Program-made: the position numbers and the translations under genes | The notes under the pieces: generated by a model | The model's database searches: none | What the model was told of the DNA's origin: nothing | What the model saw: only the letters and a program-made list of their open reading frames with translations | IMG/VR virus record: IMGVR_UViG_3300045988_154997 | Span: 37,871-101,870 of that record | DNA length: 64,000 nt | Source of the DNA: a virus | Taxonomy: Duplodnaviria; Heunggongvirae; Uroviricota; Caudoviricetes | Strand: one strand, 5' to 3' | Shown here: positions 1-64,000 of the stretch, in pieces | Numbering within the stretch: position 1 is the first letter of the stretch | Layout of the letters: each line of letters begins with the position of its first letter

Positions 1-241
1 CATTCTAACTTATACTATGGTAAGGAATACTACTAAAATTTGTATCAATACTGAATACATTCATATCATATGCAAGTTACTTTTCTTACCTATTTTGGGC
101 TAATTTTTCTCCGTGCAATGGCCTTTAACCGGTCTTTTAAGTGCCTATCGAAAAAAATGATAATAGCTTTACAACCCTAACCTTTGATGTAATATCGGTA
201 AGCACTTACCAGAGAGAATTGAACGCGCAAAGGTTGTGACC

Positions 242-628
242 ATGTCTGATAACAAGATTGAATTTATAGAAAGTCGCTACGCTGCTTTTATCGCAGGGTT
301 GATTGAATCCTCACCTATGAGCCAGGCCCAGATAGCCAAAACAATTGGGTATAAAAACGCCAACAACCTTTCTTTAATTAAAAGCGGCAAAATTCCTTTG
401 CCTATCGATAAGGTTCGTCCGCTGGCGCTGGCACTGGGTATTGAGCCAAGTCGTCTTATGATGATGGTGCTGGAAGAACGCCAACCCGAACTCGCAGCAT
501 TTTTATACAAAGAAGGCACTGCTCCTCTTAACGAGGACGAAAAACAGGTTCTTGCTGCATATAACGAGCGATTCGGTAAAGAGAAAGGCGCATCACAAAA
601 GGTTGTTGAGGCCATAAAGTCTCTATGA
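242..628 (+). CDS. XRE-family HTH regulator (putative)
   Basis: ORF track 236..628 starts at GTG; first ATG at 242. HTH-like stretch SQAQIAKTIGYKNANNLSLIKSG. Converges on and overlaps the recombinase stop by 6 nt. Confidence 0.5.
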   Translation: MSDNKIEFIESRYAAFIAGLIESSPMSQAQIAKTIGYKNANNLSLIKSGKIPLPIDKVRPLALALGIEPSRLMMMVLEERQPELAAFLYKEGTAPLNEDEKQVLAAYNERFGKEKGASQKVVEAIKSL

Positions 629-1726
629 AAAATTTACACGAATAAGCTCTGTTGATAGACGATCTCCCTTAAATTTGTGGTCAATTTCGTCTAAATCCGG
701 TTGCTCTACGATTGATGCGATGTACGTCGAGAAACTTTCTAAGGCGTCTCGCATCTCGTCCATATAATCGTGCCGGTCGTAGACCCGATCTATCCCCTCA
801 AGACTGTGGTTCATGATTTTACGTGATACCTCCTGGCTTATGCCTAATGCTGGGAAGTAACTACGCGCAGTACGGCGCAAATCTCGGGGTGTAAATGGCT
901 CAAGCTCCATCAGTTCTGGTCGTTCCAGAATACGACGTAATGCCTGGGCTATTGCCACTTTAGACATAGGAAGGTCTTTCCCGATTTTTTTATTCGAAGG
1001 CACGAGCCACTGGCTGTCTTTACCATATTCGAACAACTCTTCAATACATGTGCGCATTAATGAGCTTAAAGGCAGAGAATGCTCACGGGCAGATTTGTTC
1101 CTCTTGCCTTGATTCCAAACCCCACGCTTAAGATTGAACTCACTTTTTTTAGCCCGCAGTACTTCGTCAGGTCGTCTTGCGGATACAAGACATAGCCTGG
1201 CCGCCCATTTTGTACCAGCACACACATTGAAGTAGTCCCATATATTCCAGAACACCCATACCTCTGCGTCGGTCAGCTTCCGCTCGCGAGGTGTGGGCTT
1301 TGCGCCACCGGCAACTTTGTTAAGTGACATATCGTTTAACGGTGACACGTCGATCATCCCCTGGAAGGCGCACCAGCTGAGGAACTGCTTCATCAGAGAG
1401 AAAACGCGGCGACCCATAACAATTTTGCCATCCAGTATTAGTGGGTTGACCAGTTGGTTCACCATGAACCTATTAATATCACTTACTTTTACATCGGCAA
1501 TGTGCGGCAAAACATGTATCAAAATACAATGAACAGCGATCTCTGGCCGACGTCTTGTTATCAGCAGAGATAAGCGAGTGAATAACATGAATGCGTCCGA
1601 GAATCTCATGTCATTGCTGACCTGGGAGATCATAACGGCCTGCATTTGAGATGCTCTTTCGAGATACTCAATCGCCTCTTTTGAGGTGTTCTCCGCAGCG
1701 CGTGCTCTGTCAAAGCTATTTTTCAT
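623..1726 (-). CDS. int: tyrosine recombinase / integrase
   Basis: C-terminal catalytic signature: ARRPDEV (Arg box), PRDLRRTARSY (box II-like), MNHSLEGIDRVYDRHDY (HxxxxxxxY with catalytic Tyr). Confidence 0.75.
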   Translation of the reverse strand: MKNSFDRARAAENTSKEAIEYLERASQMQAVMISQVSNDMRFSDAFMLFTRLSLLITRRRPEIAVHCILIHVLPHIADVKVSDINRFMVNQLVNPLILDGKIVMGRRVFSLMKQFLSWCAFQGMIDVSPLNDMSLNKVAGGAKPTPRERKLTDAEVWVFWNIWDYFNVCAGTKWAARLCLVSARRPDEVLRAKKSEFNLKRGVWNQGKRNKSAREHSLPLSSLMRTCIEELFEYGKDSQWLVPSNKKIGKDLPMSKVAIAQALRRILERPELMELEPFTPRDLRRTARSYFPALGISQEVSRKIMNHSLEGIDRVYDRHDYMDEMRDALESFSTYIASIVEQPDLDEIDHKFKGDRLSTELIRVNFS

Positions 1727-1824
1727 ATGACAATCACCGAGTTACGCCGATGCACTGTATAAGTAAACAGTATATTAGGCATAGATTCTTATAGGATCAA
1801 GAGTAAAAGTAACTCATTTTCAGT

Positions 1825-1857
1825 AATGATTCCATACATAGTAGGTATGGAATCATT
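1825..1857. promoter_or_regulatory. perfect 13-bp inverted repeat AATGATTCCATAC-N7-GTATGGAATCATT, candidate operator
   Basis: Read directly in the divergent intergenic region between the recombinase (minus) and the first cargo ORF (plus). Half-site recurs at 6642-6654 and 7654-7666. Confidence 0.5.
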
Positions 1858-1946
1858 GGGGGGCGATTTTTTTGAATCTATCTTTTCGAACGGAGGGGTT
1901 GGCTTCACTTTTATCTTCATCACCTAAAAGGTAATTGATTTACTTG

Positions 1947-2924
1947 AAAATGGCTGGTTTTATAGTATTGTCATGCGATCGCTGCAACAGGATAAGAAAA
2001 ATGATAAAAGAGACACCGGAAGTCAACACGCTATCTGAGTTATTAGGGGCTACGCCTCCCAAACCTCAGCTAGTAGTGACGACTAAAGGTATTGATTTAG
2101 GTCTGGATATCTCCCTCGGAGATTGGAATAACTCTTCATTATTATCACGACCTTCAGCTTTGTTAGCAATTGAGCATGGGGAAAATTTATTTGAACTCAT
2201 GGATAAAGAGTTAGGTCTTGTTGGTATTAATGAAGAAGGAGTGATCAAGTCAAACATCATTATCGAACTAGATCCCCATAAAACAACTATGAGAATATTA
2301 GGTAAAATTGCGGAAGCACTCATTGTTGAAGAATGTGAAAAAAACGCGAAACAAAATGAAAACTGGGCATTATTAGCAAAGAGATATACCCCTTTCACAG
2401 ATAGTTTGTCTAATTATAAAGCTGTTGGGACTGGACTCAACTATACGAAAATTAACTATCCTACTAAATATCAACCTAATGATACTCAACGGGACATTGT
2501 GTGGATAGACAAACGAGACCCACTTTCTCAATTACTTATTTCTGCTCCAACGTCGAATTCAGGTATACAGGCTGGAATTCAAGTGAAGGTCAGTGCAAAT
2601 GGTCTTAACTATCTATCACCAATGGATTTTTCTAGCAGAAGATATGAGGTCCCTATTGTTTACTTTGATTTAAATAATGATTTTTTTGAAATTCAGATGA
2701 AGATAGTGAACTCAGGAATTGATTCGGTTTATGGAATGGATTATCACCGTGGTAGAAACATTTCTCCTGAAATACATGAAAAACTATGTGCATATTATAA
2801 CCTTATATACTCCATTATCATTGGTGATATGAAATTAGAGGCTCTGTTACTAAATGAAGAGGCACTGAAAGGGTATGTGACTGAGATTAAAGATAGACAA
2901 GGTAAAAGAATAATCGTGACGTGA
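1947..2924 (+). CDS. hypothetical protein (AT-rich cargo gene, no recognisable motif)
   Basis: Long ORF 1935..2924 (TTG in track); first ATG at 1947, alternative ATG at 2001 with AGGA upstream. Visibly AT-rich compared with the structural genes. Confidence 0.45.
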   Translation, partial: KMAGFIVLSCDRCNRIRKMIKETPEVNTLSELLGATPPKPQLVVTTKGIDLGLDISLGDWNNSSLLSRPSALLAIEHGENLFELMDKELGLVGINEEGVIKSNIIIELDPHKTTMRILGKIAEALIVEECEKNAKQNENWALLAKRYTPFTDSLSNYKAVGTGLNYTKINYPTKYQPNDTQRDIVWIDKRDPLSQLLISAPTSNSGIQAGIQVKVSANGLNYLSPMDFSSRRYEVPIVYFDLNNDFFEIQMKIVNSGIDSVYGMDYHRGRNISPEIHEKLCAYYNLIYSIIIGDMKLEALLLNEEALKGYVTEIKDRQGKRIIVT

Positions 2925-3086
2925 AAACCTAAACTGTAAAGGCAACAAAAGGTGAAATAATAACTCATTAAAAGCACATTGTGTGAAATTTTAATCTGAT
3001 AATTCATATATCGGAAGGGATTTTAGATATTTTTAATATTTATAACTGTCCTTTTCATAGATATAGTTGATTTGAGCGCACACTTT

Positions 3087-3107
3087 CATGTAAAAAGCCG
3101 CCTAAGC
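3087..3107. terminator. hairpin AGCCGC-CTAA-GCGGCT, T-run on minus strand
   Basis: Stem-loop followed by TTTTT when read on the minus strand, immediately downstream of the glutaredoxin stop (3117). Confidence 0.5.
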
Positions 3108-3116
3108 GGCTCTTAA

Positions 3117-3362
3117 TTATAATGTACTCACCAGAGCGGCGAATTCCGTATAGCCACCGATAGATTCGCCATTTACGAACACCTGCGGTATGGTCTCCAC
3201 CGGCTTGCCAACCAGGGCGCTCAATTTCTCTTTGTCTATCCCAGCAGACACAATATCGATGTATTCGTAATCGCCAAAACCGTGACCGTGAAGCTGCTTC
3301 GCCAGCTCGACCGCACGTTTGCAGTATGAGCAGTTATCTCGTCCATAGATAGTGATCGTCAT
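3117..3362 (-). CDS. glutaredoxin (GrxA/NrdC-like)
   Basis: 81 aa; CSYC active-site motif at the N-terminus; KPVETIPQVFVNGESIGGYTEF closely resembles E. coli Grx1 from memory. RBS GAGG 7 nt upstream. Confidence 0.85.
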   Translation of the reverse strand: MTITIYGRDNCSYCKRAVELAKQLHGHGFGDYEYIDIVSAGIDKEKLSALVGKPVETIPQVFVNGESIGGYTEFAALVSTL

Positions 3363-3502
3363 TGCTTTGCCTCGTTATGCGCTTCGCTGGGGAACGTGTA
3401 GCGGTTAGTGAAAGAGCTGAGGTGGTAGTGCTCGTGAATGTATGGATTTGACTTCTGCACCTGACGAGATGCGCGACGCGCATGTTTACATTTATTTCCC
3501 AT
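3359..3502 (-). CDS. small basic hypothetical protein (47 aa), translationally coupled to glutaredoxin
   Basis: ATG at 3502 preceded by AAGGA. Stop overlaps the glutaredoxin start as ATGA. Track ORF 3359..3577 is probably an over-extension. Confidence 0.35.
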   Translation of the reverse strand: MGNKCKHARRASRQVQKSNPYIHEHYHLSSFTNRYTFPSEAHNEAKQ

Positions 3503-3558
3503 ATTGAGTCCTTTCAAGTGAGTATCCGAAAGAACTATACAGTTAACGTGCGTAAAAA

Positions 3559-3587
3559 GTAAGTGCTTACCTATCATTTATTGATAG
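3559..3587. promoter_or_regulatory. dispersed motif copy: GTAAGtgCTTAC palindrome + CTATCA-N5-TGATAG palindrome
   Basis: Contains the 16-mer GTGCTTACCTATCATT (3563-3578), identical to 9685-9700. Sits upstream of the plus-strand ORF at 3652. Confidence 0.4.
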
Positions 3588-3651
3588 AAGAATAGCCGCC
3601 TGTCGTGTGATACTATTTACAGAACTAAACTGGCTTTCCACAAGGTGTAAA

Positions 3652-4473
3652 ATGACTATCCTTGAAAATCCTGATGCGAATGTTGAATCTGTTTATAGTC
3701 TTCATCCAACCACGTTGTTTCATTTTACAAAAAACGAAGATGCTTTCTATAGCATATTGGCTGAGAAATATTTTAAACCATTTCTTGCTCGCGAGGAAAT
3801 AAGAGGAGTCGGGGGACGCAGGAGGTTTGCAGTACCAATGGTATCGTTTTGTGACATAAAACTATCACAAATCAGAGATCATAGCGGAAAATATGGAGAA
3901 TTCGGTCTTGGGCTAACTAAGTCTTGGGCGGAAAAGAAAGGTCTACACCCAGTTCTATATATGAATAAGAGTAGTGAAATATTTTCTAAATACAATGCCA
4001 GAATTCGACTTATTAAAAATAAGTTGGTGCCGCTTTGGAAGGCTAGAGGAAATTTAGATACCAAAAACAGAATAGAGTTTGAGAAATTGAAAGCAGAATA
4101 TTCTGATCTATATAATTTACTGCGTTATATGAAAAATTACAGAGGCAAGCTAGAGCGAAAAGATAATAAAACAATAGAGAATTATATATATGCAGACGAG
4201 AAAGAGTGGCGTTATGTGCCAGCTCCTTTTATTGGTGATTTATGGCCTAGTCTGAGTTTGGAGCGTGTTATCACTTCTGATGACAAAGCAAAAATTAGCT
4301 CAAAATTTTCAAAGTTTGGCATTGATTTTGAGTTCAATGATATAAAATATATACTTATACCTAAAGAACAACATATCCAAAAGCTAATTAACTTTCTCTC
4401 AGGTTTAGATGGATTTGAATCTTCAATTATTAGCAAAATTCTGACCATGGATAAAGTAAAGCAAGATTTTTAA
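3652..4473 (+). CDS. hypothetical Abi-like protein (N-terminal LFHFT motif)
   Basis: ORF 3607..4473; first ATG in frame at 3652 (MTILENP). N-terminal LFHFTKNEDAFYSIL recalls the HFT start of AbiGi-type proteins (from memory, unverified). AT-rich. Confidence 0.45.
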   Translation: MTILENPDANVESVYSLHPTTLFHFTKNEDAFYSILAEKYFKPFLAREEIRGVGGRRRFAVPMVSFCDIKLSQIRDHSGKYGEFGLGLTKSWAEKKGLHPVLYMNKSSEIFSKYNARIRLIKNKLVPLWKARGNLDTKNRIEFEKLKAEYSDLYNLLRYMKNYRGKLERKDNKTIENYIYADEKEWRYVPAPFIGDLWPSLSLERVITSDDKAKISSKFSKFGIDFEFNDIKYILIPKEQHIQKLINFLSGLDGFESSIISKILTMDKVKQDF

Positions 4474-4499
4474 TTTTTGGTTTAACGGGAGCCTAATTA

Positions 4500-5711
4500 G
4501 TGTCAATATTTTTAAGCGAAAAGGAAATGCAAAATTGGATAATTGACAAATTATCTGATCAAGATGGATTATATAATTCAATCATCAATATTGATAAATT
4601 AAATGAATTTAATCCGAAAAGACCCGAAGAGAAAAAAATTAAGGAGAGTTATCAGTTTTGTTTAAAGAACATAACATTGTTACATTTAATGACAGATGAT
4701 GAGAATATCTCAGCAACAAAATCTGAGATATTAAGACCTGATGTCGTTGCTTATTCAACAGAGAATGAATCCTTAGTTCTTATTGAGTTAAAAAATTTTT
4801 CAACACCAACAAGGGAAGCTGGAACTGAGCTAGTGGCATATGCTGCGGAACTAAAAAGTTACTTGTCATACTTGTCTGATGGAGATATTACCAATGTACT
4901 TATATCACCTGACTGGCCACCTTTGGTTAGACACTTTATTTTTAATATGATCGTGTGGCAGAAGAAAAACTTTCTATGTTTAGAACCTTGCTATGATTTA
5001 CAAGGTAACGTATCACTTACTCCTTTAGATATTAATAAATTAGTTATTGCGGAAGAAGCACTCAAGTTCTCATTTCGTCATCTTGGCGGGTTTCATATAT
5101 GTTTGTATGATGATGAAATGTATAATCAACCGACTTCCACTTCTCGTTTACATTCGAAATTGAATGTTATTAAAGCCAGCATGGCAAAAATGTCCTCAGA
5201 CGGTGAAAAGACTAATAGCCATGGGTTTGCTATTTTATGTAGAAATTTGAACGAGAGAACTTTAGCACCATATACGATTACTCTAGTTAATGTTTCTGCG
5301 TTTTCTTCCATAGAGCGATACTTTCATTCGCCACAAATATCCAATGCTTCTCAACTCCCTAGAATAGGACAAAAAATTTATGACATTTACACTCATTACC
5401 AACCATCAGGTTTTGGGGCATCAATGTCGAAAATTTACAATTCTGGGAGGGCATATTTAGAAAAAATTAATTGCAAGCCGCGGATCGAGGTTATAGACAC
5501 CTGGGATGTATTGCAAGTACATACACATGCGCCTTATATGGAAATGGTTCATATTGAAACGTGGGGAGTTTTTAAAGAAAAATTGATTGAAGGTCTAAAT
5601 GAATGTTATGAGGATGAATATTACACACCTGATTTTAACGATGTAGATTTTTGCATGGTGTGTATTGAATCCTTAATTGACCAGAATTATGAATTTATAA
5701 AACTTTTTTGA
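4500..5711 (+). CDS. PD-(D/E)xK nuclease-like protein (putative)
   Basis: 403 aa. Motif ILRPDVVAYSTENESLVLIELK fits the PD...(D/E)xK nuclease core. GTG start at 4500 with GGGAG 9 nt upstream; 26 nt after the previous gene. AT-rich. Confidence 0.5.
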   Translation: MSIFLSEKEMQNWIIDKLSDQDGLYNSIINIDKLNEFNPKRPEEKKIKESYQFCLKNITLLHLMTDDENISATKSEILRPDVVAYSTENESLVLIELKNFSTPTREAGTELVAYAAELKSYLSYLSDGDITNVLISPDWPPLVRHFIFNMIVWQKKNFLCLEPCYDLQGNVSLTPLDINKLVIAEEALKFSFRHLGGFHICLYDDEMYNQPTSTSRLHSKLNVIKASMAKMSSDGEKTNSHGFAILCRNLNERTLAPYTITLVNVSAFSSIERYFHSPQISNASQLPRIGQKIYDIYTHYQPSGFGASMSKIYNSGRAYLEKINCKPRIEVIDTWDVLQVHTHAPYMEMVHIETWGVFKEKLIEGLNECYEDEYYTPDFNDVDFCMVCIESLIDQNYEFIKLF

Positions 5712-5713
5712 AG

Positions 5714-5736
5714 AAAAGGGGCCGAAGCCCCTTTGA
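5714..5736. terminator. rho-independent terminator hairpin (AAAAGGGGC-CGAA-GCCCCTTTT), bidirectional
   Basis: GC stem with 4-nt loop and flanking A/T runs. Ends the plus-strand cargo operon and the minus-strand tRNA transcript. Confidence 0.6.
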
Positions 5737-5805
5737 ATATTGCGCTGAAAAAAAGTGTTGCTAGGATGTTAGCAAGCTATGGTTAAGAACGTCTGCCGTA
5801 ATTGT

Positions 5806-5895
5806 CAATCACAGCGTTGAGCGGTCTGGTTTATGTTAGCGGAGTCTTAATCGAGTTGATTAAAAGGCCAAACCGCTCAACGCTGTGTCTGGCGG
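5806..5895. repeat. long inverted repeat (15-bp arms ACAGCGTTGAGCGGT / ACCGCTCAACGCTGT, ~56-nt spacer)
   Basis: Read directly. Arms resemble those of a second IR at 6712-6833. Lies next to the 3' end of tRNA-Ser. Confidence 0.5.
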
Positions 5896-5899
5896 AGAG

Positions 5900-5986
5900 T
5901 AATGGAATCGAACCATCATCGTTTGCACAATGGGACGATTTTCAAGACCGCTTGAGCACCATGCTCCCTACTCTCCGGCCGTTGTG
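5900..5986 (-). tRNA. tRNA-Ser (anticodon UGA, type II) - tentative isotype
   Basis: 87 nt; reverse complement starts GGAGAGT, ends GGTTCGATTCCATTACTCTCCGCCA. Anticodon loop CTTGAAA. Long variable arm. Anticodon stem has two G-U pairs. Confidence 0.6.
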
Positions 5987-6200
5987 GTGGCCGGTACTGA
6001 ATCTCCGGCATACGGTGCAGCCAATTAGGACTACGGACGATCACCGCTCGCGAAAGGGAAGATTTGCGGCCGCATTTCCCTAACATCCAAGAAAGCTATC
6101 GCATCAGTCTGCGAATCCACCACAACGGTAAGATCACTACCTTTCGACCAGTCATTGTGCACATGAACGACGATTAACCGTAATGATCTTATCGTTGTAT

Positions 6201-6276
6201 TGGTGCCGGTTAACGGACTCGAACCGCTGACATCCTGCTTACAAGGCAGGCGCTCTACCAACTGAGCTAAACCGGC
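6201..6276 (-). tRNA. tRNA-Thr (anticodon UGU)
   Basis: 76 nt GCCGGTTTAGCTCAGTTGGTAGAGCGCCTGCCTTGTAAGCAGG...GGTTCGAGTCCGTTAACCGGCACCA; perfect acceptor and anticodon stems; CCA encoded. Confidence 0.8.
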
Positions 6277-6280
6277 AATT

Positions 6281-6367
6281 TGGTGGGGAGTGATGGAGTC
6301 GAACCACCCGAGTCGCAATGACAGTAGATTTACAGTCTGTCCCGCTACCTCTACGGACTAACTCCCC
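6281..6367 (-). tRNA. tRNA-Tyr (anticodon GUA, type II), atypical anticodon stem
   Basis: 87 nt GGGGAGT...ACAGA-CTGTAAA-TCTAC...GGTTCGACTCCATCACTCCCCACCA; resembles E. coli tRNA-Tyr but the two outer anticodon-stem pairs are C-A / A-C. Confidence 0.65.
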
Positions 6368-6372
6368 TAAAT

Positions 6373-6447
6373 TGGCGATGGTGGGTGGATTCGAACCACC
6401 GACCAGTTGGTTAACAGCCAACTGCTCTACCGCTGAGCTACACCATC
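6373..6447 (-). tRNA. tRNA-Asn (anticodon GUU)
   Basis: 75 nt GATGGTGTAGCTCAGCGGTAGAGCAGTTGGCTGTTAACCAACTGGTCGGTGGTTCGAATCCACCCACCATCGCCA; canonical cloverleaf. Confidence 0.8.
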
Positions 6448-6637
6448 AATTCAGCACTGCCAGTATTTATTACTCAACAGTGCCAATCGCGGCGGTGTTA
6501 GTTTCTGCCAGGAAACACACCGCTACTGGCACTTTCCGTTAGTGCCAGACGTTTTCGACTTCGCTCAATAGAAGGCAAAATCTTTAAGTAGATGATGTTT
6601 CTGAGGACAGCACCTACTTTGTAATTTATACAATGTG

Positions 6638-6654
6638 ATGTATGGAATCATTTG
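6638..6654. promoter_or_regulatory. 17-mer GATGTATGGAATCATTT (copy 1 of 2)
   Basis: Identical 17-mer at 7650-7666; shares its 13-mer with the operator palindrome at 1825-1857. Confidence 0.4.
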
Positions 6655-6711
6655 TTGTGAAAACAGGCACTAATGGCAACAGTGGTTAAACCTATACAAC
6701 AATCCTGTCTT

Positions 6712-6833
6712 CACAACGTTGAGGCCACTACTCCGATTGAATGTTTGCCCAACATGTTACATATCAACGCTCGCCGGTATCTCTGTGAATAGAACCTTAG
6801 AATTGATAAAAATGTAATGGCCTCAACGTTGTG
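6712..6833. repeat. long inverted repeat (15-bp arms CACAACGTTGAGGCC / GGCCTCAACGTTGTG, ~92-nt spacer)
   Basis: Read directly; arm sequence is related to the 5806-5895 IR. Confidence 0.5.
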
Positions 6834-6909
6834 TGCTGGCTAACCATACCAGCCGGGCTACGTCGCCGCTTTTTAACCCAGTATAAACGACATAATTGAA
6901 CAAAATGAC

Positions 6910-6989
6910 GTAACAGGATGGGCGGTCATTGGCTAAGAATCCGGGAGTCGTATATGAGTTGAAAATATACTGACCGCCCATTCTGTTAC
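6910..6989. repeat. inverted repeat (19-bp arms GTAACAGGATGGGCGGTCA / TGACCGCCCATTCTGTTAC, 1 mismatch)
   Basis: Read directly. A further 8-bp-stem hairpin (GAGGGAAC-TCTCAT-GTTCCCTC) follows at 6997-7018. Confidence 0.5.
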
Positions 6990-7193
6990 TTCATCGGAGG
7001 GAACTCTCATGTTCCCTCCTGCGTTCTGCAATCACACTCGCTCAGTGTGTCCCATTTCGGTAACGAGGCTGGAAACTGACCTCGCTGGTGTTTGGCTTAT
7101 TAGGCTACTGCCAGATAGACTTCTTCGTTTGCACTTGTATTTAAGTTCAAACAGTCGCGTCTCAACGAAAACAAAGTCATCTTATACATAAAA

Positions 7194-7219
7194 GATAGGT
7201 AAGTAAATACTTATTATTG
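7194..7219. promoter_or_regulatory. dispersed motif copy (GATAGGTAAGTA + TAAGTA-aa-TACTTA)
   Basis: Contains the reverse complement of TACTTACCTATC and a TAAGTA..TACTTA palindrome; just downstream of the gene ending at 7225. Confidence 0.35.
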
Positions 7220-7224
7220 TATTT

Positions 7225-7515
7225 TTATTCGGTTGTGACTTTTTTGATCAAGGCCACTCTACGACTAGGTGTTCTTGTGATGGTGGCAGTGAATTGTTTC
7301 GCTTGGATAGTAATGGTTTCGTTCTCCTTAAGTTGCCCGTAGCGAGTTTCCACCAGGGTGCCAAGACGCCACAGACCATCATCGATACGTTTATGACTAG
7401 CAAATTTAATCAGCAACAGTTTTACGACTAACTGACCTACGTAAAAGGCGAATGCGACTCCGGCCGCTAAGAAATAGGTGACCAACCACCATTCCCAAGA
7501 AGTTAACTTGCTCAT
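7225..7515 (-). CDS. small membrane protein (hypothetical)
   Basis: 96 aa with hydrophobic segment WEWWLVTYFLAAGVAFAFYVG; start overlaps the upstream stop as ATGA. Confidence 0.5.
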   Translation of the reverse strand: MSKLTSWEWWLVTYFLAAGVAFAFYVGQLVVKLLLIKFASHKRIDDGLWRLGTLVETRYGQLKENETITIQAKQFTATITRTPSRRVALIKKVTTE

Positions 7516-7664
7516 TTTTTCACCTTTGTTTCATGAACTACTCGATACACGCGCTTTCCGATGCACAGTGTTTTGGTTTTAAGTTCCTGCTTAATCAAAT
7601 CATGACAGATGCCGAAGCCGATAAGGAAGCCAGCCATAAAAGCCAATGAGATGTATGGAATCAT
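7512..7664 (-). CDS. small hydrophobic protein (50 aa; below the ORF-track size cutoff)
   Basis: Hand-translated MIPYISLAFMAGFLIGFGICHDLIKQELKTKTLCIGKRVYRVVHETKVKK; ATGA overlaps at both ends. Its start lies inside the 17-mer motif. Confidence 0.35.
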   Translation of the reverse strand: MIPYISLAFMAGFLIGFGICHDLIKQELKTKTLCIGKRVYRVVHETKVKK

Positions 7665-7876
7665 TTAAAGGCTCCTGATTCTACTAATTGCTGTAGCAAT
7701 AATTTCCCTTTATCAGTTAACTGGTAGTTGGCCGAGCGCCACGTTTCAGAAACGTTTGCAACCAACCCTAAACGCTCTAACTTAGCTCGCGTTTTAGGCT
7801 TCCAGTACTCAGGGAACTCCGGCCACTTACTTATTTCATGAAGCGTTTCTTTCTCCCGTTTACTTAATACGATCAT
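7661..7876 (-). CDS. hypothetical protein
   Basis: 71 aa ORF; start overlaps the ligase stop (7873-7876), translationally coupled. Confidence 0.45.
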   Translation of the reverse strand: MIVLSKREKETLHEISKWPEFPEYWKPKTRAKLERLGLVANVSETWRSANYQLTDKGKLLLQQLVESGAFK

Positions 7877-9195
7877 TCTTTATCTCCGATTCGATCTTCG
7901 GTATCGCGTAAGCAACGCGGCCATTTCAGTCGTGGGTGGCGTAAGCTGCCATCAGGTGTTTTCTCGTGACAATGAACCTCGACAATACGACCACGGTACT
8001 TCTCTTTGTTGTTCCAGATCTCGTCCAGATATTTATGCTTAATGCCGCTCGCACGAACGATGACGCCGTTTTCAAGACGAATAACAATTTTCCCAAGCGT
8101 GTTGGCAAAACCAGAGTCCGGGTCGCCCGGCTCAAAATCGATAATTTCACCATCTTCTGAATCTTCGTCTTTTAACTTCCACCAGCTGCGGGTACGTTTA
8201 AACTCGTAAACAGAGTTCGGATCTTTGCCCATCTCCCCTTCTTCGTTATCGTCCAGGCGTTTCATGAAGCGTTCGATGAAGTCTTCGTGGCTATGGATGA
8301 TGTAGAACGGATGCAGGTGAATGTCTTGTGCGTAGCCTTCACTGCGATCGTTTTTGAACAACGCCACGAGCATAGCCAGGCGCTCTTTCAGCTTCATACC
8401 TGTCTTTGCATACTCTTTGGATTTAGCCTGTGCTCGCCATTCCGGTAGGAAGAAGTCGAAAACATGATAAATAGCGCCAATTGCCTGCACGTTCTTTTTG
8501 CGCAATGCAGATACGGACTGGTTAAATGAACCGGCTGTGCCTTCACCATCGAAGAAGATGTGTTTGTGGCCTGAAAGTTTGCCTAATTCGAGCATGGCTG
8601 GCTTTAGGTGATCGAGAGACGTGATTGGATTACCAGTACGAGAAAGGAAGTTAACCTCTTCTTCGTCAACAATAACCTCGCAAATTACTCGCAAACCATC
8701 GAGCTTAAGGCTGCCAATCATCGGCCATTTTGCTTTAGGGTTTGGCTTGAAGGGGTATTTGTCGCCTTTTTCTTTATACGGTGACGCCAGCTGCACCTCG
8801 AATTTCGGAATGGGATTTTCAAAAACCTTGTTGCATAGGCTAATCCCAACGCCAGCTTTCGGATCTTTTAAGAGGAAACGACGGAAGACGTCCTGCCCAT
8901 CGGCGCACATTGACGCCACGATAGACTCAACAGCAGCTATTGCTGCGTTCCCCGTCAGCTCGCGAGAGGCCAGCTTATTCAGTACATCAATGGCTTTTTC
9001 GTCACTTGGGACGGACTCACTAAGCGGCTCTGCCACTTTGTATTTCTTTACCCCAAAACGGATGAAAGGGTTGAGCATCAATGAAACCATGCTTTGTTCA
9101 AAGTCATCCATGTTGGCCAATGCCTCTTTTTTTGCATTGGTTCCCATAGCTTTCATTTCGTCCAGCTTATGCTTAAGTGCGATCAACTTTTTCAT
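7873..9195 (-). CDS. ATP-dependent DNA ligase
   Basis: Adenylation motif I KLDGLR (SLKLDGLRVICEV); C-terminal GSLRHPRLKWPRCLRDTEDRIGDKE typical of ATP-dependent ligase OB-domain ends. Confidence 0.8.
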   Translation of the reverse strand: MKKLIALKHKLDEMKAMGTNAKKEALANMDDFEQSMVSLMLNPFIRFGVKKYKVAEPLSESVPSDEKAIDVLNKLASRELTGNAAIAAVESIVASMCADGQDVFRRFLLKDPKAGVGISLCNKVFENPIPKFEVQLASPYKEKGDKYPFKPNPKAKWPMIGSLKLDGLRVICEVIVDEEEVNFLSRTGNPITSLDHLKPAMLELGKLSGHKHIFFDGEGTAGSFNQSVSALRKKNVQAIGAIYHVFDFFLPEWRAQAKSKEYAKTGMKLKERLAMLVALFKNDRSEGYAQDIHLHPFYIIHSHEDFIERFMKRLDDNEEGEMGKDPNSVYEFKRTRSWWKLKDEDSEDGEIIDFEPGDPDSGFANTLGKIVIRLENGVIVRASGIKHKYLDEIWNNKEKYRGRIVEVHCHEKTPDGSLRHPRLKWPRCLRDTEDRIGDKE

Positions 9196-9662
9196 TGTTG
9201 TTTTGCCTCCATATGTTGATCGATTTGCTCATGTGTTTCTTTTGTTGTTTCTTCAATCAACGCCGCATACACGTCAGTGATCGCTGTTTGTGATGTGGCG
9301 CTCTTCTTAACCATGCTATTAATCGTTACACTGTCACGTTTTCGTTTTATAGTTCTGGCTTGTTTATTCCGTTCTTCAACCTCCTTAATGAGTGCGGTCA
9401 TATCTTCGTAATACAGAGATTCTCCTTTACGAATCTCTTCAACCATCATTTTTAACGCCTTGCATTTGCCTGCTTTAATAGCGGTTGCGCACGACTGGAA
9501 AGACGTTCGAGGAAGACGGTTTTCTTTGAAGGCAAGAATGGTGTGCTGGCAAACGGAGTAGCTGCAATATGCCGACTCACCGTTTATCTTTACTTCCTCA
9601 CAACGAAGTGAATAACCGTTATTTCCTGAAATAGAAGGGATTTTTGACAAATCAGCTTTCAC
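9192..9662 (-). CDS. Cys-rich hypothetical protein
   Basis: 156 aa with clustered cysteines (YCSYSVC, SCATAIKAGKC); overlaps the ligase start by 4 nt. Confidence 0.45.
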   Translation of the reverse strand: MKADLSKIPSISGNNGYSLRCEEVKINGESAYCSYSVCQHTILAFKENRLPRTSFQSCATAIKAGKCKALKMMVEEIRKGESLYYEDMTALIKEVEERNKQARTIKRKRDSVTINSMVKKSATSQTAITDVYAALIEETTKETHEQIDQHMEAKQQ

Positions 9663-9684
9663 AATTACCGCCAGAAATAATCTT

Positions 9685-9700
9685 GTGCTTACCTATCATT
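9685..9700. promoter_or_regulatory. dispersed motif copy GTGCTTACCTATCATT
   Basis: Exact 16-mer shared with 3563-3578, in the intergenic region between minus-strand genes. Confidence 0.4.
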
Positions 9701-9729
9701 ATTTGCGTAAAAAACGACACACAGAGAGC

Positions 9730-10512
9730 TTACCAACTTCCCCAGCTAATCATCTTGCGCTGATCGCTTTCTAAGCGATAGGGGGCAAGAAGCTCTGTGA
9801 CATGATTGGTGGCGTATGATTTGGCCTCTTGCTCTATCATCGGTAATTCGTTAGCAATCCTGACCATCTTCCCAGCAAATTCCGCCATTACGCCATCACA
9901 CGCCTTACCCGCATCAACAATGATATGCACAAGATCCAACTGGCTTTTGCACATGTCCCAAAGAGTCGAATATTCGCTCTCCCTGATTAGATTTACAGCA
10001 TCATTAGCCCCTTTATTAATCAAAACCTCCAACAGATTTGTCGGGGTGACGAAATCGGCTTTCAGAGACAATGTTGGTTCAGCTTTTACCGACAGCAAGT
10101 AATCTTCAAAGTTTTGCTTGTCTTCCAGCAAAGCTAAACTACGCATAGCTCGAATTGATTCTCGAATAACGGCTTCAATATGTTCGTCACCTGGAGGACA
10201 GATAATGGTATCTGTATAGATGACTCTGCCATCAAACCACGTCCCAACCTGCACTTTTAGAGTTCGTAAGTTTTCTTTGCGTACAAAAACAACTAATGCA
10301 GAACGTCGTGCATGTGCAGGTTCGCCCCATACGCACAACTTAACCTTCAGATAAGGTAGCCCCGGTAGCGGGATCTCGACCAAACGAGTGGCGATATGAT
10401 CCATTGCCGTATTGACGGCTTTTCCAATGATGTCTAGCCGATTGCTCTCGCTGATTTCTAAACCAGTTTTATCAATGATGTTGCAGGCTAATCTCTTAAT
10501 TTCTTCTTTCAT
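9730..10512 (-). CDS. hypothetical protein
   Basis: 260 aa ORF, no motif recognised. Confidence 0.45.
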   Translation of the reverse strand: MKEEIKRLACNIIDKTGLEISESNRLDIIGKAVNTAMDHIATRLVEIPLPGLPYLKVKLCVWGEPAHARRSALVVFVRKENLRTLKVQVGTWFDGRVIYTDTIICPPGDEHIEAVIRESIRAMRSLALLEDKQNFEDYLLSVKAEPTLSLKADFVTPTNLLEVLINKGANDAVNLIRESEYSTLWDMCKSQLDLVHIIVDAGKACDGVMAEFAGKMVRIANELPMIEQEAKSYATNHVTELLAPYRLESDQRKMISWGSW

Positions 10513-10553
10513 ACCAACTCCTAGCTAACGGATGAAAGTATTCTTACAAAAAC

Positions 10554-10580
10554 TTAAGTATGTATATACTTATCATTTTA
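10554..10580. promoter_or_regulatory. dispersed motif copy TAAGTA-tgtata-TACTTA + TCATTTTA
   Basis: Palindromic motif in the intergenic region upstream of the 9730..10512 gene. Confidence 0.35.
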
Positions 10581-10637
10581 GGTGCAATAGTTCTTTATAC
10601 TAAGATGCCGGGCGTATCCGCAGCCCAGCATTCACCT

Positions 10638-11051
10638 TTAATGAGCTACAGCCTCACTGTTGCACATCTTTCTGTAGACCTGCTTATAACGCTGTAAATC
10701 ATGAGGATCATTAGGTGCCAACGACTTCGATAGGATTTTGTATACCACCCCTTTTGAAAACATGCCCTTTGGCTTCATTTCGAGTTCAACAACATATGAG
10801 TGATAGCCCACGTATGCACCAAAGCCATTTTTGGCGTTTAATTCACCACACACAAAGCCTGTCACACTCCCATCATCATGATCAGTCCTGACAAACTTAT
10901 CTTTCCTAAACATCACCGACGTGGGATCTTTCATATCATCCGCAATTGCCTGTTGGCCCAGAGTAATAGCCTTCTCGTCTGTAGGCTTACACCCAACTAA
11001 TGCAAACAAAGACAATAAAGCACCTGTTAAAATCAACTTCTTTTTGCTCAT
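10638..11051 (-). CDS. lipoprotein (hypothetical)
   Basis: Signal peptide with lipobox MSKKKLILTGALLSLFALVGC. Confidence 0.55.
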   Translation of the reverse strand: MSKKKLILTGALLSLFALVGCKPTDEKAITLGQQAIADDMKDPTSVMFRKDKFVRTDHDDGSVTGFVCGELNAKNGFGAYVGYHSYVVELEMKPKGMFSKGVVYKILSKSLAPNDPHDLQRYKQVYRKMCNSEAVAH

Positions 11052-11284
11052 TTTGACTTCCCTTTATTTATATTTATCGTAGGTATTAGTTAACCAAAAC
11101 ACGAGCCGTGTCACAATAATTCCATAGCTCATTATTTCCATCGGTGATTAATATCACATCAACTTTACAGTTCATAAATTAAATTATCAAAGCTGACAGA
11201 TTAACTAAATTTAAGTACCCTTTTCGCACACTTGACGCTTGCCGCGTCTAAACTGTTCATCCTATATCAACAGAACAAAAAAAC

Positions 11285-12430
11285 ATGAAATACATAAAAT
11301 CTTCATCGTTGCTGGCATTAACTTTGCTTTTTAACTCTGGATTCGTTAACGCAGACAATAAACAAACGCTGATAGAAGCCGCTACCGCAGGGGATACCGC
11401 AGCACAAAGTGAGTTAGGTACAAATTATTTTGATGGTGTCAATGGTTTTGATAAGGATGTAGTTGAGGCCAAGAAGTGGATTGATCTAGCTGCAGAAAAG
11501 GGAGATAAAGTAGCATATTATGCACTTGGAGTTATGTACACATTTGGCGAGGGTGTAGATAAAGACCTAAATAAAGCTGTTGAGTACTACAAACTTGCGG
11601 GGGATGCTCGTGAAGGTAGAGCCTACAACAATCTTGGTGCTATTTATCAAAAGGGGATGCTTGGTAAAGTAGATCATGCACTCGCCATTAAATACTTCAA
11701 ACTAGCCTCTGATGCCGGGTATGTTAAAGCAACTTCAGTTCTTGGGGCGTATTACCAATATGGTAAAGGCGTTAAAAAGAATTATAAAAAGGCTTTTACT
11801 TATTACAAAAAGGCGGCAGACCAAGGCAGTTCAGAAGCTATGATAGGATTAGGAATACTATACGATGATGGGTTAGGCGTTAAACGCAATGATGCAGAAG
11901 CAGTTAAGTGGTATAAAAAGGCAGCGGAACTTGGAAACGCCGACGCCATAACCAATCTTGGCATTATGTATGAGAATGGGGAAGGTGTAAAAAAGGACTA
12001 TAAAAAAGCAGCCGACCTTTATCAGACTGCTTGCGATAAAGGAGAAAAAAGAGGCTGCGATTACATTGCAGAACTGAAAGAAAGCGGCAAATATCGAGCG
12101 CCGGCTTCCAAAGCCAAAACAAAATCCGCCACCCAGCGACTTATTGCTAAATCCATTGATAAGGGCGTTAACGCTACATTTACCTGGCAGGGTGATGATG
12201 CTACCTTCACCGCTAATGATGGCAAAGTTGACTGCACCTTCCTGAAGGATTTTTCAGAGAAAGGAGGCAATCTGGCTACCTCGTTTGTTTGCACCGACAA
12301 CGTTCAAATCATCCTGAAGCAATTCAGAGATACCAAGAATGCCTACCTCGCGGTAATGACTGACAACTTCAACACAGAAGTTAAATCATTTTCGGTCAAT
12401 GTGTACGTGACTAATACTGGTTCAAACTAA
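11285..12430 (+). CDS. secreted Sel1-repeat (TPR-like) protein
   Basis: N-terminal signal peptide; several Sel1-type repeats (AxxGxxxAxxxLGxMYxxGxGVxKDxxKAxxWYKKAAxxG). Encoded opposite to its neighbours. Confidence 0.75.
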   Translation: MKYIKSSSLLALTLLFNSGFVNADNKQTLIEAATAGDTAAQSELGTNYFDGVNGFDKDVVEAKKWIDLAAEKGDKVAYYALGVMYTFGEGVDKDLNKAVEYYKLAGDAREGRAYNNLGAIYQKGMLGKVDHALAIKYFKLASDAGYVKATSVLGAYYQYGKGVKKNYKKAFTYYKKAADQGSSEAMIGLGILYDDGLGVKRNDAEAVKWYKKAAELGNADAITNLGIMYENGEGVKKDYKKAADLYQTACDKGEKRGCDYIAELKESGKYRAPASKAKTKSATQRLIAKSIDKGVNATFTWQGDDATFTANDGKVDCTFLKDFSEKGGNLATSFVCTDNVQIILKQFRDTKNAYLAVMTDNFNTEVKSFSVNVYVTNTGSN

Positions 12431-13675
12431 TGCTGCTATGCCTTTTACCTTGCTTAAAAGTTCAAGCTGTCGTGAGTAAGGTTTTGCGCAATAGTAGGCT
12501 TTGATAATCTGCCCCGGGGTCGCATCGCCGGGGTCGAGTCCTTCCTCGCCCAAACATGCAATTTTCACATTAAGACCGATACTGGTCAGTCGCCTGGCTG
12601 CGGCCATAGTGTTTCGTATAGCTTGCTTTTCACTATCCCACATCATGATCACATTACGTAATCCACGCGCCTTGAGCGTCAGGAACGCGCCCAACTGATC
12701 TTCTGCATCCTGAGTGGTGTTACCAGATAGATGCATCCCGAACGTTCCTATTGGTTCCACGTAATCGCGTAATGTTTCTTCGTCAAAAATAGCTCGTTTG
12801 ACCCCCATAACATCGAACGCCCCCTCACAGACAACTACAGTCTGTTTGCCGACTGCATTGTGGCCGTTGTAGAGAAACTTACCTGAAGCTGGAAGCTGCA
12901 TAGGAAAGAGGTAGCGGCGTTCTGCTGTACCGGTAATGTCTCGTCCTTGAAATGTCTTCATTACCCCATCCAGATCGTAAACCGGTATCAGTATTCGCAT
13001 ATCGAAAATCTGTCCTTTAACCTGATCTGTATACGGATCTACATAAGCGTGCTTGCCTTCGACGCAGTATCGTAGGTCAAAATACTTTGCCATTTCAGGC
13101 GATATATTTCGTTCAACCAGATAGTCTGGAAGATGGCCATCTATAGGAAGATCGTAATGACGAGGGAGTGCAACTGGTCCCTCTAACTCGACTGTGCTTG
13201 CAAGCACTATCTCTTCTTTCTTTGGTGCCCACCCCTGGGAAAGAAGAGCGTTCTGCACATATTCCTCGAACTGTCGTCGTGATTTACCGCTGTAGTGCTT
13301 GAGGAAGACCAGCTTATTGAACTGAATCTCTTCGGGATGATCACCAGCGAAGCATTTACCGACGCCACTGGTCAGATTGAAATATACCTTCCAGTTGGAG
13401 CTGCCGCATACCGGACACTCCTTGATATTCACTTCACGACCGCGAGTACTCACGCCTCCACGTCGATAAACGATACCTTCAGTATCCAACCATTGTTCAA
13501 AATCTAATTCGGTAATTAGCTCTTTCAGCTCGCTCACGATAATTCCACTTTTAACAGGCAATATTGTGACCAACCTAAATGTTGATATAACATAAAGGCT
13601 CATGTGTTTTTCTTTTGTGGTTTGGCAAAAGAAAAGTTGTTTCACCAATGAATCAAGCGTGGAGGTGTTCTCCAC
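12422..13675 (-). CDS. DNA primase (zinc-binding + TOPRIM)
   Basis: CPVCGSSNWKVY...GKCF zinc-ribbon; TOPRIM-like VVVCEGAFDVMGV. Start uncertain (GTG at 13675; internal candidates at 13606 and 13537). Confidence 0.7.
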   Translation of the reverse strand: MENTSTLDSLVKQLFFCQTTKEKHMSLYVISTFRLVTILPVKSGIIVSELKELITELDFEQWLDTEGIVYRRGGVSTRGREVNIKECPVCGSSNWKVYFNLTSGVGKCFAGDHPEEIQFNKLVFLKHYSGKSRRQFEEYVQNALLSQGWAPKKEEIVLASTVELEGPVALPRHYDLPIDGHLPDYLVERNISPEMAKYFDLRYCVEGKHAYVDPYTDQVKGQIFDMRILIPVYDLDGVMKTFQGRDITGTAERRYLFPMQLPASGKFLYNGHNAVGKQTVVVCEGAFDVMGVKRAIFDEETLRDYVEPIGTFGMHLSGNTTQDAEDQLGAFLTLKARGLRNVIMMWDSEKQAIRNTMAAARRLTSIGLNVKIACLGEEGLDPGDATPGQIIKAYYCAKPYSRQLELLSKVKGIAALV

Positions 13676-13684
13676 GCTTATTTT

Positions 13685-15025
13685 TTAGGTAACGTCTAAG
13701 ATTCGCTCAATGAAGCGCATTTGTTCGAGGTTTTGTTTAACGCGAATGCTGATCCCTCCCTGCTGGTTACGCGAACCAGCAAAGTAGAGACGAGCCTCTC
13801 CTTTCGCTTCTTCTTCTTCGGTTTTGTTGATCGTTATTACCAGGTCAGCAATACGTACTTTTTCGATGTTGTCGGCAGCGTGCATCATTGTGGCAACTTC
13901 TGACGCGCCACCTTCACGGTTTGTTTGCGACGCCGTGATACCAGCAACGTTATGCTTGTCATAAAGAGCACGTAAATCGGTGTAGATACTACGAATGTTG
14001 GCGCGATCATCACGAAGGTCATAACTGGCACGCATCAAATCTGCGTAGTCGACAACAACCATGTCAGGCACCATGCCGTTGGCTTTCATGCTGTTAAGCA
14101 TACGGTCCAGATCTGCCGGTGACATACTTCCTGACGGACGCTCAACCACCCACAAACTACCAATCCCCTTCGTGGCTCCCAACTCTGCCAACTTACGATG
14201 AACCTCATCGCGCCGTTCCACCAGCTTGGACATTTCTGTCTCCGACAATCTTGCATCAAAACGGTCGGATAAAATGGTGGTGTGAACCTCCAGCGAGAGA
14301 TACAGAACATTGTAGCCAGCAAGCGTTGCGTTTATGGAAAACTCACCCATTGCGGTCGATTTGCCGGATTTAGCGAACCCCATGAAGAGCACCATTTCAC
14401 GCTTCGCCCAGCCTTTTTGGTACAGCAACCTATCGAGCAGAGGGAGTCCAGTTGTAATGCTGTTTGGCACATACTCCTCTGAAGCCTCATATTCACGCGC
14501 TTTCAATCGCTCACTTGCGGAGGTGTAGTAGTCATAGATTCCGGTCGCTTCGTTCGAGCCTATCTGCTGAACCTTGGCCATGATTGCCATCGCCCCCTGA
14601 AAGTCGCCCTTCTCTTTCAGTTCAGCAGCTTTAATCAGAGCATCATCAAACGCTACACTTTTTGCGAATGTGGATACCTGGTCAACCATGTACGAGGTAT
14701 CAGACAATTTTTCTGCAAGGATGCGCTTAAACGCAGCAACAACATCCGGGAAGAGTTCCTCACGGATGGTCTTATCGCGTTTCGCGCGCTTAAGCATATC
14801 CAGAATCGCAGATGAAGAAGGCGCGCTCTTGTACATACGGTAATAGCCCGAAACCATATTAACCAATATGGCATTGGCCGCATTGGCAAATTGGCTAGGC
14901 ACAACCAGATCTCCCGCACGAGTAAGAAACTCGTGATCACGACAAAAATATGCCGTCAGTCTGTTCTGGAAATCTTCATCAAACTCTTCGGACAGCCCGC
15001 GTCCTGTATGGCAAAGTTCGGTCAT
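13685..15025 (-). CDS. replicative DNA helicase (DnaB-like)
   Basis: Walker A GFAKSGKST, Walker B VVVDYADLM, ASQTNREG; RecA-like C-terminal domain typical of the DnaB/gp41 family. Confidence 0.85.
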   Translation of the reverse strand: MTELCHTGRGLSEEFDEDFQNRLTAYFCRDHEFLTRAGDLVVPSQFANAANAILVNMVSGYYRMYKSAPSSSAILDMLKRAKRDKTIREELFPDVVAAFKRILAEKLSDTSYMVDQVSTFAKSVAFDDALIKAAELKEKGDFQGAMAIMAKVQQIGSNEATGIYDYYTSASERLKAREYEASEEYVPNSITTGLPLLDRLLYQKGWAKREMVLFMGFAKSGKSTAMGEFSINATLAGYNVLYLSLEVHTTILSDRFDARLSETEMSKLVERRDEVHRKLAELGATKGIGSLWVVERPSGSMSPADLDRMLNSMKANGMVPDMVVVDYADLMRASYDLRDDRANIRSIYTDLRALYDKHNVAGITASQTNREGGASEVATMMHAADNIEKVRIADLVITINKTEEEEAKGEARLYFAGSRNQQGGISIRVKQNLEQMRFIERILDVT

Positions 15026-15044
15026 GTGCTTTCCTTTGTTTTTT

Positions 15045-15075
15045 AAACAAATTGTTTTCTAGTATTAGTTAATTA
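15045..15075. promoter_or_regulatory. conserved promoter/operator element (AACAAATTGTTTTCT...TTAATTAG)
   Basis: One of 8 copies of AACAAnTTGTTTTCT, here ~20 nt upstream of the helicase start. Confidence 0.45.
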
Positions 15076-15818
15076 GATAGGGGATCAATAAACCGCCGTG
15101 CTTCTTCCAGTTCTTCTGGAAAGTGGGCGGAAATAAGGCGCTCTGGAACGATTTCCATTAGCCAGATAGCAGAGAAAATTGCGCGTATGCGCTTGCTGCG
15201 GGGGATGATGCGCAAACGCTCCAGAATCCACTCAAAATAGCTTTCCTGAATCGGGTTGAACTGCATGTCTCCCATATGCTTAAAGCTAACCAGAGAGTCA
15301 TCCAGACGGGTTGTTGCGCGTCTGGATAATTTCTCTTCGAATATCTCAATCAGTTCTGGCTGCCATAAATGCTGTGGGCGCGGCAACTTGTCCCACAGAC
15401 GCCGTGCAGCTGCGGAAAGAACCGTGGAGATAAAGTAGTCGTATGAACAGCAATAGCGATCAGCAAACTGGCGTGCTTTCCATAGCGACGTTTTATTGGC
15501 AGTCGACAACTCCTGATAAGGCAGGCGTTTTAACCCGGTGGTGAACGGAGCTGTTTCAAAGTGTTCGCGACCGTGCGTCAGCATGATATTTGAGTACTGA
15601 CGTTTGTATGCCTCCGTAAAAAGACAGGTGGCCATGAGAGGATGCATGTCGCGGTAATCAAACCACTTCGTCTCGAAGAGTTCAGCCTCGTCATTGCAGC
15701 GCGACAAACCAATGTTTTCAGCGACCCACTTGTCCATAACAGCGGTATTCCACTCTGTCATGAAGTCGTACTGGTCGTTGTCAATGGTATCAAAAAAGAT
15801 TTGGCTCATGTGGCTCAC
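15069..15818 (-). CDS. hypothetical protein
   Basis: 249 aa ORF directly upstream of the helicase; no motif recognised. Confidence 0.45.
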   Translation of the reverse strand: MSHMSQIFFDTIDNDQYDFMTEWNTAVMDKWVAENIGLSRCNDEAELFETKWFDYRDMHPLMATCLFTEAYKRQYSNIMLTHGREHFETAPFTTGLKRLPYQELSTANKTSLWKARQFADRYCCSYDYFISTVLSAAARRLWDKLPRPQHLWQPELIEIFEEKLSRRATTRLDDSLVSFKHMGDMQFNPIQESYFEWILERLRIIPRSKRIRAIFSAIWLMEIVPERLISAHFPEELEEARRFIDPLSN

Positions 15819-15819
15819 C

Positions 15820-15840
15820 TGATAGGTAGTTACTTACTTA
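15820..15840. promoter_or_regulatory. dispersed motif copy (reverse orientation: TAAGTAAGTAACTACCTATCA)
   Basis: Lies ~10 nt upstream of the start codon of the 15069..15818 gene on the minus strand. Confidence 0.35.
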
Positions 15841-15927
15841 TTGCAATGAGCGGATGATAGCGACTGGTGGCAGTTTTTGGAAGTGGAAACGGAAGGGAAT
15901 GTGTCTGGGAAGTTGGCATAGAAAAAG

Positions 15928-15985
15928 ACCTGCTTCCGTATAAATAATAATAAGTAACTTAGTATTTATATACAGAAGCAGGTTC
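15928..15985. repeat. ~58-bp palindromic element (CCTGCTTCCGTATA...AT-rich core...TATACAGAAGCAGG)
   Basis: 14-bp GC-containing arms around an AT-rich core with TAAGTAACTTAGTA; a paralogous element sits at 49989-50045. Confidence 0.5.
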
Positions 15986-16006
15986 CAAATTCAACCAGCA
16001 GGATGC

Positions 16007-17203
16007 TTAAACATCTTTTAGAAAGCCTGGAAACCAATGTTTCATGATATACCTAAAATGTGCTCTAGTTGGTTCAAAAACCTGTCTAGATACCAGCGCT
16101 CCATCAGGATGATTCTGAACAGACTGTTCTTTTTCCATATCGTAAAAATTATGAGTTATCTCTGGGGGGAAGAAAATATTTCTGTCCAGTGGCACTGTCG
16201 CAAAAGGATTGTAGTAAATATGAAGGCCGTCAAAGTGCGTCTCTTCATGAGCAGTGGAATGGCAAACTACAATATCCGCACCAGTGACTTCGTTATTTAA
16301 AAAATGCCGATATGTAGTGATGAAATGATCAGGACCTATCCTTTGTGTGTGCTTTCCCTCGTTTTTCATCCCTTCATTGGCGATGAAATCATTCACATCA
16401 ATGGCTCGATATCGTGTTGACCTTACATATCTACCGATACCGCTTTGAACCACGGCTTTTCCAAAAGTGCCGGTGGTGGAGAAAATAACCGCACTTATTT
16501 CTTTATATGAGTCGTTAGTAAATATACCTAATGGAATTTCAACGTCTTCATTCTTTTTGATTGAGGTAACTTTAGTTTGGCTGCCAGTCACCAAATTTCT
16601 GGTGGTAGGTTCCTCAATGCCAAACAACACTCGATTGATGATTGTGTTATTTTGAGACAATGATAAATCGGAGTCAAAGGGTGCAAGCGCCAGAACAAAC
16701 GGCTTATTAACTACATGAGACATCGTAGAGTACGGGAATTTTTTGCCATTAACTCCTGTAAAAAGATCATGTTTGTCTTTGATTTTTCCGATTAATTTTA
16801 GCGTTGATTGATGTTTGAATTTTGATTCGCTAAAAAGAGCACCTGCAGGTGGATTATGTGGCCGATCTGATATCACAGCTTCGACGTTAAACTGGTAGCC
16901 TGACGGTGTAGTAACACAGAAATCGGGACTGTCTTTTGTGTAGTCGACAGAATAATCGAGACGAATAAACATTTCGTTCAGATACAATTCCCATAAGGCG
17001 GAATTGAAGGTTGTCTGAAACTCTTTAACGAATTTAGTCTGCTCACCGCTACGCTCCAGTAACCCACGCCCCCACGACTGTATCACTTCTCTTACTGGAG
17101 CATATGTATTATCTTGATAAATCTGTTTAAAAGATTCGTGCAGCTTGTTTTTTGCTATTTTGGTTGAGAACAAATCCATTATTAGCCTCACTAACCAGTT
17201 CAA
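16007..17203 (-). CDS. hypothetical protein (398 aa), partner of the DUF2971-like gene
   Basis: Long ORF, moderately AT-rich, no motif recognised; immediately downstream of the DUF2971-like gene on the same strand. Confidence 0.45.
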   Translation of the reverse strand: MNWLVRLIMDLFSTKIAKNKLHESFKQIYQDNTYAPVREVIQSWGRGLLERSGEQTKFVKEFQTTFNSALWELYLNEMFIRLDYSVDYTKDSPDFCVTTPSGYQFNVEAVISDRPHNPPAGALFSESKFKHQSTLKLIGKIKDKHDLFTGVNGKKFPYSTMSHVVNKPFVLALAPFDSDLSLSQNNTIINRVLFGIEEPTTRNLVTGSQTKVTSIKKNEDVEIPLGIFTNDSYKEISAVIFSTTGTFGKAVVQSGIGRYVRSTRYRAIDVNDFIANEGMKNEGKHTQRIGPDHFITTYRHFLNNEVTGADIVVCHSTAHEETHFDGLHIYYNPFATVPLDRNIFFPPEITHNFYDMEKEQSVQNHPDGALVSRQVFEPTRAHFRYIMKHWFPGFLKDV

Positions 17204-17245
17204 TAAGAAAAGCGCCCAACATAATCATTTGAGGAAAGTCTGGAG

Positions 17246-17965
17246 CTACTTCAGCTTTTCTTTGACAAGAAGATAACCATCATCAGGTGTACTCATTTTG
17301 TAAACCTCGATGCTCGTGTCTAGCTGTGTCCGGGCATATTCTTCTACTTCAGGAGAAACGTTATACCCAAGAATGATCTCTCTAATATATTTCTTATCAA
17401 ATGCCTGAGCGCCTATTTTTTTAGTAATAACCCTTTGTTCTTCCTCATATTTCCAGCATTCGTGCTTGTAGAAAAAGAGCTTATCAAAAAGTACCTTAAA
17501 CTCATCTGTAACTTCATCGAACACGGGAACAGAAGGTATATATTTCACATTATCAAAGCTGTGATACCCCTCAATAGAGGTAACAAAATCATCATCAAAG
17601 CCTATGCAGAAACCTTTATGCGACACTGAGTAATGTGACCACATCAAGATGTTATCTTCGTTTGGTGACAAGCACACCACACCAAAAGCCCCTAATGATT
17701 CTTTCCGCAAATCCACAGCCAACGATTTTGCAGCTTCAGGAGCTACAGCATCCCAGTCTTCAAAGGAAAAATCCTTACATCCATTGTCTTCAAAGTGTTT
17801 CCGGCGCTCCACTTCTGTACCTCCCATCGTTATCGAAACTTTGAACTCTGATGGGTCGTTGAATGAAGAAGGTGCGCTAGCAGAGATAGTGCCGTCCTCT
17901 ACAAACCGTTTGAGGTTACGTAACACTTTTTGCGAATCTTCACTTCCAATATATTTGTAGAGCAT
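17246..17965 (-). CDS. DUF2971-like protein
   Basis: First ATG gives MLYKYIGSED...SSFNDPSEF...NILMWSHYSVSHKGFCIGFD; the LYKY / FNDP / MWSHY pattern matches my recollection of DUF2971. Track start 18004 is TTG. Confidence 0.45.
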   Translation of the reverse strand: MLYKYIGSEDSQKVLRNLKRFVEDGTISASAPSSFNDPSEFKVSITMGGTEVERRKHFEDNGCKDFSFEDWDAVAPEAAKSLAVDLRKESLGAFGVVCLSPNEDNILMWSHYSVSHKGFCIGFDDDFVTSIEGYHSFDNVKYIPSVPVFDEVTDEFKVLFDKLFFYKHECWKYEEEQRVITKKIGAQAFDKKYIREIILGYNVSPEVEEYARTQLDTSIEVYKMSTPDDGYLLVKEKLK

Positions 17966-18009
17966 TAGGGAACCTATAGAAAGAGGTGCCAAGCAGCACC
18001 TCAATAAAA

Positions 18010-18369
18010 TTAACCTTTCTTCATCAACTCGCGTTTGATTTCATCGGTACGCATCGTGACGTCGGCAGCAGTGATCGCCTCGTTAAGTTTCACGATATCC
18101 TCGATTTCCTGCGGCGACTTCTCTGCCAGATGGAAAATAGCAGCACGAATCACATCAGAGCGGGTGAATTTCTCGAAGCGAGGGATGAACTTCATCATCT
18201 CCAGCAGTTCGAAGTATTCGTCTTCCAGTGACATTGTGCGGCTTTTAATTTTCTCTTTGCCACGAGTCGGGCGTCCCTGTGGTCTGACTGGTTGGCGCAA
18301 AGGAGTTGTGTTCTTAGCCGGTGCATCAGGCTCTTTGCGCTTTGCTAGGTCACCCATTTTCATGGACAT
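18010..18369 (-). CDS. small partition partner protein (ParG/ParB-like, putative)
   Basis: 119 aa, basic N-terminus then helical C-terminus; directly downstream of ParA with a 1-nt overlap, as in type Ib partition operons. Confidence 0.45.
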   Translation of the reverse strand: MSMKMGDLAKRKEPDAPAKNTTPLRQPVRPQGRPTRGKEKIKSRTMSLEDEYFELLEMMKFIPRFEKFTRSDVIRAAIFHLAEKSPQEIEDIVKLNEAITAADVTMRTDEIKRELMKKG

Positions 18370-19037
18370 TATTCTTCTTCCTCCAGACTCAACAGATAAT
18401 CTACAAATTCTTCAAACTCGGCTTCCGCCTTTTTGTCGCGCTCGCTACCGGTCATTTCAAAGATAGAACGACCAGACTCTTCCGCATCATCGTAGACGTT
18501 GCGGTTATATAGATTGACAGGCGCAGACTCGATGCCAAACGTCTCGACAATCTCTTTAGCCGCCAGAATGCGAGACACTTGTGATGGCAAAGCCGGGCAC
18601 TGGTTCATGACCGCGCGGACCTTCACTTTATCGTTTACATTGCGAACATTGTCGATAATAGGATCGATGTCACGTAAAGATTTCAAATCACGACGCTTAG
18701 GACGCAGCGGGATAATGATAACGTCAGCCATCAGCATCGCTTGTCGCTGAATTTCGGAGTCGAAGCCACCAGCATCTACCACTACATACTCAGCTCTACC
18801 CTGAAGCGATTTTAGGTGCTTAATGATGTCATCCTGAACGTATGCAAAAGGAATCAGCTCAAGGTCTTCGTTCTGTCGACGGTCTTCACACCAGCTCGTT
18901 GTCGTGCGCTGAATATCTATATCGGTGATATAAACCTTCTTCTTCTTTTTGACTTTCAGGCAAACGGCAATTTGCTGGGCAACGGTGGATTTGCCAGGCC
19001 CGCCCTTTGTGCCGCCAACCACAAAGATCTTGGTCAT
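18369..19037 (-). CDS. parA: ParA-family partition ATPase
   Basis: Deviant Walker A GGTKGGPGKST at the N-terminus, ~220 aa, acidic C-terminal tail. Confidence 0.8.
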   Translation of the reverse strand: MTKIFVVGGTKGGPGKSTVAQQIAVCLKVKKKKKVYITDIDIQRTTTSWCEDRRQNEDLELIPFAYVQDDIIKHLKSLQGRAEYVVVDAGGFDSEIQRQAMLMADVIIIPLRPKRRDLKSLRDIDPIIDNVRNVNDKVKVRAVMNQCPALPSQVSRILAAKEIVETFGIESAPVNLYNRNVYDDAEESGRSIFEMTGSERDKKAEAEFEEFVDYLLSLEEEE

Positions 19038-19073
19038 TGGAGAGTTCCCTTTGCGTATATAATTATCGTCTGA

Positions 19074-19100
19074 AACAACTTGTTTTCTTATATGTGATAT
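19074..19100. promoter_or_regulatory. conserved promoter/operator element (AACAACTTGTTTTCTTATATGTGATAT)
   Basis: Copy of the AACAAnTTGTTTTCT element ~40 nt upstream of parA. Confidence 0.45.
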
Positions 19101-19172
19101 AGCCTAAATGCCTACGGCTGTGGTGTAAAGGTTTAATGATAGGTACATAGATTTGGTAAGGACTTAATAACA

Positions 19173-19197
19173 AAAAACCCGCCGTAGCGGGTTTAGG
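19173..19197. terminator. rho-independent terminator (AACCCGC-CGTA-GCGGGTT), minus strand
   Basis: Hairpin followed by a T-run on the minus strand, 3 nt after the stop of the 19200..19976 gene. Confidence 0.6.
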
Positions 19198-19199
19198 AA

Positions 19200-19976
19200 T
19201 TAGTGGTTGGTAGACCTGGCATCAAATGTTGTAACGCCCACTTCAATGTGGCGGTCTTCTTTGGAGATGATGGTGAGAATCTGACTAGATGGGTCTATGC
19301 TGACAGCCATAGGGTTCCAGTGACGTAACTGAGCCTCGCTGTTCAATAGCAGCGCATCCCACGGTTTGACGCCATTCTGCCCAATACCACCTTCAACAAG
19401 GACATCTATAAATTCTTTATTTAAATTGTCATAGATTTGGACACGCCCGACCAGAAGCATACCGACCGCCCAAATTCTGGCACCGTAAACCGTCTGATGG
19501 TCATCACATACCACATGGTCATGCCAATTGAGAAGGAAATTGTAAACTCTTCTAGCAAGTCCCTTTTGTTCCTTTGAAGGGGTTACAAATGCCCCTTTGA
19601 TCTGGACACCAAGGTGAGAGCCTTTTTGTGAGCGAAACTGGAAACGTTTGTAGACGAACCTGGCAATCTGAATGCCGTCATCATCTTCTTGTTCATCACC
19701 AACTAACTCACGAACACTATGAACTATCTCTGCTTCTGAATACCCCTGCTCGTCAAGATCCATTGCATGTTCTTGAAGCCAATCTGCATCAGGGTCGCCT
19801 ACAAATGATACTGTCAAACAGTAATCATAATTAGATCCCGTCAAGGACCATTCTGTGAGCCGTAAAACAGAAAAATCAGAGTTAACCATGTAGCCAACTC
19901 TGATTTTCTCTCTTGCTTCACATTCAGGGAAATCAGACAGAACTTTTGAATACTCTGCTATGAATGATGGTGACAT
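19200..19976 (-). CDS. hypothetical protein
   Basis: 258 aa ORF with an acidic stretch EQEDDDG; no motif recognised. Confidence 0.45.
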   Translation of the reverse strand: MSPSFIAEYSKVLSDFPECEAREKIRVGYMVNSDFSVLRLTEWSLTGSNYDYCLTVSFVGDPDADWLQEHAMDLDEQGYSEAEIVHSVRELVGDEQEDDDGIQIARFVYKRFQFRSQKGSHLGVQIKGAFVTPSKEQKGLARRVYNFLLNWHDHVVCDDHQTVYGARIWAVGMLLVGRVQIYDNLNKEFIDVLVEGGIGQNGVKPWDALLLNSEAQLRHWNPMAVSIDPSSQILTIISKEDRHIEVGVTTFDARSTNH

Positions 19977-20375
19977 TTAGTTCGCAAGCCGCATATCCGT
20001 AGATGAATCCAGTTTCGCTATTTTAACATCTACGCGGTATTTATCTTTGATAAATTTAGCTATTTTGCTTTCAATCTCATAGAAAGCATCCTGTTCACAA
20101 CGCACAACATCGGGAAACTGTTTTTCTGGCTTAACAAGAAAACGTAACCGATTGTTGAGCACCATCATTTCTGCAAACAATTTGATGGTAAACTTGCCTT
20201 CTTCAACGTCACTTTTAAGGTTAACGATGAAACGCTGATCCTTAAGCATACCCGGTTTGTTCATTTCACGAATTTGGAGCGAGTCATTCCAATGCCGCAA
20301 CGGAACCGATGCGATCATCTTGGTACAGTCTCTTATCGTCTGAATAGAACGAGATGCGTTAAGTGCAGTATGCAT
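19977..20375 (-). CDS. hypothetical protein
   Basis: 132 aa ORF abutting the previous gene. Confidence 0.45.
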   Translation of the reverse strand: MHTALNASRSIQTIRDCTKMIASVPLRHWNDSLQIREMNKPGMLKDQRFIVNLKSDVEEGKFTIKLFAEMMVLNNRLRFLVKPEKQFPDVVRCEQDAFYEIESKIAKFIKDKYRVDVKIAKLDSSTDMRLAN

Positions 20376-20549
20376 GTTTCCACCTTAGCCGGTAATAACT
20401 TTATGTCATAGCGGCGACCTTGTCGGTTTAGAGGCTACGAGTATGCGTCGATTTATTAAAACAAGGTATGATTTACTTGACATCCATGCTTCAAATCTAC
20501 CTTGTGCTCTAATAATATGCAAATTTTATGTTAGAAAATTCCGCTTTTA

Positions 20550-20789
20550 TTATGGCACTTTTCTGCCCCATCCACACAATCGCTCCCCTATCATATTGTG
20601 AAAAAGTACTTCCCTTTCAGTCTCTTCGGTCATGAGATCATCACGGCTGATGTATAGCGGTGTAGCCGCATCGCAGAAAAGCACACCAGAGGATTGAGGC
20701 TTAATCACGCAACCACTTATTGTGCAACTCATGATGAACAGTAGAAGCATCTTTGCGCCGTAACTCATCAAGTGTTTCATTTTTGACAT
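20550..20789 (-). CDS. outer-membrane spanin (Rz1-like lipoprotein), overlapping the i-spanin
   Basis: Internal start MSKMKHLMSYGAKMLLLFIMSCTISGC gives a signal peptide and lipobox; the frame overlaps the 3' part of the i-spanin gene. Confidence 0.45.
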   Translation of the reverse strand: MSKMKHLMSYGAKMLLLFIMSCTISGCVIKPQSSGVLFCDAATPLYISRDDLMTEETEREVLFHNMIGERLCGWGRKVP

Positions 20790-20952
20790 CCACTGTGCTT
20801 TGAAGTCGTTTCCTGTCTTCCTGTTTTGCCTTCTCTTCCATTGCTCGTCGCGCCGCATTTCCGCCCATCGTGTAAGCGCCGACCAGAACGAAAAGAACGG
20901 CAGCCAGCGTAATCAAAGCAACTTTTAGCTTTGTCATCAGGCTGCCTAGCAT
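20701..20952 (-). CDS. inner-membrane spanin (Rz-like)
   Basis: 83 aa; N-terminal TM segment ALITLAAVLFVLVGAY followed by charged coiled-coil; directly downstream of the endolysin. Confidence 0.5.
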   Translation of the reverse strand: MLGSLMTKLKVALITLAAVLFVLVGAYTMGGNAARRAMEEKAKQEDRKRLQSTVDVKNETLDELRRKDASTVHHELHNKWLRD

Positions 20953-20953
20953 A

Positions 20954-21673
20954 TTAGACCATCCCTTTCTGGTGTCTTCTTACCTGCGACCAGGCGATAA
21001 ATCCAGCCACAACAATAGTGGCAATACCGAAGATGATGCGTACTGTATCCCCACTAGAGATATGACCTTGTGCTTTATCCATAGCAGCGGAAACCTGCGG
21101 CATAACATCGGCCAGCTGCGCCAGACCAATACCTGCTGTAACAGTTGCGCCTGCTGTTTCTTTAGTTACAGGAACAGCCTTCACGGTTTTCACCGGCTTA
21201 ACGACGCCAGCTCGACGCAGACCTTCCTCAATAACTTCTGCCGCATACCAGGTGTTCAGCGTTTTTAGCGGACCTCGCCCATTCTCATGGCGAATGATTG
21301 CCTCAACCAAAGGTCGAAGAATGTCGTAATCATGCAGATCGATGATCATGTCTGCGGTTACACCAACGGCTTTAGACACCTCATTAATGTAGGCGTCAGT
21401 GTTGTTTTCATTCGGCGGTGCCCAACGTTCAATAACTTCACGAATGGTATCGATACTTGAGCCGTCTTTTGCGCGACGTTTGTCGTGGTAGGTAATTAGA
21501 GTCACCGCCAGCGCACGAATCCCCCAAACAGGGTCTTTAAACGTGCAAAAGCGCGGTTCGTCTGGATTCGCAACCAGACCTTGCCACGGTGATCCTTTAT
21601 CAAGATTACCGGGGTTATTATTACGAATGCCTCTCGGAGTCTTCATCCTTGATCTCCTGTTATTGCAGTCCAT
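20954..21673 (-). CDS. putative endolysin (peptidoglycan hydrolase) with C-terminal TM segment
   Basis: Position in the lysis cassette; N-terminal GIRNNNPGNL motif (recalled from phage lysins, unverified); C-terminal hydrophobic VRIIFGIATIVVAGFIAW. Confidence 0.45.
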   Translation of the reverse strand: MDCNNRRSRMKTPRGIRNNNPGNLDKGSPWQGLVANPDEPRFCTFKDPVWGIRALAVTLITYHDKRRAKDGSSIDTIREVIERWAPPNENNTDAYINEVSKAVGVTADMIIDLHDYDILRPLVEAIIRHENGRGPLKTLNTWYAAEVIEEGLRRAGVVKPVKTVKAVPVTKETAGATVTAGIGLAQLADVMPQVSAAMDKAQGHISSGDTVRIIFGIATIVVAGFIAWSQVRRHQKGMV

Positions 21674-21995
21674 TTTTTACGCCATACGCGGCTAACCCCA
21701 AAAGCAGTGCAGTAATAAAGAACGACGTTATTTTAGAAACAATGCCGCCAAAGAACCCACTGGAGATGGAATCTAACCGGTTAAGGAGTTTGTCCAGATT
21801 GGAGTGTTGAATACTATGTTGCGCCGGGGTCATATCACCAAAGTAGGTTTTCAGCTGATCATTGACCTCCTGGCCAATTTCTTCACGTAGCTCTTTACCT
21901 AATTTGCCAACAACCTCCCGAGCAACGATCGCGGCAATACGCTCAACTTGCTCTGTTGTAACGCTCGCCATCTCGTTCGACATGTTTTCCTCCAT
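21660..21995 (-). CDS. holin-like membrane protein (putative)
   Basis: 111 aa with C-terminal TM segment SKITSFFITALLLGLAAYGV; directly upstream of and overlapping the endolysin. Confidence 0.35.
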   Translation of the reverse strand: MEENMSNEMASVTTEQVERIAAIVAREVVGKLGKELREEIGQEVNDQLKTYFGDMTPAQHSIQHSNLDKLLNRLDSISSGFFGGIVSKITSFFITALLLGLAAYGVKNGLQ

Positions 21996-22051
21996 GAAAA
22001 GTCAAATCGGGATGGCGGATTTATATCACATTTCACCCTTTTGTTGTAGGT

Positions 22052-22069
22052 GTGTACTTACCTATCATT
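22052..22069. promoter_or_regulatory. dispersed motif copy GTGTACTTACCTATCATT
   Basis: Upstream (~60 nt) of the holin-like gene start. Confidence 0.4.
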
Positions 22070-22298
22070 CAGCATTGCAACGAACTGATGAGAAAGCACC
22101 TACTCCTACCCATCGCCAGTTATAGATGCTACCCGCTTTGTATAAGGTATAGTCGTTCACTTTTTTAACAGCATATATGGGTATGACTGTCTCCTGTCCA
22201 CCAATGATAGCCTCACCGTAACATATAGGTGTCGGCAATTTCTGGCAGCCAGTAAGAGAGAGAACAACAGCTATTGTTAGAAATAATCTTTTCATCAT
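22065..22298 (-). CDS. small lipoprotein, candidate superinfection-exclusion (Cor/Llp-like role)
   Basis: 77 aa, lipobox MMKRLFLTIAVVLSLTGC; sits between the tail-fibre genes and the lysis genes. Confidence 0.5.
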   Translation of the reverse strand: MMKRLFLTIAVVLSLTGCQKLPTPICYGEAIIGGQETVIPIYAVKKVNDYTLYKAGSIYNWRWVGVGAFSSVRCNAE

Positions 22299-22305
22299 TT
22301 ACTCA

Positions 22306-22914
22306 TCAGTTATACAGATTTCTATTTATTACCGGTACTCTGCCATTTACGCTAAAACTATGGCCGCCATTAAGTTGGTTTACGAATATCGAGCTAACAG
22401 TATTTCCATATGCCGCATATCCATAAACCATTGTCATGGCCCCGCCCGGTACTGGAACCGCGAACACATTTGCATATGTTGGGATTATCGCTGGCGGGTA
22501 ATCAAAAACATGCCCTCCAGAACTGTTCCACTCCGTATTATTAAGAAAGGTAAATGAAAGTGGGATATTTGCCGTATTATAGATCTCCTCTCCTCGCGCA
22601 TTGAAAAAACTCATGCCCCAAGTTTCTTTTTTGGCTATACCTTTCGAAAATACGTATATCGTGGCACTAGAATCGCTACCCTGACCTCCGAAACTGTAAA
22701 TCACCTGGTTGTTACGCACTATTCTGTTGGCTATTAATGAAACAGCTTTCGAATAGGCAACAAAAATCATCGGTGAACGATCTGGAGATATTTGGGTGTT
22801 AAACTCTGTCCCGCCAGACAAAGAAACAACCTGCTTTCTCTGAAAAACGATAGGAGACAAAGAAGGAGACATCCAGACCTTCCCGTCAGATCGATATATC
22901 TTGCTTCCGTACAT
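22306..22914 (-). CDS. tail fibre-associated protein (hypothetical)
   Basis: 202 aa, Gly/Ser/Asn-rich; coupled (TAATG overlap) to the upstream 84-aa gene, downstream of the tail fibre. Confidence 0.4.
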   Translation of the reverse strand: MYGSKIYRSDGKVWMSPSLSPIVFQRKQVVSLSGGTEFNTQISPDRSPMIFVAYSKAVSLIANRIVRNNQVIYSFGGQGSDSSATIYVFSKGIAKKETWGMSFFNARGEEIYNTANIPLSFTFLNNTEWNSSGGHVFDYPPAIIPTYANVFAVPVPGGAMTMVYGYAAYGNTVSSIFVNQLNGGHSFSVNGRVPVINRNLYN

Positions 22915-23168
22915 TATTTTTGAAAAACCAATATGTTTAAATTGCCACTAGCTCCAGACCATGAAATGGTATTTCCAGAAACCGTAAGACTTGTGTATTT
23001 CCCATTGGTTACGTCCATTATGTAATAGTCGATTCCCAATCCCGCCTCAACCTCATATGTTCTACTTCCTGAACCAGAGGGAGTAAAATAATCGAGGTAA
23101 TAAACAGGGGCCAACGCATCGACCATCTCCTGTCTTGATGGCGACCAAACCTGTGCACCATAGCTCAT
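22914..23168 (-). CDS. hypothetical protein (tail fibre region)
   Basis: 84 aa ORF directly downstream of the tail fibre gene. Confidence 0.4.
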   Translation of the reverse strand: MSYGAQVWSPSRQEMVDALAPVYYLDYFTPSGSGSRTYEVEAGLGIDYYIMDVTNGKYTSLTVSGNTISWSGASGNLNILVFQK

Positions 23169-23228
23169 AAATATATCCTTATACTTTTAAGCAGGGGCTG
23201 GTTTAGTTCCAGCCCCGATTGAAGTTGT

Positions 23229-26200
23229 TTATTCTTTAGGTGAATTTAACTTCGTTTCAAGCTCCTCAACCCTTTTGGTCAATTGCTGAATATGATGAAT
23301 GAGTGGTACAACCAAACGCTCATACATCACTCCTTCAGCGACCATACCATTTGAGGAAATATCTCCTGGAGAATCATTATTTGTTGGTTCACGCCAATGG
23401 ACATATTGCGGGGCAATCTCACCAACCTCTTCAGCAATAAGGCCGTAATACCCCCAATCCTTTCGGTCACCTCGACAAATTGAACGATACCAAACAGGTC
23501 TTAATGACAAAAGTTCATCAGCATATCGATCTTGTAATGTTTCAATATCCTTTTTATAGCGCCTTGAAGATGTTGAACGCCAAACTGTATTGATACCTGG
23601 GTTTGGATCAATGTACATATTGGCACCGCTAGTAGTTGTGCCAATATCCCATATAGCAAACCCTCCACTACCGCCTGATTTGACAACCAGTGTTTCAGCA
23701 ATAATATCCAGGTTGCCACTATAGCCTGTCAGTGATGATCTGCTTGCATAGGAACTTAGAAGGTTTGTTACCTCTGTTTTCGTATAAGCATTAAGGTTAG
23801 CCGCAGTCAAAGTAATATCGGCAGAGCCATCAAACGCCACACCAGCAATTTTCCTTGCTGTCTGCAATTTTGTGGCTGTTGCGGCATTACCAGTAGTATT
23901 CTGATTACCGGTTGTATTCACACCAGGGATTGAATCCTTAGCGGTATATACCTGCGCCCACGCTGACCATGCCGCATCAGTGGTATCTCTTCTGGAGCGA
24001 ATGAAAACCGGCGCATGTGCACCGCTCGTACCACTCCAGCCAATAAGCAACTCGCCCTCACCAGCAGCACTCGCACCTTTCATGTGCAATACGTTGCCAT
24101 ACGTGGTCGGGTAGCTATTGTTGTACGCCTCGTACATTTGAATGCCAGCAGTACCTTGAGTAGAACCGCTTAAAGCCGTAACTCGACCACGAGAAACCAA
24201 TGTATTAATATTGATATCACCTGAACCATCAAACTTAACACCATTGATGTTTCTCGCTGTTTGCAACTTCGTAGCTGTTGAAGCATTGCCATTCAAGCTA
24301 CCATTTACGCCACCAGTAACATTTAGTCCATTACCAATAGACACAACACCGCTGCTATTATTAATTATAATCGGTCGCAAACTGTTCCATGAACCTAACG
24401 TATCTCCTGATGCTGTTAGCATGAAATATGTGCTGCCGCCGTCATTACGGATAAAGAACCCGTAGTTACCGTAAGCAATGCGGAAACCATTTGCATATTT
24501 TGAAACGATCTCACCAGAAGACGTTAACCCTCCAGATAATGTGCCACCTGAAAGCGGTAATGCTCCTACATCAGAAGCTGTTGGTTTGTTTCTAGTGTTA
24601 TAAGAACGACGCCAGCCTGGTGCATAATCACTTCCATTGTACACATAAATAAATTCCGCATTGTTAACACCACCATGACCCGATGTTGTTGTCGTTGTAA
24701 CACGAATAGTGTAGTGGCTTGTTGCCTTATTACTAAACACCTCAATCACGGAACCAGATAGATCGATCCTACCGCAACCAGTGTCGTCTATATAATTATT
24801 GTTGGCGTAAGTCCATGAGCACCGTGCGATCCAATGTTTGTTTGTAAATGCCCCCTGATTATTTAGCCAAGTTATAAATTGAGCAGTCGTAAATGCCGTT
24901 CCGTTACCACTATTTAACCATCCAGCGGCAGCGGTTGGCGCGTTTATATCAGCCGGCTGAGGCATAAATCCAGTCGTGTAAACCTGCTCCCAACCACTTT
25001 CAAAACCATAGCCATCTCTTGAGGAACGGTAGAACAGACCACCATTTTTATAGTGAGCTTTAATTTGAAGCGTACGGCAACTACCTACACCGGTATAAAA
25101 GTTGGCAAGAATATAACTGTCGCCTGTTCTAGTTACATTGTAAGCACCAGATTCAGCATTCCACGGCACGCCACCATCAGCATCCGCATATGACCCTGTT
25201 GCCCTTCTTGCGAAAGCGGCAACATGCGCAGCGGTTAAAGTGATATCAGTAGAACCATCAAATGGAACACCGGATATTTTTCTTGCAGTCTGAAGTTTTG
25301 TAGCAGTTGCAGCATTACCAGTGGTGTTCTGATTACCCGTAGTGTTTACACCTGGAAGGTTGATATTTGCAGAACCGTCGAAACCAACTCCACCGATAGA
25401 TCTTGCCGTCTGCAATTTCGTTGCTGTACTTGCATTACCATTTAATGTTCCGGTGATCCCACCAGTAACAGACAACGGACCTGAAACTGTTCCTCCGGTT
25501 GTTGGCAGTGCTCCAATATCTAACGGCGTCGGTTTCTGATGTGTGCTATACATCGTATAAACAACACCATCGGTAACGCTGGAAGGCTTACTCGCTGAAT
25601 ATGTTGGCGATGTATAAATAGAAACTGACGCATTTGCAGTACAATCCCAATGGATATTTACACTCGTCGCATAATTGCCAATTTCAACGTAAATATCATA
25701 TGTATCGCCGGATGTGTTGATCCAGGCGAAATTCGTTAATCCGACAGCTGTACGCTTCCACAAAGCACCTGTAATCCCTTTGGGGTTTCCATTGCCTGCT
25801 CGTAGAACCAGTTCTGAAATGCCTGCCTGATGTGGGGAGCCGACGTTGTAACCAGCGCCACCAATCAATGCGATGTAAACGATGGAACTCGCTTGTGGCA
25901 TTGTAACAGTAGCCAGTTTGAACCACCCGGCCCCGCCAGAGAAAGACATCGTTATTGAATTTAAAGTACCAATATCTTTCGGCGTTAATGTGATATCCGC
26001 AGTCAGTGCTTTCCCGTTAATTTTTCGGTTAGATGGCACCCTGCTGTTCGCATTGTCATTGACTACTTTAACTGCTTTTGGCGTTGCGGCCAGCGATTCA
26101 CTGGTGCTGTCGACAGCACTGCTAAGTTTCACAACACCTTTAGTTGTAAGGCTTGCGTCTTCCATCGCAACTGCACCGGCAATCTCTTCAGCACGATCAG

Positions 26201-27527
26201 CAGCAGCTTCCGCACGGGTCGCAGCGGATTCAGCAGCAGTTTTGCTCTGAGATGCTGCCGTCGCACTGCCTGCCGCCTCTGTTGCTTTCGTGGATGCCGT
26301 CGTGGCGCTGCCCTTCGCTGCTGACGCCTGTCTGGTCGCCTCATCTTTTGAAGCAGACGCAGATGATGCCGATGACGCCGCCGAACTGGCGGACGATGCG
26401 GCAGCCGTTTTTGAGGATTCTGCGCTGGTTTCCGACGCTTTCGCGTTCGTTTCGGATGTCTTCGCTGCGGAAGCAGACCTCGCTGCTGCGCTGGCCTGTT
26501 CAGTGGCTTCGCCAGCCTTCGTTGTGGCTGTTGAAGCAGACGATGCGGCACTTTCTGCCGATTTTCCGGCGGCGGTGGCACTGGCTGAGGCCTGCCCGGC
26601 ACTTGTTGACGCGGCACTGGCAGACGACGCAGCCGCTGTTTTTGAGCCTGCCGCAGCCGAGGCGCTCTGTCCCGCTGCCGTTTCAGAAGACCTGGCGTTC
26701 GTCTCGGACGTTTTTGCCGCCTTCGCGGAATTTCCTGCCGCCGTTGCCGAGGAAGCGGCATTACTGGCGCTCGAGGCTGCGCTCGTTTCTGATGATTTCG
26801 CTGCCTCTTTTGAGGCCGCCGCATCCCGGGCTGAGGTGGCAGCTTCTGACGCCTTCGTGGTCGCGGTGGATGCAGAAGTGGCTGCAGATTTTTGTGACGC
26901 TGCAGCATTCGTTTCAGACGTTTTCGCGGCACCGGCACTGGTGGCCGCCGCGCTTTTTGAGGACTCTGCAGCGGATGCACTTTGAGACGCTTGAGAGGCT
27001 TTTTCTCCAGCGGTATTGGCGCTTTCTGCTGCTGCGGCAGCACTGGCCGCCGCCTCACGAGCTTTGTCGCCAGCAGCATCAATCGCGTCAGTGTTATTTT
27101 TATACCACTCAACGTTTTCGTTGTGCTCGTTGACGATCTGCATTAGCGGCTTAACGGTCACTTCTGTACCGTCTTCACGCTCGATTGTCACCTCATCCAG
27201 AGCAGTCAACCAACTGCGCATGGACTTGGAATCAGCCGACATACGCGACATTAGTGCTGTAAAGCGCGCGCTAAACTGTGTTAAGTCGCCTTCATAGGTC
27301 GTAATGATTCGGCACGGAACTTCAGACTGAGTTTCGCCGGTATAAGGTTCTGAGAGAACAATGTTCGTATCACTGGTTACGCGCTTGATCTCATACAGCT
27401 TATTGTCGGGGCCAATGACGATCATCCCCGGCAACACACCATTAGCTGTTACGTTCCAGGCTGTCCCTGCCCCAACCAGAGTATTGCTGCCCTGTGTAAA
27501 TGTGATAGTACCTTCCCTGTACCACAT
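23229..27527 (-). CDS. long tail fibre protein with C-terminal intramolecular chaperone (S74-like) domain
   Basis: 1432 aa: N-terminal Ala/Ser-rich low-complexity region, four copies of a GNASTATKLQTARxIxGVxFDGSxDI fibre repeat, C-terminal RYKKDIE...GLIAEEV autoproteolytic chaperone-like domain. Confidence 0.8.
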   Translation of the reverse strand: MWYREGTITFTQGSNTLVGAGTAWNVTANGVLPGMIVIGPDNKLYEIKRVTSDTNIVLSEPYTGETQSEVPCRIITTYEGDLTQFSARFTALMSRMSADSKSMRSWLTALDEVTIEREDGTEVTVKPLMQIVNEHNENVEWYKNNTDAIDAAGDKAREAAASAAAAAESANTAGEKASQASQSASAAESSKSAAATSAGAAKTSETNAAASQKSAATSASTATTKASEAATSARDAAASKEAAKSSETSAASSASNAASSATAAGNSAKAAKTSETNARSSETAAGQSASAAAGSKTAAASSASAASTSAGQASASATAAGKSAESAASSASTATTKAGEATEQASAAARSASAAKTSETNAKASETSAESSKTAAASSASSAASSASSASASKDEATRQASAAKGSATTASTKATEAAGSATAASQSKTAAESAATRAEAAADRAEEIAGAVAMEDASLTTKGVVKLSSAVDSTSESLAATPKAVKVVNDNANSRVPSNRKINGKALTADITLTPKDIGTLNSITMSFSGGAGWFKLATVTMPQASSIVYIALIGGAGYNVGSPHQAGISELVLRAGNGNPKGITGALWKRTAVGLTNFAWINTSGDTYDIYVEIGNYATSVNIHWDCTANASVSIYTSPTYSASKPSSVTDGVVYTMYSTHQKPTPLDIGALPTTGGTVSGPLSVTGGITGTLNGNASTATKLQTARSIGGVGFDGSANINLPGVNTTGNQNTTGNAATATKLQTARKISGVPFDGSTDITLTAAHVAAFARRATGSYADADGGVPWNAESGAYNVTRTGDSYILANFYTGVGSCRTLQIKAHYKNGGLFYRSSRDGYGFESGWEQVYTTGFMPQPADINAPTAAAGWLNSGNGTAFTTAQFITWLNNQGAFTNKHWIARCSWTYANNNYIDDTGCGRIDLSGSVIEVFSNKATSHYTIRVTTTTTSGHGGVNNAEFIYVYNGSDYAPGWRRSYNTRNKPTASDVGALPLSGGTLSGGLTSSGEIVSKYANGFRIAYGNYGFFIRNDGGSTYFMLTASGDTLGSWNSLRPIIINNSSGVVSIGNGLNVTGGVNGSLNGNASTATKLQTARNINGVKFDGSGDININTLVSRGRVTALSGSTQGTAGIQMYEAYNNSYPTTYGNVLHMKGASAAGEGELLIGWSGTSGAHAPVFIRSRRDTTDAAWSAWAQVYTAKDSIPGVNTTGNQNTTGNAATATKLQTARKIAGVAFDGSADITLTAANLNAYTKTEVTNLLSSYASRSSLTGYSGNLDIIAETLVVKSGGSGGFAIWDIGTTTSGANMYIDPNPGINTVWRSTSSRRYKKDIETLQDRYADELLSLRPVWYRSICRGDRKDWGYYGLIAEEVGEIAPQYVHWREPTNNDSPGDISSNGMVAEGVMYERLVVPLIHHIQQLTKRVEELETKLNSPKE
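26130..27110. repeat. low-complexity GC-rich coding repeat (Ala/Ser/Thr-rich part of the tail fibre)
   Basis: Repetitive GCx codon runs; produces three long artefactual antisense ORFs in the six-frame track. Confidence 0.7.
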
Positions 27528-27571
27528 GTTGAATATGCTCCTTGATTTGGTGGGCTATCCTTGCCCACCAT

Positions 27572-27590
27572 TAAGTATGTACCTACTTAT
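27572..27590. promoter_or_regulatory. dispersed motif copy TAAGTATGTACCTACTTAT
   Basis: Between the J stop and the tail-fibre start; preceded by hairpin GGTGGGC-TATCCTT-GCCCACC (27549-27569). Confidence 0.35.
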
Positions 27591-27619
27591 TTTTACCGAT
27601 ATAAATATTTTTTTCTACA

Positions 27620-30600
27620 TTACAGAAGGCCAATTCTTACTCGTAGGACGTTGTTATCGTCATAAACGTCAATCCGCTGACCATTTATGACCAGTCGCCC
27701 ATTACCCCCGCTATTACCGTTGATCTCAAGCGTTCCATTTTTGCCGAACCGCCATCCAGATCTACCGCTAACAAAATTGGTAGATTGCAGATCGCCTACT
27801 TTTGCATTGGTGATTGTGCCATCCTTGATATACGCACCATTCATATAGGCGATACTGTTTTCGATAACAAATGGCGTGGTGATCTTCCCGTTAACAGAGT
27901 TGACCAAACCAAACCTGTCAGCCTGCACCAAAAACTGAGAAAGGCCAGTGGTGTCGATACCAAGCGCAATACCAGCAACATACTTCTGCCCTCCGCTCGT
28001 TGAAGTTTCCATTTTCAACGTCCACGCGGTTGACACTTTTTTGTTGGTATCAGCAATAGCTGTTGCCTGCTGTTGAATTGTCGCGGTATTTCCATCCACC
28101 TCTGCTTTCAGAGTATCGATTCGCCCACTCAGAGCATTATCTGCCTGCGTTCTCGCTGTCGTTTCAGTTGTTACCGCCGCGGAAATGTTGGCTGCCGTTT
28201 GAGACTCTAAGTTTGTGATTTGAGTCGCCAATGCAGCATCTTGCTCTGTACGCGTTTTCGTTTCGGTTGCTACAGCCGCTTTAATATCCTCTTTGTATTG
28301 AGAGGTCAGCTTGGTGATCTGAGACGACAACGCCGAGTCAGCATCAGTTCGAGCCTGCGTTTCAACTGCAACGGCCGCACTAATATCTTTCGCTGTCTGT
28401 GCTTTTAAACTTGAAACCTCTTTTGTTAAAGCGGTATCACCATCAGCACGAGCCGTTGTTTCTCTGGCAAGAGATGCCTCGAGATCATTAGCTTTTGCTG
28501 TAAGAGACGAAATCTGAGTGGACAATGCACTATCGGCATCAGTCCTTGCCTTTGTCTCTACAGCAACCGCTGCGGCAATATCAGTTCCGGTTTGTGCTCG
28601 CAGGCTGTTAATTTCTCGTGAGAGCGCCTGGTCAGCACTTGCTCTGGCCTCCTGCTCCTGAGTGATGGCAGCGGATATATCACCGTCAACCTTTGACTGA
28701 AGCTGGTTTATTTGTTTGGCTAACGCAGAGTCCCCGCTTGCTCGGGCCTCCTGCTCACTACGTATTGCAGCAGAAATATCATCATCAACCTTTGCCTGAA
28801 GTTGGGTGATCTGGCTTGCCAGAGCCGAATCTTCCGTTGCTCGGGCTTCTTGCTCTTCCTTAATAGCTGCGACGATATCGTTGCTTACTTTCGACTCAAG
28901 CTGAGTGATCTGTGTCGTCAGAGCTTCATCGGCAGATGTGCGAGCCTCCTGCTCTGTACTAATCGCCGCGCTGATATCTCCTTCAAACTTAGATTGCAGC
29001 TGAGTGACACGCTTTGCCAACGCTTCATCGCCATCGGCACGAGCGGTGGACTCTTCCAGAATACTGGCCTTAATGTCTTCGCCAATTTCTACGCGAATTT
29101 CCTCAACCTTCGTGGCCATTGCAGACATATCATCAGCAAAGGTTTTCTGTGTTGTTGCGATCTTCGCGTTATTGACCATCTGCTTGTGCTGGTCTTCATC
29201 TTGACGAAGAGCCAGGTCAATATTTGTTTTGGCTAACGCCTCAATGTTCGTAGTCAGTTCTGCACTGGCACGATCGACCTCTGCAACCGTCTTTTTCATT
29301 TCTTCAACGGCAGCGGAGCTTTCCTCTACCGTTGACTGCAACACTTCCAGTTGTTTAGCGTTTGCAGCATCGCCTTCAACACGAGCCTCGCTTTCCTTAG
29401 CAATAAGAGCCGCCGCTTCATCTCTTGCAGCCTTTATTGCCTCGACTGTATTAGCGAGAGCTTTATCGTGTTCAGATACGGTGTTTTCGATTTCAACAAT
29501 TGCAGCATCAGTAGCATCAATTTTTTCAAACGCTTCATTGACCTTGTCGATCGTTGCCGAAACCTCACCTTTAAGCTCGGTTTGTGCGTTCTCCAAAGCA
29601 TCGCTACGCTCGTTGAATTTTATTTCAAAACCCGCGAGGTTATCGCTGAACTGCTTATCTAATTCAGCTATATCTTCCTTAACGTCGTTTACCGACCCCT
29701 CCAAAGATTCGACGCTCTGGTTGATATGCTCATTTAACTCGTCAACTGCTTCTTGAGAGGCTTTGCTGTTGATGTCCTCAAGCAGAGCCTGACCAAGCTC
29801 GGAAGATGTAATTTTGCCAGCCAGGAACGACAGTACATCGCGAGTTGTCGCCTCTGTACCCAAGTTTGAGTTCGGAGGGCTTAACATACCTCGCTTGTTC
29901 GATGCTCGAACCCAGTAATACCACGTTTCGCTATCCCCAAGACCAGCATGTGTAAAGGTGGTGCTTGCAGACTCTGCGATCAGTTTCGCCGTATCCAGAT
30001 TGTTGGTCTGGGATGCGTAAACATTAATGTGATCAAGGTCTACCGAATCTGGATTAACCCAATTCAGTATCACATTACGATAGTCTCCAACGGCCGTTAA
30101 TGACGTTGGTGCATCCGGCGGTGTCATTGTGCCCAGCACCTGATAAACGGTACTGATAATTTCTGTTTTTTTACCGTTGAATGAAACCGCATACAGTTGG
30201 AAGTCGTAGCGTCCATTCTCCGCGACATTAACGATTTCGTATTGCTCTTCGGTTACACGCGCCGATTGCCAGTTCGATACATTGTTTTCATCAGAACGTC
30301 GCCAACTGATCCAATACTCTGGAGATTTCCCTTCCCATGTTGCAGTCAGTTTTACTGACAGGTTGCCCGGGCTTGAGAGGTAAGTCCCTTCAGTGATTTG
30401 CAAATTAGACGGCTTGGAGTAAGTCGGGTCCAATACCGTCGTATTCTGCGGGATAAGCGTTGCACCATTGTCGATCGCCTCATATTTAGACGGATTGTTT
30501 TCAACAGCGGTGATGTCAAAGCTACCCGACGTTTCCCCCTGAGCGATGTTAACGATGCGAACGCGCATAGGTTCGAGATCTGGTTCTGTAATTGTCCAGA

Positions 30601-32350
30601 CACCGTTCAAAACAGGCGTTTCCGCTGACGACAGAGCTTTTGAAAACGTAACCTTTGTTATGTTTTCGCCAGTTTCAAGAACATCGCGCTCAACGATTTT
30701 GCCTTCCTGATTCAATATCCGAATAAAGCTGCCGCTTTTAGCTAACGACACAGGCGCATCGAGAGTGATGCTGTTTTTGGTAAACTCCACAATTCGACCG
30801 GAGTTACGTTTACCTGCACGATATTTGTTCTGAATCAGAACGGTTTCACCGGGCATCAGAAATGAGGCGTCTAAGCCGGCAGTAAATGTAATTACATCCG
30901 ACTCCATTCTGGCGGTATACAAAAGCCACAAACCAACTCGGTGAGCCTGGCCTCGGCTTGTACATCCAAATGCTACGACTTCTGTTTTACGCTCACCATA
31001 ACGGCGCATTGCGTCCTGATCTTCAACGTACTCGATATTTTGCTTATAACCGTCCTCCTTGTTGTTGTAGGTTACGAGCGCAACGGATGGGCGATCTTTA
31101 CGCGCAGAACCTTTATAGGTAAACAGTCCATCTTTGACGTTGGAGTTGGTAAACATCATTACCGGATCTGATGGGCTATCCTGCATGATGTTAACCATGC
31201 CACCAGCCCAAAACACCATGCCGCGGAATGCACCGGCAATATCCTGAATTAATCGGTATGCGTCTTGTCGACTGGTGATCTGCGTATTGATTGCAAAGCG
31301 TTTCTCTTTACCCCCAAAGCCATCATCGACCTCTTCGTCACAATATCGACCAATCTGGTAGAGCTGGCCGAGGTCAATCATGGATTCCGACACAAATTGC
31401 CCAAGACCATACCGAGTATTGGTAAGCAAATCGTAGAGAATCCACGCAGGGTTTGAAGAAGACAACAGCTTAAAAGTACCGTCCCATACGCCGACATAAG
31501 TATTGGTGTATTCGTTGTAGTTTGACGGTACTCGGATTTTGATACCGCGCACCAAATACGAACGGGAAGGCATTGTGCTACCAAACTGCTCTGAATTGAC
31601 CTTCAAGCCAACAAGAGCAGAGTTAGGGTAGTTCATTGGCGTGTCGACAATCTCACCGATGGAATCAACCCATGTGTCGTTGTAGAGGTACTGGCTACTG
31701 TTATCATCTGTAAGACGAATCACCCTAACCTTGTATGCACGACCAGGCTTAGGTAGTTTCAGCTCATAGCTACGGTAATACACGCCTGTTTTCTTTGCCG
31801 TTAGCGTGATATCAACGCTTTTCTCACCTTCTGCCACCACATCAGAAAATGTTGCGTCTCCGTTGGCGATCTGGAATTTGTACTTCACCGTAGTGCCATT
31901 TGTATCGCCAGAGCTTTTATCAACGCTACGTAAAGAGGGGAATTTCATGATGACACGAACGCGATCAGCTTCATCGTTATCGATTGAAACCGTAACGTCG
32001 TGTGTTTTTTTAAGCTGAATATTTACGGACTTAGGCGTTTCAACAAAATCAAAACCAGCCATTGGCGTCTGGTCTTGTGAGCCGTCACGAAAATCCCATG
32101 TAATACCGCTGAAGTTGGAAGAGCCATCTTCATTCAAGATCGGTAAATCGTCGATGAAGATCGACTTTGCGCCATTTACCAGGCCACCGATAACCCCCTC
32201 GCCAAGAAGGTCGAGGATGGCTGCCATAGCACGAGAATTGACAGTATCATCAGCTTCAACCGGGGTACGGCTGGAGCTTTTACTTTTCTTGCCACCAGCA
32301 CCGGCAATAAGAAGCGGTAATTTTTTCTTCTTGAACTGTTCCATGTCCAA
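27620..32350 (-). CDS. J: central tail fibre / tip attachment protein J with inserted tandem-repeat region
   Basis: N-terminal half aligns by eye to lambda gpJ (YPNSALVGLKVNSEQFGS, AFGCTSRGQAHRVGLWLL, KYVAGIALGIDTTGLSQFLV); contains ~10 tandem ~33-aa repeats. Confidence 0.85.
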   Translation of the reverse strand: MDMEQFKKKKLPLLIAGAGGKKSKSSSRTPVEADDTVNSRAMAAILDLLGEGVIGGLVNGAKSIFIDDLPILNEDGSSNFSGITWDFRDGSQDQTPMAGFDFVETPKSVNIQLKKTHDVTVSIDNDEADRVRVIMKFPSLRSVDKSSGDTNGTTVKYKFQIANGDATFSDVVAEGEKSVDITLTAKKTGVYYRSYELKLPKPGRAYKVRVIRLTDDNSSQYLYNDTWVDSIGEIVDTPMNYPNSALVGLKVNSEQFGSTMPSRSYLVRGIKIRVPSNYNEYTNTYVGVWDGTFKLLSSSNPAWILYDLLTNTRYGLGQFVSESMIDLGQLYQIGRYCDEEVDDGFGGKEKRFAINTQITSRQDAYRLIQDIAGAFRGMVFWAGGMVNIMQDSPSDPVMMFTNSNVKDGLFTYKGSARKDRPSVALVTYNNKEDGYKQNIEYVEDQDAMRRYGERKTEVVAFGCTSRGQAHRVGLWLLYTARMESDVITFTAGLDASFLMPGETVLIQNKYRAGKRNSGRIVEFTKNSITLDAPVSLAKSGSFIRILNQEGKIVERDVLETGENITKVTFSKALSSAETPVLNGVWTITEPDLEPMRVRIVNIAQGETSGSFDITAVENNPSKYEAIDNGATLIPQNTTVLDPTYSKPSNLQITEGTYLSSPGNLSVKLTATWEGKSPEYWISWRRSDENNVSNWQSARVTEEQYEIVNVAENGRYDFQLYAVSFNGKKTEIISTVYQVLGTMTPPDAPTSLTAVGDYRNVILNWVNPDSVDLDHINVYASQTNNLDTAKLIAESASTTFTHAGLGDSETWYYWVRASNKRGMLSPPNSNLGTEATTRDVLSFLAGKITSSELGQALLEDINSKASQEAVDELNEHINQSVESLEGSVNDVKEDIAELDKQFSDNLAGFEIKFNERSDALENAQTELKGEVSATIDKVNEAFEKIDATDAAIVEIENTVSEHDKALANTVEAIKAARDEAAALIAKESEARVEGDAANAKQLEVLQSTVEESSAAVEEMKKTVAEVDRASAELTTNIEALAKTNIDLALRQDEDQHKQMVNNAKIATTQKTFADDMSAMATKVEEIRVEIGEDIKASILEESTARADGDEALAKRVTQLQSKFEGDISAAISTEQEARTSADEALTTQITQLESKVSNDIVAAIKEEQEARATEDSALASQITQLQAKVDDDISAAIRSEQEARASGDSALAKQINQLQSKVDGDISAAITQEQEARASADQALSREINSLRAQTGTDIAAAVAVETKARTDADSALSTQISSLTAKANDLEASLARETTARADGDTALTKEVSSLKAQTAKDISAAVAVETQARTDADSALSSQITKLTSQYKEDIKAAVATETKTRTEQDAALATQITNLESQTAANISAAVTTETTARTQADNALSGRIDTLKAEVDGNTATIQQQATAIADTNKKVSTAWTLKMETSTSGGQKYVAGIALGIDTTGLSQFLVQADRFGLVNSVNGKITTPFVIENSIAYMNGAYIKDGTITNAKVGDLQSTNFVSGRSGWRFGKNGTLEINGNSGGNGRLVINGQRIDVYDDNNVLRVRIGLL
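28060..29010. repeat. tandem ~99-bp repeats inside the J gene (encode the 33-aa DISAAIxxEQEARxxAD repeats)
   Basis: Near-identical segments recur with 99-bp spacing (e.g. GCTCGGGCCTCCTGCTC at ~28737 and ~28836). Confidence 0.7.
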
Positions 32351-32361
32351 AAAATCCTTGA

Positions 32362-32952
32362 TTACATAAGCTGGTCGATGGTGATAGAAGAACTCACGAC
32401 CTGTGAGCCAACTAAAATTTCCTCGCCATAGATAAGCTGTACAGGGTTCCCCTGGTTTGTTGTGTTTTGAGGTCCATCAAAGTAATAAGAGTTCGAGTTA
32501 TCCGCCTGCCTCACACTTTCGTTAGTGGCTTGCGGAGATATGATTTGCGCTATACCGCCCATCATCAGTGACAAACCGAGAGGCGCAAGAGCGGGCACCC
32601 ATATCGAGGCAACCATTAATACTGCTCCAACAACCGTCTGAAACCATCCAAAAGCAGATCCACCACTTCCTCGCGGAACAGGGGTAATGCGGATTTTTGC
32701 AATATTGTCAGACTGCCCCATCATCTGATATTCACTCTCGTCCACAGACCACTTGTGGCCCTGTTTATTGGTGATCTGGATGTGGTATCTGTCATAGGTT
32801 TTGATATTGCGCTTCATCCATGCTTTAAACCCAGGCTTGTTGGCCTCAATTAAATCCAGAGCCTGTTTTGTATTACGCACCTTTAGATGCCAGTGGCGGC
32901 CAAAATGTTTGGCCATAGGGCCTCCAAGCTGCACATGAACTAACTCAGACAC
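32362..32952 (-). CDS. I: tail assembly protein I
   Basis: C-terminal GPQNTTNQGNPVQLIYGEEILVGS matches lambda gpI GPVNTVAQGNPVPLLYGEMIVGS; position between K and J. Confidence 0.7.
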   Translation of the reverse strand: MSELVHVQLGGPMAKHFGRHWHLKVRNTKQALDLIEANKPGFKAWMKRNIKTYDRYHIQITNKQGHKWSVDESEYQMMGQSDNIAKIRITPVPRGSGGSAFGWFQTVVGAVLMVASIWVPALAPLGLSLMMGGIAQIISPQATNESVRQADNSNSYYFDGPQNTTNQGNPVQLIYGEEILVGSQVVSSSITIDQLM

Positions 32953-33764
32953 GTCTCATCTCCCTTGAGCAAGTCTCTGTGACGCAAGTGATGCGTCGTA
33001 TGTTTCTGATACATTCCGCCGTAATAAGCACGACAACTTAGGCGGTCGATCTGGTGATGAAGAATCATTCCATCGCCGATATAAACCGCGCAGTGGTCAG
33101 GCATTTTCCCGTATTGGATAAAGAATACGTCCCCACGTTGAGGCTCTGTTCCGGGCGCAAGACGCACCAATCCCTCGTTACGGTAGTTCTGATCGAGAAT
33201 GTCGTTATCGCCGGTGTACCACGATGGAATATGCAGGTGTGCGTTCGGGTTTAGTTCGACGTTAAACTCACGCTTCAAATAGTCCCGACACAACATCCAG
33301 CAATCAAATACGCCAAATACATACGGTCTGCCCAGGTATGGCATTTCGAAACCATCAGGTGTGATCACATTCATCTCGCTAAAATGGAAAGGGGCATCTC
33401 CCTCAACATTCTTGCGAATAGCCAGAATCATCCACGGAACTTCCGTCGTTTCGCAGCCTGCACGATCGGCATAAGATGCTTCTGCTGATTCATCAGTATG
33501 TGAATGCCAGATTGCGATAACATCACCCGCATCCTCTGCCGCCATAATGTCGTCAACGTGCATTACAAAAGTGTTCTGCGGGTTCTCCGAAACATTCCGC
33601 GCTTCCATAAAGCGATATTTGTCGCCATTAGTTCTAACCAGAAAGCCACACGCTTCATTAGGGTAGCGATTTATGGCGCAGAGATAGATTTGCTGCATAA
33701 CGTCAGAGCCAAGCTCAGGGATTGCTTTATTACCCATACCGCGTAGCTCCAATAAATCCGCCAA
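32940..33764 (-). CDS. K: tail assembly protein K (JAB/MPN + NlpC/P60 domains)
   Basis: ACGFLV and HSHTDES (JAB-like), GDVFF...HCAVYIGDGMILHH (NlpC/P60-like); lambda K position. Confidence 0.75.
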   Translation of the reverse strand: MADLLELRGMGNKAIPELGSDVMQQIYLCAINRYPNEACGFLVRTNGDKYRFMEARNVSENPQNTFVMHVDDIMAAEDAGDVIAIWHSHTDESAEASYADRAGCETTEVPWMILAIRKNVEGDAPFHFSEMNVITPDGFEMPYLGRPYVFGVFDCWMLCRDYLKREFNVELNPNAHLHIPSWYTGDNDILDQNYRNEGLVRLAPGTEPQRGDVFFIQYGKMPDHCAVYIGDGMILHHQIDRLSCRAYYGGMYQKHTTHHLRHRDLLKGDETCLS

Positions 33765-34428
33765 AATGGATCACACCGTCGGCAAAATAATTCCGACGCG
33801 CATTACAGGCGTCATAACGTTTTGTGCAGTAATCCGCACCAGACATAGACGTCTGCTGGTTATTTTTGTCGAAATATGGACCGGTATAGCCGCATTCTGG
33901 CCCTCGGTATTTCCACGGGCAGGTGTTTTTAATGATCTGACGATACGGCAGTTGCACCCCCATCAAATCGAACACACTGGACAATTCAAACTCGACAACC
34001 TGATGAGTTTCGAGAGTTTTCTGTTCGATAAACCACATTTCATCCGGGAAATGTTGGTTTGGATCTGCTGTTGGGTTGCCGTCTTTAAAATTAACGGCAT
34101 CGAGGAAGCGAGCCAGCGTCATCTTGCGAATAATGCGGCAGCCAACAAGATCGTCGTTCGCCTGAACTTCCGCAGAGACGGTTCCGGCAAAGTTCGATAC
34201 CTGAATTTTTGGACGAGGCAACGTTCCCTGGCCCGTTTTGTCAAAGCCTGATGCTTTTATTGGCCACGGCTCGTATGTCACTCCTTGCCAGACGACCGGT
34301 TGCATCAGTTCGTTTGTTCCGGCGTGGAAGAATAGCTTCCCCCCTGAAGTTGTGTTCGACATATCCAGTACGAACAACTCAATGAGTGCAGAGGGAGATA
34401 AGCTCTGAATATCAGCTTTAATTCCCAT
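33730..34428 (-). CDS. L: minor tail protein L
   Basis: ARFLDAVNF and NTCPWKYRGPECGYTGP match lambda gpL; start moved to MGIKAD (34428) with AAGGA upstream, giving 232 aa. Confidence 0.85.
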   Translation of the reverse strand: MGIKADIQSLSPSALIELFVLDMSNTTSGGKLFFHAGTNELMQPVVWQGVTYEPWPIKASGFDKTGQGTLPRPKIQVSNFAGTVSAEVQANDDLVGCRIIRKMTLARFLDAVNFKDGNPTADPNQHFPDEMWFIEQKTLETHQVVEFELSSVFDLMGVQLPYRQIIKNTCPWKYRGPECGYTGPYFDKNNQQTSMSGADYCTKRYDACNARRNYFADGVIHFGGFIGATRYG

Positions 34429-34477
34429 TGTTTCATCCTTGAAATAAGTAGGCGCTAACATCCTGTCAGCGCCACAA

Positions 34478-34500
34478 TGATAGTAAATTAGTACTTACTT
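34478..34500. promoter_or_regulatory. dispersed motif copy (TGATAG...TACTTACTT) with adjacent hairpin
   Basis: In the M-L intergenic region; hairpin GGCGCT-N11-AGCGCC at 34451-34473. Confidence 0.3.
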
Positions 34501-34510
34501 ATCCAGATAC

Positions 34511-34846
34511 TTAAGCCTCAAATACTTGTCTGAATGTAGCAGTTAAGACACAGTACCCCTGATATCGCTTGACCGTATGACTGTCACATACAACTACAAT
34601 CTGCTTGCCTCTTGGATTAACCCAATAGAACGATTCAACGCCTGATCGCTCAGTCAGGAAGTCATCGATTGCATTAATTTCGTTGTATGATCTGGTAAAG
34701 GTTAACGACCATTCTTCTTTAATACGATTAAGACCTTGAGCCTGTCGCTGCTCGTAGTCATCACCAAAATTAAGTACCGTTACATTCGGTTTTACGCTTT
34801 TTTCAGATTCGTAATCTGGATACCAATTAAACGTTTGTCTTTCCAT
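34511..34846 (-). CDS. M: minor tail protein M
   Basis: 111 aa; FGDDYEQRQAQGLN...SFYWVNP resembles lambda gpM (FGDGYSQRAPAGLN...SFLWTPP); located between H and L. Confidence 0.8.
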   Translation of the reverse strand: MERQTFNWYPDYESEKSVKPNVTVLNFGDDYEQRQAQGLNRIKEEWSLTFTRSYNEINAIDDFLTERSGVESFYWVNPRGKQIVVVCDSHTVKRYQGYCVLTATFRQVFEA

Positions 34847-34888
34847 CTCACATCCTTGTGAGACTGCCCCGGTCGGGGCAGTCGATAG

Positions 34889-37800
34889 TTAGTTACGTTG
34901 AGTGTTTGGGTTGAGTGATCCGCCAGGGCGTTTCTCTTGAGCAATAGTCTCAAGCGCGATTGCTTTCATCCGTTGAGCGGCATTGTTCCATATGCTTTCT
35001 GTATCGCCGGATTCAGTTGTGCTACCGTCACTATGGACGTTGATCTCAATTGATACCGGAGAAAGAACATTTCCTCCTCCACTCATACCATCGGTACTGA
35101 GCGTTACAGGGATTGTTCGGCCATCAGGCAATGGAACATACGCCTCATTCATAGAACCTTCCCCAAACAACGCTAATTGAGGCGAGTTAGCAATACCGCC
35201 TTTCTGGTATGCCCGGAGCGGGATCACGCCGTCTTTTCCGAATATTCCTCCATTTGCAAACTTCGGGATTGCAGGAATGCCTTTAGTTCCGTCAGCCACA
35301 CTGCTGGTTGCGGTTTTAGCAGAGCTTGATGTCACGCTGTCGAAACCACCGCCAGCCCAAGCTGAAACAAGACCAGATGCAACCGTTGCTCCAAAACTCA
35401 ACCACTTATTACCAGAGCCGGAAGCATTAGCTCCAAGCATTGCAAACGCGGCAGACAGCGCGCCGGTAACAGAGCTTAGGTTCTGCATCGAGAAGATGGA
35501 GTCCTTCACTGCTTTTGTCTCAGCATCTTTGGCTTCAGTGCTATCAAATAGCCCTGATACCCAGCTACCAATCGCATTTGTTGCAGTGCCAATTGCGCTG
35601 GTGGTCTGCTGTGTTGTTTGCCCCAATCCAGTTACCGAACTGGACGTCTCCTTCGTGGCTTCTCCTACTGACTTGTCGCCGTTAACAGTGTTACCCATTC
35701 GTACACCTTGATTGGCAACGGCGGAAGCAACCCCGGTCAGCAAATTACCACTCTGTGAACTACCAGCTGCGGTGGTTCCCATCCCCAACATGTTCATTAG
35801 AGGCAGCGTGATCTGCGACTTCACGACCATATTGGTGATATCTTTCAAAATGGACTGAGATAGGCTGGAGAAGCTCATCTTCCCGTTAATAACGAAATCA
35901 GTCAGGGCATCAGTTAAGCCACTAAACAAATCAGTCCAGGTGTTTTCGATCTGCTCTGCCAGATTTTCGTATTCCAGTGCCAACTTCTGCGTCGCAGTCC
36001 CCGTCTCTTTAATGAGCGCGGTATTTCCAGCGGCAATAAGTTGATTGATTTTCTTAGTATAAAGCGCCACGACTTTAGGATCAGACGCCTTATCACGAAG
36101 TTCTATCAACGCTTTAAGATTACGGTTGTAGGTGCCTTCGAAATCAGCAACTTTATCTTCGCGAGACGGCGTATAGCCAGCACTAATAATGGAATCCGCC
36201 TCCGGTGCCCAAGTGGAGATCATCTGCTCAACATTGCGGCGATTAAACATCTCGCGATATTCAGGTGTCGCATTTTTGAGGTCTTCAAGACGTTTTTTCG
36301 CCTTGTCGATCATCTCTTGAGTGATGAACTCGTTAGGAACCGCATTAGCCAAATCTGTCAGCGATTTCGTTGTATCGCGAAGAGACTGATCAAACGATAC
36401 CGTAGCCTTAGAGCTTTCACCCATTTGCCCCATAAGCTGATCGGCTTTGTCCAGAGCCTTCTGGTATCCGGCTGCCAGTTTCTGTTGCGCTGCCTGTTCC
36501 TTCTTGGCCGCACGCTGCGAGGCGTTAGCTGATCGTTGGGCTGCTTTCTCGGCAGCTGCTGCATCCTGTTCACGAGCTTTAGTCAGTGCAGCAATGGCTG
36601 CGGCACGCTCTTCATCGCTCATTTTCTCCAGAGAGCTGGCGCTGGATGCTTTCTGCAAATTAAGCTGCGTCTTGAGTTGTTTAGGCCCAATAATCGGCTT
36701 ACCTTCGAAGTCCATCATCGGAGTGCCGTCAGGCAAAGTACGTTGATAAGTCGCAGAATCCATCTGGTTTCGCATATATTGCGCCAGCGCCTTCTGAGCT
36801 GCTTTATCAGTTGTACCTAACCCAAGAACAGTCCCCTGGTTTGACATTACGCCCTTACCAGTTTTGGCCGCGTTATCTCTCTCGAACTCTGCCTGAGTCA
36901 GCTCCTGAGCAACGGCTTCCAAATGCTCCTGATAACCACGAATACTGCCTTGCAGTTTCTGGATCTGCTCGGTATTTCCATCCTTTTTGGCTTTTTCAAG
37001 CTGATCATTAAGAGTCGCGATTTGCTTCTCGGTCGCATTCTTACGAGAAGAAAGTGAATCAACCAGTTTTTGCGCAGGCTCCAGATAGCTTTTGTTTACC
37101 GTTTCACGTAACGGTGCCAATAGCTTGTTCTTTTCGTCATCTGAAAGTGAACCGTCATCATTGATTTTCTGGATCTTATCCAGAGCCTCCTGCCGGGCTT
37201 TCACGAATGTTGCCGCGAAAATCTGGTTTTCCGCTCGAATTTTCTCAATCTGAGATTCGGCAGCCTCTTTAGCCAAACGCTTTGCTACAGCGCCGTCACC
37301 AAGAGCTATCGTGCCGGTTATCTTTTGATACTCTTCCTGATTTTTTTTCAGGCGTGCTTCGATGTCAGCCTTCGACTCTTTGTGAGTAATAACACCGGCA
37401 GAGTTAGATACGTAATTAACGCCCTCACCATTTTTTAATGCTCGTTGATCAGCGAGAATCTGCTTTTCGAGCTTTTCTGCGCGATCGGCCATCTGTGCTC
37501 GTTTGGCCGCTGTCATCGCCTCTGGTATTTTCCTAATCTCGTCAACGACCTTTGAAGTTTCGCTGCGGAGCATGGTCATGTACGTGATTAGGCCAGCAAC
37601 AGCTACAGTGGCAACTGTAAATGCTGCCCCTATAGGGTTTGCTGCAATGAACGCCGTTAATCCCGCAAAAGCGCCTTTAAGCCCCGTAATCGCCCCACGG
37701 ATGGCGAAAATAAGAGAGGGAATCGGAGCCAGCCCCATACGTGCCGCACGATTGAATCGAGTTACTGCTGTAGCACCGAGATTAAATGGAGTCTGTATGG

Positions 37801-39463
37801 CGGTCGCCATCGTGGCAAAGGTGCTAACCATCTGGCTCCCAGCGCCAACTACCCCCATGATCCCTGCTCGCATCAGTTTGAACGCAACCATCGCGGCCAC
37901 GACCTTACCGAGATTAATTACCAGCTCTTGGTTCTTTGCTAACCATTGAGCAAGCTGACGCAACCCATCGATTGCCGTTGTTAACCCCGAACCTAAAGAA
38001 TTGGCAAACGAAATCCCTTCGGCGCTATTCATGATTGAAGCCAGTTCTTTCATCCCCTTCGATAGAGAATCCAGATATCCGGCCTGACCAACCCGATCAG
38101 CAAATAACGTGAATGACGTCTGAAGTTGCGCCAGCGCACCTGTGTAGGTTTGCATCATGTCTTTCGCTGCGTTCTCATTCTCCGCACGCAGACCAACAAA
38201 CATCAGAGACAACGCCTGTTTTGCCTCAACCGTACCGCTGGCAACGGCTTTAGTCAGTTCCCCCATAGTGATGCCTGCGGCGTCTGCCATTGCCTGCATC
38301 GCGTTAGGAACGGCTTCACCTAATTGCTGACGTAGCTCTTCCATTGACACAACGCCCTTACCGGACATCTGCTGAACGGCCACAGCCGCACGTTTCAACA
38401 GCTCACTATCACCACCAAAACGAGCAACGGAGTCCACCAGCGCCTTCAGAGAACCATCGGTTGGATCTAAGCCAGCAGAACGAAACTTCACGAAGGAGTC
38501 TGTTAACGCCTGCATCGCGAACGGCGCATTTTGAGCCATGTCTACGATGTACCTCATATCATCAGCGGCAGCCTGGCCCGGGTTGGACTTCTCCTTATTC
38601 AACCCTCGAAGCATCACCCGCATACGTTCCATTTCGGCCGCAGCTTCAACAATAGGCTTCTGCCACCCAAACATGATGTCAGTAACCGTTCTGGCTGCAT
38701 CTCCGATCTCGCCAAGCAGGAAAATGTTGCCACGAAGGCCAGAGAACATACCTCCTTCGTTACTTTTACCGCTATGGCCAGAAGCGCCGCTACGCCGCCC
38801 GCTACCACCATCGCCACTTCCAGATGTACGAACGCGTACCGGCTTGCTAATCAGTTGCTGACGTCCGATAACTTCGTCCATCTGCTCACGAACCTTTTTC
38901 AGTCCCTCGGCAGCCTGACTCGTTGTGACACCCCAATTACTGAGTCGCTTCGTCGTGGTATTAAGGCGCGTATTCATGCCACTCACGGACGCAGAGGCTT
39001 CTTTGACCTCCGTACCAAAGCGGCTTGCGCTTTTGCTTGCATAGGTCGCCCAATCAGAGAAATCATTTAGCTCTGATTGCACTTTACGTAATGACGCGGT
39101 GAGTTTATCTACTGAAGAAGTTGTCGTATCGACGCGCTCAATCAGGGCTTTAAGACCAGAATTGAGGCTGGTGATGTTGCCACGCATTTTACGCGTAGCA
39201 TCTGAAGCAAGCTCAAAACCGGCAGCTACATCCTGTAGTTTATCTGCCGTAGAATCGAGCTTGCTTTCCAGAACGCCAATGATACGGGCGACCGAACCCA
39301 AAGAGCGTTCAAAGGTTTGGATTTTTTGAGCAGGCTTTGTTACCTGCTCACCAAATCGAGTAAGCAGTTTCCCCGCACGATCGATTGACGCTGTAAACTG
39401 TTTGTCTTCCAGCGACAGGATAAACTCTACGTTTTGTGACATTCCCTTGTCATCCTCTGCCAA
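34889..39463 (-). CDS. H: tail tape measure protein
   Basis: 1524 aa, long helical/coiled-coil central region, hydrophobic Gly-rich segment; position between G-T and M. Confidence 0.85.
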   Translation of the reverse strand: MAEDDKGMSQNVEFILSLEDKQFTASIDRAGKLLTRFGEQVTKPAQKIQTFERSLGSVARIIGVLESKLDSTADKLQDVAAGFELASDATRKMRGNITSLNSGLKALIERVDTTTSSVDKLTASLRKVQSELNDFSDWATYASKSASRFGTEVKEASASVSGMNTRLNTTTKRLSNWGVTTSQAAEGLKKVREQMDEVIGRQQLISKPVRVRTSGSGDGGSGRRSGASGHSGKSNEGGMFSGLRGNIFLLGEIGDAARTVTDIMFGWQKPIVEAAAEMERMRVMLRGLNKEKSNPGQAAADDMRYIVDMAQNAPFAMQALTDSFVKFRSAGLDPTDGSLKALVDSVARFGGDSELLKRAAVAVQQMSGKGVVSMEELRQQLGEAVPNAMQAMADAAGITMGELTKAVASGTVEAKQALSLMFVGLRAENENAAKDMMQTYTGALAQLQTSFTLFADRVGQAGYLDSLSKGMKELASIMNSAEGISFANSLGSGLTTAIDGLRQLAQWLAKNQELVINLGKVVAAMVAFKLMRAGIMGVVGAGSQMVSTFATMATAIQTPFNLGATAVTRFNRAARMGLAPIPSLIFAIRGAITGLKGAFAGLTAFIAANPIGAAFTVATVAVAGLITYMTMLRSETSKVVDEIRKIPEAMTAAKRAQMADRAEKLEKQILADQRALKNGEGVNYVSNSAGVITHKESKADIEARLKKNQEEYQKITGTIALGDGAVAKRLAKEAAESQIEKIRAENQIFAATFVKARQEALDKIQKINDDGSLSDDEKNKLLAPLRETVNKSYLEPAQKLVDSLSSRKNATEKQIATLNDQLEKAKKDGNTEQIQKLQGSIRGYQEHLEAVAQELTQAEFERDNAAKTGKGVMSNQGTVLGLGTTDKAAQKALAQYMRNQMDSATYQRTLPDGTPMMDFEGKPIIGPKQLKTQLNLQKASSASSLEKMSDEERAAAIAALTKAREQDAAAAEKAAQRSANASQRAAKKEQAAQQKLAAGYQKALDKADQLMGQMGESSKATVSFDQSLRDTTKSLTDLANAVPNEFITQEMIDKAKKRLEDLKNATPEYREMFNRRNVEQMISTWAPEADSIISAGYTPSREDKVADFEGTYNRNLKALIELRDKASDPKVVALYTKKINQLIAAGNTALIKETGTATQKLALEYENLAEQIENTWTDLFSGLTDALTDFVINGKMSFSSLSQSILKDITNMVVKSQITLPLMNMLGMGTTAAGSSQSGNLLTGVASAVANQGVRMGNTVNGDKSVGEATKETSSSVTGLGQTTQQTTSAIGTATNAIGSWVSGLFDSTEAKDAETKAVKDSIFSMQNLSSVTGALSAAFAMLGANASGSGNKWLSFGATVASGLVSAWAGGGFDSVTSSSAKTATSSVADGTKGIPAIPKFANGGIFGKDGVIPLRAYQKGGIANSPQLALFGEGSMNEAYVPLPDGRTIPVTLSTDGMSGGGNVLSPVSIEINVHSDGSTTESGDTESIWNNAAQRMKAIALETIAQEKRPGGSLNPNTQRN

Positions 39464-39719
39464 ATATTTGCATCAGTTGCTCTTTGGCGTCAGGGTCTGC
39501 CTTATCCTGGCTTGGATCGTAGACTTTATCTGTTACGACTGGTCTTCCAATCCTGAGTTGCAAACCCTCCATGAACGCCTTCACAGCCTCGCCATCCGCC
39601 TGGGACGCACGAGCGACTTGTAAGTTGCGGACATCCTCTTCCGCACGCAGACGGTCTATATTGCGACTGAGCATCCAGAACATCGTGAGAGGAACGTTCA
39701 GTAGCTCTAATGGCGACAC
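39450..39719 (-). CDS. T: T-frame segment of tail assembly chaperone G-T (reached by -1 frameshift from G)
   Basis: This frame is open upstream to 39836 and sits at -1 relative to G; poly-A slippery stretch GAAAAAG at plus coordinates 39823-39829 (minus strand). Confidence 0.6.
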   Translation of the reverse strand: MSPLELLNVPLTMFWMLSRNIDRLRAEEDVRNLQVARASQADGEAVKAFMEGLQLRIGRPVVTDKVYDPSQDKADPDAKEQLMQIFGRG

Positions 39720-39799
39720 GGCGTAGTGAGCAACTACACGACTGAAATAGAATCCGAGATCTATTGAGACGGTCCTTGTCCCGGATTCATCGCGGGAAA

Positions 39800-40117
39800 T
39801 TACTTTGCCCCTTCGCCAGCCGCTTTTTCGTTTTCTTCATCAATCACTTCCATAGCGAAGGTGAAGATCTGCTGGAGTTGCGGAACAGTCAGTTTTTCAA
39901 GAACTTCGTTAGGTACTGAAGGGATAACCTTACGAACCAGATCTGCATAAGCTGTCACTTGCTCAACAGGAGACATGTTCATGAGATCTTTGCCTTCCAT
40001 CTGCTTGATGGAAACGAACAGACCTACCGTCATTTCAACGATGGGATATTCCTGACCGCCAAATTTGATGCTTTTCTTCGGAGGCAGAATGGAATCTAGA
40101 TCGAGTAATTTGGTCAT
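39800..40117 (-). CDS. G: tail assembly chaperone G
   Basis: 105 aa acidic protein between the major tail and tape measure genes; ends EENEKAAGEGAK. Confidence 0.7.
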   Translation of the reverse strand: MTKLLDLDSILPPKKSIKFGGQEYPIVEMTVGLFVSIKQMEGKDLMNMSPVEQVTAYADLVRKVIPSVPNEVLEKLTVPQLQQIFTFAMEVIDEENEKAAGEGAK

Positions 40118-40172
40118 TGGTTAAAATCCTTTTAAAAGAGAGGCCCATCCTGAGCCTCTGCTTAATTACTGA

Positions 40173-40919
40173 TTAATCTGCGGGGTTAATCGTTACTGAC
40201 TTAGTTGCCTTCTTACCACCGCTATTGCTGGTGAAGGAGATATTTGTAGAACCCTGCGCCACACCACGTACCAGACCCGTTTGATCTACCGTGGCCTTTT
40301 TCTGGTCTTCGGATTCCCAAACACCGGTTTTGTCTGCGGCATCAGCTGGAGTGATTTCGGCTGTCAGTTGCACAGTCTCCCCTGCTTTTACAGTTGGAGA
40401 TTCCGGTTTGATCGACACGGTTTTTACCGGTTTAGGGCCGCTCATTCTTCCCAGAACGCCTTCGTCATCAGGGTATGCGCTGAACTGAACAGAGAACACA
40501 CGAACATCATCAGACTGGTAAGTCATGGTGAAGTTACCTGCGGTCGCAGCTTTCGGGATGGTCAGAACGTAGTCGGTAGTGTCCTGCGGAGTCAGAACCA
40601 GCTCTTTGGCTACGTCGATCAGGTTGACACCCTGTGCGGAAGTGATGGTCACAGCGTTGTCGTCTTCGTTCAGAGTAGACCCCGGCATCAGATCGACCAT
40701 ATTTTTCAACACAGACTCGGCCAGCGGCGCAGTAATGGTAATGTTACGACCCTGCACCAGCTCTGACATAATTGTCTGGCCGTGCTGGTCGACAGTGACT
40801 TTCAGCGTTTCAGTGGCTACTTCAACCTGAACACCACCTTTGGTGTAACCCAAATCCACACCACCAAACGACACCTTACAGGCACCAAGTTTGATGTTTT
40901 TTACATGGGTATTAGACAT
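40173..40919 (-). CDS. V: major tail protein with C-terminal Ig-like (Big_2) domain
   Basis: Start MSNTHVK with AAGGAG 8 nt upstream; C-terminal Big_2-like VKAGETVQLTAEITPADAADKTGVWESEDQKKATVDQTGLVRGVAQG. Confidence 0.75.
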   Translation of the reverse strand: MSNTHVKNIKLGACKVSFGGVDLGYTKGGVQVEVATETLKVTVDQHGQTIMSELVQGRNITITAPLAESVLKNMVDLMPGSTLNEDDNAVTITSAQGVNLIDVAKELVLTPQDTTDYVLTIPKAATAGNFTMTYQSDDVRVFSVQFSAYPDDEGVLGRMSGPKPVKTVSIKPESPTVKAGETVQLTAEITPADAADKTGVWESEDQKKATVDQTGLVRGVAQGSTNISFTSNSGGKKATKSVTINPAD

Positions 40920-40969
40920 TGATGGAAAACTCCTTTTTCCGTTAATTCTACGCATTCATTGCGCTAACA

Positions 40970-40985
40970 GTAAGTATATACTTAC
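40970..40985. promoter_or_regulatory. dispersed motif copy, perfect palindrome GTAAGTATATACTTAC
   Basis: 16-bp perfect palindrome in the U-V intergenic region. Confidence 0.4.
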
Positions 40986-40993
40986 CGATTAAC

Positions 40994-41377
40994 TTAATTC
41001 AATAAATAGCCAGCAAATTCAACAGGAATGCCTGCTTCTATTAATGCTCCATCATTTTTGGGATAAATGATTGGCATCGCCATCGGTCGTACCAGTCGAA
41101 AATAAACACCACCAGATTCCGTTTCCTCTACTGGAAACATCTCAATGATTTTATTGGCTTTCTCAACCGTCGTAGTAATTGACGAACCACGCACAATTAT
41201 TGTGAATGATTCGTGGTAAAAGCCCTGTAGCTCATGATCGATGCTGATACCGGTATTTGGGTTAATAAGCAGGACGCCAGATTTCACATTGGCAGGCAAG
41301 TAGTGACAGAAAATGTCAGTCCCGACCGTGCCAATCTTTGCCTTCTGCATCAAACTTGCAAACGCTTCAATAAACAC
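40994..41377 (-). CDS. tail terminator protein (U-like), by position
   Basis: Probable GTG start at 41377 with GAGAGG upstream, 2 nt after the upstream stop; track start 41500 would overlap the upstream gene. Confidence 0.45.
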   Translation of the reverse strand: MFIEAFASLMQKAKIGTVGTDIFCHYLPANVKSGVLLINPNTGISIDHELQGFYHESFTIIVRGSSITTTVEKANKIIEMFPVEETESGGVYFRLVRPMAMPIIYPKNDGALIEAGIPVEFAGYLLN

Positions 41378-41378
41378 A

Positions 41379-41852
41379 TTAACCTCTCGTAAAACCGGCT
41401 TTTCTGGCAGCCTCAAGAATCGCTTCTGAGAACTGCTTCTCGCTAATTTCCACCGTTCTTTCCAGAAAGTGTGGCCCAACACGAGGTTTAACACCGGCAA
41501 TTGGTGGGTTTGTCACGTTCTTCATTCGAGAAAGATAACCGAGTCGGTATTTACCCAGCTCCATGTACTTAGCATAGTCACCGACTTCTACGCCCGGATG
41601 CCCCTGACGTGGTTTTGCTCCAGACACAGAAAGCTCAATGCGCAGCCCTGAATAACCTTCTTTAATCACCCTGGCAAAGATGGCTGTCTCCAGAGATCCG
41701 GTTTCCAGCGGGGCCATTGCACGGCTGAGACGCTCAACCAAACGCGCCAGCTTTTCCATGTCCCGAATAAGATATCGCTTAAATGCTTTCTGGCTGTTAT
41801 TGAGTCTATTCCCCGCACGTTTGAACTGATGCGCATCGTATTTCAGACCCAT
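41379..41852 (-). CDS. tail completion / head-tail joining protein (Z or HK97 gp10-like), by position
   Basis: 157 aa basic protein in the head-tail connector position. Confidence 0.45.
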   Translation of the reverse strand: MGLKYDAHQFKRAGNRLNNSQKAFKRYLIRDMEKLARLVERLSRAMAPLETGSLETAIFARVIKEGYSGLRIELSVSGAKPRQGHPGVEVGDYAKYMELGKYRLGYLSRMKNVTNPPIAGVKPRVGPHFLERTVEISEKQFSEAILEAARKAGFTRG

Positions 41853-42187
41853 ATATTCGCCCCCACTTCAAGATGCCCAGGTCTTCCTCGTAGCCCCCAG
41901 CGGCGATGAACACTGGACACCTTTAATTTTTGACCTTCAAGGATCAGCACATCATCAAGTTGTACAGCCGCTTCTAAAGGGACAACTAACACAGCATCAA
42001 ACAGCTCCAGACTCGCCTTACCACGACTACCAGAGCTATCAGCACGAACTGACGATTTCTCATTACTCTGTTCGAACTTAACCACGCCGACATTCGTCTT
42101 CCTGACGAATTGTAATTGCGCCTCGCCGTAAACGTTCTTTGCGCCAAAGCGGTAGATCGCAATTTCTGTTTGCCACGAAATATTCAT
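41843..42187 (-). CDS. head-tail adaptor / head closure protein (putative)
   Basis: Track ORF starts at TTG (42283); first ATG at 42187 (MNISWQTEIAIY). Confidence 0.4.
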   Translation of the reverse strand: MNISWQTEIAIYRFGAKNVYGEAQLQFVRKTNVGVVKFEQSNEKSSVRADSSGSRGKASLELFDAVLVVPLEAAVQLDDVLILEGQKLKVSSVHRRWGLRGRPGHLEVGANIWV

Positions 42188-42266
42188 GCTCTCTCTCTGT
42201 TGTTGTCGGTCGCTCTCATTACTGGCCAAAAACCCTTTCGACCAAAAGTAAATAATGCGACTGGCG

Positions 42267-43100
42267 TTACGCACGGCGAACAATCATACGGTTGTTGATG
42301 TAACTGACCAGCAAGCGCCAGGTACTGCGAGCCACATGCACGTTTGCAGCTTTACCGGTACGGTACATGTTGGTTGTTTCACCGATTGACTCTGATAAAA
42401 TGCCATCCTCTCGTGCTGCGGCAACATCATTGCCATTTGCGATCTCACACGCTTCGTTGACAACGGCAAGCATCAACGCTTCTTTGAAGTAGTCAGGGAA
42501 CTCTTCAAACTTCTCCTGCGTCATCTTTTCCCAATCGACTAAATCATGCCGGTACGCTCCATCTGCTCCCCACGGAATGTCATACACATTCAGCATATTT
42601 TGAGGGCGATCGTATCGGTCAAAGTCGATACGTAGAATTTTGCAGATTGAGAACGGTAAAGTTTTAATTCGTCTGGTAGCCTCAATGAGACGCTTGCGCA
42701 TTAAGCCTTCACCATCCGACAGCAAAGTGTCCCCATTCAGCATATCGATCGCCTGCATTTGAGCATCAGCGACAGTTGCAAACGACTGTTCTGGTATCGA
42801 CAGTTCAAAACTATTCAGCAGAACATACATTTGCCGCTCTTCATGCGTCAGACCCGATGCAACAGCCTTCACAATGATGTACCGCAGATCGCGTTCTTTC
42901 TCAGAGAGCTGGTTATATTCAGCCGACACGACAACCGGAATCGACATTTGACCGCTGGTAATTTCTAGCGGCTCGCCATCAACGAGAATAGCCCCGGTGC
43001 TGTCCTTTACTGTGTAGGTAGCAGATTCGATATCCAGCACGTTGAAGGCAAATGAAAGGGAAACAGCTTCACCGCTACGATACGAGTCGATCTGCGCCAT
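42267..43100 (-). CDS. hypothetical virion-module protein
   Basis: 277 aa ORF in the head-tail connector block. Confidence 0.45.
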   Translation of the reverse strand: MAQIDSYRSGEAVSLSFAFNVLDIESATYTVKDSTGAILVDGEPLEITSGQMSIPVVVSAEYNQLSEKERDLRYIIVKAVASGLTHEERQMYVLLNSFELSIPEQSFATVADAQMQAIDMLNGDTLLSDGEGLMRKRLIEATRRIKTLPFSICKILRIDFDRYDRPQNMLNVYDIPWGADGAYRHDLVDWEKMTQEKFEEFPDYFKEALMLAVVNEACEIANGNDVAAAREDGILSESIGETTNMYRTGKAANVHVARSTWRLLVSYINNRMIVRRA

Positions 43101-43534
43101 TACTCACCGCCTTGTGCTTTCAGGATGCCTTCAATCATCTCGACAATTCCTTTCGCTTTGACACCAACCTGATTACCAATCACACGTAGACCGGCAATGC
43201 CTTCATTGTCTGCAATTGACTCCAACTCTTCTCGTGTGAAAGTCTGGATCTGTTTGGCCGGTTCATCTGGTGTCCCACGTTTCATTGGCACAATGTCAGG
43301 TGCTGCTGGCTCGGTAATCAGGTCTGCGGTCAACTCGCCACGATCACTGTATGCGGCAGACGGAGAAACATTTTTGCCCTCGACTGTTGATGCTCGCATT
43401 GAGGCACAAATCCTTTGCTGATCGATAAAAGGCAACTCCGCTACGGACACCCCGTTCTCGAACTGAACGCCGCACAACATTCCCGAATAACCGGAAAATT
43501 GCGGTTCTAATAAAACAATTTTTGCTGGTTTCAT
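43100..43534 (-). CDS. hypothetical virion-module protein
   Basis: 144 aa ORF, start overlaps the downstream gene. Confidence 0.45.
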   Translation of the reverse strand: MKPAKIVLLEPQFSGYSGMLCGVQFENGVSVAELPFIDQQRICASMRASTVEGKNVSPSAAYSDRGELTADLITEPAAPDIVPMKRGTPDEPAKQIQTFTREELESIADNEGIAGLRVIGNQVGVKAKGIVEMIEGILKAQGGE

Positions 43535-43578
43535 AACGCATTCTCTCTACATGGGCGGCTTTCGCCGCCCAATATTGA

Positions 43579-44499
43579 TTATTCCTGTGCAGCAGTGACT
43601 TCTACGGTCGCTGTCGCTTTGTGGCTACCATCTTGGGTAGTAACCTCGATTGTGGCAGTACCAGCCGCAACGCCAGTTACAACACCGGTTTCGCTATCCA
43701 CCGTTGCAAACTCGGTATTTTTGGATTCCCAAGTAACGGTTTTATTTGTTGCTCCTGCCGGCTCGACATTTGCGGTCAGCTGAACAGTTTTGTTTGCCTC
43801 AACGGTTGTGCTATTTGGGTCGATTTCGACGCCGGTAACAGCCACAACAGGCGCAGTTACTTCCACCGTTGCAGTTGCCTTTTTGCTGCCATCTTGGGAA
43901 ACGATCTCAATCGTCGCAGTGCCAACTTCTACACCAGTAACGTTCCCGCTCTGGTCTACCGTTGCCTTATCTTCATTTTTGGAAGACCAGGTAACAGCCT
44001 TATTCGTCGCATTTGACGGCTGAACATTCGCTTTCAGACTGACTGATTTCCCTTTCTCAACAGACGTTGATTCTGGCGTTACCGTTACGGATTGAACGGC
44101 TACCGGATTTACGGTGACTTCCACTGAAGCGGAAAGCTGGGTTTCCTGATCAGTTGCAGTAATTTTTACTTTGCCTGGTGCTGCGCCAGTTACTAATCCA
44201 GTGCCGTTAACGGTTGCAATTTGGTCATTGGCTGACTTCCAGGTGAATGAACTGGCACTCTTACCCATACTAATACCTGCACTAAGTTGAACAGTTTTCC
44301 CAACCAAAACTGACGGTGAAGCCGGGGTTATGTTTACGGATTGGGAGAGGGGAACCGCCTGCAAACAAGCAGATAGCTGACTTTGTTGCCGCTCGGTTAA
44401 AGGTTCATCGGAGATAGAATTGGTAAATCCGGCACGGCACATATGCCCCGTAAAATCCGAAAATGCCTCTTCCGTAATCTTCATCTTTTGTTCTGGCAT
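43579..44499 (-). CDS. Ig-like (3x Big_2) capsid decoration protein (putative)
   Basis: Three tandem ~85-aa Big_2-like repeats (VxLxAxVxPxxATNKxVTWxSxNxxxATVDxxGxVTGVxxGTATI); directly downstream of the major capsid gene. Confidence 0.6.
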   Translation of the reverse strand: MPEQKMKITEEAFSDFTGHMCRAGFTNSISDEPLTERQQSQLSACLQAVPLSQSVNITPASPSVLVGKTVQLSAGISMGKSASSFTWKSANDQIATVNGTGLVTGAAPGKVKITATDQETQLSASVEVTVNPVAVQSVTVTPESTSVEKGKSVSLKANVQPSNATNKAVTWSSKNEDKATVDQSGNVTGVEVGTATIEIVSQDGSKKATATVEVTAPVVAVTGVEIDPNSTTVEANKTVQLTANVEPAGATNKTVTWESKNTEFATVDSETGVVTGVAAGTATIEVTTQDGSHKATATVEVTAAQE

Positions 44500-44572
44500 T
44501 TCTCGCTCCTACAAAAAGGGTGGGCGTATAGCCCACCCTTTAACATAGATAACTACCTATCTACCACACTGA

Positions 44573-45448
44573 TTAAATTTTTACATTGGTCAGTGCAGCG
44601 ATAGCCTTATCGTGCTTATTCGCCAGAGAGCAGTACCACTTCACACGGGTACGTACTGCGTCTTTGTTCTGTACAGTACCAATGTTTTCAACAACGATAC
44701 CTGCGTTGTCGCCGCCATACAGACCAGTAACGCCGTTCTCTTCTGACAGATGCAGGCAGTAGATGCTTGCTTTGCCAGCATCGGTCGGGATGAAGTCGTT
44801 GATGATGAACGGAACGCCGTTATGACACAGCATCGGACGACCGAAGTTCTCCATCATGATTTCAGACGGACCTACGTTTACTGTACGCAGCAGCGCACGG
44901 TAAGCACGCAGGTGCTCTGAACGCATCATGATGCAGTCAGCACCAAGATCTTTCACCGCATCGACCAGTTCGTCGAACATAGAGAAAGTCATAGATGCAC
45001 CGGCGATATCGATCTTCTGATCTGCGTGCATCAGGCGTGGAATGCCGTCAAACGCCTTGTTGTTGGAGCTGGAGTCACCCAAAATCAGGTTGCGACGGAA
45101 CGCACGAGCCAGACCTTTAACTTTCTGACGAACCTGAATAGCCAACTGGTTGTTGGTGTCGGCCATAGTGGTCGCCAGGAATTTATCAACGTCTACGTCA
45201 CCAGCCAGAATACGCAGTTTCGCAACGCATTCTTCGAAGGTTGCTGCACCTTCAGGGATGGTGTCGTTAACGTCGATGAAGGTAGCTTCACTCAGCGTTT
45301 TTTCACGGTTGTACAGATATGCCTTTGAATTAATTTTCATAAAAGGCAGGATGGCAAACAGGTCATCGCGATCGATGATAGTTTCGATCACACCCTGTTC
45401 AAGTTCGTTGTTAGACAGCTTTTCAGCTTCTTCACGCAGTAGTGGCAT
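44573..45448 (-). CDS. major capsid protein
   Basis: 291 aa, located after the scaffold gene and before the decoration gene; call rests on gene order and size only. Confidence 0.75.
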   Translation of the reverse strand: MPLLREEAEKLSNNELEQGVIETIIDRDDLFAILPFMKINSKAYLYNREKTLSEATFIDVNDTIPEGAATFEECVAKLRILAGDVDVDKFLATTMADTNNQLAIQVRQKVKGLARAFRRNLILGDSSSNNKAFDGIPRLMHADQKIDIAGASMTFSMFDELVDAVKDLGADCIMMRSEHLRAYRALLRTVNVGPSEIMMENFGRPMLCHNGVPFIINDFIPTDAGKASIYCLHLSEENGVTGLYGGDNAGIVVENIGTVQNKDAVRTRVKWYCSLANKHDKAIAALTNVKI

Positions 45449-45473
45449 CTATCAATTCCCTTTGATTTAGATG

Positions 45474-46361
45474 TTACTTAAGTCCAATTTTCCCCAGACC
45501 GGAGGCCAACTTATCCATAGTCGACTTGTTCTTCGGTTGGGATATTGTGTAGGTCGATTTGGAATGTGAGCCTACACCCTGCTTGGCTTCGCTACGCATC
45601 AATGCGTCAGCTTCCGGATCTGCCCGCACAATGCGTTCAATCGCGGATTCAAACGGCAACGGCTTACCTTCACCGTCAACCAGAACAGCTCGTTCTTTGT
45701 GACCTGCCGGTTTGTCATAACCCACTACGCTACCGTCTTCACCCACTTCAAAATGAGAACCGTAGATCACGCGGGCTTTTGCCGGGGTCATCAGAACTTT
45801 GTCACGTAGGAAGAGAGAGTTACTGAAGGAAGCGCCCACGGTCATCTCGACTAATTGAGATTTCAGTGATGCGTTTTCACTTTCCAGTGCTGCATAACGT
45901 TCGTCACGCTGTGCCAGCTCTGCCTGGTGTGCTTCGATCATCTGTTTTTTAACAGCATCGAACTCACCACGACGCTCCAGTTCAGCTTGCTCCGCCTCAC
46001 GACGTGCGTTTTCTGCGGCCTGTTCAGCTTCTAAAAGCTGGCGAGCACGAGCCGGATCGATATCACCGTACTGAGCAAGCTGATCGGCCAATGTGCGCTC
46101 TTTCTCTTTGCGCTTCATGTTCTCCTTCAGCAGTTCAGCACCAGCTTTCTTGGTTTTACGAAGTTCGGCCAGTAACTCTTCCTGAGTCATGCCAGCGTAT
46201 TCGTCATCGCCCTTCGGCTGCTCTTTTTGTTCCCCCTGTTTGTCAGGATCTTGTGTACTCTGCTCATTATCAGCAGCTACACCGCCAGCGCCTCCACGCT
46301 CATGCGCTTCAGCGACATCCATCAGACCACGACGGGCCAAAAGCATTTGCCACAGATTCAT
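45474..46361 (-). CDS. scaffolding protein
   Basis: 295 aa, strongly charged/helical (EAEQAAENARREAEQAELERR); between portal and capsid. Confidence 0.7.
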   Translation of the reverse strand: MNLWQMLLARRGLMDVAEAHERGGAGGVAADNEQSTQDPDKQGEQKEQPKGDDEYAGMTQEELLAELRKTKKAGAELLKENMKRKEKERTLADQLAQYGDIDPARARQLLEAEQAAENARREAEQAELERRGEFDAVKKQMIEAHQAELAQRDERYAALESENASLKSQLVEMTVGASFSNSLFLRDKVLMTPAKARVIYGSHFEVGEDGSVVGYDKPAGHKERAVLVDGEGKPLPFESAIERIVRADPEADALMRSEAKQGVGSHSKSTYTISQPKNKSTMDKLASGLGKIGLK

Positions 46362-46382
46362 AAAAATTCCTTTTGTTACTTA

Positions 46383-47957
46383 TCACTCGTTCTCTTGAGT
46401 AGATGAGTCCCCATTCCCTCGGGGTTGATCTTGCCCGCTTTCTTGGGCTGCACCACGATCATAAGTAAGTACTGACTTATTTTCAAGGGTATTTAGATCA
46501 TTTTTTGGAGGAAAATTCAAGAGATCTTTATCAAATTCCTTTTTCATCGCCTCAGTAATGTTCGGGAAAATCTTCTCAATAAGCATTTCCATCTGGTGAC
46601 GACGTACAGAGTCCGGTGCCTGAAGTAATGACAGTTTCTCGGCAACAGAAAATTCATCAGTAAGGCCACGAATATCGAAACTTTCTGGATACGCAATTAA
46701 AGAGTGGTCTTCGTCCAGATCTACCCCCATCCATTTCGCAACCAGTAGCATGATTTGGCGTTCAGCCCTTTCCAGACGCTCTGCTTTTGTGACAAGCAAG
46801 CTATTTACACGCTGGAAGTCATACATTTTTGCGGCACCAGATGAATTATCGATTCCCTGTGCGTTGTCCTGCTTCGTTCGCTCACCAGCTACACCAACTG
46901 AATGGTAGATTTCGTTAATCACCGTCTTAATCGTAGTGATGATCATCTGAGCTTGTTTCGGGTCTGGTGACAGATAAAACGGCTGGTTTCCACCTTCAGA
47001 ATCGTAGGTGAAGACTCGCTTTGTGCCCATTTCAAGCACTTTAGTGTGGTTTTCATCACCAGGTAAAAGCGACTGTACCGGTATAGCCAACTGGCTAAAT
47101 GTCTGATCCTGAATAATGGCATCAAGGTTTGACAGATAGTTTGCAACCGCACGATCAAGATAAGCGATATCATCGATCAACGATGGGCTGAAATACGGTG
47201 ATTCACTTTCTCCAATACAATCAACAGGAAACACAGGAACTACGCCGAGATTATGCTCACCGCTATCCTCTAAAATAACTTTTGCCTGACGGCGACCTGC
47301 TCCACCAGCGCCCTTCTTCACTTCCTCACGGAACAGATACCACTCGTTTTGTGTCCACAGACGATAACGTTGGTATTCCTGACCTGTAGAAGTAAAAGGA
47401 TCTGCGTCATCACGAGCGACTTCCACAATTAACGCCCACAACATATTCCCGTCGTCGTCCCATGCCACATCCAGCATTTGCTGAGGTGAAATCCAGTAGG
47501 CGTAGGCGCGAGCATCTTTCTTTTTCTCGTCAGCTACTGACTCAACATCACCACTCATCGTGCTATCGACAACAACCCATATGCGACCGTAAATAGACGA
47601 CTGCAAATCAATAGCGGCCATAAATGAGTCAATAGAGGCATTCTGGCGAGTCGCACGTTTCCAGAAATTGCGGATCTGCTCTGGTGCCTCTTCGATATTT
47701 CTATGAATGTCTTCTTTAAAGAGATATTTGTTGATGAGGTTTACCACCTCACGAGTGTGGTTGAAGCGATAAGCACGTTCAACTCGCTCCTTAAACTCCT
47801 GATCTCCCTCTTTAAAGTAACGAAAGATATTGTCTGTAAACCAACCACGCCCGCCAGCGTAAGTGCTGGCGAGGAAGTCCCAATGTTCTTTTTTCTTTTC
47901 GTATTCCGGGTGGCGTCGCGCCACCAGATCCTTAATTTGTTTGTCGTTCAATTCCAT
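46383..47957 (-). CDS. portal protein
   Basis: 524 aa directly downstream of the large terminase; acidic C-terminus. Confidence 0.75.
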   Translation of the reverse strand: MELNDKQIKDLVARRHPEYEKKKEHWDFLASTYAGGRGWFTDNIFRYFKEGDQEFKERVERAYRFNHTREVVNLINKYLFKEDIHRNIEEAPEQIRNFWKRATRQNASIDSFMAAIDLQSSIYGRIWVVVDSTMSGDVESVADEKKKDARAYAYWISPQQMLDVAWDDDGNMLWALIVEVARDDADPFTSTGQEYQRYRLWTQNEWYLFREEVKKGAGGAGRRQAKVILEDSGEHNLGVVPVFPVDCIGESESPYFSPSLIDDIAYLDRAVANYLSNLDAIIQDQTFSQLAIPVQSLLPGDENHTKVLEMGTKRVFTYDSEGGNQPFYLSPDPKQAQMIITTIKTVINEIYHSVGVAGERTKQDNAQGIDNSSGAAKMYDFQRVNSLLVTKAERLERAERQIMLLVAKWMGVDLDEDHSLIAYPESFDIRGLTDEFSVAEKLSLLQAPDSVRRHQMEMLIEKIFPNITEAMKKEFDKDLLNFPPKNDLNTLENKSVLTYDRGAAQESGQDQPRGNGDSSTQENE

Positions 47958-47975
47958 TTGAATAACCTTGGATAA

Positions 47976-47990
47976 TTACTTACCTATCGA
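47976..47990. promoter_or_regulatory. dispersed motif copy TTACTTACCTATCGA
   Basis: In the 26-nt gap between the terminase large subunit and the portal. Confidence 0.35.
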
Positions 47991-49240
47991 GAACCACCAA
48001 GAATAACACGGTTTTTGACTGGATACCTACGATGTACTGGATAGCCCAATGCGTCTGCACTATGCTCAATGCCACCTGTCTTATCCATATCTCGTGTTCC
48101 AGGCTTGTAGATGACTTTTTCCAGTGAATCAATCAAATGCTTGCACTTCGGATCGATATACAGCCGGATATCTCCAGATGCGGACATCAGCATTCGGTTA
48201 ACAGCATTAACACGATCCGCAATTGGCGGGTGCTTTTTCGAATAATCGACACGTAAGAATCCCTTCTCTTTGAATATGTCTACGTCAGACTCCCCACGAG
48301 CATGTTGGCGATAAGCACCTGCCGGATCTGGAAATACCGTTACCTGTGATTTCCAGCGCCAGAAGCGTCTCTCAAGCTCATCACAAACTTCTGCCGTGTT
48401 AGAGGAAAAGAGCACCAATTCATCAATTGCCCATAGCTCACCATTTGGCTGAGGTTGCAAAATTACTGAAGACATCGGGTCAATGTTGAAGTCCTGCCCT
48501 ACCCATATAGGCAACCGAGGGTTGAACTGAAGCGGTTTTACATGCACGTTACGATCGAACGGGTAGTAAACGCGCCCGGACATGTTCTCAAAGCTGGCCA
48601 GGTACTCCTGAGCGAACGATTTGGGGTCCATATCGTTCTTAGCAGCTTCAATTTCCGCCGTAGGTACAAACGGAGAATCGGCAGTTACAAACTGCCAGCT
48701 CTTCCACTGTCCCTTTCTTTGCAGCTCTACGTTCTGGCCTATAGTCCACAGTTTGTGAAATTCCGAGAAGCCTTTTGGCGTACCAATGATCAGTGCACCG
48801 CCGCGTGTCGATGAAAGAGTAGGTCGTAACACCTTGTACCAGGTGTCAGCCTTCATATCCTGAAATTCATCAAGCACTACAAAATGCAACGCTACGCCGC
48901 GCAGAGTGTCAGGCTTATCAGCACCTTTGAGGGCGATCTCCGAACCGTTCTTCAACACGATTGTCATCGTGGTGTCGTTCTTTTTCCTAACCCACTTACG
49001 AGGCAGAACTTCCTGTAGATCGTCCCATAAAATCTGGCGAGCCATCTGGTAAGTAGGAGCGACATACCAGACCCTTTGCTTTTTTTCCTTTGCCGCCGCA
49101 CGAATAATAGTGGAGATCGACAACCGGGATTTTCCCCAGCGTCGACCAGCACAAACAACTTTAAATCGATGCGGAGACTGGAAGACTTTCATCTGTCCAG
49201 AATGCAGTTGCACAAGACTGAGCGAGGACGGGATTGCCAT
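47984..49240 (-). CDS. terminase large subunit
   Basis: Walker A VVCAGRRWGKS, Walker B VVLDEF; C-terminal nuclease-sized domain. Confidence 0.85.
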   Translation of the reverse strand: MAIPSSLSLVQLHSGQMKVFQSPHRFKVVCAGRRWGKSRLSISTIIRAAAKEKKQRVWYVAPTYQMARQILWDDLQEVLPRKWVRKKNDTTMTIVLKNGSEIALKGADKPDTLRGVALHFVVLDEFQDMKADTWYKVLRPTLSSTRGGALIIGTPKGFSEFHKLWTIGQNVELQRKGQWKSWQFVTADSPFVPTAEIEAAKNDMDPKSFAQEYLASFENMSGRVYYPFDRNVHVKPLQFNPRLPIWVGQDFNIDPMSSVILQPQPNGELWAIDELVLFSSNTAEVCDELERRFWRWKSQVTVFPDPAGAYRQHARGESDVDIFKEKGFLRVDYSKKHPPIADRVNAVNRMLMSASGDIRLYIDPKCKHLIDSLEKVIYKPGTRDMDKTGGIEHSADALGYPVHRRYPVKNRVILGGSR

Positions 49241-49872
49241 TATTCGTCCTCCCCTTCACTTCCATCATCTGTCGCATCAAATTCGCTTAGAGCTTCTTCT
49301 TCCAACGTCTCAAGCAATTCGTCATCGATGATTTCAGGCTCGTCGTCTTCCTGACGTAATTTCGCCACCTGGGAAGGCGTAAGCTCACCAAATACCAGGT
49401 TCGGAATTTCTTCCTCGTCATTTTCCGCATGATCCATGCCCAATGCTTTGGACGAAACTTCAAAGCATTTTGCAAGGGTATTACTGGCTCTCTGTAAGCT
49501 CTTGAGAGAATCCTCAATCGCCCCTAAAGGCTTACCCTCACGTTTGGCCGTAGTGACTTCGACCATCACCATCTGCCCCAACGCATACGCCCAGCCGTCA
49601 TAACGTGTACGACGTTCTTCTATCTTTTCCGCACGGGCTTTAGCGCGAAGCTCTGCGTCAGATTTAAGAGACTCACGAACCATCTTCCCAACAGAGTCCG
49701 CGCCTTTCTCTAATCCTCGCTTTTTGAAATGTCTGGAGAGTGTTTCACGACGAATGCCGTACTCTTCCTCCAGCTTTGAGAGTGTATATTCGCCTGACGT
49801 CCATTTGGCTTCAGCTTCGGCCCACTCCGCTGGTGTCAGGCGAGTTTTTACCTCGTCTTTTTCGACCGTCAT
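49240..49872 (-). CDS. terminase small subunit (putative)
   Basis: 210 aa, N-terminal HTH-like YTLSKLEEEYGIRRETLSRHFKKRG, acidic C-terminus; start of the large subunit overlaps its stop. Confidence 0.6.
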   Translation of the reverse strand: MTVEKDEVKTRLTPAEWAEAEAKWTSGEYTLSKLEEEYGIRRETLSRHFKKRGLEKGADSVGKMVRESLKSDAELRAKARAEKIEERRTRYDGWAYALGQMVMVEVTTAKREGKPLGAIEDSLKSLQRASNTLAKCFEVSSKALGMDHAENDEEEIPNLVFGELTPSQVAKLRQEDDEPEIIDDELLETLEEEALSEFDATDDGSEGEDE

Positions 49873-49913
49873 AGATCCCTCTAAAACACACAGAGCGCGT
49901 CCATGCGCTCTAA

Positions 49914-49969
49914 AACAACTTGTTTACTGCATCTGCTAACCAACTTGTTTTCTGGGGTGTTTAATTAGG
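49914..49969. promoter_or_regulatory. two tandem copies of the conserved promoter/operator element
   Basis: AACAACTTGTTT (49914-49925) and CAACTTGTTTTCTGGGGTGTTTAATTAGG (49941-49969), upstream of the terminase small subunit. Confidence 0.45.
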
Positions 49970-49988
49970 TCTGGCATGTCTTACGAAG

Positions 49989-50045
49989 CCTGCTTCCGTA
50001 TATATTTAATAAGTTACTTATTATTTATATATACAGATGCAGGTC
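49989..50045. repeat. ~57-bp palindromic element, paralogue of 15928-15985
   Basis: CCTGCTTCCGTATATAT...TAAGTTACTTATTA...ATATATACAGATGCAGG. Confidence 0.5.
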
Positions 50046-50067
50046 TTTAAATAAGCTCCCAGACCGA

Positions 50068-50334
50068 TTACATCACCAGTAACTTCGCTTTGGCTCGACC
50101 TAAAGTGGTTAACCCAAGAGTTCGGCGGTGATAGCGATTGTCACTGCGTTGGCGCGTATGCCCTTTCTCCACCAGCCCCTTTTTTATCAGAGCGCGAATT
50201 GAGAACTGGATACTTTGCTTGGTTGTCTTGTACGGCAAAACTTCAAGCAATTCGTCCAGGTCAAGTAGATGACCTCGCTCATAACCGAGATTGAGCGTTT
50301 TGATGATGTCCTTTTGTTTATCGGTTAACGTCAT
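50068..50334 (-). CDS. small winged-helix DNA-binding protein (putative)
   Basis: 88 aa, basic C-terminus; last gene of the ParB-ParB-ATPase-GNAT operon. Confidence 0.4.
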   Translation of the reverse strand: MTLTDKQKDIIKTLNLGYERGHLLDLDELLEVLPYKTTKQSIQFSIRALIKKGLVEKGHTRQRSDNRYHRRTLGLTTLGRAKAKLLVM

Positions 50335-50343
50335 GGCAAATCC

Positions 50344-51234
50344 TTATGCCGGTAAAGCAATTTCTAACGGTTTATCCAAAGGTTGTTTGTCGAATGCCAG
50401 CAGTGGCAGCGTGTCAGGCAGTCGACGGCCAAAGTCAGGGTTTCGGTACACACCATACAACGGAGACGTAAAGCTCAGGTTGTGAATGTCCTTGAGCAGC
50501 TTCACAATGCTGGCCTCGTCCACCAGACTGTCGGCAATGTCCTGAATCGTCGTGCCACGATTCCGCCCAGCTTTTGCCAGGGAACTGTTCTTGTGGTAGT
50601 CCGCCACCAGATCACGCAGTGCACGGCGACGACGAGACTCGCTCATTGCGAACAACTCTTTGACGATCGCCTCGTTATCACCCGGGTCGGAACGGAAATG
50701 GCGCTGGAATACACGCAGTGCACTTTCATAGCTCTTCGGTCGCTCAGGGCGGATGAACTTAAACCCTGCTTTCATGGCGAAGGGATTGTATTTGCTCATC
50801 GAGGACTGGATCTCAATGATTGGCCGGTCATGCATCCTGCTAACCAGGTTAATCATTCGATAAGAGACGCCTACGCCACGATACTGAGTATCCACAACTG
50901 AGCGACTGATCACCGCAAAGTTGTTATTCACGTACCGACCCCAGTACTGGTTAGCCACGGTGGTATTAGTGGTTGGTTTCAACTTAGGAAACATGCGGTG
51001 GCGAGGTGCCAACAGTAGTTTCGGGTAAGCCATAACCACGACGCCCACCAGACGGTCATCAAGTTCGCAGCGATAGTAAGTTGGCGCGAAAGGTTTGCCG
51101 TCTGTTTTGTAGTGAAGCGACTTAAGAGCGTGCCAGTCCTCTACAGTTCCCTTTGTAACAGTCATTCGCTCCAGAAAGTCCAGATGACGCGGAAACTCTT
51201 CAGGGCGGTAGCGTTTAATGATGATGTCCGTCAT
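50344..51234 (-). CDS. GNAT-fold acetyltransferase-like protein (putative)
   Basis: Motif-A-like TQYRGVGVSYRMINLV (Q-x-x-G-x-G); 296 aa. Confidence 0.45.
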   Translation of the reverse strand: MTDIIIKRYRPEEFPRHLDFLERMTVTKGTVEDWHALKSLHYKTDGKPFAPTYYRCELDDRLVGVVVMAYPKLLLAPRHRMFPKLKPTTNTTVANQYWGRYVNNNFAVISRSVVDTQYRGVGVSYRMINLVSRMHDRPIIEIQSSMSKYNPFAMKAGFKFIRPERPKSYESALRVFQRHFRSDPGDNEAIVKELFAMSESRRRRALRDLVADYHKNSSLAKAGRNRGTTIQDIADSLVDEASIVKLLKDIHNLSFTSPLYGVYRNPDFGRRLPDTLPLLAFDKQPLDKPLEIALPA

Positions 51235-51896
51235 GAATGGACCTCATCATGACTACCATTGTGATATTCCACCTTCACGCGTTCTTTGTAGTGCTTGGTG
51301 ATCTGCATATCCGGGCGCAGCGCGTTCTTCAGGTCTTCGTGAGTCGTCGCCACCATTACCGTCGCACCAACCTTTCGAGCGGCACGCTGGAGGTTAGACG
51401 CCACAACCTGAGCGGTTACACGGTCGAGAACAGCGCCGAACTCGTCAGCAGCCCACACTTTAGCGCCTGACTCAATCAGTTTGGCAATCTTGAGACGATA
51501 TTTCTGACCGTCTGACATTTCAGAAGGCTTGCGAACAAACAGATATGCATCGTTCAGACCAGCCATAGATAACAACCCAAGCGCATCGCTGGTCGTTTTG
51601 CCCAACTGATCGATGACGTTAACCTCATTATCGAAGGTAAAATCATCGATGGAGGCTACAGACAGCCCTTCATCCTTCATCTGTCGTTGCAACTCGCGCA
51701 GCACAACGGATTTGCCGGAACCGGATTGGCCGGTGATGTACACCACATCGCCCTGCTTCACTTCCAGCTCCAGATTGTCGTAAAGCGTCCACTCTTTTTC
51801 GTCCAGGCCAAGCCCGAACGACTCAGCGATTTCCAACGTGCGCGTGGTTTTATTTACGCGTGTCTGAAACGATACGTTGATGATGTATTTGCTCAT
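51231..51896 (-). CDS. ABC-type P-loop ATPase
   Basis: Walker A GQSGSGKS, ABC signature-like LSDGQKYRL (my call; the 4th residue is D, and only one Gly is present), Walker B VWAADEF, H-loop TTHED; 221 aa. Confidence 0.7.
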   Translation of the reverse strand: MSKYIINVSFQTRVNKTTRTLEIAESFGLGLDEKEWTLYDNLELEVKQGDVVYITGQSGSGKSVVLRELQRQMKDEGLSVASIDDFTFDNEVNVIDQLGKTTSDALGLLSMAGLNDAYLFVRKPSEMSDGQKYRLKIAKLIESGAKVWAADEFGAVLDRVTAQVVASNLQRAARKVGATVMVATTHEDLKNALRPDMQITKHYKERVKVEYHNGSHDEVHS

Positions 51897-52594
51897 GCAG
51901 CCATCTCCCCGGAAGAGATCTTCTCCGCATATGCCACAAATGCGTCTACCCCGCTTTCTCCCGTCATTTCTTCCATGTGGGCAAGCAAATCACCAACAAC
52001 AATGGCAGAGCCAGCAGGAAGCGTTTTAAAGCCCAATACGTCGACAACACGTACTTCTTCCGCTGCAACTTCACGACTGATCTCGGTGTGTTCATCCTTC
52101 TGTCGTTTAGTTTCTTCGCCAAGATCGATAACTAGCGAGTCGGTGTCCATTTCTTCTGTCATGCTACCAACGAGAACATTCAACTCACGCTCTTCAAAGC
52201 CGAAAACCTCGATATCGTCCAGAACAAGCGACTCAAGCTCTTTCTGTAGCTTAATTGCATCGTAATCAATGCTGGCAAGTCGGTTATCTTCAAGGCGCTT
52301 CGCACGAACCTCGTCATCACTGAGATCATCGCGAACAATAACCGGTACGCGCTCAAGTCCAGCAAAAATTGCAGCCTCACGGCGGCCGTGGCCAGTAATA
52401 ATTACGTCGTTCTTATCGACCGTAATTGGCTGGTCAAATCCGCGCTTTTTAATGGCTGCGGCTAGATCTCGGATCTGCTGTTCATCATGCTTTTTGGCAT
52501 TCATCTCATAGGGAATAAGATCTGCCGGGTCGCGATATACGATTTCAAACTTTTTGGTCATTACATACGCTCCTTGTAGTAGTCGACCAGCCAC
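51893..52594 (-). CDS. ParB-like nuclease domain protein
   Basis: ParB/Srx N-terminal motif IITGHGRREAAIFAGLERVPVIV; acidic C-terminal half. Confidence 0.6.
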   Translation of the reverse strand: MAGRLLQGAYVMTKKFEIVYRDPADLIPYEMNAKKHDEQQIRDLAAAIKKRGFDQPITVDKNDVIITGHGRREAAIFAGLERVPVIVRDDLSDDEVRAKRLEDNRLASIDYDAIKLQKELESLVLDDIEVFGFEERELNVLVGSMTEEMDTDSLVIDLGEETKRQKDEHTEISREVAAEEVRVVDVLGFKTLPAGSAIVVGDLLAHMEEMTGESGVDAFVAYAEKISSGEMAA

Positions 52595-53259
52595 ACCAGA
52601 GCCTCACCAGCGTTCTCCATTTCATTACCGGTGTTAATAGCCTGCTCTTTGATGATGTTTTTTATGGTTTCTGCAACACGATCTGACGCATCGAAAGTTA
52701 CTTTGAAGCGCATGGTCTGATGTTCCGCACCCACACGTTCGGTTTTCTCTCGTTTGTCGGTATCGACAGGCTCATCACTACCACGAGACAACGCCTCCAG
52801 TGCTTCAAGGTCGATTGCCGCCTCTTTTGCTAAAACCATCGAGATTTCGTCGTCATACGGGGCGATTTCAGACAGTTGATAGTCAAGTTCTGACTGAATT
52901 TCTTCAATGAAGCGTTGCAATGCGATTTGGTCGTCTTCACCGTATCGCTCGTTGTCCACCAGTGACATCTGTTTAGCTACGACATCGCTAATTTTGCCCA
53001 CAGAAAGCACCGGAACCGTTGAAATTCCTTGCTCAATAGCAGCACGCCAGCGATGTTCGCCGCCGAGGATTTCAAAAAATCCATCTTCAAGTTCACGAGC
53101 CAAAATTGGCTTAAAAAAGCCCAATTTTTCGATAGAACCTTTCAGTTTTTCAAAATTCTGCGCACCAACCGAATTGGTGTTCCAGGTATTCGGGCGAAGG
53201 TTGGCAACATCAACCTGCAAAATCGTGATTTTTACATCCATTTTATTGCTACAATCCAC
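52561..53259 (-). CDS. ParB-like nuclease domain protein (second copy)
   Basis: ParB/Srx motif ILGGEHRWRAAIEQGISTVPVLSV; first gene of the operon. Confidence 0.6.
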   Translation of the reverse strand: MDCSNKMDVKITILQVDVANLRPNTWNTNSVGAQNFEKLKGSIEKLGFFKPILARELEDGFFEILGGEHRWRAAIEQGISTVPVLSVGKISDVVAKQMSLVDNERYGEDDQIALQRFIEEIQSELDYQLSEIAPYDDEISMVLAKEAAIDLEALEALSRGSDEPVDTDKREKTERVGAEHQTMRFKVTFDASDRVAETIKNIIKEQAINTGNEMENAGEALVWLVDYYKERM

Positions 53260-53277
53260 TAAGTAATCACTTACTTA
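53260..53277. promoter_or_regulatory. dispersed motif copy TAAGTAA-tcac-TTACTTA in a divergent promoter region
   Basis: Palindrome between the minus-strand ParB-like operon start (53259) and the plus-strand helicase start (53324). Confidence 0.4.
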
Positions 53278-53323
53278 TTATAATAGCCAAATAACATACA
53301 AAAGGCACTAAGGAAAGAGGTTT

Positions 53324-54883
53324 ATGACTGTTCGGATTGTATCTAACGCAGTTAATGCGCTTATTTCTGGCGCAGATGACAAGGTAAAGCAAATGGTGCA
53401 ACAGATGTTGAGCTACGAAGTCGAGACTGGCGACTGGAAGGGCACAAGCACGATGTTCAACTGGAGTAAAAACTCGTTCCCTGCTGGCTTTGCCAAGCCT
53501 GTAGCGGCGAACTTGAACAAGGCGGGCATCAAATGTGTTCATATCCGCAAAGACAAAGCCCCGGCGCTTGGTAAACCAAATCCTGCGGTTAACCCATTCC
53601 CATACAATCCTGATTATGCGTATCAGGATCAGACTGTGGAAACACTGGTTCGAGAGGGAATGATGATTGCGCAGATCGCTACTGGTGGCGGGAAATCTAA
53701 CGTTGCCTGCAAAGCAGCTGCACGTATCGGTCGAATGACATTATTTTTAACAACCCGCTCTGTTCTGATGTTTCAAATGGCCGAAAACTTCCAGAGATCC
53801 ATCGACTACCGCGCCGAAAATGGCGAACCGTGGTTAAAAGACCAAAAGGTTGGAGTCATTGGCTCGGGTGAGTTCCAGGTATCACGACATATCAACGTCG
53901 CTACAGTTCAAACTCTTGCAAGTTTCCTCGAAGAACCACCACGCGATGCAACACCAGATAAGAAAAGCTACCACCTCAAACGTCGGGAGTTGGTGAAACG
54001 CTTCCTTTCAAGTGTCTCTCTTCTTATTCTGGAAGAGGCGCATGAGTCTTCAGGCTCAAATTTCTATGACATCGCCAGATTATGTGTGAACGCAGACTAT
54101 CGTCTGGCGCTTACAGCCACGCCGTTCATGAAGGATTCGACGGAAGCCAACATGCGCCTGATGGCGGTGGCCGGGCGAATTGAAATTAAAGTCACAGAAA
54201 AGTACCTGATTGATCGAGGCATTCTGGCAAAGCCGTACTTCCTTTATCATAAAGTTGCCTACAAGCCAGACGAGGCCAGAATCAAGGCCGAACTTGCCAA
54301 CAAACACCTCAATTTTAGAGTTGGTATGAGCACCGCCTACCAAAAGGCTTATCAGTTGGGGATCGTGTATAATTTGGGACGTAACGAGGCCATTGTTCGC
54401 GAAGCATTGCTCTATAAGCAACATTCTCTCAATTGTATGACTCTGGTTCGTCTTAAACGCCACGGGCAAATCCTGATGGAAATGATGAAAGAGTCCGGCC
54501 TTAGAGTTGACTTCATCTATGGGGAATCTAACCAGGCGACAAGGCAAGCAAAGCTGAACAGTTTAGCGTCTGGAGAAATAGATGTTTTAATAGGCTCGAC
54601 TATTCTGGATGTCGGTGTTGATGTGCCAAGCGTTGGTGCGGTCATTCTTGCTGGTGGTGGGAAAGCAGAAGTTGAAATGAGGCAGCGTGTCGGTCGTGGC
54701 TTACGAGCCAAAAAAAATCAGGCAAACGTGTGTTTTATCACTGATTTCATTGACATTAGCAACAAATACCTGTTGTCTCACTCTTATGAGCGAAAACACA
54801 TCATCGACACCACACCTGGCTTTGCAGAAGGTGTATTGCCTATTGATGGAGCATTCGATTTTGGAGTTCTGAAACGAGATTAG
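53324..54883 (+). CDS. superfamily-2 DEAD/DEAH-box helicase
   Basis: Motif I IATGGGKSNVA, motif II LILEEAHES, motif III LTATPF, motif VI QRVGRGLR. Confidence 0.8.
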   Translation: MTVRIVSNAVNALISGADDKVKQMVQQMLSYEVETGDWKGTSTMFNWSKNSFPAGFAKPVAANLNKAGIKCVHIRKDKAPALGKPNPAVNPFPYNPDYAYQDQTVETLVREGMMIAQIATGGGKSNVACKAAARIGRMTLFLTTRSVLMFQMAENFQRSIDYRAENGEPWLKDQKVGVIGSGEFQVSRHINVATVQTLASFLEEPPRDATPDKKSYHLKRRELVKRFLSSVSLLILEEAHESSGSNFYDIARLCVNADYRLALTATPFMKDSTEANMRLMAVAGRIEIKVTEKYLIDRGILAKPYFLYHKVAYKPDEARIKAELANKHLNFRVGMSTAYQKAYQLGIVYNLGRNEAIVREALLYKQHSLNCMTLVRLKRHGQILMEMMKESGLRVDFIYGESNQATRQAKLNSLASGEIDVLIGSTILDVGVDVPSVGAVILAGGGKAEVEMRQRVGRGLRAKKNQANVCFITDFIDISNKYLLSHSYERKHIIDTTPGFAEGVLPIDGAFDFGVLKRD

Positions 54884-54885
54884 TT

Positions 54886-55164
54886 ATGAGCGAAAAGAAA
54901 ACAACTTATTGTCAGGTAGCATTGTCTGATAAGGCCAATGACAAACTTGGAAAGTTTCAAGTGAAACTAAAAGAAAAAAATATCAAAATGTCTAAGGCTG
55001 AAGTCATAAATACCATTCTGGAACAATTGACAATGGCCGACTTTGACAAGGTTATATCTTCTGTCGGGGCTTCCGCTAAGACTCGTGAGAAAATCATGCG
55101 TATCTATGAGAACTCTAATATGACAAAGGAAGATCTCGAAACGCTATTAAGCAGATTAAAATAA
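54886..55164 (+). CDS. hypothetical protein
   Basis: 92 aa ORF 2 nt after the helicase stop. Confidence 0.45.
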   Translation: MSEKKTTYCQVALSDKANDKLGKFQVKLKEKNIKMSKAEVINTILEQLTMADFDKVISSVGASAKTREKIMRIYENSNMTKEDLETLLSRLK

Positions 55165-55190
55165 TCACGCTATCAATTAGGGAGACAAAG

Positions 55191-55655
55191 ATGAAGTCTC
55201 CCATACTGTTCACTTTCTGTTCTAAAACTATCATGAAATACTCGCTTCTCCCTCTACTAACGTTACCAGTGTTGATGCTTACCGCGTGCCAATCACGCCC
55301 AATATCAATCCATGACGCCAAACCAGCACCGCAGGCCAAAGTGTTCAAGTATCAAAGCGCAGCGCCAGCTACGTTGGTGGTAATGAGAGACACAGGTTTT
55401 GTAGGAGCTGGATGTGATGCTTCCATTTTCATCAACGGCGAAACTGTCGCAAAACTGGCTACAGGCGAAAAAGCGACTTTCCATTTAAATGCCGGAGAAT
55501 TAATTGTGGGTGCATCTCTTGAAGGTGCAGGTTTATGTGCTCTAAACCCCGCTCGTCAAGAGCGAGAAACGACTCTGAAGAATGGAGACACAAAAGCGTT
55601 CAGGGTGTTCACCAGCAATTCTGGTGACATCGACATTCTGCCAACAACTCTGTGA
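55191..55655 (+). CDS. lipoprotein (hypothetical)
   Basis: Signal peptide with lipobox LLTLPVLMLTAC. Confidence 0.5.
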   Translation: MKSPILFTFCSKTIMKYSLLPLLTLPVLMLTACQSRPISIHDAKPAPQAKVFKYQSAAPATLVVMRDTGFVGAGCDASIFINGETVAKLATGEKATFHLNAGELIVGASLEGAGLCALNPARQERETTLKNGDTKAFRVFTSNSGDIDILPTTL

Positions 55656-55659
55656 TGAC

Positions 55660-56184
55660 ATGACAACCAAAGATATTACCTACGGTATCCAAGCTGAACT
55701 CTGGCCGCGAGATTACACTAACGTTGAAAAACTACTGATGTTCTGGCGCAGAGAACAAATTCCTGTAAGGGTCACTCTCGAAGATGGCCAGGCGTTTTGC
55801 ATGTACGTTTATGGCCTCATGCCATCTCGTAACAAAGTTGACCTTTGCCCAGCCCCTTTTGACAAAGAAAATCGTATAAGGCTCCCACTTGAACGCATTA
55901 GTACAATTGAATCAGGTGTGGTTGACAGTATCGCTCACGATTTCAAAGGTCGACTAACAGTTCACCCTGATTATGTCGATAATCGGCCATCACGCCGCGA
56001 TTTTTTTGCAATTTGCAACCAAGCCTACAAAGCAAACAAATCTATAAGGGTGTACATGGCGGATGGCCGTGAAATTGAGGGGGTGTCAGCAGGCGCAGAT
56101 GCTTGTCAGGTTACACTACGTGTCGAGAACGGTAGAAAAATAGTTGTTTTGTTCGATTGGGTTGAACGAATTTTGCCTTTTTGA
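55660..56184 (+). CDS. hypothetical protein
   Basis: Track ORF 55582..56184; in-frame ATG at 55660 (MTTKD) lies just after the upstream stop. Confidence 0.45.
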   Translation: MTTKDITYGIQAELWPRDYTNVEKLLMFWRREQIPVRVTLEDGQAFCMYVYGLMPSRNKVDLCPAPFDKENRIRLPLERISTIESGVVDSIAHDFKGRLTVHPDYVDNRPSRRDFFAICNQAYKANKSIRVYMADGREIEGVSAGADACQVTLRVENGRKIVVLFDWVERILPF

Positions 56185-56187
56185 GTT

Positions 56188-56496
56188 ATGAAATCGATAT
56201 TGTTACCACCATTATTTTTACTTTGCTCAGTTGCGGCAAATGCAATGGACTATAAGCCTGTCATTCAGTCGCTGATGAATGACGTGTGCTCAACGTCTCA
56301 GAATGTATCAGTTTGCATGTATCAATTTTCGGCAGCCGTAAAAGCAGGAAAAGCGATAGGTGAGAATGTGGAACTGTGTAAGAAAGTGGCAAATGAAGAA
56401 CGGGCAATGTTGGATTGCGAATCTAGCGAGTCATCGGCACAGTTCGTTGATGCGCTATTTGACACCAATCGTAAGGCTGTAGATTCTGTTCAATAA
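56188..56496 (+). CDS. secreted hypothetical protein
   Basis: N-terminal signal peptide MKSILLPPLFLLCSVAANA; several Cys. Confidence 0.45.
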   Translation: MKSILLPPLFLLCSVAANAMDYKPVIQSLMNDVCSTSQNVSVCMYQFSAAVKAGKAIGENVELCKKVANEERAMLDCESSESSAQFVDALFDTNRKAVDSVQ

Positions 56497-56508
56497 ATCT
56501 ATAAGGTT

Positions 56509-56540
56509 AATAACCGGCTAAGTCCGGTTATTATTTTTCA
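56509..56540 (+). terminator. rho-independent terminator (AATAACCGG-CTAAGT-CCGGTTATT + T-run)
   Basis: Hairpin followed by ATTTTT, 13 nt after the stop at 56496. Confidence 0.6.
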
Positions 56541-56779
56541 CATCACTTCTTTATATCTACAAATCAAATAACCTAAATATATATAAGGTCTAAAGCCGCA
56601 ATCGATTATTTATTTAGGGAACACCTTCGACGATCTCGCTTTTATTTCTAGGACTTTCATCCCTGCAAAAAATTTAAAAAAAACACTTGCAATCTTTTTT
56701 CGCATATCGATAATTGAACTCGTCGAAAGCGAAGACGCTAACGACAATAAATTTTAAATTTACATAAGGAAAAATTATC

Positions 56780-57430
56780 ATGGCTAACATTATCATTTCT
56801 AAAAAATCCATCATTGAAGCTGCTTCCATTGTATCCGATGAACTGCGCGAAAAAGCAGATCTGGCAACTCAAACATATAACGAACATTATAAAAATGGTA
56901 CGCACACTAAAGCAGACAAAGCAAATATGCAAGCTGCGACCACTAAACTTGCTTACTTCATCAACAACGTCGTAAACGCAGTAGAAGACGAAAAATTATG
57001 CTCTGTTTTCTACTATGCGATTAAAGCAAGCAAACAAGCGCCAGAAGTATTTTTCCGTGATGCAATGACTAATAGTTATTCTCTGGAAAAACTGGTTTAT
57101 CTGGTTAAATCAATTAAATCTGGTAAATGCGTTTATTCCATCGCTGATATGTCTGGATCTCGTGTATTCGCTTTAATCGATATGATTAACGACGAGATCG
57201 ACACGTTCACTAATGGCGCTGTTTTCGATTTAATGAATGAAGCTAAAAAAGCGTGTGAAATTAAATTGGACGCTGGTTATACTCAAGCCAACCAGTTGAT
57301 CAATCTTTGCGAACGTCTTGGACTTGTTGAAAAAGTCAAAGGAGCTGGGAGCGCGAAAGCTGGTACTCAGCAATATCGCTTCATTAAAAATGATTTCTAC
57401 AATTATTTAGCTGATGCTTTCAAAGCGTAA
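56780..57430 (+). CDS. hypothetical protein (AT-rich cassette gene 1)
   Basis: 216 aa ORF with AAGGAAAAA upstream; visibly AT-rich. Confidence 0.5.
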   Translation: MANIIISKKSIIEAASIVSDELREKADLATQTYNEHYKNGTHTKADKANMQAATTKLAYFINNVVNAVEDEKLCSVFYYAIKASKQAPEVFFRDAMTNSYSLEKLVYLVKSIKSGKCVYSIADMSGSRVFALIDMINDEIDTFTNGAVFDLMNEAKKACEIKLDAGYTQANQLINLCERLGLVEKVKGAGSAKAGTQQYRFIKNDFYNYLADAFKA

Positions 57431-57442
57431 TTAATGGAATCA

Positions 57443-57463
57443 AGCGCCCACTATGGGCGCTTT
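57443..57463 (+). terminator. hairpin AGCGCCCA-CTAT-GGGCGCT (weak T-run), duplicate of the 57940-57960 hairpin
   Basis: Identical 21-mer at 57940-57960; sits between gene 1 and gene 2 of the cassette. Confidence 0.4.
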
Positions 57464-57478
57464 AAAGGAGCTTTGAAA

Positions 57479-57682
57479 ATGGTCAGCTATGACAAGATCC
57501 GCGCGGAATATCGCGCAAAGTATCGCGCTTATAAACTAGAATTAATCGATGATTTAATCGCGCAACGCGACCAATTAAATTTTACGTTTTCTGATTTGCT
57601 TAACAGCAAGCGAGATTGCAAGCGCAAACGTGAATACTTACGTTTAAGCGCATTAATCGGAAAACTTCAAAATTCTATTTAA
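57479..57682 (+). CDS. hypothetical protein (AT-rich cassette gene 2)
   Basis: ATG at 57479 with AAGGAG 9 nt upstream; the track start 57434 would place the hairpin inside the ORF. Confidence 0.4.
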   Translation: MVSYDKIRAEYRAKYRAYKLELIDDLIAQRDQLNFTFSDLLNSKRDCKRKREYLRLSALIGKLQNSI

Positions 57683-57702
57683 TTTTTTTAAGGAGCTTAA
57701 TC

Positions 57703-57933
57703 ATGTTTGTTCTTATCGCTGGCGTTAACGTCCATAACGAATATTATGTTAATCGCATCGCTGGGATCGCTGGTTACGCTGGGCGCGCAGTCGAGCTTAT
57801 AGATGAAACGACGCGCAAAATTGACTTATTGAGCGACCAGGAGCGAAAAAAAGCAGACGTGAACGACGCTGATATATTTTTAATGTTAAAAGCGTTTGTA
57901 GAAATGGGATTTAAAATCAGTTTACACAAATAA
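57703..57933 (+). CDS. hypothetical protein (AT-rich cassette gene 3)
   Basis: 76 aa ORF with AAGGAG upstream. Confidence 0.4.
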   Translation: MFVLIAGVNVHNEYYVNRIAGIAGYAGRAVELIDETTRKIDLLSDQERKKADVNDADIFLMLKAFVEMGFKISLHK

Positions 57934-57937
57934 AATC

Positions 57938-57966
57938 GAGCGCCCACTATGGGCGCTTTTTTCGTT
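57938..57966 (+). terminator. rho-independent terminator (GAGCGCCCA-CTAT-GGGCGC + TTTTTT)
   Basis: Strong hairpin with a 6-T run, 5 nt after the stop at 57933. Confidence 0.7.
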
Positions 57967-58420
57967 TCCAATACTCCCACCATAACGCGCCATCATTAGC
58001 ACGTTTTTTATTGTCTTTAACTCACTCCAACAACATAAAAATAAGCGCCAAAATAACGCTATGGACGCGTTTTTATATCCTTACCAGTACATACCCATTA
58101 CTTAACACATTAACGCGCTTAAAACACGTTATATTGCGCTATAGAGTATGGTTAATCATTGGCTTTTAGTCTTGCTTTATGATCCGCGTTTATTTGTCGG
58201 CGCGGATCGGCATTTTGTTTTGTTCCGTATCCGCTCGCGTATTATGTGCGCGTGATTTTTCACATAATCACACCACTTAATCACGTATGTGATTATGCTA
58301 CGAAAGAAAACTGGATGTCTCAGGCGACGAAAGTCATCATAATTTTCCCCGCTCACCTGTCCGACAACCGCTGGTTGGATTCCACCAGCTTCCCGATGTT
58401 TTTTCTACATAAAGGCGAAT
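57967..58420. other. AT-rich non-coding region with short inverted repeats (candidate origin-associated region)
   Basis: No convincing ORF; short IRs (GATCCGCG...CGCGGATC, CATAATCACA...TGTGATTATG); adjacent to iteron-like repeats. Confidence 0.4.
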
Positions 58421-58423
58421 GCA

Positions 58424-58541
58424 GCCGTTTCCCGAAAAAAATCCTGGCCGTTCCCCGTCGGTTCATGAATACGTTCCTCGCCGTTTCTGAAAATTTCCCT
58501 GCGGCAGCTGGTGGCTATAGAGAAAGGGCCGTTTCTGGCCC
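58424..58541. repeat. iteron-like direct repeats, array A (GCCGTTTCCC-type, 4 copies)
   Basis: Copies at 58424, 58447, 58480, 58528; the last lies within a terminator hairpin downstream of the 58551..59033 gene. Confidence 0.5.
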
Positions 58542-58550
58542 TCTTCTCAG

Positions 58551-59033
58551 TTACACGCCATCAAGGATGTGGATGCGGTTGCTTGCGTATACATTCAGCA
58601 TAAAGTTAGCGCAAAACAGTTTCCATGTATCAACGCCAGCGGTATACGTAATGTTTTTGCATTTAATTGCATTGTTGGCGATCCGCATCCCCTGCGATAC
58701 TGCTTCATCGTCGGAAAATTTGAACGACGATTGAGTTTTAATCCAGACAGAAATCTGCGTAGCGAACTCAATCAGCTTGGACTGGCAGAATCGCCCGGAG
58801 CGCACCGGAAAGACGAACGTTCCGAATCCAGAATTTACCACATACGCTTTCTCAAATACCCGCGAGTAACGACGATTGCCAATGATGTCGCGTGCAATAA
58901 TGCATTTTTCTTGTGCTGACAGTTCTACCGTCTCATTGTCGCGCCATGCACCAAGTACTCGTTTTTCAATGTCAGAGAACGTTACAGCGATATTGCCATG
59001 TGCGGGTGCGTTTACAGTAGCGATAAAATTCAT
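58551..59033 (-). CDS. hypothetical protein
   Basis: 160 aa ORF flanked by a promoter-like element upstream and a terminator hairpin downstream. Confidence 0.5.
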   Translation of the reverse strand: MNFIATVNAPAHGNIAVTFSDIEKRVLGAWRDNETVELSAQEKCIIARDIIGNRRYSRVFEKAYVVNSGFGTFVFPVRSGRFCQSKLIEFATQISVWIKTQSSFKFSDDEAVSQGMRIANNAIKCKNITYTAGVDTWKLFCANFMLNVYASNRIHILDGV

Positions 59034-59044
59034 GATTAATTCCT

Positions 59045-59077
59045 TATCGTAAATAACAAATTGTTTTCTTGTTGGTG
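59045..59077. promoter_or_regulatory. conserved promoter/operator element (AACAAATTGTTTTCTTGTTGGTGTTAATTATCG)
   Basis: Best-preserved copy. On the minus strand reads TTAACA-N17-TGTTAT with palindrome AACAATTTGTT in the spacer, then AAGGA and ATG. Confidence 0.5.
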
Positions 59078-59119
59078 TTAATTATCGTTGTACGAATAAG
59101 GCGTCAAAGTGGAAAGTTG

Positions 59120-59208
59120 CGGTAGCCGGACGGGAACAGGTGGGTTTGTCGGTTGCCTGGAGGTAAGAGGTTGGTGTTTTTAGCCTGCGGGAAACAGGAT
59201 GGTCATTT
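59120..59208. repeat. three tandem ~31-bp repeats (CGGTAGCCnGG-N-GAGGTgGG-TTTT family)
   Basis: Same family recurs as two tandem copies at 62295-62357. Confidence 0.5.
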
Positions 59209-59228
59209 AAGGCCATCAATGCTGATGG

Positions 59229-59381
59229 CCTTAATAATTATCGACCGATTACGCTAAGGATCTTTTCCTCAACTGATTTGTTGTTGCGACTAAACTGCCT
59301 TGCGTATCTGATGACAGAAGAGGCGTTTTGCTTTCTGACCATCTCGGCTCTTTCCTTCAGGCGTTTCTTGAAATCGCCCAT
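59229..59381 (-). CDS. small basic protein (50 aa; below the ORF-track cutoff)
   Basis: Hand-translated MGDFKKRLKERAEMVRKQNASSVIRYARQFSRNNKS...; GGTGG upstream of the ATG; hairpin 59201-59224 downstream. Confidence 0.3.
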
Positions 59382-59383
59382 AT

Positions 59384-59758
59384 TTACCACCAGGCGCAGA
59401 AGGTCAGTCTGTTATTGTGAAAGTCGTGGTTCCTGATCAGGTCTTCCACAAGTTTTTTCAGCTTATCCACGTCATGCCAGTAACCTTCGTCGTACTCCTG
59501 ACTGCCGAAGAAAAAACCTTCCCGAGTAGGCAAGTACTCTTCGCAATTGCTTTCGTTTATGTGCATCAAATGAGCTTTCAGAAGACAAATGTCATTCATC
59601 GTTAATTCTAAAAGCTCACAATTTTCGACTTCACCTACGTTGCGCTCCATCCACCCAACGAGCGCATTGAACTTACGGAAGTAAGCAACCTGCTTTCTGG
59701 ATGCCTCGTTATTCAGATCGTTTTTAGGCTGTGTCTCGATATAGATATCAAGTCCCAT
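59384..59758 (-). CDS. hypothetical protein
   Basis: Start placed at MGLDIYIE (59758) with AAGGA 7 nt upstream; the track start 59800 is GTG. Confidence 0.45.
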   Translation of the reverse strand: MGLDIYIETQPKNDLNNEASRKQVAYFRKFNALVGWMERNVGEVENCELLELTMNDICLLKAHLMHINESNCEEYLPTREGFFFGSQEYDEGYWHDVDKLKKLVEDLIRNHDFHNNRLTFCAWW

Positions 59759-59805
59759 GATGGTTTCCTTATTAAGTTGCTTCAGTGAAATCATTTTCAC
59801 AAATC

Positions 59806-59826
59806 AGATAAGGCAGAAAACAAATT
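59806..59826. promoter_or_regulatory. conserved promoter/operator element (GAAAACAAATTGTTATCGGGC)
   Basis: Copy of the AACAAnTTGTT element upstream of the 59384..59758 gene. Confidence 0.4.
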
Positions 59827-59832
59827 GTTATC

Positions 59833-59857
59833 GGGCATAATAAAATGGCGCGGTTTA
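59833..59857. terminator. rho-independent terminator (AAATGGCGCG-GTTTA-CGCGCCATTT), minus strand
   Basis: Perfect hairpin with T-rich tail on the minus strand, downstream of the stop at 59876. Confidence 0.6.
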
Positions 59858-59875
59858 CGCGCCATTTAAAGAGGA

Positions 59876-60271
59876 TTAAGCGAATACGCTTTCAGGGATT
59901 AAGGTGTCGGCAGGAATGCCAGAGGTAATGCGCAGACCGTACTGGCCAATCCAGGTGGTGCTGGTGTTCAGGCTGGAGGCGAATACGGTGTTAACCATAT
60001 TCATCATGGTTTCAAACACCTCTTCATCAACCTGGCGGAAGTAGTTCTCGATTTTCAGCAGCAGCGGGTCAGTTGCATCGAGAATGGACTGGTATTGAGT
60101 CGCGTACTCGCCGCCGGAGGCGTCACCTTTACGCACGATCGTACTGGCCTGGACTTCGGCACCAGTTTCGGTGTTGTACGTAACAACGGTAATTTTTGCC
60201 ACATTCTTACCTTCGGCGGTTTCAGAGGCATAGTAAACATCAACTGTCAGTTTTTCGCGTTTAACGGTCAT
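59876..60271 (-). CDS. hypothetical protein
   Basis: 131 aa ORF between a terminator and an upstream palindromic motif. Confidence 0.5.
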   Translation of the reverse strand: MTVKREKLTVDVYYASETAEGKNVAKITVVTYNTETGAEVQASTIVRKGDASGGEYATQYQSILDATDPLLLKIENYFRQVDEEVFETMMNMVNTVFASSLNTSTTWIGQYGLRITSGIPADTLIPESVFA

Positions 60272-60314
60272 TTCACTCTCCGTAGTGTATTGGTTATTTT
60301 TCTATTCTATGATC

Positions 60315-60330
60315 GTAAGTATGTACTTAC
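60315..60330. promoter_or_regulatory. dispersed motif copy GTAAGTA-tg-TACTTAC
   Basis: Near-perfect palindrome ~45 nt upstream of the 59876..60271 gene start. Confidence 0.4.
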
Positions 60331-60340
60331 AATACAAAAA

Positions 60341-60363
60341 AGCCCCGTAAGGATGGCGGGGCT
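60341..60363. terminator. rho-independent terminator (AGCCCCG-TAAGGATGG-CGGGGCT), minus strand
   Basis: Hairpin followed by TTTTTT on the minus strand, downstream of the stop at 60398. Confidence 0.6.
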
Positions 60364-60397
60364 GTCGTACGGTCGACTAATTACCACTTGCACATTA

Positions 60398-60708
60398 TCA
60401 GGCTATTGCCATCACTGATGCTCTCTGAATCTCTTGCTGGGCCACGCGGTTAACTTCCATCAAAGCCAGTTCGAGCTGATGTTCCGGCCACATTCTTTGA
60501 AATGCCACCCAGCCTTTTCCACGCTGGCGACGAACATTCATTACATAACGAGTAAAGGTGTTTTTATCGAAAGACACCGCTGTTTCACGGAACAGACGAA
60601 TAGAGGTCCCATTGGCAACGATGTCCAGCAAAGTTAATTGAGCAACCAGTGCAGGCTTCTCTTTTCTCTTCTGGTCTTTGTCCAGACCAAGAACCAATGA
60701 TTTTTTCA
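60398..60708 (-). CDS. hypothetical protein
   Basis: Start placed at MKKSLVLG with GGAG 6 nt upstream; the track start 60739 would overlap the promoter element. Confidence 0.45.
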
Positions 60709-60721
60709 TCACAACTCCGTA

Positions 60722-60750
60722 AACAACTTGTTTTCTCAATGGCGTAAATA
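60722..60750. promoter_or_regulatory. conserved promoter/operator element (AACAACTTGTTTTCTCAATGGCGTAAATAAT)
   Basis: Copy of the AACAAnTTGTT element directly upstream of the 60398..60708 gene. Confidence 0.45.
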
Positions 60751-60862
60751 ATACCAGTAAGAAAACGGCTACAAAGCATATTGATCAGGTGCATGAGCTA
60801 TATGCAGGTTCTTCCCTGCGGCTATAGAGAAATTAAGCCAGCAATGCTGGCTTTGGTTGGGG

Positions 60863-61213
60863 TTACTCGAATACTTCAAGAAACTCCTGAACGTCCCAAT
60901 GCTGGACGAGGTGAAGATAGACCTTAGAAATCACGTCATTTTCGCTATCGCATGTGAAGTAGTACTTCTGGCTGCGGTTGTATGTGTCCACACAAAATTC
61001 GCTCATATCCATAAAGTCAGCATCTTCACCCATGTCGCAAATCATCAAAGCAGGTGCGTCATCACGAGTCATCAGCTCAAGCACCCACCGCGAATTGATC
61101 AGAGTGGAAGACCAACCTTCTAACTCATAAAACTGATCAAACTCTTTTTGAGTTAATTTCTTGATTTGGTTGATGTCGATATTTGCAAACATAAAGCAAT
61201 CCTTAAACAACAT
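60863..61213 (-). CDS. hypothetical protein
   Basis: 116 aa acidic ORF; start possibly at the internal MFANIDINQ (61192). Confidence 0.4.
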   Translation of the reverse strand: MLFKDCFMFANIDINQIKKLTQKEFDQFYELEGWSSTLINSRWVLELMTRDDAPALMICDMGEDADFMDMSEFCVDTYNRSQKYYFTCDSENDVISKVYLHLVQHWDVQEFLEVFE

Positions 61214-61236
61214 GTTTTCTTGATGGTGTTATTATC
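61206..61236. promoter_or_regulatory. conserved promoter/operator element (AACAACATGTTTTCTTGATGGTGTTATTATCG)
   Basis: Copy of the element at the 5' end of the 60863..61213 gene. Confidence 0.45.
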
Positions 61237-61555
61237 GCAATAACGCACAGGCGAAAAAGGATTTTATTCCGGTGAATGTGGTTTTGGCAGTGAGTTTTCA
61301 GGTTCAGTACCGAGTACACTTTTTACATTATTCTGATTTAGTGGCCGAAAGTGGCTGGTGGGCAGAATAATCCTCTCCCCGAAAACCTACTGAAATCGAT
61401 TGTGACCCGTTGGCTGTCTGGCACAATTACGCTGTAGCTGGGCATTCAGAGGGAATCCAGCGGTAAGCAAGTCCGCCTGCACGTGAGCGCCTCTCTTCTT
61501 CCCGCACATTACAGGTGGGTAGCCGCAACTCTCCCTCTCGCTATACCGGTACGCC

Positions 61556-61690
61556 GCCGTTCCTGAACCGGCATCGAGCCTTTTCCCGAAATCCACACAG
61601 GCAACTCGACCGTTTCCCTGAAAACCTCCAGCCGTACCCCGAAGGCAACCCAGCCGTTTCTGTAGCGGGATGCAGCCTTTTCCCTGTATG
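61556..61690. repeat. iteron-like direct repeats, array B (6 copies of GCCGTTTCCCTG-type 10-mer at ~22-bp spacing)
   Basis: Copies start at 61556, 61578, 61609, 61631, 61653, 61675; spacing 22 bp (one 31-bp gap). Confidence 0.6.
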
Positions 61691-61899
61691 GACCGAAGGC
61701 TGACCGTAGGGGTGTTACGGGGGATAAAATCAGGAGTTGAATAAATACGAAAAAGGAGGCGACACCCCTCCTTCCCTCCCGACTTATACATACCTGGCTT
61801 CTTCGCTATACATGTTGTGTTTTCTTCGTGTTTTATCTGTTTCAACCTCTCTATAGGCGTTAATGCTCACTCCTTCCAGAACGTTCTATACGGCGACTA

Positions 61900-62520
61900 T
61901 TTCTGTTGGTGAATTGGGTGTGTTGTTTTCTCTGTCGGTGTATGTGGTTTCGTTAGTTTTGCGGTGGTTCTTCTATGGGGTGTTCTCGTCGTTTTGGTGA
62001 TTGTTCTTCTCCGTCTATGGAGTAATGGCAGGTGGGCGATTGCTTTCGTTATTGTGTTTGAGTTGTTTGTCTGGAGTGTGTGAAAGGCTTTTGTAGTTAT
62101 TCGTGTATTGGGTAATGGCGTTTCCCGTGATTGTTATGTTTCGTGTCTTTTGGGATTGAGAGAAACCTTGCGGTTACAGGCTTCGTTGGGGTTTCAGTGA
62201 TTCTGGTGTTTCTTCGCTGTTTGGGTAATGGCGTGTCGTGGGTATCGCGCGTATGAATGTTTTCGGATTGCCTGTGAAAGTTAGGTTGGTTGTCCGGTAG
62301 CCTGGGGAGAAGAGGTGGGTCTTTTCGGTAGCCTGCCATAAAGAGGTTGGCTGTTTTGGGTAATGGCATATGTGTTATTTAGTTGTTTTGTTATGCCTGA
62401 AAATAAGTTGTTTATATGTTTGTGTAACGCAACGGGAACGATTTTGAGCGTGTGTTTTTGTTGGTAGTGTGTTGGGTCGTCTGTGGTGAAAATTGGACGC
62501 TGTGGCGCTGTCTGCTGCGT
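61900..62520. repeat. G+T-rich strand-biased non-coding region with internal repeats
   Basis: Plus strand almost only G and T; GGGTAATGGC recurs at ~62111, ~62223, ~62359; two tandem 31-bp repeats at 62295-62357; no credible ORF. Confidence 0.5.
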
Positions 62521-62756
62521 AGAATTACGGGTATAAGCAGTGATGTGTGAAAACGTCAATTTTTTAGACCAAATCGGGTGAAAGCGTTGATGTTTCGTTG
62601 ATCTGTTATTCAGTTGTTTTCTTGATTGTATAAACAACTATAACTTATTGATATTTAAGGATGTGATTGCGGGTATGGAAGGAGAGTAGTGGCGATCAAC
62701 GGATTCTTATAGAAAAGAATCAAATTGTGACCGCCATTATCAATGAGTTGCAACCG

Positions 62757-63326
62757 TTAGTTGTTCAGATAAACATTTGGAACACGGACGTAGAAGTTCC
62801 TGTCGCCGGTAAGTTCCAGAGTAATGTTAATGTCATTACCATTGTCTAGTGTAGCCGTTGCTCTATAGAACTTATCCGTCACCTTGTCCTCTATTGTCAC
62901 CTTCATACATTTTGGTGCAGTCGAACCGTTATTCTCTTTCAGAATAGTTGTCACGAGAGGGCAGGCTGCTTCTTCAAGAGCAACCTCGTCCTTGTGTGGG
63001 ATGCCGATGAAGATAATCCAAGCCAGCGACGCAACGATTATGATAAATGGCACTCTGCTGCCTTTTGTAATAGTCGCGCGCTTCCAGAGATAGACAGGCA
63101 GGAGGAATACCCCCCATAGAATTGAAGGTGGTTCACAGCCAGACTCCGATAGAGCCATTCTGTCAGCTACTAACAAACCGATGGTAGTTACACCCCCAAT
63201 TATAATAGCGTAATTGGTATACTCTTCCGGCGATACTCCAAAGAAGAAAGGCATGAACGCTAGAATCCACGCATAAATGTTATTCAGAGGTTTTGTTTGT
63301 TGGTTCTGGGTTTCCATCACATCCAT
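62757..63326 (-). CDS. membrane protein (hypothetical)
   Basis: 189 aa with several hydrophobic segments (IYAWILAFMPFFFGV, IIIGGVTTIGLLV, ILWGVFLLPVYLW, FIIIVASLAWIIFIGI). Confidence 0.5.
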   Translation of the reverse strand: MDVMETQNQQTKPLNNIYAWILAFMPFFFGVSPEEYTNYAIIIGGVTTIGLLVADRMALSESGCEPPSILWGVFLLPVYLWKRATITKGSRVPFIIIVASLAWIIFIGIPHKDEVALEEAACPLVTTILKENNGSTAPKCMKVTIEDKVTDKFYRATATLDNGNDINITLELTGDRNFYVRVPNVYLNN

Positions 63327-63478
63327 TCCATCACATAAAAATCGCGTTTATATATTATCAATTTTCTCACTTGTATAACCTAAATACGCATCCGTTTATC
63401 AATCCACCTTCCACAAACATCAGCGTTAGCTATGAAAAATAACAATCTCAAAGTGAAAACCATTATCATAGGAAACGA

Positions 63479-63664
63479 TTAGATGAGATGGTCTAATTCA
63501 TCATCTATCATTGCTTTAACACTTGAGTCATTAACCCCGTATTGATTTATGAACCGTTTCAGCTCCGGTGAAAACTGAAGGTAGATATCGTGAGCGTTTT
63601 TCACTGTAGGTTCAACGCCACGCATTTCAAGCGCCTTTAGTAGATATGAGTCTTCTTTAAGCAT
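63479..63664 (-). CDS. small hypothetical protein
   Basis: 61 aa ORF; no motif. Confidence 0.3.
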   Translation of the reverse strand: MLKEDSYLLKALEMRGVEPTVKNAHDIYLQFSPELKRFINQYGVNDSSVKAMIDDELDHLI

Positions 63665-63700
63665 AAATTCTCCGTTGTCTAGTATGAAGCGATTGCCGGA

Positions 63701-64000
63701 TTACCATTGCCAGCACTCTAGCCCTTCAACGACCGGTGCACCACAATCAAAATGTACAGAGTCAAAGCCTACATCAAGTACTTTCTGAATGTTCGCAATC
63801 GCGCCCTCGGATATACCATATCGACGCAACTCATCTTTCCAGTCATCGTCCTGTAACCCGGCGTGGACAATGCAACCGTACTCAATTTGTGAAACCCAAT
63901 CCAGCTCATTGCTTGCGATCATGAATCGGCGAGCATCTTCCTCTGATGTATGAGATGAGCTGATCAATGCCACCTGGTAGGCTTGGGTAATGTTCAACAT
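63701..64000 (-). CDS. hypothetical protein, possibly truncated by the window edge
   Basis: ORF reaches the last base of the window; the ATG at 64000 may or may not be the true start. Confidence 0.35.
   Translation of the reverse strand: MLNITQAYQVALISSSHTSEEDARRFMIASNELDWVSQIEYGCIVHAGLQDDDWKDELRRYGISEGAIANIQKVLDVGFDSVHFDCGAPVVEGLECWQW

Follow-up and report, generated by a model that had tools for sequence, protein, structure and literature searches.

A small lipoprotein gene beside the receptor-binding genes of a phage raises the question of whether its product closes the host cell to superinfection and, if so, through which receptor. We addressed this question for such a gene within a 64,000-nucleotide stretch of caudovirus DNA (IMG/VR record IMGVR_UViG_3300045988_154997), which we refer to as the window. 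Homology, synteny and predicted fold support the identification of the gene as cor, and it very probably encodes a Cor-family exclusion lipoprotein of an SSU5-like Escherichia coli phage-plasmid, with a predicted exclusion activity. The 1.4 kb around cor are 100% identical to E. coli plasmids, e.g. pEc2-51408, and because of this identity we assign the window to an SSU5-like phage-plasmid of about 112 kb.

The cor gene and its neighbourhood

The features on which the analysis is based are the following:

22065..22298, minus strand: cor, Cor-family phage exclusion lipoprotein (longest ORF 77 aa; PHROG 1119, NF047972, RefSeq)
22245..22298, minus strand: lipoprotein signal peptide, residues 1-18 (regex and alignment; weak LPAM_1 match)
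22306..22914, minus strand: 202-aa 'membrane associated protein', PHROG 425, homologue of N15 gp23 and T1 ST31 (E 5.5e-49)
22914..23168, minus strand: 84-aa 'outer membrane protein', PHROG 557, homologue of N15 gp22 and T1 ST32 (E 1.3e-24)
23229..27527, minus strand: side tail fibre, 1432-aa ORF (Pfam Gp34_trimer and Peptidase_S74, an intramolecular chaperone)
27620..32350, minus strand: J-like central tail-tip protein of the TipJ family, 1576 aa (Pfam FNIII-A_GpJ, Phage-tail_3 and Phage_Tail_Tip; RefSeq 'TipJ family phage tail tip protein')
20550..21995, minus strand: lysis cassette directly downstream of cor (PHROG endolysin and spanin matches; SSU5 and Cyrano annotation)
21660..21995, minus strand: holin-like gene (annotated as holin in SSU5 and Cyrano)
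20954..21673, minus strand: endolysin (PHROG match)
20701..20952, minus strand: Rz spanin (PHROG 1026, E 1.7e-23)
20550..20858, minus strand: Rz1 spanin (PHROG 1275, E 8.9e-23)

In the ORF list, cor appears as an ATG-initiated frame at 22065..22298 (minus strand) with the 77-aa translation MMKRLFLTIAVVLSLTGCQKLPTPICYGEAIIGGQETVIPIYAVKKVNDYTLYKAGSIYNWRWVGVGAFSSVRCNAE. An earlier note on this DNA, made from the sequence alone, had described a 77-aa lipoprotein gene at this position; the ORF, the signal peptide and the lipobox were confirmed, with the refinement that a product of 76 aa is likelier. The true start is probably the second ATG at 22295, because the first ATG is ACG in one natural plasmid variant, all homologues align to M2, and RefSeq gives the gene 231 nt in three records and 234 nt in one. 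The frame itself is evidently a real gene and not a chance ORF, given family matches down to E 2e-30 and its preservation in three diverged E. coli plasmid variants. These variants share 97.6-98.7% identity, all carry an intact cor and show 2 amino-acid changes for 6-7 nucleotide changes.

The genes for J, the side tail fibre, the 84-aa protein and the 202-aa protein lie upstream of cor on the same strand, and the holin-like gene, the endolysin gene and Rz/Rz1 follow downstream. The placement of the gene between tail-fibre genes and lysis cassette, as the note had it, holds broadly, with two small genes intervening on the fibre side. Of these, the 202-aa gene ends 7 nt before cor, and its start codon shares 1 nt with the stop codon of the 84-aa gene, likewise in N15, HK022, phi80 and T1. 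As the middle gene of the cor cassette, it encodes a putative receptor-binding or accessory protein. This gene is probably annotated 14 codons too short (188 aa) in RefSeq plasmids and in SSU5 (8381..8989), because the longer form restores the 1-nt overlap, its N-terminal residues align with the homologues, and tblastn matches the SSU5 DNA from residue 1.

Several features of the larger neighbours were also recorded. The side tail fibre ORF contains an Ala/Ser-rich low-complexity stretch of about 330 aa, which gives rise to long spurious ORFs in other frames, as well as repeated 'GNASTATKLQTAR' motifs, and its start is placed later in RefSeq (3915 nt compared with the 4299-nt ORF). In the J-like protein, several hundred residues of repeats ('ISAAI..EQEAR..') separate the fn3 domains from the tail-tip domain.

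Beyond the lysis genes, a 398-aa protein (16007..17203, minus strand) matched the PADLOC anti-phage defence model PD-T7-5 (E 1.5e-139), and a 252-aa DUF2971 protein (17246..18004, minus strand) matched the candidate defence family PDC-S31 (E 2.3e-38). Both genes sit between replication/helicase backbone genes and ParA/ParB-like partition genes. The related phage PhiR41_1 has another gene, in opposite orientation, at this place, which gives the region 16007..18004 the appearance of a variable defence islet within the phage-plasmid. None of the PADLOC models matched cor or its 84-aa and 202-aa partners.

Lipoprotein signals and predicted fold

The N-terminus of the product begins with a basic MMKR, followed by a hydrophobic core, the lipobox L15-T16-G17-C18 and a Gln. 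The LTGC of the lipobox fits the pattern [LVI][ASTVI][GAS]C in a regex search, and the +2 residue is Gln, with no Asp at this position. Under the Lol sorting rule of E. coli, lipoproteins with a +2 residue other than Asp are directed to the outer membrane, and the Gln at +2 thus leads us to expect sorting of Cor to the outer membrane. In Pfam, which holds no Cor family, the search of the protein returned only a sub-threshold match to the lipid-attachment model LPAM_1 (residues 2-19, 17.3 bits against a cutoff of 20).

The AlphaFold (AF2) model of the protein consists of a helix at residues 3-14 and a compact beta-rich domain at 26-74. In an alignment of 90 homologues, the invariant columns are C18, C26, G56 and C74; besides the lipobox cysteine, the window Cor thus contains the two further conserved cysteines of the mature domain, C26 and C74. 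The structural study of T5 Llp (PMC9586334) describes an intramolecular disulfide common to Llp and Cor, to which Cys26 and Cys74 correspond as a predicted bond.

Assignment to the Cor family

The protein matched PHROG 1119 'Cor superinfection exclusion protein' with E 2.3e-30, residues 2-76 covering positions 1-76 of the 78-position profile. The NCBIfam equivalog NF047972 'phage exclusion lipoprotein Cor' was matched with 80.7 bits (cutoff 31 bits), residues 2-75 aligning to positions 1-77 of 78. A tblastn search hit 169 phage records, and among the matches listed most are annotated as Cor or superinfection exclusion; the identities were 59% for SSU5, 47% for HK022 and 42% for N15. In a large protein collection, a single-sequence search found 4 matches owing to a word index limit, and a query with a six-sequence Cor alignment found 263. 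Together with the synteny described below, the matches to PHROG 1119 and NF047972 confirm the Cor family for a protein that had been proposed, from size and position, as a Cor/Llp-type superinfection-exclusion lipoprotein.

Over its whole length the window Cor is 42-47% identical, and in its mature portion 45-47%, to the Cor proteins of HK022 (gp27), phi80 (gp24) and N15 (gp24), with which it shares a length of 76-78 aa and the lipobox Cys plus two further invariant Cys. It departs from them in the core motif A-G-Y-P-F, which reads A55-G56-S57-I58-Y59 in the window, S-I-Y thus replacing the near-invariant Y-P-F of the lambdoid proteins. The consensus residues P58 and F59 are present in at least 90% of Cor members and represent a conserved motif, not a curated criterion. 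Their loss is common only to the clade of the window itself, comprising SSU5 and Traversvirus phi315 (I-Y, V-F or H-Y). Judged from the alignment, the missing P-F marks a Cor subfamily and does not exclude membership.

The homology check proposed in the earlier note named Cor and Llp alike, and its outcome was divided: the match to Cor extends over the full length, whereas sequence similarity to Llp was not significant. A Cor profile searched against PDB sequences gave Llp (8a60_B) with E 0.37, in an aligned stretch that begins with the signal peptide, and a Foldseek search of the model against the PDB returned no significant match. The predicted fold is nevertheless closest to T5 Llp complexed with FhuA (15% identity in the structural alignment), and the model shows the small beta domain that characterizes the Llp fold. 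The window Cor is thus predicted to have an Llp-like fold, but since the sequence similarity is not significant, it is no demonstrable member of the Llp sequence family. A further difference lies in the genetic context, as T5 Llp (PDB 8A60, 7QJF) is the product of an early gene of a strictly lytic phage, in contrast to the window cor on a phage-plasmid.

Another exclusion protein whose gene adjoins the receptor-binding locus is Rtp45 of phage Rtp (PDB 9RPS). According to PMC12685063, it changes the conformation of the LptD receptor so that the receptor-binding protein cannot bind, and a 2026 preprint places it on the periplasmic face of LptD. Its target LptDE sets it apart from Cor, and it is likened to Cor by the described logic.

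Conservation of the three-gene cassette

The order of the 84-aa gene (PHROG 557), the 202-aa gene (PHROG 425) and cor is that of gp22-gp23-cor in N15 and phi80, with gp25/gp26 as the counterparts in HK022. In HK022, phi80 and N15, as in the window, cor follows the gp22 and gp23 homologues on the same strand; T1 also has this gene pair, but its cor is encoded on the other strand. Section 2.5 of PMC13164509, citing Wietzorrek 2006, describes the three-gene cor cassette in the FhuA-dependent phages T1, HK022, N15, ES18 and phi80. The same paper calls the function of the two genes upstream of cor itself unproven. In the BASEL collection, as presented in PMC8594841, loci downstream of gpJ are treated as dedicated receptor-binding genes with cognate exclusion proteins.

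Conservation of the partners is strongest with SSU5, the type member of the phage-plasmid group. The 202-aa protein is 74% identical to its SSU5 homologue, 29% to that of Warwickvirus swan01 and 20-24% to those of N15, phi80, HK022 and T1; for the 84-aa protein the values are 69% for SSU5, 36% for swan01 and about 27% for N15 and T1. The positional orthologue of cor in SSU5 is SSU5_025 (JQ965645), annotated as 'Cor-like protein', with 59% identity across the whole protein and 63% for its mature portion. Both elements arrange these genes alike (J, tail fibre, [adhesin], 84 aa, about 200 aa, cor, holin, endolysin, Rz/Rz1), except that SSU5 has an extra adhesin gene, and its only reported receptor is the LPS core.

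Placement and spacing of the cassette differ from the lambdoid phages. In the window it stands after the side tail fibre gene and before the lysis genes, whereas in lambdoid phages it follows directly after J and precedes the side tail fibre gene. The gap upstream of cor is 7 nt here compared with about 108-111 nt in HK022, N15 and phi80 (record coordinates), and the short gap leaves no room for an intergenic promoter of cor's own. The HK022 gene was labelled 'moron gene product' by its annotators, i.e. a separate unit, whereas the window cor adjoins the 202-aa gene. Because of the 7-nt gap, we suggest that cor is co-transcribed with the putative receptor-binding genes rather than forming a separate 'moron' unit of the HK022 type.

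Around the cassette, 3 promoter-like sites were found compared with 4.2 expected from shuffled sequences, and no terminator was detected after cor. The spacer between cor and the holin-like gene folds no better than shuffles (z = +0.9), i.e. without a terminator hairpin. As no promoter or terminator signal above chance flanks cor, expression in the plasmid-prophage state is unsupported by these data. Two sequence elements were noted in the 69-nt spacer (21996..22064, minus strand): an extended -10-like sequence (TGATATAAA), which the consensus scan did not flag, and a strong Shine-Dalgarno GGAGG for the holin-like gene.

Exchange of the host-range module among relatives

The closest phage records, PhiR41_1 and Cyrano, are 94-98% identical to the window across the partition and lysis genes, and this match ends at 22066, at the stop codon of cor. 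In PhiR41_1, the DNA identity of 98% is lost at 22066 and is not regained before about 27040, a position within the 5' region of the tail fibre gene; unrelated small genes, with no lipoprotein among them, replace the cassette. Because identity to PhiR41_1 breaks at the cor stop and resumes inside the tail fibre gene, cor travels with an exchangeable host-range module composed of the side tail fibre and the cor cassette. The cor genes of the window and SSU5 have diverged strongly in comparison with their neighbours, with a nonsynonymous difference (pN) of 0.29 compared with 0.02 for the adjacent holin-like gene; pN and pS are given here in place of dN/dS, which was not computable owing to saturated synonymous sites (pS 0.78-0.84).

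Two further genomes carry parts of the cassette in other arrangements. In Warwickvirus swan01 (1951..3115), homologues of the 84-aa and 202-aa genes are preceded by a different, 89-aa lipoprotein gene, and the trio is convergent with J. This lipoprotein has the lipobox LTGC and two further Cys, and its likeness to Cor is confined to the signal-peptide region (residues 2-23). The pairing of homologous 84-aa/202-aa genes with a different lipoprotein suggests that the putative receptor-binding protein pair and the exclusion lipoprotein are exchanged independently. Traversvirus phi315 (1481..8201), a Stx-phage-like podovirus, encodes the closest Cor outside the SSU5 group among the matches listed (58%). 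Its cor follows a tail fibre and adhesin pair, and genes of the PHROG 557/425 type are found about 3 kb beyond it, behind a second tail fibre gene, so that this lineage has a split cassette.

Proposed mechanism of exclusion

Localisation, receptor binding, receptor identity, exclusion phenotype and time of expression of the window Cor are what we infer in the following model. The model has the precursor exported and then lipidated on Cys18, after which signal peptidase II would cleave it, leaving Cys18 as the first mature residue. By analogy with Llp, mature Cor would reside as a lipoprotein at the inner leaflet of the outer membrane. There, its beta domain of about 59 residues, stabilised by the Cys26-Cys74 disulfide, would bind the periplasmic face of the phage's terminal outer-membrane receptor. 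As for T5 Llp on FhuA, binding is proposed to close the extracellular phage-binding site of the receptor allosterically: the extracellular loops would fold inward, and the phage receptor-binding protein could no longer bind. In T5, Llp binds the periplasmic face of FhuA and closes the extracellular loops 7 and 8, and PMC9586334 describes this inward folding of the loops upon docking of Llp. Cells carrying or replicating the element would no longer adsorb this phage or others sharing the receptor, and losses of progeny to debris would be avoided.

Probable target receptor

On balance, FhuA is the most probable target of the window Cor. This best guess is based on the 45-47% identity of its mature part to the FhuA-linked Cor proteins of HK022, N15 and phi80. 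These three are themselves only 29-43% identical to the FhuA-linked Cor proteins of T1 and JLBYU60, less than the window protein is to them. As reported in citing papers, exclusion of FhuA-dependent phages and inactivation of FhuA are known for Cor of mEp167, HK022, phi80 and N15 only, and family members expressed alone inactivate FhuA (Uc-Mass 2004; Arguijo-Hernandez 2018).

Alternatively, the protein could be a Cor-family receptor blocker with a target other than FhuA, for example the TonB-dependent BtuB or YncD, or the receptor of the 84-aa/202-aa pair, which we regard as possible but less than probable. The two partners resemble their counterparts in Warwickvirus swan01 (36% and 29%) more than those in N15, phi80, HK022 and T1 (20-27%), and Warwickviruses from one laboratory are reported in PMC10373560 not to use FhuA as sole receptor; the swan01 lipoprotein, however, matches Cor only over the signal-peptide region. 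Cor-like proteins are also described in BtuB-targeting Tempevirinae and in Markadamsvirinae (PMC13164509), but according to the same paper every BASEL phage with the full three-gene cassette (10 of 10) uses FhuA. The SSU5/phi315 clade has swapped the near-invariant P-F for I-Y, V-F or H-Y, and its member phi315, with the closest relative outside the SSU5 group among the matches listed, is a podophage with different tail genes. Against a changed target stand the wide margin by which the window Cor passes the NF047972 equivalog cutoff and its position within the sequence range spanned by the Cor proteins of known FhuA phages.

A more specific form of this alternative is that the SSU5/Traversvirus Cor clade, with S-I-Y in its core motif and Warwickvirus-like 84-aa and 202-aa partners, represents a retargeted cassette that blocks a non-FhuA outer-membrane receptor, a tentative idea that we consider unlikely. 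If true, it would reveal the protein receptor of SSU5-like phage-plasmids as well as the residues that set Cor specificity.

For SSU5 itself, PMC12312913 (citing Kim 2014) reports binding to the LPS core oligosaccharide through the tail fibre gp22. The literature searched held no receptor or exclusion findings for E. coli SSU5-like phage-plasmids or PhiR41_1. The C-terminal domain of J was considered as a clue to receptor specificity and set aside as uninformative, being a generic Phage_Tail_Tip domain common to more than 1700 phages with many receptors.

Other roles of the lipoprotein

Two readings depart from the exclusion function altogether. In the first, the lipoprotein would assist in the structure or assembly of the tail tip, being present in the virion together with the 84-aa and 202-aa proteins and not acting as an exclusion factor in the host cell. 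The tight coupling of cor to the putative receptor-binding genes, with a 7-nt gap and no sign of its own promoter, would agree with such a role, as would the unproven function of the two upstream proteins themselves (PMC13164509). A lipidated protein anchored in the outer membrane is, however, an unlikely virion component, the homologues inactivate FhuA when acting alone in cells (Uc-Mass 2004 and Arguijo-Hernandez 2018, as cited), and cor and the tail genes of T1 and JLBYU60 occupy opposite strands; on these grounds we rejected this very improbable role. A lysis function as an Rz1-like outer-membrane spanin of the adjacent cassette, which a small outer-membrane-type lipoprotein encoded on the same strand 69 nt upstream of the holin-like gene might bring to mind, is extremely improbable and was likewise rejected, since a complete Rz/Rz1 pair is already present at 20550..20952, the protein matches the Cor family strongly and no spanin family, and PhiR41_1 and Cyrano keep a near-identical lysis cassette (94-98%) without cor.

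Distribution in E. coli and biological meaning

The name of the gene is already public: at the same position in the 100%-identical plasmid stretch, RefSeq carries the entry 'cor: phage exclusion lipoprotein Cor' (WP_001308877.1). The Cor family is long established, with work going back decades (Uc-Mass 2004 and Hernandez-Sanchez 2008, via citing papers), and annotation pipelines call it, so that the identification as a Cor-family lipoprotein is conceptually nothing new.

Within a set of 5426 complete E. coli genomes, the flanking region was found in 206, and the cassette is present in 68 complete genomes, plasmid-borne in every one. On plasmid NZ_CP145681.1 (37267..44303), IS2 interrupts the cassette upstream of cor, and only the segment from window position 22065 to about 22680 remains contiguous. 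In this plasmid the 202-aa gene is thus naturally knocked out, with cor preserved intact.

E. coli commonly harbours SSU5-like phage-plasmids. The presence of a Cor gene predicts a protein receptor for these elements, of which none is established in the literature searched. Furthermore, cells carrying cor may be resistant to FhuA-dependent phages, among them T1- and T5-like phages used in therapy or occurring as contaminants.

Follow-up and report, generated by a model that had tools for sequence, protein, structure and literature searches.

A mosaic, probable side tail fibre ending in an S74-type chaperone domain in an SSU5-like phage-plasmid of Escherichia coli

The window, a 64,000-nucleotide stretch of viral DNA, encodes on its minus strand a single 1432-aa open reading frame directly 3' of a J-type central fibre gene. 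The original prediction read it as a composite tail fibre that joins an Ala/Ser-rich tract and four copies of a fibre module to a C-terminal S74-type chaperone, and this core reading is supported. The gene has the following parts.

23229..27527, minus strand: probable side (lateral) tail fibre gene, complete; 1432 codons plus stop, precursor of 147.4 kDa
27078..27527, minus strand: N-terminal anchor domain, aa 1-150, specific to SSU5-type elements
26163..27077, minus strand: Ala/Ser/Thr-rich heptad repeats, probable rod, aa 151-455; 44 uninterrupted heptads xAxxSAx
26031..26153, minus strand: single Pfam 'Phage tail fibre repeat' motif (PF03406), aa 459-499, LSSAVDSTSESLAATPKAVK
25509..25964, minus strand: globular shaft domain, aa 522-673, common to T-even gp37-type and Felix O1-like fibres
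25362..25439, minus strand: repeat module 1, aa 697-722, GNASTATKLQTARSIGGVGFDGSANI (motif search; DNA repeat family D2)
25242..25319, minus strand: repeat module 2, aa 737-762, GNAATATKLQTARKISGVPFDGSTDI (motif search; DNA repeat)
24570..25217, minus strand: pair of knob domains, aa 771-986, akin to fibre proteins S and S' of phages Mu and D108
24363..24662, minus strand: Gp34_trimer domain, aa 956-1055, a T4 gp34/Mu gpS-type trimerisation domain
24213..24290, minus strand: repeat module 3, aa 1080-1105, GNASTATKLQTARNINGVKFDGSGDI (motif search; DNA repeat)
23943..24203, minus strand: knob domain between modules 3 and 4, aa 1109-1195 (sequence comparison)
23814..23891, minus strand: repeat module 4, aa 1213-1238, GNAATATKLQTARKIAGVAFDGSADI (motif search; DNA repeat)
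23571..23792, minus strand: distal tip, aa 1246-1319, predicted to end the mature fibre
23232..23570, minus strand: intramolecular chaperone/Peptidase_S74 domain, aa 1320-1432, 13.2 kDa (PF13884 and fold match)

The window is 99.9% identical to E. coli plasmids of ~112 kb, on which the same gene is annotated 'phage tail fiber protein'. At least 80% of the gene is present in 48 complete genomes, and the copy on plasmid pEc2-51408 is the same but for 4 nt and 1 aa. The protein matches PHROG 3299 at 2609 bits, together with many further tail-fibre PHROGs. An AAGGAG 9 nt 5' of the ATG at 27527 provides a strong Shine-Dalgarno site, and an internal ATG used as the start in one RefSeq record has no AAGGAG-type site upstream. 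Relatives of the host phage-plasmid are SSU5, CMS-2020a and Cyrano (= pLF82) (PMC9928086). In all likelihood, the reading frame encodes the side fibre of a temperate SSU5-like siphovirus that resides in E. coli as a ~112-kb plasmid, a mosaic fibre ending in an S74 chaperone. It is an ordinary feature, built of modules common to many phages and ending in a well-known self-cleaving folding domain.

The N-terminal domain presumably docks the fibre on the tail tip. Its DNA matches the SSU5 fibre gene at 78% identity over nt 1-515, and the first 170 codons have homologous counterparts at the 5' ends of the fibre genes of SSU5 and Cyrano; homology to lambdoid phages and prophages starts only at about aa 174-182. 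Pfam scans of the full-length protein and of fragments gave no match within aa 1-150. Residues 2-107 resemble the N-terminus of a side fibre of known structure, that of F2-pyocin (25ve_A, E = 4e-4), which argues for a side-fibre role. Functional precedents for such a role are the Stf proteins of Gifsy-1 and Ur-lambda (PMC12312913) and T5 pb1 (PMC4690869).

The anchor is followed by a tract in which Ala, Ser and Thr make up 70-78% of each 50-aa window (aa 151-450), compared with 18-36% in aa 1-150 and 14-42% per window from aa 451 on. The tract is thus about 300 aa long, as had been claimed, and rich in these residues. The description as low complexity does not extend to plain filler, because the tract consists of 44 uninterrupted heptads. 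Position 1 is Ala in 43 of the 44 heptads; of the 43 residues counted at each of positions 4 and 5, 33 are Ser and 30 are Ala, respectively. The register runs without a stutter over 305 residues (lag-7 autocorrelation z = 10.8 relative to shuffles; Fourier peak of Ala at 3.5 residues). At the DNA level, nt 525-1478 share ~90% identity with many prophage stf genes, among them stfR of the K-12 Rac prophage. Judged from its sequence pattern, the tract probably forms a coiled-coil rod, which would be ~45 nm long.

The fibre beyond the tract is punctuated by two kinds of motif. PF03406 matches once, at aa 459-499 (67.6 bits, E = 7e-19, fragment scan), where the protein aligns with Mu gpS residues 105-156 (8ju3, 5yvq). 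The pattern GNA[AS]TATKLQTAR.I.GV.FDGS..I matches exactly four times, as predicted, and the four copies are 72-79% identical in DNA over 78 nt, far above chance. These modules are covered by no Pfam or NCBIfam model. Equating them with the Pfam phage fibre repeat was therefore rejected, as PF03406 recognises only the one, different motif; the proposed HMM check for a fibre repeat was positive for that motif alone.

The four modules separate globular domains common to the fibres of T-even, Felix O1-like, Mu, P2-like and Vibrio phages. The domain at aa 522-673 is 36-47% identical to long-tail-fibre distal subunits and Felix O1-like tail fibres (tblastn), and T-even long-tail-fibre segments share 62-66% identity with the stretch around module 1 (aa 678-724). 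The paired knobs are 49% identical to D108 S' and match 8ju3_A over aa 771-868 and 860-986 (phmmer against the PDB, E = 6e-64). The Gp34_trimer domain (PF21446, 103 bits, E = 1.8e-29) matches T4 gp34 (4uxe/5nxf, E ~5e-21) and Mu gpS (5yvq) in the PDB. Vibrio phages River4 and Dax have tail fibre proteins 57.5% identical to the knob between modules 3 and 4, and the unit flanked by these modules (nt 3238-3674) also occurs in another E. coli plasmid. The Mu gpS/S'-like and T4 gp34-like shaft domains had been missed in the original prediction.

Homology to other elements breaks off at preferred points. We tallied matches in 60 of 4435 E. coli records together with phage hits, giving 60 end-points, 59 from the E. 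coli sample and one from the phage search. Among the internal starts, 52 of 57 lie at aa 174-182. The end positions tallied are aa 487-493, 757, 843, 1091, 1225 and about 1260-1261. The breakpoints cluster, and several fall on modules. The end-points at aa 487-493 (25 of 60) lie just past the PF03406 motif. Homology to phage phi458 and some prophages stops within module 2 at aa 757, homology to CMS-2020a within module 3 at aa 1091, and one end-point lies in module 4 at aa 1225. Homology to Cyrano stops shortly past module 4, at about aa 1260-1261, and one plasmid match begins precisely at the start of module 3 (aa 1080). The largest cluster off the motifs, at aa 843 (13 of 60), lies at a domain end, outside the repeat modules. 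We interpret this clustering to mean that the four modules and the PF03406 motif may serve as joints for homologous recombination, by which tips and knobs could be swapped between phages.

In T1-like phages, a free-standing gene of ~231 aa corresponds to the unit of tip and chaperone (aa ~1225-1431), with 45-48% identity. By analogy with T5 pb1 (PMC4690869), the tip is presumed to be the end that contacts the receptor once the chaperone has departed. Its pLDDT in the AlphaFold monomer is low, which is expected if the tip is an intertwined trimer. The predicted S74-type signature is present, with RYKKDIE at aa 1323 and GLIAEEV at aa 1362, and four independent lines support an S74 intramolecular chaperone. 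The HMM search detected Peptidase_S74 (PF13884) at aa 1320-1376 with a modest 27 bits for the whole protein (E = 5.5e-6), 5 bits above the curated cut-off of 22, and with 30.6 bits for a C-terminal fragment (E = 4e-7). All 31 sequences compared, down to 27% identity, keep S1320, S1321 and K1325. Profile searches match the solved chaperone-bearing proteins 6f45_A (E = 5.5e-8), 8hqz_d (E = 1e-7) and 8jov, as well as the MyRF ICA domain (7dc3, E = 0.002). AlphaFold gives a pLDDT >90 over aa 1325-1432, and the only significant Foldseek matches are the chaperone domains 7dc3 (E = 1.7e-5), 3gud and 3gw6.

T5 pb1 is cleaved at T1263-S1264 by S1264 and K1269, assisted by Asp1239 and by Arg1250 from the adjacent chain (PMC4690869). 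T1319-S1320 with K1325 at +5 reproduces this T-S...K(+5) layout, so the predicted scissile bond is T1319|S1320, with S1320 as nucleophile, K1325 as base and a 134-kDa fibre and a 13-kDa chaperone as products.

Other readings of individual parts were considered. That the Ala/Ser/Thr tract is a disordered spacer with no structured rod is suggested by its extreme composition and by the HMMER composition filters, which appear to suppress full-length matches (PF03406 was found only in the fragment scan). We regard this as quite improbable, since a disordered spacer would have no reason to keep a perfect heptad register. The tract is also conserved at ~90% DNA identity over thousands of E. coli prophage stf genes, and a class of fibres that combine an N-terminal coiled coil with an S74 end has been described. 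It is more improbable still that the S74-like domain is an uncleaved vestige, aiding folding or inert, with the full-length protein in the virion. The narrow Pfam margin favours this, as does the fact that counterparts of the T5 helper residues could not be mapped in the window fibre. Against it, the nucleophile and its lysine are invariant even in distant relatives, the fold is confidently modelled and resembles chaperones alone, and in T5 only the cleaved form of pb1 competes with infection (PMC4690869); because an uncleaved chaperone blocks receptor competition, its retention would be selected against. The prospect that the gene is a decayed remnant making no functional fibre is extremely slight. 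RefSeq/PGAP flags the pTLYA-2 copy as partial ('pseudogene, missing N-terminus') and starts the pEc2-51408 copy 128 codons late. These flags look like pipeline artefacts, perhaps of protein models that lack the SSU5-type anchor; the reading frame is uninterrupted over 1432 codons in both the window and pEc2-51408, its long start has the strong ribosome-binding site, its first 170 codons have homologs in SSU5, Cyrano and a solved side fibre, and at least 80% of the gene is kept in 48 complete genomes.

Taking the gene as a functional, self-cleaving side fibre, its domain families suggest how it could work. Three chains would assemble from the C-terminus, the chaperone domains trimerising first and serving as a template on which the intertwined tip and shaft fold. 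With the trimer correctly formed, K1325-activated S1320 would cut T1319-S1320 in every chain, and departure of the 13-kDa chaperone would leave the 134-kDa mature fibre with its receptor-binding tip exposed. The ~45-nm coiled-coil rod would keep the beta-structured distal half off the tail. The fibre could then make the first, reversible contact with a surface glycan or outer-membrane protein, and the J tip may bind irreversibly.

Two ORFs lie downstream of the fibre gene, as originally noted, and a third gene completes a three-gene module.

22914..23168, minus strand: 84-aa ORF, first of a conserved pair (PHROG 557)
22306..22914, minus strand: 202-aa ORF, second of the pair (PHROG 425)
22065..22298, minus strand: Cor superinfection-exclusion lipoprotein, 77 aa (PHROG 1119, E = 2e-30)

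The start of the 202-aa ORF shares 1 nt with the stop of the 84-aa ORF (TAATG), and the pair is conserved together in SSU5, T1-like and Stx phages. The 84-aa product is homologous to bas06_0025 (E = 2e-10), has no detected signal peptide or transmembrane segment and probably lies outside the fibre. The 202-aa product is homologous (E = 1e-12) to bas06_0024, a neighbour of the J-like gene in phage KarlJaspers/Bas06. It is predicted to be all-beta (AlphaFold pLDDT 84.5), and its best PDB match is the Oekolampad receptor-binding protein bound to LptDE (9rpt_C, probability 1.0, E = 0.02), which makes it a candidate for receptor binding at the central tail tip.

The original prediction had tentatively offered both ORFs as additional receptor-binding or assembly components. 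An assembly role for this fibre looks unlikely, since no Tfa-type Pfam match was found in the downstream ORFs and an S74 fibre carries its own chaperone. If the ORFs take part in receptor binding, they more probably do so at the central tip than in the fibre, judging from their homologs next to the J-like gene in Bas06, a T1-like phage assigned to BtuB. We consider it unlikely that the pair are accessories of the side fibre, either a tip adhesin (cf. gp38 for S16 gp37) or an assembly factor. The ORFs do lie directly 3' of the fibre gene, they co-occur with S74-ended fibres in the SSU5-like family (SSU5 and the window; the Cyrano annotation lists neither S74 nor the pair), and T1-like phages with the pair also have the homologous S74 tip gene. 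However, SSU5 has a separate gp38-like adhesin between fibre and pair, a hairpin lies between the fibre stop and the pair, and the downstream ORFs have no gp38 Pfam match either. About 100 Stx phage records carry the pair, with 0 among the 102 records that have a relative of the window chaperone; in these phages the pair lies 3' of a gene with the J-tip domain PF09327. In T1-like phages it adjoins gpJ, ~3 kb from the lateral-fibre locus. Cor has the lipobox LTGC and is annotated cor in RefSeq. Together with the pair it appears to resemble the receptor-binding locus beside gpJ of T1-like phages rather than parts of a side fibre.

The fibre ORF is the side tail fibre gene of the element, encoded directly after the gene for the J-type central tail fibre. 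It comprises 1432 codons with no interruption, and its ATG at 27527 has an AAGGAG 9 nt upstream; an internal ATG 128 codons into the ORF, used as the start in one RefSeq record, has no AAGGAG-type site. The ORF itself, the Ala/Ser/Thr-rich tract, the repeat modules and the C-terminal chaperone signature of the original prediction are all present where it had placed them.

Features of the window around the fibre gene, with equivalents of the fibre gene in plasmid records
27620-32350, minus strand: J, central tail fibre gene
23229-27527, minus strand: fibre ORF, side tail fibre (equivalents: locus L001, NZ_CP104116.1, 9001-13299; locus L007, NZ_CP137164.1, 1501-5799)
22914-23168, minus strand: 84-aa ORF
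22306-22914, minus strand: 202-aa ORF
22065-22298, minus strand: Cor, 77-aa exclusion lipoprotein

Circular ~112-kb E. coli plasmids carry genes that match the fibre gene from end to end at 99.9% identity. In one such plasmid, pEc2-51408 (112,587 bp, circular), it is annotated as a phage tail fiber protein. The annotated plasmid neighbours are a tape measure protein, L, a K/C40 peptidase, I, J (a TipJ-family tip protein), the fibre, two hypothetical proteins, cor, lysis genes and an AAA-family ATPase that is ParA in the annotation of Escherichia phage Cyrano. J encodes a 1576-aa protein with Phage-tail_3, FNIII-A_GpJ and Phage_Tail_Tip domains. The phage relatives of the window are Salmonella phage SSU5 and Escherichia phages CMS-2020a and Cyrano; the last is identical with the phage-plasmid pLF82 of E. 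coli LF82 (PMC9928086). The window is thus near-identical to ~100-115-kb circular plasmids with siphovirus structural and partition genes, and because of these plasmids, the gene neighbours and the phage relatives we assign it to an SSU5-like phage-plasmid. At least 80% of the fibre gene occurs in only 48 of 5426 complete E. coli genomes, and some part of it in 4142.

We conclude that the fibre is an uncharacterised member of a well-known kind of fibre, correctly read by the original prediction and ordinary. RefSeq already lists near-identical copies as tail fibre proteins. SSU5-like phage-plasmids, a common kind in Enterobacteria, are able to carry resistance genes (PMC9600943). Their host range is poorly understood, and the contribution of this analysis is mainly housekeeping: a domain map that offers handles for host-range prediction and fibre engineering, namely the anchor, a putative coiled-coil rod, swappable knobs and tip, a self-removing chaperone and a predicted cleavage site. 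Apart from this map, only a possible receptor-binding cassette downstream of the fibre has some value for discovery.

Four independent lines of evidence (Pfam, invariant residues, profile matches, and a structural model with its Foldseek matches) support a C-terminal intramolecular chaperone. The RYKKDIE and GLIAEEV motifs lie at aa 1323 and 1362. Bearing out the S74-type domain of the original prediction, Pfam Peptidase_S74 (PF13884) matches aa 1320-1376 above its curated cut-off (27 bits against 22, E = 5.5e-6 in the whole protein) and scores 30.6 bits in a scan of the C-terminal fragment. Close relatives in the protein database carry the same family, and fragments are already named 'chaperone of endosialidase'; NCBIfam gave no match for the fibre, its C-terminus or either small downstream ORF. 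An alignment of 31 sequences that extends down to 27% identity shows no variation at S1320, S1321, K1325 or the YGLIAEE core, and S1320 and K1325 align with PF13884 profile positions 1 and 6. A profile made from this alignment and searched against solved structures matched the chaperone-bearing ends of S16 gp37 (6f45_A, E = 5.5e-8), of an L-shaped tail fibre (8hqz_d, E = 1e-7) and of a further tail fibre (8jov), as well as the ICA domain of MyRF (7dc3, E = 0.002). The AlphaFold model has a pLDDT >90 across aa 1325-1432 and ends in a 23-residue helix. Foldseek aligned it with the chaperone domains 7dc3 (E = 1.7e-5, prob 1.0), 3gud and 3gw6, and with no other structure below E = 1.

The domain forms the last 113 residues of a protein that also carries a Gp34_trimer and other fibre domains. 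In silico it combines the marks of an S74 (CIMCD) chaperone: a profile score above the cut-off, a Ser with a Lys at +5, the chaperone fold and an extreme C-terminal position. In this family the fold comprises a mixed alpha/beta body and, after it, a long C-terminal helix, which builds the trimeric coiled coil. In T5 pb1, Ser1264, activated by Lys1269, cuts the Thr1263-Ser1264 bond; the S1264A mutant is not cleaved, and competition with infection is seen only with the cleaved protein (PMC4690869). The window fibre shares this local arrangement (T1319-S1320, K1325 at +5), so the bond between T1319 and S1320 is the predicted cleavage site. By analogy with T5, cleavage would yield a 134.2-kDa mature chain and a 13.2-kDa chaperone. 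We infer that the fibre is trimeric and that it trimerises, is cleaved and is incorporated into virions.

The Ala/Ser/Thr-rich tract is as long as first described, at ~300 aa, and is not ordinary low complexity, since it is built of uninterrupted heptads. Ala, Ser and Thr make up 70-78% of each 50-aa window across aa 151-450. Autocorrelation peaks at all multiples of 7 (z = 10.8 against shuffles at lag 7), and the Fourier peak of Ala lies at 3.5 residues. The 44 consecutive heptads of aa 151-455 contain zero stutters, with Ala at 43 of 44 first positions, Ser at 33 of 43 fourth positions and Ala at 30 of 43 fifth positions. This xAxxSAx pattern fits what would be a coiled coil with a small-residue core; such a rod would be ~45 nm long at 0.148 nm per residue. 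At the DNA level, nt 525-1478 of the fibre gene share ~90% identity with stfR from the Rac prophage of K-12 and with many other prophage stf genes. Three long ORFs (231-327 aa) in other frames or on the opposite strand overlap the tract at window positions 26129-27133 (both strands), a region in which G+C reaches 0.535. They translate as Arg/Pro/Gln-rich or Ala/Asp/Phe-rich strings and are almost certainly artefacts of a stop-poor GCN/TCN codon repeat, not genes.

The putative rod lies between an N-terminal anchor and a mosaic shaft.

Domain map of the fibre (amino-acid positions)
1-150: anchor, also present in the fibres of SSU5 and Cyrano; over its first ~100 residues it is similar to the N-terminal end of the F2-pyocin side fibre structure (25ve_A, E = 4e-4)
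151-455: putative Ala/Ser rod
459-499: single match to PF03406 ('Phage tail fibre repeat')
522-673: region like T-even gp37-type and Felix O1-like fibres
697-722 and 737-762: modules 1 and 2
771-986: match to Mu/D108 S and S' (8ju3, E = 6e-64)
956-1055: Gp34_trimer domain (T4 gp34 and Mu gpS structures)
1080-1105: module 3
1109-1195: match to Vibrio phage fibres
1213-1238: module 4
~1225-1431: tip plus chaperone, matching free-standing ~170-231-aa 'lateral tail fiber chaperone' genes of T1-like phages

The modules share the pattern GNA[AS]TATKLQTAR.I.GV.FDGS..I, which occurs exactly four times, in DNA copies that are 72-79% identical. The count of four fibre repeats therefore stands, but they are not Pfam's phage fibre repeat: PF03406 matches none of them, and fragments over aa 1010-1432 gave Gp34_trimer and S74 only. 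The single PF03406 match appeared in a fragment scan and is absent from the full-length Pfam scan. No Pfam or NCBIfam model was found for the four modules.

Alignment end-points, tallied over the phage matches and a 60-record sample across the E. coli ranking (4435 records; a sample, not a census), are clustered and not scattered. The anchor-rod junction at aa 174-182 holds 52 of the 57 tallied internal starts. Homology ends at aa 487-493, just past the LAATPKAVK of PF03406, and further end-points fall at aa 757 (module 2), 843 (the end of a Mu-like knob), 1080/1091 (module 3), 1225 (module 4) and 1260. Conserved fibre motifs have long been viewed as recombination joints for the exchange of distal modules, and the clustered end-points agree with this view.

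By analogy, the fibre would work like T5 pb1 and other lateral fibres that end in an S74 chaperone. T5 pb1 and a related, solved L-shaped tail fibre protein (PDB 4UW7/4UW8 and 8hqz chain d) are likewise long lateral siphovirus fibres in which the distal part is beta-structured and the C-terminus is an S74 chaperone. The window fibre differs in its anchor and in its shaft, which is far more mosaic, with Mu-, T4-, Felix O1- and Stf-type modules. Its tip before the cleavage site is much shorter (~75 aa versus the ~290-aa bullet domain of T5), and its chaperone has 113 aa versus 133 aa in T5; the T5 receptor is polymannose O-antigen. The alignment with 8hqz_d includes an Ala/Ser/Glu-rich N-terminal stretch, as in the window fibre. 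The endosialidase-type chaperones (K1F endoNF, 3GW6; GA-1 appendage, 3GUD; MEROPS/Pfam Peptidase_S74) and the eukaryotic MyRF ICA domain (7DC3) share the Pfam family, the Ser/Lys signature and the fold found by Foldseek. However, the endosialidase chaperone sits on an enzymatic tailspike and that of the window on a fibre tip, and the window chaperone is only 11-22% identical to solved chaperone domains.

The lambdoid Stf/StfR fibres (lambda, Rac, Gifsy-1) share the rod and PF03406 (aa ~175-493) at ~90% DNA identity and are also encoded downstream of J; the expected role of Stf-type fibres is primary adsorption (PMC12312913). Prophage stf homology to the fibre begins only at aa 175-182, and aa 1-476 gave no Pfam match except noise, including none to the 'prophage tail fiber N-terminal domain' of Stf. 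Pfam and NCBIfam searches of the downstream ORFs found no Tfa-type chaperone gene directly downstream of the fibre. Stf pairs with a Tfa gene, whereas the window fibre ends in its own S74 chaperone. Because the rod is common to both while the N-terminal domain and the downstream Tfa are both missing, we conclude that the fibre is a Stf-like chimera, not a Stf orthologue.

The SSU5 fibre, SSU5_021, belongs to the same element family, occupies the same gene position, has an anchor with 78% DNA identity (nt 1-515) and carries both Gp34_trimer and a C-terminal Peptidase_S74; the two small ORFs and Cor are likewise encoded further downstream. SSU5_021 is 1260 aa long, and most of its shaft is without DNA similarity to the window fibre. 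It is also followed by a gp38-like adhesin gene (SSU5_022, Gp38_N; SSU5_021-022 lie at 1385-5703 of locus L004), an arrangement known from gp37/gp38 of phage S16, whereas the window has no such gene. No S74 domain is detectable in the Cyrano fibre. The SSU5-like family therefore has at least three fibre endings: S74 (window), S74 plus adhesin (SSU5) and an ending without a detectable S74 domain (Cyrano).

Fibre proteins of myoviruses supply further parallels. Mu/D108 S and S' (5YVQ, 8JU3) and T4 gp34 (4UXE, 5NXF) align to aa 451-502, 771-986 and 965-1080 (E = 6e-64 to 4e-20), but the domain order differs, and the window fibre has these domains in its shaft, not its tip; the 8ju3 construct is itself an S/S' fusion. 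Mu requires a separate chaperone, gpU. The closest phage relatives of the tip-plus-chaperone unit are S74 proteins of T1-like Tempevirinae, for example bas06_0035 of KarlJaspers (Bas06; locus L006, 8674-9351) and orkinos_35 (locus L003, 1869-2375). These proteins match aa ~1225-1431 at 45-48% identity in tblastn, and at 58-63% where only the chaperone is compared. In the T1-like phages, tip and chaperone form a separate ~170-231-aa gene that ends a multi-gene lateral-fibre locus, whereas they are fused in frame in the window fibre. This difference between the phage groups appears to stem from gene fission or fusion.

The 84-aa and 202-aa ORFs downstream of the fibre gene share one base (TAATG) and are conserved as a pair in SSU5 (69-75% identity), T1-like Tempevirinae (26-36%) and Stx phages (24-33%). 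For the 202-aa protein, a word-indexed homologue search gave close relatives only; reaching beyond them took a profile built on SSU5, orkinos and Stx sequences. Neither Pfam nor NCBIfam detects a Tfa or gp38 signature in the pair, and an S74 fibre needs no separate chaperone. Of the two roles originally suggested for these ORFs, that of an assembly component thus loses its footing; receptor binding is possible, though more likely at the J tip than on the side fibre.

The T1-like phages (orkinos, Bas06) carry the pair and a lipoprotein beside the 3' end of gpJ. This locus is a hypervariable 'RBP locus' that correlates with the choice of terminal receptor (PMC8594841; bioRxiv 10.64898/2026.04.02.716166). 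The window proteins match those of Bas06, the 202-aa protein bas06_0024 (E = 1e-12) and the 84-aa protein bas06_0025 (E = 2e-10), and Bas06 is listed as BtuB-targeting (bioRxiv 10.64898/2026.04.02.716166). The J-tip domain PF09327 is borne by the gene that comes before the pair in an Stx1 phage, and in Stx phages the pair precedes lom. The 202-aa protein is modelled with confidence as all-beta (pLDDT 84.5), and its best solved match, the Oekolampad receptor-binding protein (RBP) bound to LptDE (9rpt_C; prob 1.0, E = 0.02, TM 0.46/0.38), suggests a similar fold. The RBP gene of the Oekolampad system adjoins an exclusion lipoprotein (bioRxiv 10.1101/2025.07.07.663478), a composition seen also in the window, where the pair is accompanied by the lipoprotein Cor. 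Cor has an LTGC lipobox, as do the T1-like lipoproteins bas06_0026 and orkinos_30. Their match to Cor is confined to the signal peptide, and we do not claim homology. We tentatively propose, as a possible rather than a probable reading, that the 84-aa ORF, the 202-aa ORF and Cor form a portable cassette of receptor-binding, accessory and exclusion-lipoprotein genes, homologous to the gpJ-side one of BtuB-targeting T1-like phages. If so, SSU5-like phage-plasmids and short-tailed Stx phages would pick their terminal receptor through a detachable T1-type RBP on a J-type tip, and the cassette could be gained or lost independently of the J gene.

That the pair is a receptor module of the J tip remains somewhat doubtful in spite of its homologues beside gpJ. 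The fold match to the Oekolampad RBP is weak and is one of fold, since searching the PDB with a sequence profile of the 202-aa family gave nothing meaningful. J and the pair are not adjacent in the window or SSU5, where the side-fibre gene comes between them. We had predicted a divergent J tip in Cyrano, whose annotation does not include the pair, and this prediction failed: J of Cyrano is 99-100% identical to that of the window, which weakens the case for the pair as an essential J-tip RBP. The comparison is not decisive, because the available text of PMC9928086 reports no propagation host for Cyrano. Within the SSU5-like family, moreover, the pair co-occurs with S74-ended fibres, as an accessory of the side fibre might. 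Yet none of the 102 records with a relative of the window chaperone is an Stx phage, and we consider a side-fibre accessory unlikely. The remaining probability goes to expression in the lysogen or another role.

The analysis flags several problems in RefSeq: a truncated start, a pseudogene call, a shortened 202-aa ORF and unsupported membrane names. The fibre CDS in pEc2-51408 starts 128 codons late, and in pTLYA-2 the gene is a pseudogene 'missing N-terminus'; the ORF is intact in pEc2-51408, with 4 nt and 1 aa different from the window. A good Shine-Dalgarno site precedes the N-terminal anchor, which has homologous counterparts in the fibres of SSU5 and Cyrano. RefSeq gives the 202-aa ORF a length of 188 aa, but M1-Y2-G3 of the longer form is invariant in the seed alignment (SSU5-, T1-like and Stx-type), with G3 also invariant in a 25-sequence alignment. 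The cor gene is not annotated at all in pTLYA-2. Neither the 84-aa nor the 202-aa protein has a signal peptide or a hydrophobic segment of transmembrane grade. The sequences thus lend no support to their database names, 'outer membrane protein' and 'membrane associated protein'.

J is unusually long. Its aa ~850-1400, upstream of Phage_Tail_Tip, are Ala/Glu/Ser/Thr-rich and repetitive, with a 99-nt tandem repeat detectable at window positions 28638-28855. It is highly similar to J of SSU5 only over the last ~180 residues. Two G+C-rich hairpins flank the fibre gene on the minus strand, GGGGCTGG-N7-CCAGCCCC just past the stop (23194-23216) and GGTGGGC-N7-GCCCACC just before the Shine-Dalgarno site (27549-27569). 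They have no clear T-run, are not called by the terminator scan and may be RNA-stability or attenuation elements; scanning for promoters and terminators gave no more signals than expected from shuffled sequence. Directly downstream of cor lies a lysis cassette (20701-21995, minus strand) with a 111-aa holin-like ORF, a 239-aa protein and an 83-aa Rz-like ORF. The 239-aa protein is an endolysin in the Cyrano and SSU5 annotation and a 'membrane protein' in RefSeq.

Follow-up and report, generated by a model that had tools for sequence, protein, structure and literature searches.

The J locus and its neighbors

Here, we analyze the gene for protein J, the central tail fiber, in a 64,000-nt stretch of viral DNA (referred to as the window), the source of which is an SSU5/pHCM2-like E. 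coli phage-plasmid. The genes directly upstream of and at J have the order L-K-I-J, which is the same in Cyrano, SSU5, and lambda, and a gene for a long side tail fiber lies on the other side (Table 1). Based on start-codon context, the ATG at 32344 is a likelier start of J than the TTG and gives a protein of 1574 aa; the N-terminus MEQFKKKK that begins at this ATG matches the annotation of J in relatives. At the nucleotide level, the gene is 95% identical to those of Escherichia phages Cyrano and CMS-2020a.

The protein is assigned to PHROG 31 ("central tail fiber J"), and Pfam places FNIII-A_GpJ at residues 103 to 237, Phage-tail_3 at 359 to 522, fn3 at 746 to 825, and Phage_Tail_Tip at 1424 to 1558, with E values of 1e-29 and 7e-34 for the hub domains FNIII-A_GpJ and Phage-tail_3. 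Sequence matches of the N-terminal part in the PDB include the F2-pyocin fiber (25vf), T1 gp33 (9l9p), and lambda gpJ (8iyk).

Table 1. Features of the J locus (window coordinates; residue numbers count from the TTG)
Feature	Position	Strand	Remarks
J, central tail fiber/tip attachment protein	27620..32350	minus	single ORF, 1576 aa from TTG
J hub and FNIII part (aa 22-860)	29771..32287	minus	collinear with lambda gpJ 3-835
J proximal helical segment (aa 861-1091)	29078..29770	minus	irregular, heptad-like periodicity
J ten-unit array (aa 1092-1420)	28091..29077	minus	nine units of 33 aa, one of 32 aa
J beta-rich tail-tip domain (aa 1421-1576)	27623..28090	minus	Pfam Phage_Tail_Tip, T1-type end
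Side tail fiber, 1432 aa	23229..27527	minus	directly downstream of J; Pfam Gp34_trimer, Peptidase_S74
gpI-like	32362-32952	minus	upstream tail-tip gene; PHROG 32 tail assembly protein
gpK-like, JAB and NlpC/P60	32940-33764	minus	upstream tail-tip gene; Pfam
gpL-like (Phage_tail_L)	33730-34461	minus	upstream tail-tip gene; Pfam

Comparison with lambda gpJ

By BLASTP, J matches lambda gpJ (PDB 8iyk, 8xcj) in two blocks, i.e., residues 22 to 860 align with lambda residues 3 to 835 (32% identity; E value, 5e-119), and residues 1421 to 1509 align with lambda residues 841 to 931. Therefore, approximately 560 residues of J sit where lambda gpJ has approximately five. An earlier reading of the sequence alone (the sequence-only reading) had placed lambda landmarks at both ends of J; this agrees with the two aligned blocks, but the C-terminus is not lambda-like. 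Lambda gpJ carries the C-terminal LamB-binding domain Ig_GpJ_C (PF12421; residues 1001 to 1132; E value, 4.5e-74), whereas Pfam detects no match to this domain in the window J, which ends 18 aa past Phage_Tail_Tip. Because Ig_GpJ_C is absent and the end is of the T1 gp33 type, we reject a lambda-like receptor-binding C-terminus for J. Lambda gpJ shares the hub, Phage_Tail_Tip, and the L-K-I-J order with the window; however, it has no matches to a hidden Markov model (HMM) of the repeat unit described below.

A ten-unit protein repeat in J

Residues 1092 to 1420 of J (329 aa) consist of ten tandem units, the single 32-aa unit spanning residues 1290 to 1321. Being visible only at the protein level, the array was found by protein autocorrelation together with the unit HMM. 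At lag 33, the protein identity is 49%, compared with 9.9 ± 1.7% in 2,000 shuffles (z = 23). The consensus of the unit is D-I-S-A-A-I-x-x-E-x-x-A-R-x-x-A-D-x-A-L-x-x-Q-I-x-x-L-x-S-x-x-x-x, with A4, E9, R13, D17, A19, L20, and L27 invariant in 10 of 10 units. Thus, the roughly ten tandem 33-aa repeats claimed by the sequence-only reading are present in J, and its consensus DISAAIxxEQEARxxADxALxxQIxxLxSKV is accurate, while the positions that it gave for the array, 28060 to 29010, are off by about 30 to 70 nt. A literature search brought up no relevant earlier account of tandem repeats in J.

The segment between FNIII and the tip is predicted to be helical

The 560 aa between the last FNIII domain and Phage_Tail_Tip (residues 861 to 1420) are all predicted to be helical and contain no Pro and little Gly. 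In AlphaFold2 monomer predictions, helices span residues 1093 to 1204 and 1214 to 1407 with an alignment of 121 sequences and residues 836 to 989 and 995 to 1134 with the single sequence, with pLDDT values of ~75 to 88 in the helical segment, and strands are predicted at residues 1413 to 1573, i.e., in the tip domain. The alignment derives from a homologue search with the C-terminal 485 aa of J, which returned only proteins of <850 aa, many of them partial, and which was also used for the spread of the unit. Foldseek against the PDB recognized only the tip domain, with SU10 (7z4b) and lambda gpJ (8xcj/8xci) as the top matches.

Hydrophobic residues recur with a period of 3.65 in the array (33/9, hendecad-like) and of 3.55 in the helical segment upstream. 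This proximal segment has a nearly invariant block at approximately residues 1026 to 1091 and a conserved Gly-containing break at approximately residues 990 to 994, and relatives differ in it by indels of 7 to 36 aa. The array had previously been read as a coiled-coil or fibrous extension of the tail tip. The prediction of helix throughout supports this idea; however, the extra segment comprises 560 aa, and the regular array makes up only its distal 329 aa.

J resembles the central fibers of phage T1 and F-type pyocins

Based on phmmer against the PDB, the distal part of J matches 9l9p_S (E value, 3e-29), 25vf_A (residues 884 to 1193; E value, 7e-25), and 9ze4_N, a "central straight fiber" (E value, 4e-17). 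T1 gp33 (PDB 9l9p; PMC11945409) is collinear with J over its whole length, aligns with it to the last residue ("LRVQIG"/"LRVRIG"), and is without the lambda receptor-binding domain. Related units also precede the tip domain of T1 gp33, with three weak HMM matches including the imperfect duplication "EALSREIDQLKAQIGDDIQASLTDIREVIATET"; however, this protein of 1172 aa has only approximately three degenerate units compared with the ten regular units in J. Residues 821 to 1172 of T1 gp33 are unresolved, and the AlphaFold3 model is a fiber of ~37 nm (PMC11945409).

The central fiber of F-type pyocins (PA0641/PyoF CFP; PDB 25vf, 25vj, 26ci) and J have the same domain order, i.e., a J-like hub, FNIII, an alpha-helical shaft that is trimeric in the pyocin, and a beta-prism tail-tip domain. 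In the published pyocin structures, the trimeric coiled-coil shaft lies between FNIII and the beta-prism, at residues 907 to 1084 in F2 and 921 to 1083 in F7, and the side fibers dock on this shaft via their OB-like N-terminal domains (10.64898/2026.02.24.707460, PMC13455828, PMC12874032). The F2-pyocin fiber has one clear unit at residues 1033 to 1062, just before the tip domain (unit HMM, 27 bits), while the F2/F7 shaft sequence outside the last unit is only loosely similar to the units of the window. Moreover, the pyocin shaft of ~165 to 180 aa is mainly heptad-based and loosely repetitive, whereas the window J has 560 helical aa with ten hendecad-like units. The two systems also differ in that small tip adhesins (PyoF11/F12, PA0642) are encoded directly after the fiber gene in pyocins, where the window has the gene for the 1432-aa side fiber, and in that the pyocin is a tailocin, while the window J is the fiber of a phage-plasmid virion.

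Altogether, we consider it highly probable that this region of J is a coiled-coil shaft of the T1/F-pyocin type. Rather than a new kind of shaft, it is a longer and more regular version of the shaft known in T1 and F-type pyocins. In the architecture that we propose, J would be ordered as hub, FNIII, alpha-helical shaft, and beta-prism tail tip, as in T1 gp33 and the F-pyocins and not as in lambda, and the array would form the distal two-thirds of a long, trimeric coiled coil of alpha-helices. Since the J assemblies of lambda, T1, and F-pyocins are 3-fold, the shaft would by analogy be a parallel trimer; its total length would be ~80 nm, of which ~49 nm would come from the array. Annotations of J should be corrected to the effect that its C-terminus is of the T1/F-pyocin type and not of the lambda type and is without a LamB-type receptor-binding domain.

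The side fiber would fit into this architecture by the same analogy. Its N-terminal domain (aa 2 to 107, nt 27207 to 27524) matches residues 3 to 104 of F2-pyocin 25ve_A weakly (E value, 5e-4; 23 bits) and is a putative attachment domain. Of the 10 SSU5-like relatives examined, 9 have side fibers with conserved N-terminal 130 aa, while the distal parts differ; the exception is CT01, in which the annotated CDS of the side fiber starts differently. We propose that the three side fibers are carried on the J shaft and docked via this conserved N-terminal domain as in F-pyocins, with the proximal segment (aa 861 to 1091) as the candidate docking region.

Does the J shaft switch fold?

It has long been asked where non-contractile tails obtain the energy needed to breach the envelope. 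In the F7 pyocin, the conversion of the coiled coil to a beta-prism shortens the fiber, opens the tip, and releases the tape measure protein, and of 24 related phage fibers, He et al. 2026 predicted such switching for 21, while lambda and T5 are described in that study as not using it (PMC12874032). The signature of switching is the motif SxSxxMxxLxS, which alternates in orientation and whose acidic M positions form pairs with Arg at i±4 (PMC12874032).

In the array (residues 1092 to 1420), we counted 26 full matches to SxSxxMxxLxS in either direction, compared with 4.8 ± 2.1 in composition-preserving shuffles and a maximum of 13 in 300 shuffles. In each of the ten units, the reversed motif lies at positions 4 to 14 (AAIxxExxARA) and the forward motif at positions 19 to 29 (ALxxQIxxLxS), and five units have an extra forward match at positions 12 to 22; because matches overlap within the unit, the motif test is suggestive and not decisive. 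E9, R13, and D17 have the i/i+4 spacing in all units, as described for acidic M positions and Arg (PMC12874032). The array ends at residue 1420 and adjoins Phage_Tail_Tip, which starts at residue 1424, with strands predicted from residue 1413; this arrangement is as in the F-pyocin, in which Phage_Tail_Tip is the beta-prism seed domain. In predictions of the single chain, AlphaFold2 returned helix and did not reproduce a beta-prism from either the deep alignment or the single sequence.

Taken as a whole, the explanation that we favor, and consider reasonably likely to be correct, is that J has a trimeric coiled-coil shaft that was expanded by unit duplication and is possibly a metastable spring. 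In this mechanism, conversion of the coiled coil to a beta-prism would have the effects known from F7, i.e., a shorter fiber, an open tip, and release of the tape measure protein. Fold switching has been shown in the F7 pyocin, while for J it is proposed from sequence, and we consider it slightly less likely than not. We think it unlikely that each 33-residue unit acts as one quantum of a fold-switching "spring", with a fixed store of conformational energy and ~4.9 nm of helix per unit. On this reading, the natural allelic series of 3, 4, 5, 6, 9, and 10 units in the otherwise collinear J proteins of SSU5-like phage-plasmids would tune both the stroke and the force of the collapse to the host envelope, and the spring of the window would be the longest one known, at about double the segment that switches in the F7 pyocin.

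Alternatively, the shaft may be a permanently helical and rigid stalk with a purely geometric role, without fold switch or energy storage. Such a stalk would set the projection of the tip domain and of the side-fiber attachment point, e.g., through O-antigen or capsule, and the number of units would tune its reach. The helix-only prediction by AlphaFold2 (monomer) is consistent with this alternative, as are the regular hendecad-like core (invariant L20, L27, I2, and I24), which is typical of stable fibrous coiled coils, the whole-unit variation in copy number across relatives of different genera, as expected of a length ruler, and the functioning of lambda and T5 without a switch. However, the core positions 9, 13, and 17 are the invariant charged residues E, R, and D; positions 4, 12, and 19 are occupied by invariant small residues, which is exactly the pattern that is reported to allow both folds in the F7 shaft (PMC12874032); the array adjoins the beta-prism seed as in the F-pyocin; and switching was predicted for most of the related fibers. 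We regard a purely static stalk as possible but doubtful.

Copy number of the unit among relatives

Related loci were searched for with the J protein alone; the range of this search is limited to SSU5-like relatives and a small number of more distant matches. In SSU5-like phages and plasmids (SSU5 gp020, pHCM2, Y. pestis pMT1, PhiR41_1, and Cyrano), the J gene, its neighbors, and the unit are as in the window, and in the C-terminal 716 aa, J of Cyrano and CMS-2020a (SCU-107) is 99.3 to 99.6% identical to that of the window. The SSU5-like J proteins have 3, 4, 5, 6, 9, or 10 units and differ in exact 33-aa steps (Citrobacter, 3; pHCM2, 4; SSU5, 5; pMT1, 6; PhiR41_1 and CT01, 9; window, 10), and the ten-unit allele of the window is the longest and the commonest among the relatives compared. 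Because the unit HMM derives from the ten units of the window, it under-counts degenerate units in relatives, and the counts were cross-checked by protein lengths and alignment; for CMS-2020a SCU-175, the HMM scores nine strong units, while the alignment shows ten.

We suggest that the shaft was lengthened through ancient duplication of the 33-residue unit (three hendecads; ~4.9 nm of helix per unit) and that the protein sequence of the unit was subsequently retained as the DNA diverged. The DNA units are 39 to 66% identical in pairwise comparisons (mean, 51%), the longest exact word common to them is 12 nt, and Tandem Repeats Finder detects only 2.2 copies with 76% match; the "near-identical 99-bp units" of the sequence-only reading were, thus, not borne out. 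Moreover, the codon is identical in only 61 of the 145 residue pairs that match at lag 33. Between the window and Cyrano, the array differs by eight synonymous codons and one nonsynonymous codon; these differences point to purifying selection on the array.

The array had also been described as prone to repeat-number variation. Relatives do differ, with 3 to 10 units; however, the array is not prone to rapid change because the 21 sampled plasmid alleles without interruption (at least 98.7% protein identity) all span 2148 nt and all 23 IMG/VR loci have 10 units. These observations bear on the possibility that the array is a contingency locus, in which slippage or recombination frequently changes the copy number and thereby shifts the host range. 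The differences among relatives by exact multiples of 33 aa would fit such a locus, as would the one-unit differences in two close pairs (CT01/window and PhiR41_1/CMS-2020a SCU-175). By contrast, the near-identical DNA units capable of mispairing are absent, the synonymous sites between units are largely randomized, and the junction of the CT01 deletion has only 3 nt in common (GAC). In 135 plasmid records, protein identity is at least 99%, the sole exceptional plasmid allele has an insertion and not a change in copy number, and copy number does not obviously track the C-terminal type or the host genus. We, therefore, reject a slippage-prone contingency locus as very improbable. Nor do these results lend support to the effect on host range that the sequence-only reading had considered possible.

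An array length that results from misassembled repeats is effectively refuted, since the units have diverged too far for collapse or expansion and share no word of >12 nt, the same ten units recur in two phage records, in 23 IMG/VR contigs, and in complete plasmids of many different laboratories, records 100% identical to the window exist (NZ_CP022167.1 for the C-terminal half of J; NZ_CP073997.1 and NZ_CP104116.1 for window positions 1 to 25000), and we found no evidence in favor of an artefact. Accordingly, the repeats in J should not be annotated as an assembly or slippage hazard.

The relatives constitute a natural series in which one shaft has 3 to 10 copies of a clean 33-residue unit in phage-plasmids of E. 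coli, Salmonella, and Yersinia. Because these phage-plasmids are inducible and genetically tractable, the scaling of fiber length with unit number, the extent of a possible switch (the entire shaft or its distal part alone), and a possible effect of unit number on adsorption or ejection become testable.

Other J proteins and the spread of the unit

The part of J that follows the array varies among relatives. In pMT1, pHCM2, EC21Z137, and E. asburiae, J has a C-terminus of 268 to 295 aa after the array, compared with the 156-aa T1-type end in the window, and in three pooled homologues (P0011, P0014, and P0020), PF09327 is paired with the lambda-type PF12421 domain. Klebsiella members have a J protein of 4044 aa without the array of the window.

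The window-type unit is widespread and is present in Burkholderia phage KS9, phage T1, the F2-pyocin central fiber, and many metagenomic tail proteins. The array is not peculiar to the window J but is a widespread module of central fibers of the T1/F-pyocin type. In KS9 gp19 and other DUF1983 "tail tip fiber" proteins, the unit AAIxxExxARxxADxALxxxIxxLxA is present in 5 to 10 copies (seven in KS9 based on the unit HMM) and is followed by Phage_Tail_Tip; the tail tip fiber of podovirus SU10 (PDB 7z4b) groups with these unit-bearing fibers. The DUF1983 fibers differ from J in their N-terminal context, e.g., Phage_T7_tail (PF03906), or are stand-alone proteins of 300 to 850 aa.

A protein repeat in the central tail fiber

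J, the central tail fiber or tip attachment protein, carries ten tandem units (starting at residues 1092, 1125, 1158, 1191, 1224, 1257, 1290, 1322, 1355, and 1388), of which the seventh has 32 rather than 33 residues. Within this array, residues spaced 33 apart are identical in 49% of pairs compared with 9.9 ± 1.7% in shuffles (z = 23); unrelated lags all give at most 16%, and A4, E9, R13, D17, A19, L20, and L27 are invariant in 10/10 units. The ∼10 tandem 33-aa repeats proposed in a sequence-only reading are, therefore, real and strong in the protein; however, the reading misdescribed the DNA, which does not consist of near-identical 99-bp units. Any two units are 39-66% identical at the nucleotide level (mean, 51%) and have exact words of at most 12 nt in common, and Tandem Repeats Finder reports only 2.2 copies with a 76% match. 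The same codon is used in 61 of the 145 residue pairs conserved at lag 33, and the arrays of the window and phage Cyrano differ by eight synonymous codons and one nonsynonymous codon. The units are old duplications that have been kept by selection on the protein.

Residue numbers follow the 1576-aa ORF. The ATG at 32344, two codons past the TTG at 32350, is the likelier start (probably giving a protein of 1574 aa) because it lies 10 nt after AAGGA and yields the MEQFKKKK N terminus annotated in relatives. Homologs of gpI, gpK (JAB and NlpC/P60), and gpL are encoded upstream of J.

Features of the J gene and the downstream side fiber gene
Feature	Window position (nt)	Strand	Residues	Remarks
J ORF	27620..32350	minus		1576 aa counted from TTG
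FNIII-A_GpJ			J 103-237	Pfam
Phage-tail_3			J 359-522	Pfam
fn3			J 746-825	Pfam
EARVEGD(A/K)ANAKQ element	∼29357-29395		J 986-998	Conserved
Ten-unit array	28091-29077	minus	J 1092-1420
Phage_Tail_Tip			J 1424-1558	Pfam; formerly DUF1983
Inverted repeat	27549-27569	coding (minus)		GGTGGGC-N7-GCCCACC
Side tail fiber gene	23229..27527	minus		Downstream of J; 1432 aa; Gp34_trimer and Peptidase_S74 (Pfam)
Side fiber repetitive region	26090-27110	minus	Fiber ∼140-480	∼340 aa

The array is probably part of a helical shaft

Based on BLASTP, J 22-860 aligns with lambda gpJ 3-835 (32% identity, E = 5e-119) and J 1421-1509 with lambda gpJ 841-931. Because the aligned segments end at J 860 and resume at 1421, ∼560 residues of J (861-1420) stand at a point where lambda gpJ has ∼5. 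The regular array makes up only the distal 329 of these residues; residues 861-1091 are also predicted to be helical and are not regularly repeated. The segment contains no proline and very little glycine, and its strong hydrophobic residues recur with a heptad-like period of 3.55 in 861-1091 and a period of 3.65 in the array (33/9, i.e., three hendecads per unit). With the single sequence as input, AlphaFold2 gave helices at 836-989 and 995-1134; with a 121-sequence alignment, it gave helices at 1093-1204 and 1214-1407 (pLDDT ∼75-85), and J 861-1420 is predicted to be helical along its whole length. The previously proposed fibrous coiled-coil extension was, thus, right in outline, and the lambda gpJ landmarks hold for the two aligned segments, but the C terminus is not lambda-like. 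The Ig_GpJ_C receptor-binding domain of lambda (PF12421) is absent from J based on Pfam; rather, J ends 18 residues past the Phage_Tail_Tip domain and can be aligned with T1 gp33 (PDB 9l9p_S) up to the final residue of the latter.

In sequence comparisons with PDB chains, the distal units together with the tip domain match T1 gp33 (E = 3e-29), the F2-pyocin central fiber 25vf (E = 7e-25), the "central straight fiber" protein 9ze4, and lambda gpJ. In Foldseek searches with the model, the beta domain matches the SU10 tail-tip fiber and the open state of lambda gpJ. Only the last unit has a clear counterpart in the F2 pyocin shaft (F2 1033-1062, 27 bits); the rest of the pyocin shaft is loosely similar and heptad-like. 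Altogether, it is well supported that the array is part of a T1/F-pyocin-type central-fiber shaft; it represents the alpha-helical shaft of such fibers, which is of an already known kind.

Three 2026 structural studies describe the F-type pyocin architecture; the J homolog has a trimeric alpha-helical shaft (F2 residues 907-1084; F7 residues 921-1083) that separates the FNIII domains from a distal beta-prism, and three side-fiber trimers dock on the shaft via their N-terminal domains (PMC12874032, 10.64898/2026.02.24.707460, PMC13455828). According to these studies, conversion of the shaft opens the tip and frees the tape measure protein, and Ala-to-Gln substitutions at buried small positions block killing but not assembly. 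He et al. describe the start of the nonswitching region after the shaft as the beta-prism seed (PMC12874032). They describe a motif, SxSxxMxxLxS, whose orientation follows strand direction and whose acidic "M" residues have an Arg partner at a distance of four positions, and predict the fold switch, in which a coiled coil becomes a beta-prism, in 21/24 related phage fibers (PMC12874032).

We infer that the array forms the distal stretch of a coiled-coil shaft that is trimeric, would carry the side fibers, and is plausibly metastable. The rise of an alpha-helix is 0.148 nm per residue; with this value, the shaft would be ∼83 nm long, of which the array would span ∼49 nm. A serious alternative is that the J shaft is a purely static spacer without a fold switch, and both AlphaFold2 runs, which modeled single chains, gave helix and did not reproduce the beta-prism state. 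A metastable shaft would fit the motif content of the array. Every unit contains the motif both reversed (positions 4-14, AAIxxExxARA) and forward (positions 19-29, ALxxQIxxLxS), with a further forward match at positions 12-22 in five units; in total, there are 26 full matches, which overlap within a unit, whereas shuffles that preserve composition give 4.8 ± 2.1. The i/i+4 spacing reported by He et al. is present in the invariant E9-R13-D17 triad, and only three residues separate the array from the Phage_Tail_Tip domain.

We also noticed two conserved regions in the proximal helix. Only five glycines occur in the proximal helix, and one of them lies in the EARVEGD(A/K)ANAKQ element, within which the AlphaFold2 helix breaks (990-994). 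Downstream, a block at J 1026-1091 (…TNIDLALRQDEDQHKQMVNNAKIATTQK…) is nearly invariant in all relatives. By analogy to the acidic kink at Gly955 in the F2 pyocin, both are candidate side-fiber docking sites.

Unit number and stability among relatives

The window, an SSU5/pHCM2-like E. coli phage-plasmid, matches the 112.6-kb E. coli plasmids NZ_CP073997.1 and NZ_CP104116.1 with 100% identity over positions 1-25000, and its J gene is 95% identical at the DNA level to Escherichia phages Cyrano and CMS-2020a. Compared with Cyrano, codons 1-860 are 91.5% identical and codons 861-1420 >99%; CMS-2020a SCU-175 and PhiR41_1 match the J gene DNA at nt 1-2654 only. The J gene is a mosaic with a recombination boundary at ∼29700-29770 (codon ∼860-884), and the hub half and the shaft/tip half are swapped as separate modules.

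SSU5-like elements encode collinear J proteins whose arrays, based on alignment and counts, differ by exact multiples of 33 residues. Unit number, which had been suspected to vary among relatives, indeed ranges from 3 (Citrobacter plasmid pRHB20-C16_2) through 4 (S. Typhi pHCM2), 5 (SSU5 and E. coli pEC21Z137-115K), 6 (Y. pestis pMT1, a Salmonella plasmid, and an E. asburiae plasmid), and 9 (PhiR41_1 and the E. coli CT01 plasmid) to 10 (the window, Cyrano, and both CMS-2020a records). CT01 has exactly 33 residues fewer than the window, with a junction that shares GAC only, and PhiR41_1 has exactly one unit fewer than CMS-2020a SCU-175. The length of the proximal helical segment also varies, by 7 to 36 residues. 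Among the relatives sampled, the shaft of the window is the longest and the most regular, and it is mainly of value as a natural 3-to-10-unit series with which the newly proposed fold-switch mechanism could be tested.

The allele with ten units is stable. It is present in 23 of 47 full-length IMG/VR relatives, and no relative in this set exceeds ten units; protein identity is ≥99% in 135 plasmid records, and the 2148-nt span is found in 21/21 uninterrupted sampled plasmid rows at ≥98.7% identity. The units are too diverged in DNA, and the allele too constant over many independent assemblies, for either an assembly artifact or a rapidly varying contingency locus; both readings are contradicted.

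In one E. coli plasmid match (H83; NZ_CP029421.1, 24825-28225), the C-terminal half of J lies in two pieces that extend across 3401 nt rather than 2148 nt; this implies that an insertion of ∼1.25 kb, possibly an IS element, disrupts this J gene.

Two types of J C terminus occur in the family, i.e., the 156-aa T1-type of the window and a longer type of 268-295 aa. The latter is found in pMT1, pHCM2, EC21Z137, and E. asburiae (among the related loci L012 [pHCM2], L013 [pMT1], L016, and L017) and goes with fewer units (4-6) in the sampled set. Some pooled homologs combine PF09327 with the lambda-type PF12421.

Klebsiella SSU5-like phage-plasmids (L007, vB_KpnS_p4727, PQ492289.1, 94-12255; also L010) encode a giant J of 4044 aa that shares the N-terminal ∼870 aa (75% nucleotide identity), is without the 33-aa array, and has ∼2500 extra aa.

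The 33-aa unit in other fibers

Using tblastn with J 861-1576, we matched 1713 phage records, including T1, Burkholderia KS9, Pseudomonas phiPSA1, and many Klebsiella phages. An HMM built from the ten units of the window identified seven units in KS9 gp19, approximately three degenerate units in T1, and none in lambda. Most of 120 metagenomic and genomic homologs have 4-7 units and two have 10, and their alignment consensus repeatedly spells the unit. In the pooled homologs P0042, P0068, P0073, P0080, and P0085 and others (metagenomic proteins of 590-840 aa), the array is preceded by the T7-type tail-fiber N terminus PF03906 and mostly followed by a Phage_Tail_Tip domain; therefore, the shaft module is common to siphovirus central fibers and podovirus-type fibers. 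These searches show that the unit is a widespread module.

The side fiber

The N-terminal 107 residues of the side fiber have a weak but significant match to the F2-pyocin side-fiber N-domain in a search of the whole PDB (E = 5e-4). This N terminus is kept in the fibers of 9/10 relatives examined, and the distal parts differ; in the tenth, CT01, the annotated fiber CDS starts differently.

The side fiber contains a second repetitive region, with 36% Ala, 22% Ser, 11% Thr, recurring KTSETNA motifs, and a heptad period (peaks of identity at lags 7, 35, 49, 56, 70, 77, 105, and 112). Several spurious long ORFs (26129-27112, 26153-27133, and 26290-26985) result from this biased composition; they lie on the opposite strand and in other frames. 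Finally, the perfect 7-bp inverted repeat between the J stop (27620) and the fiber start (27527) is located just upstream of the AAGGAG ribosome-binding site of the fiber gene and is not followed by a T-run; the transcript may form a stem-loop or attenuating structure here.
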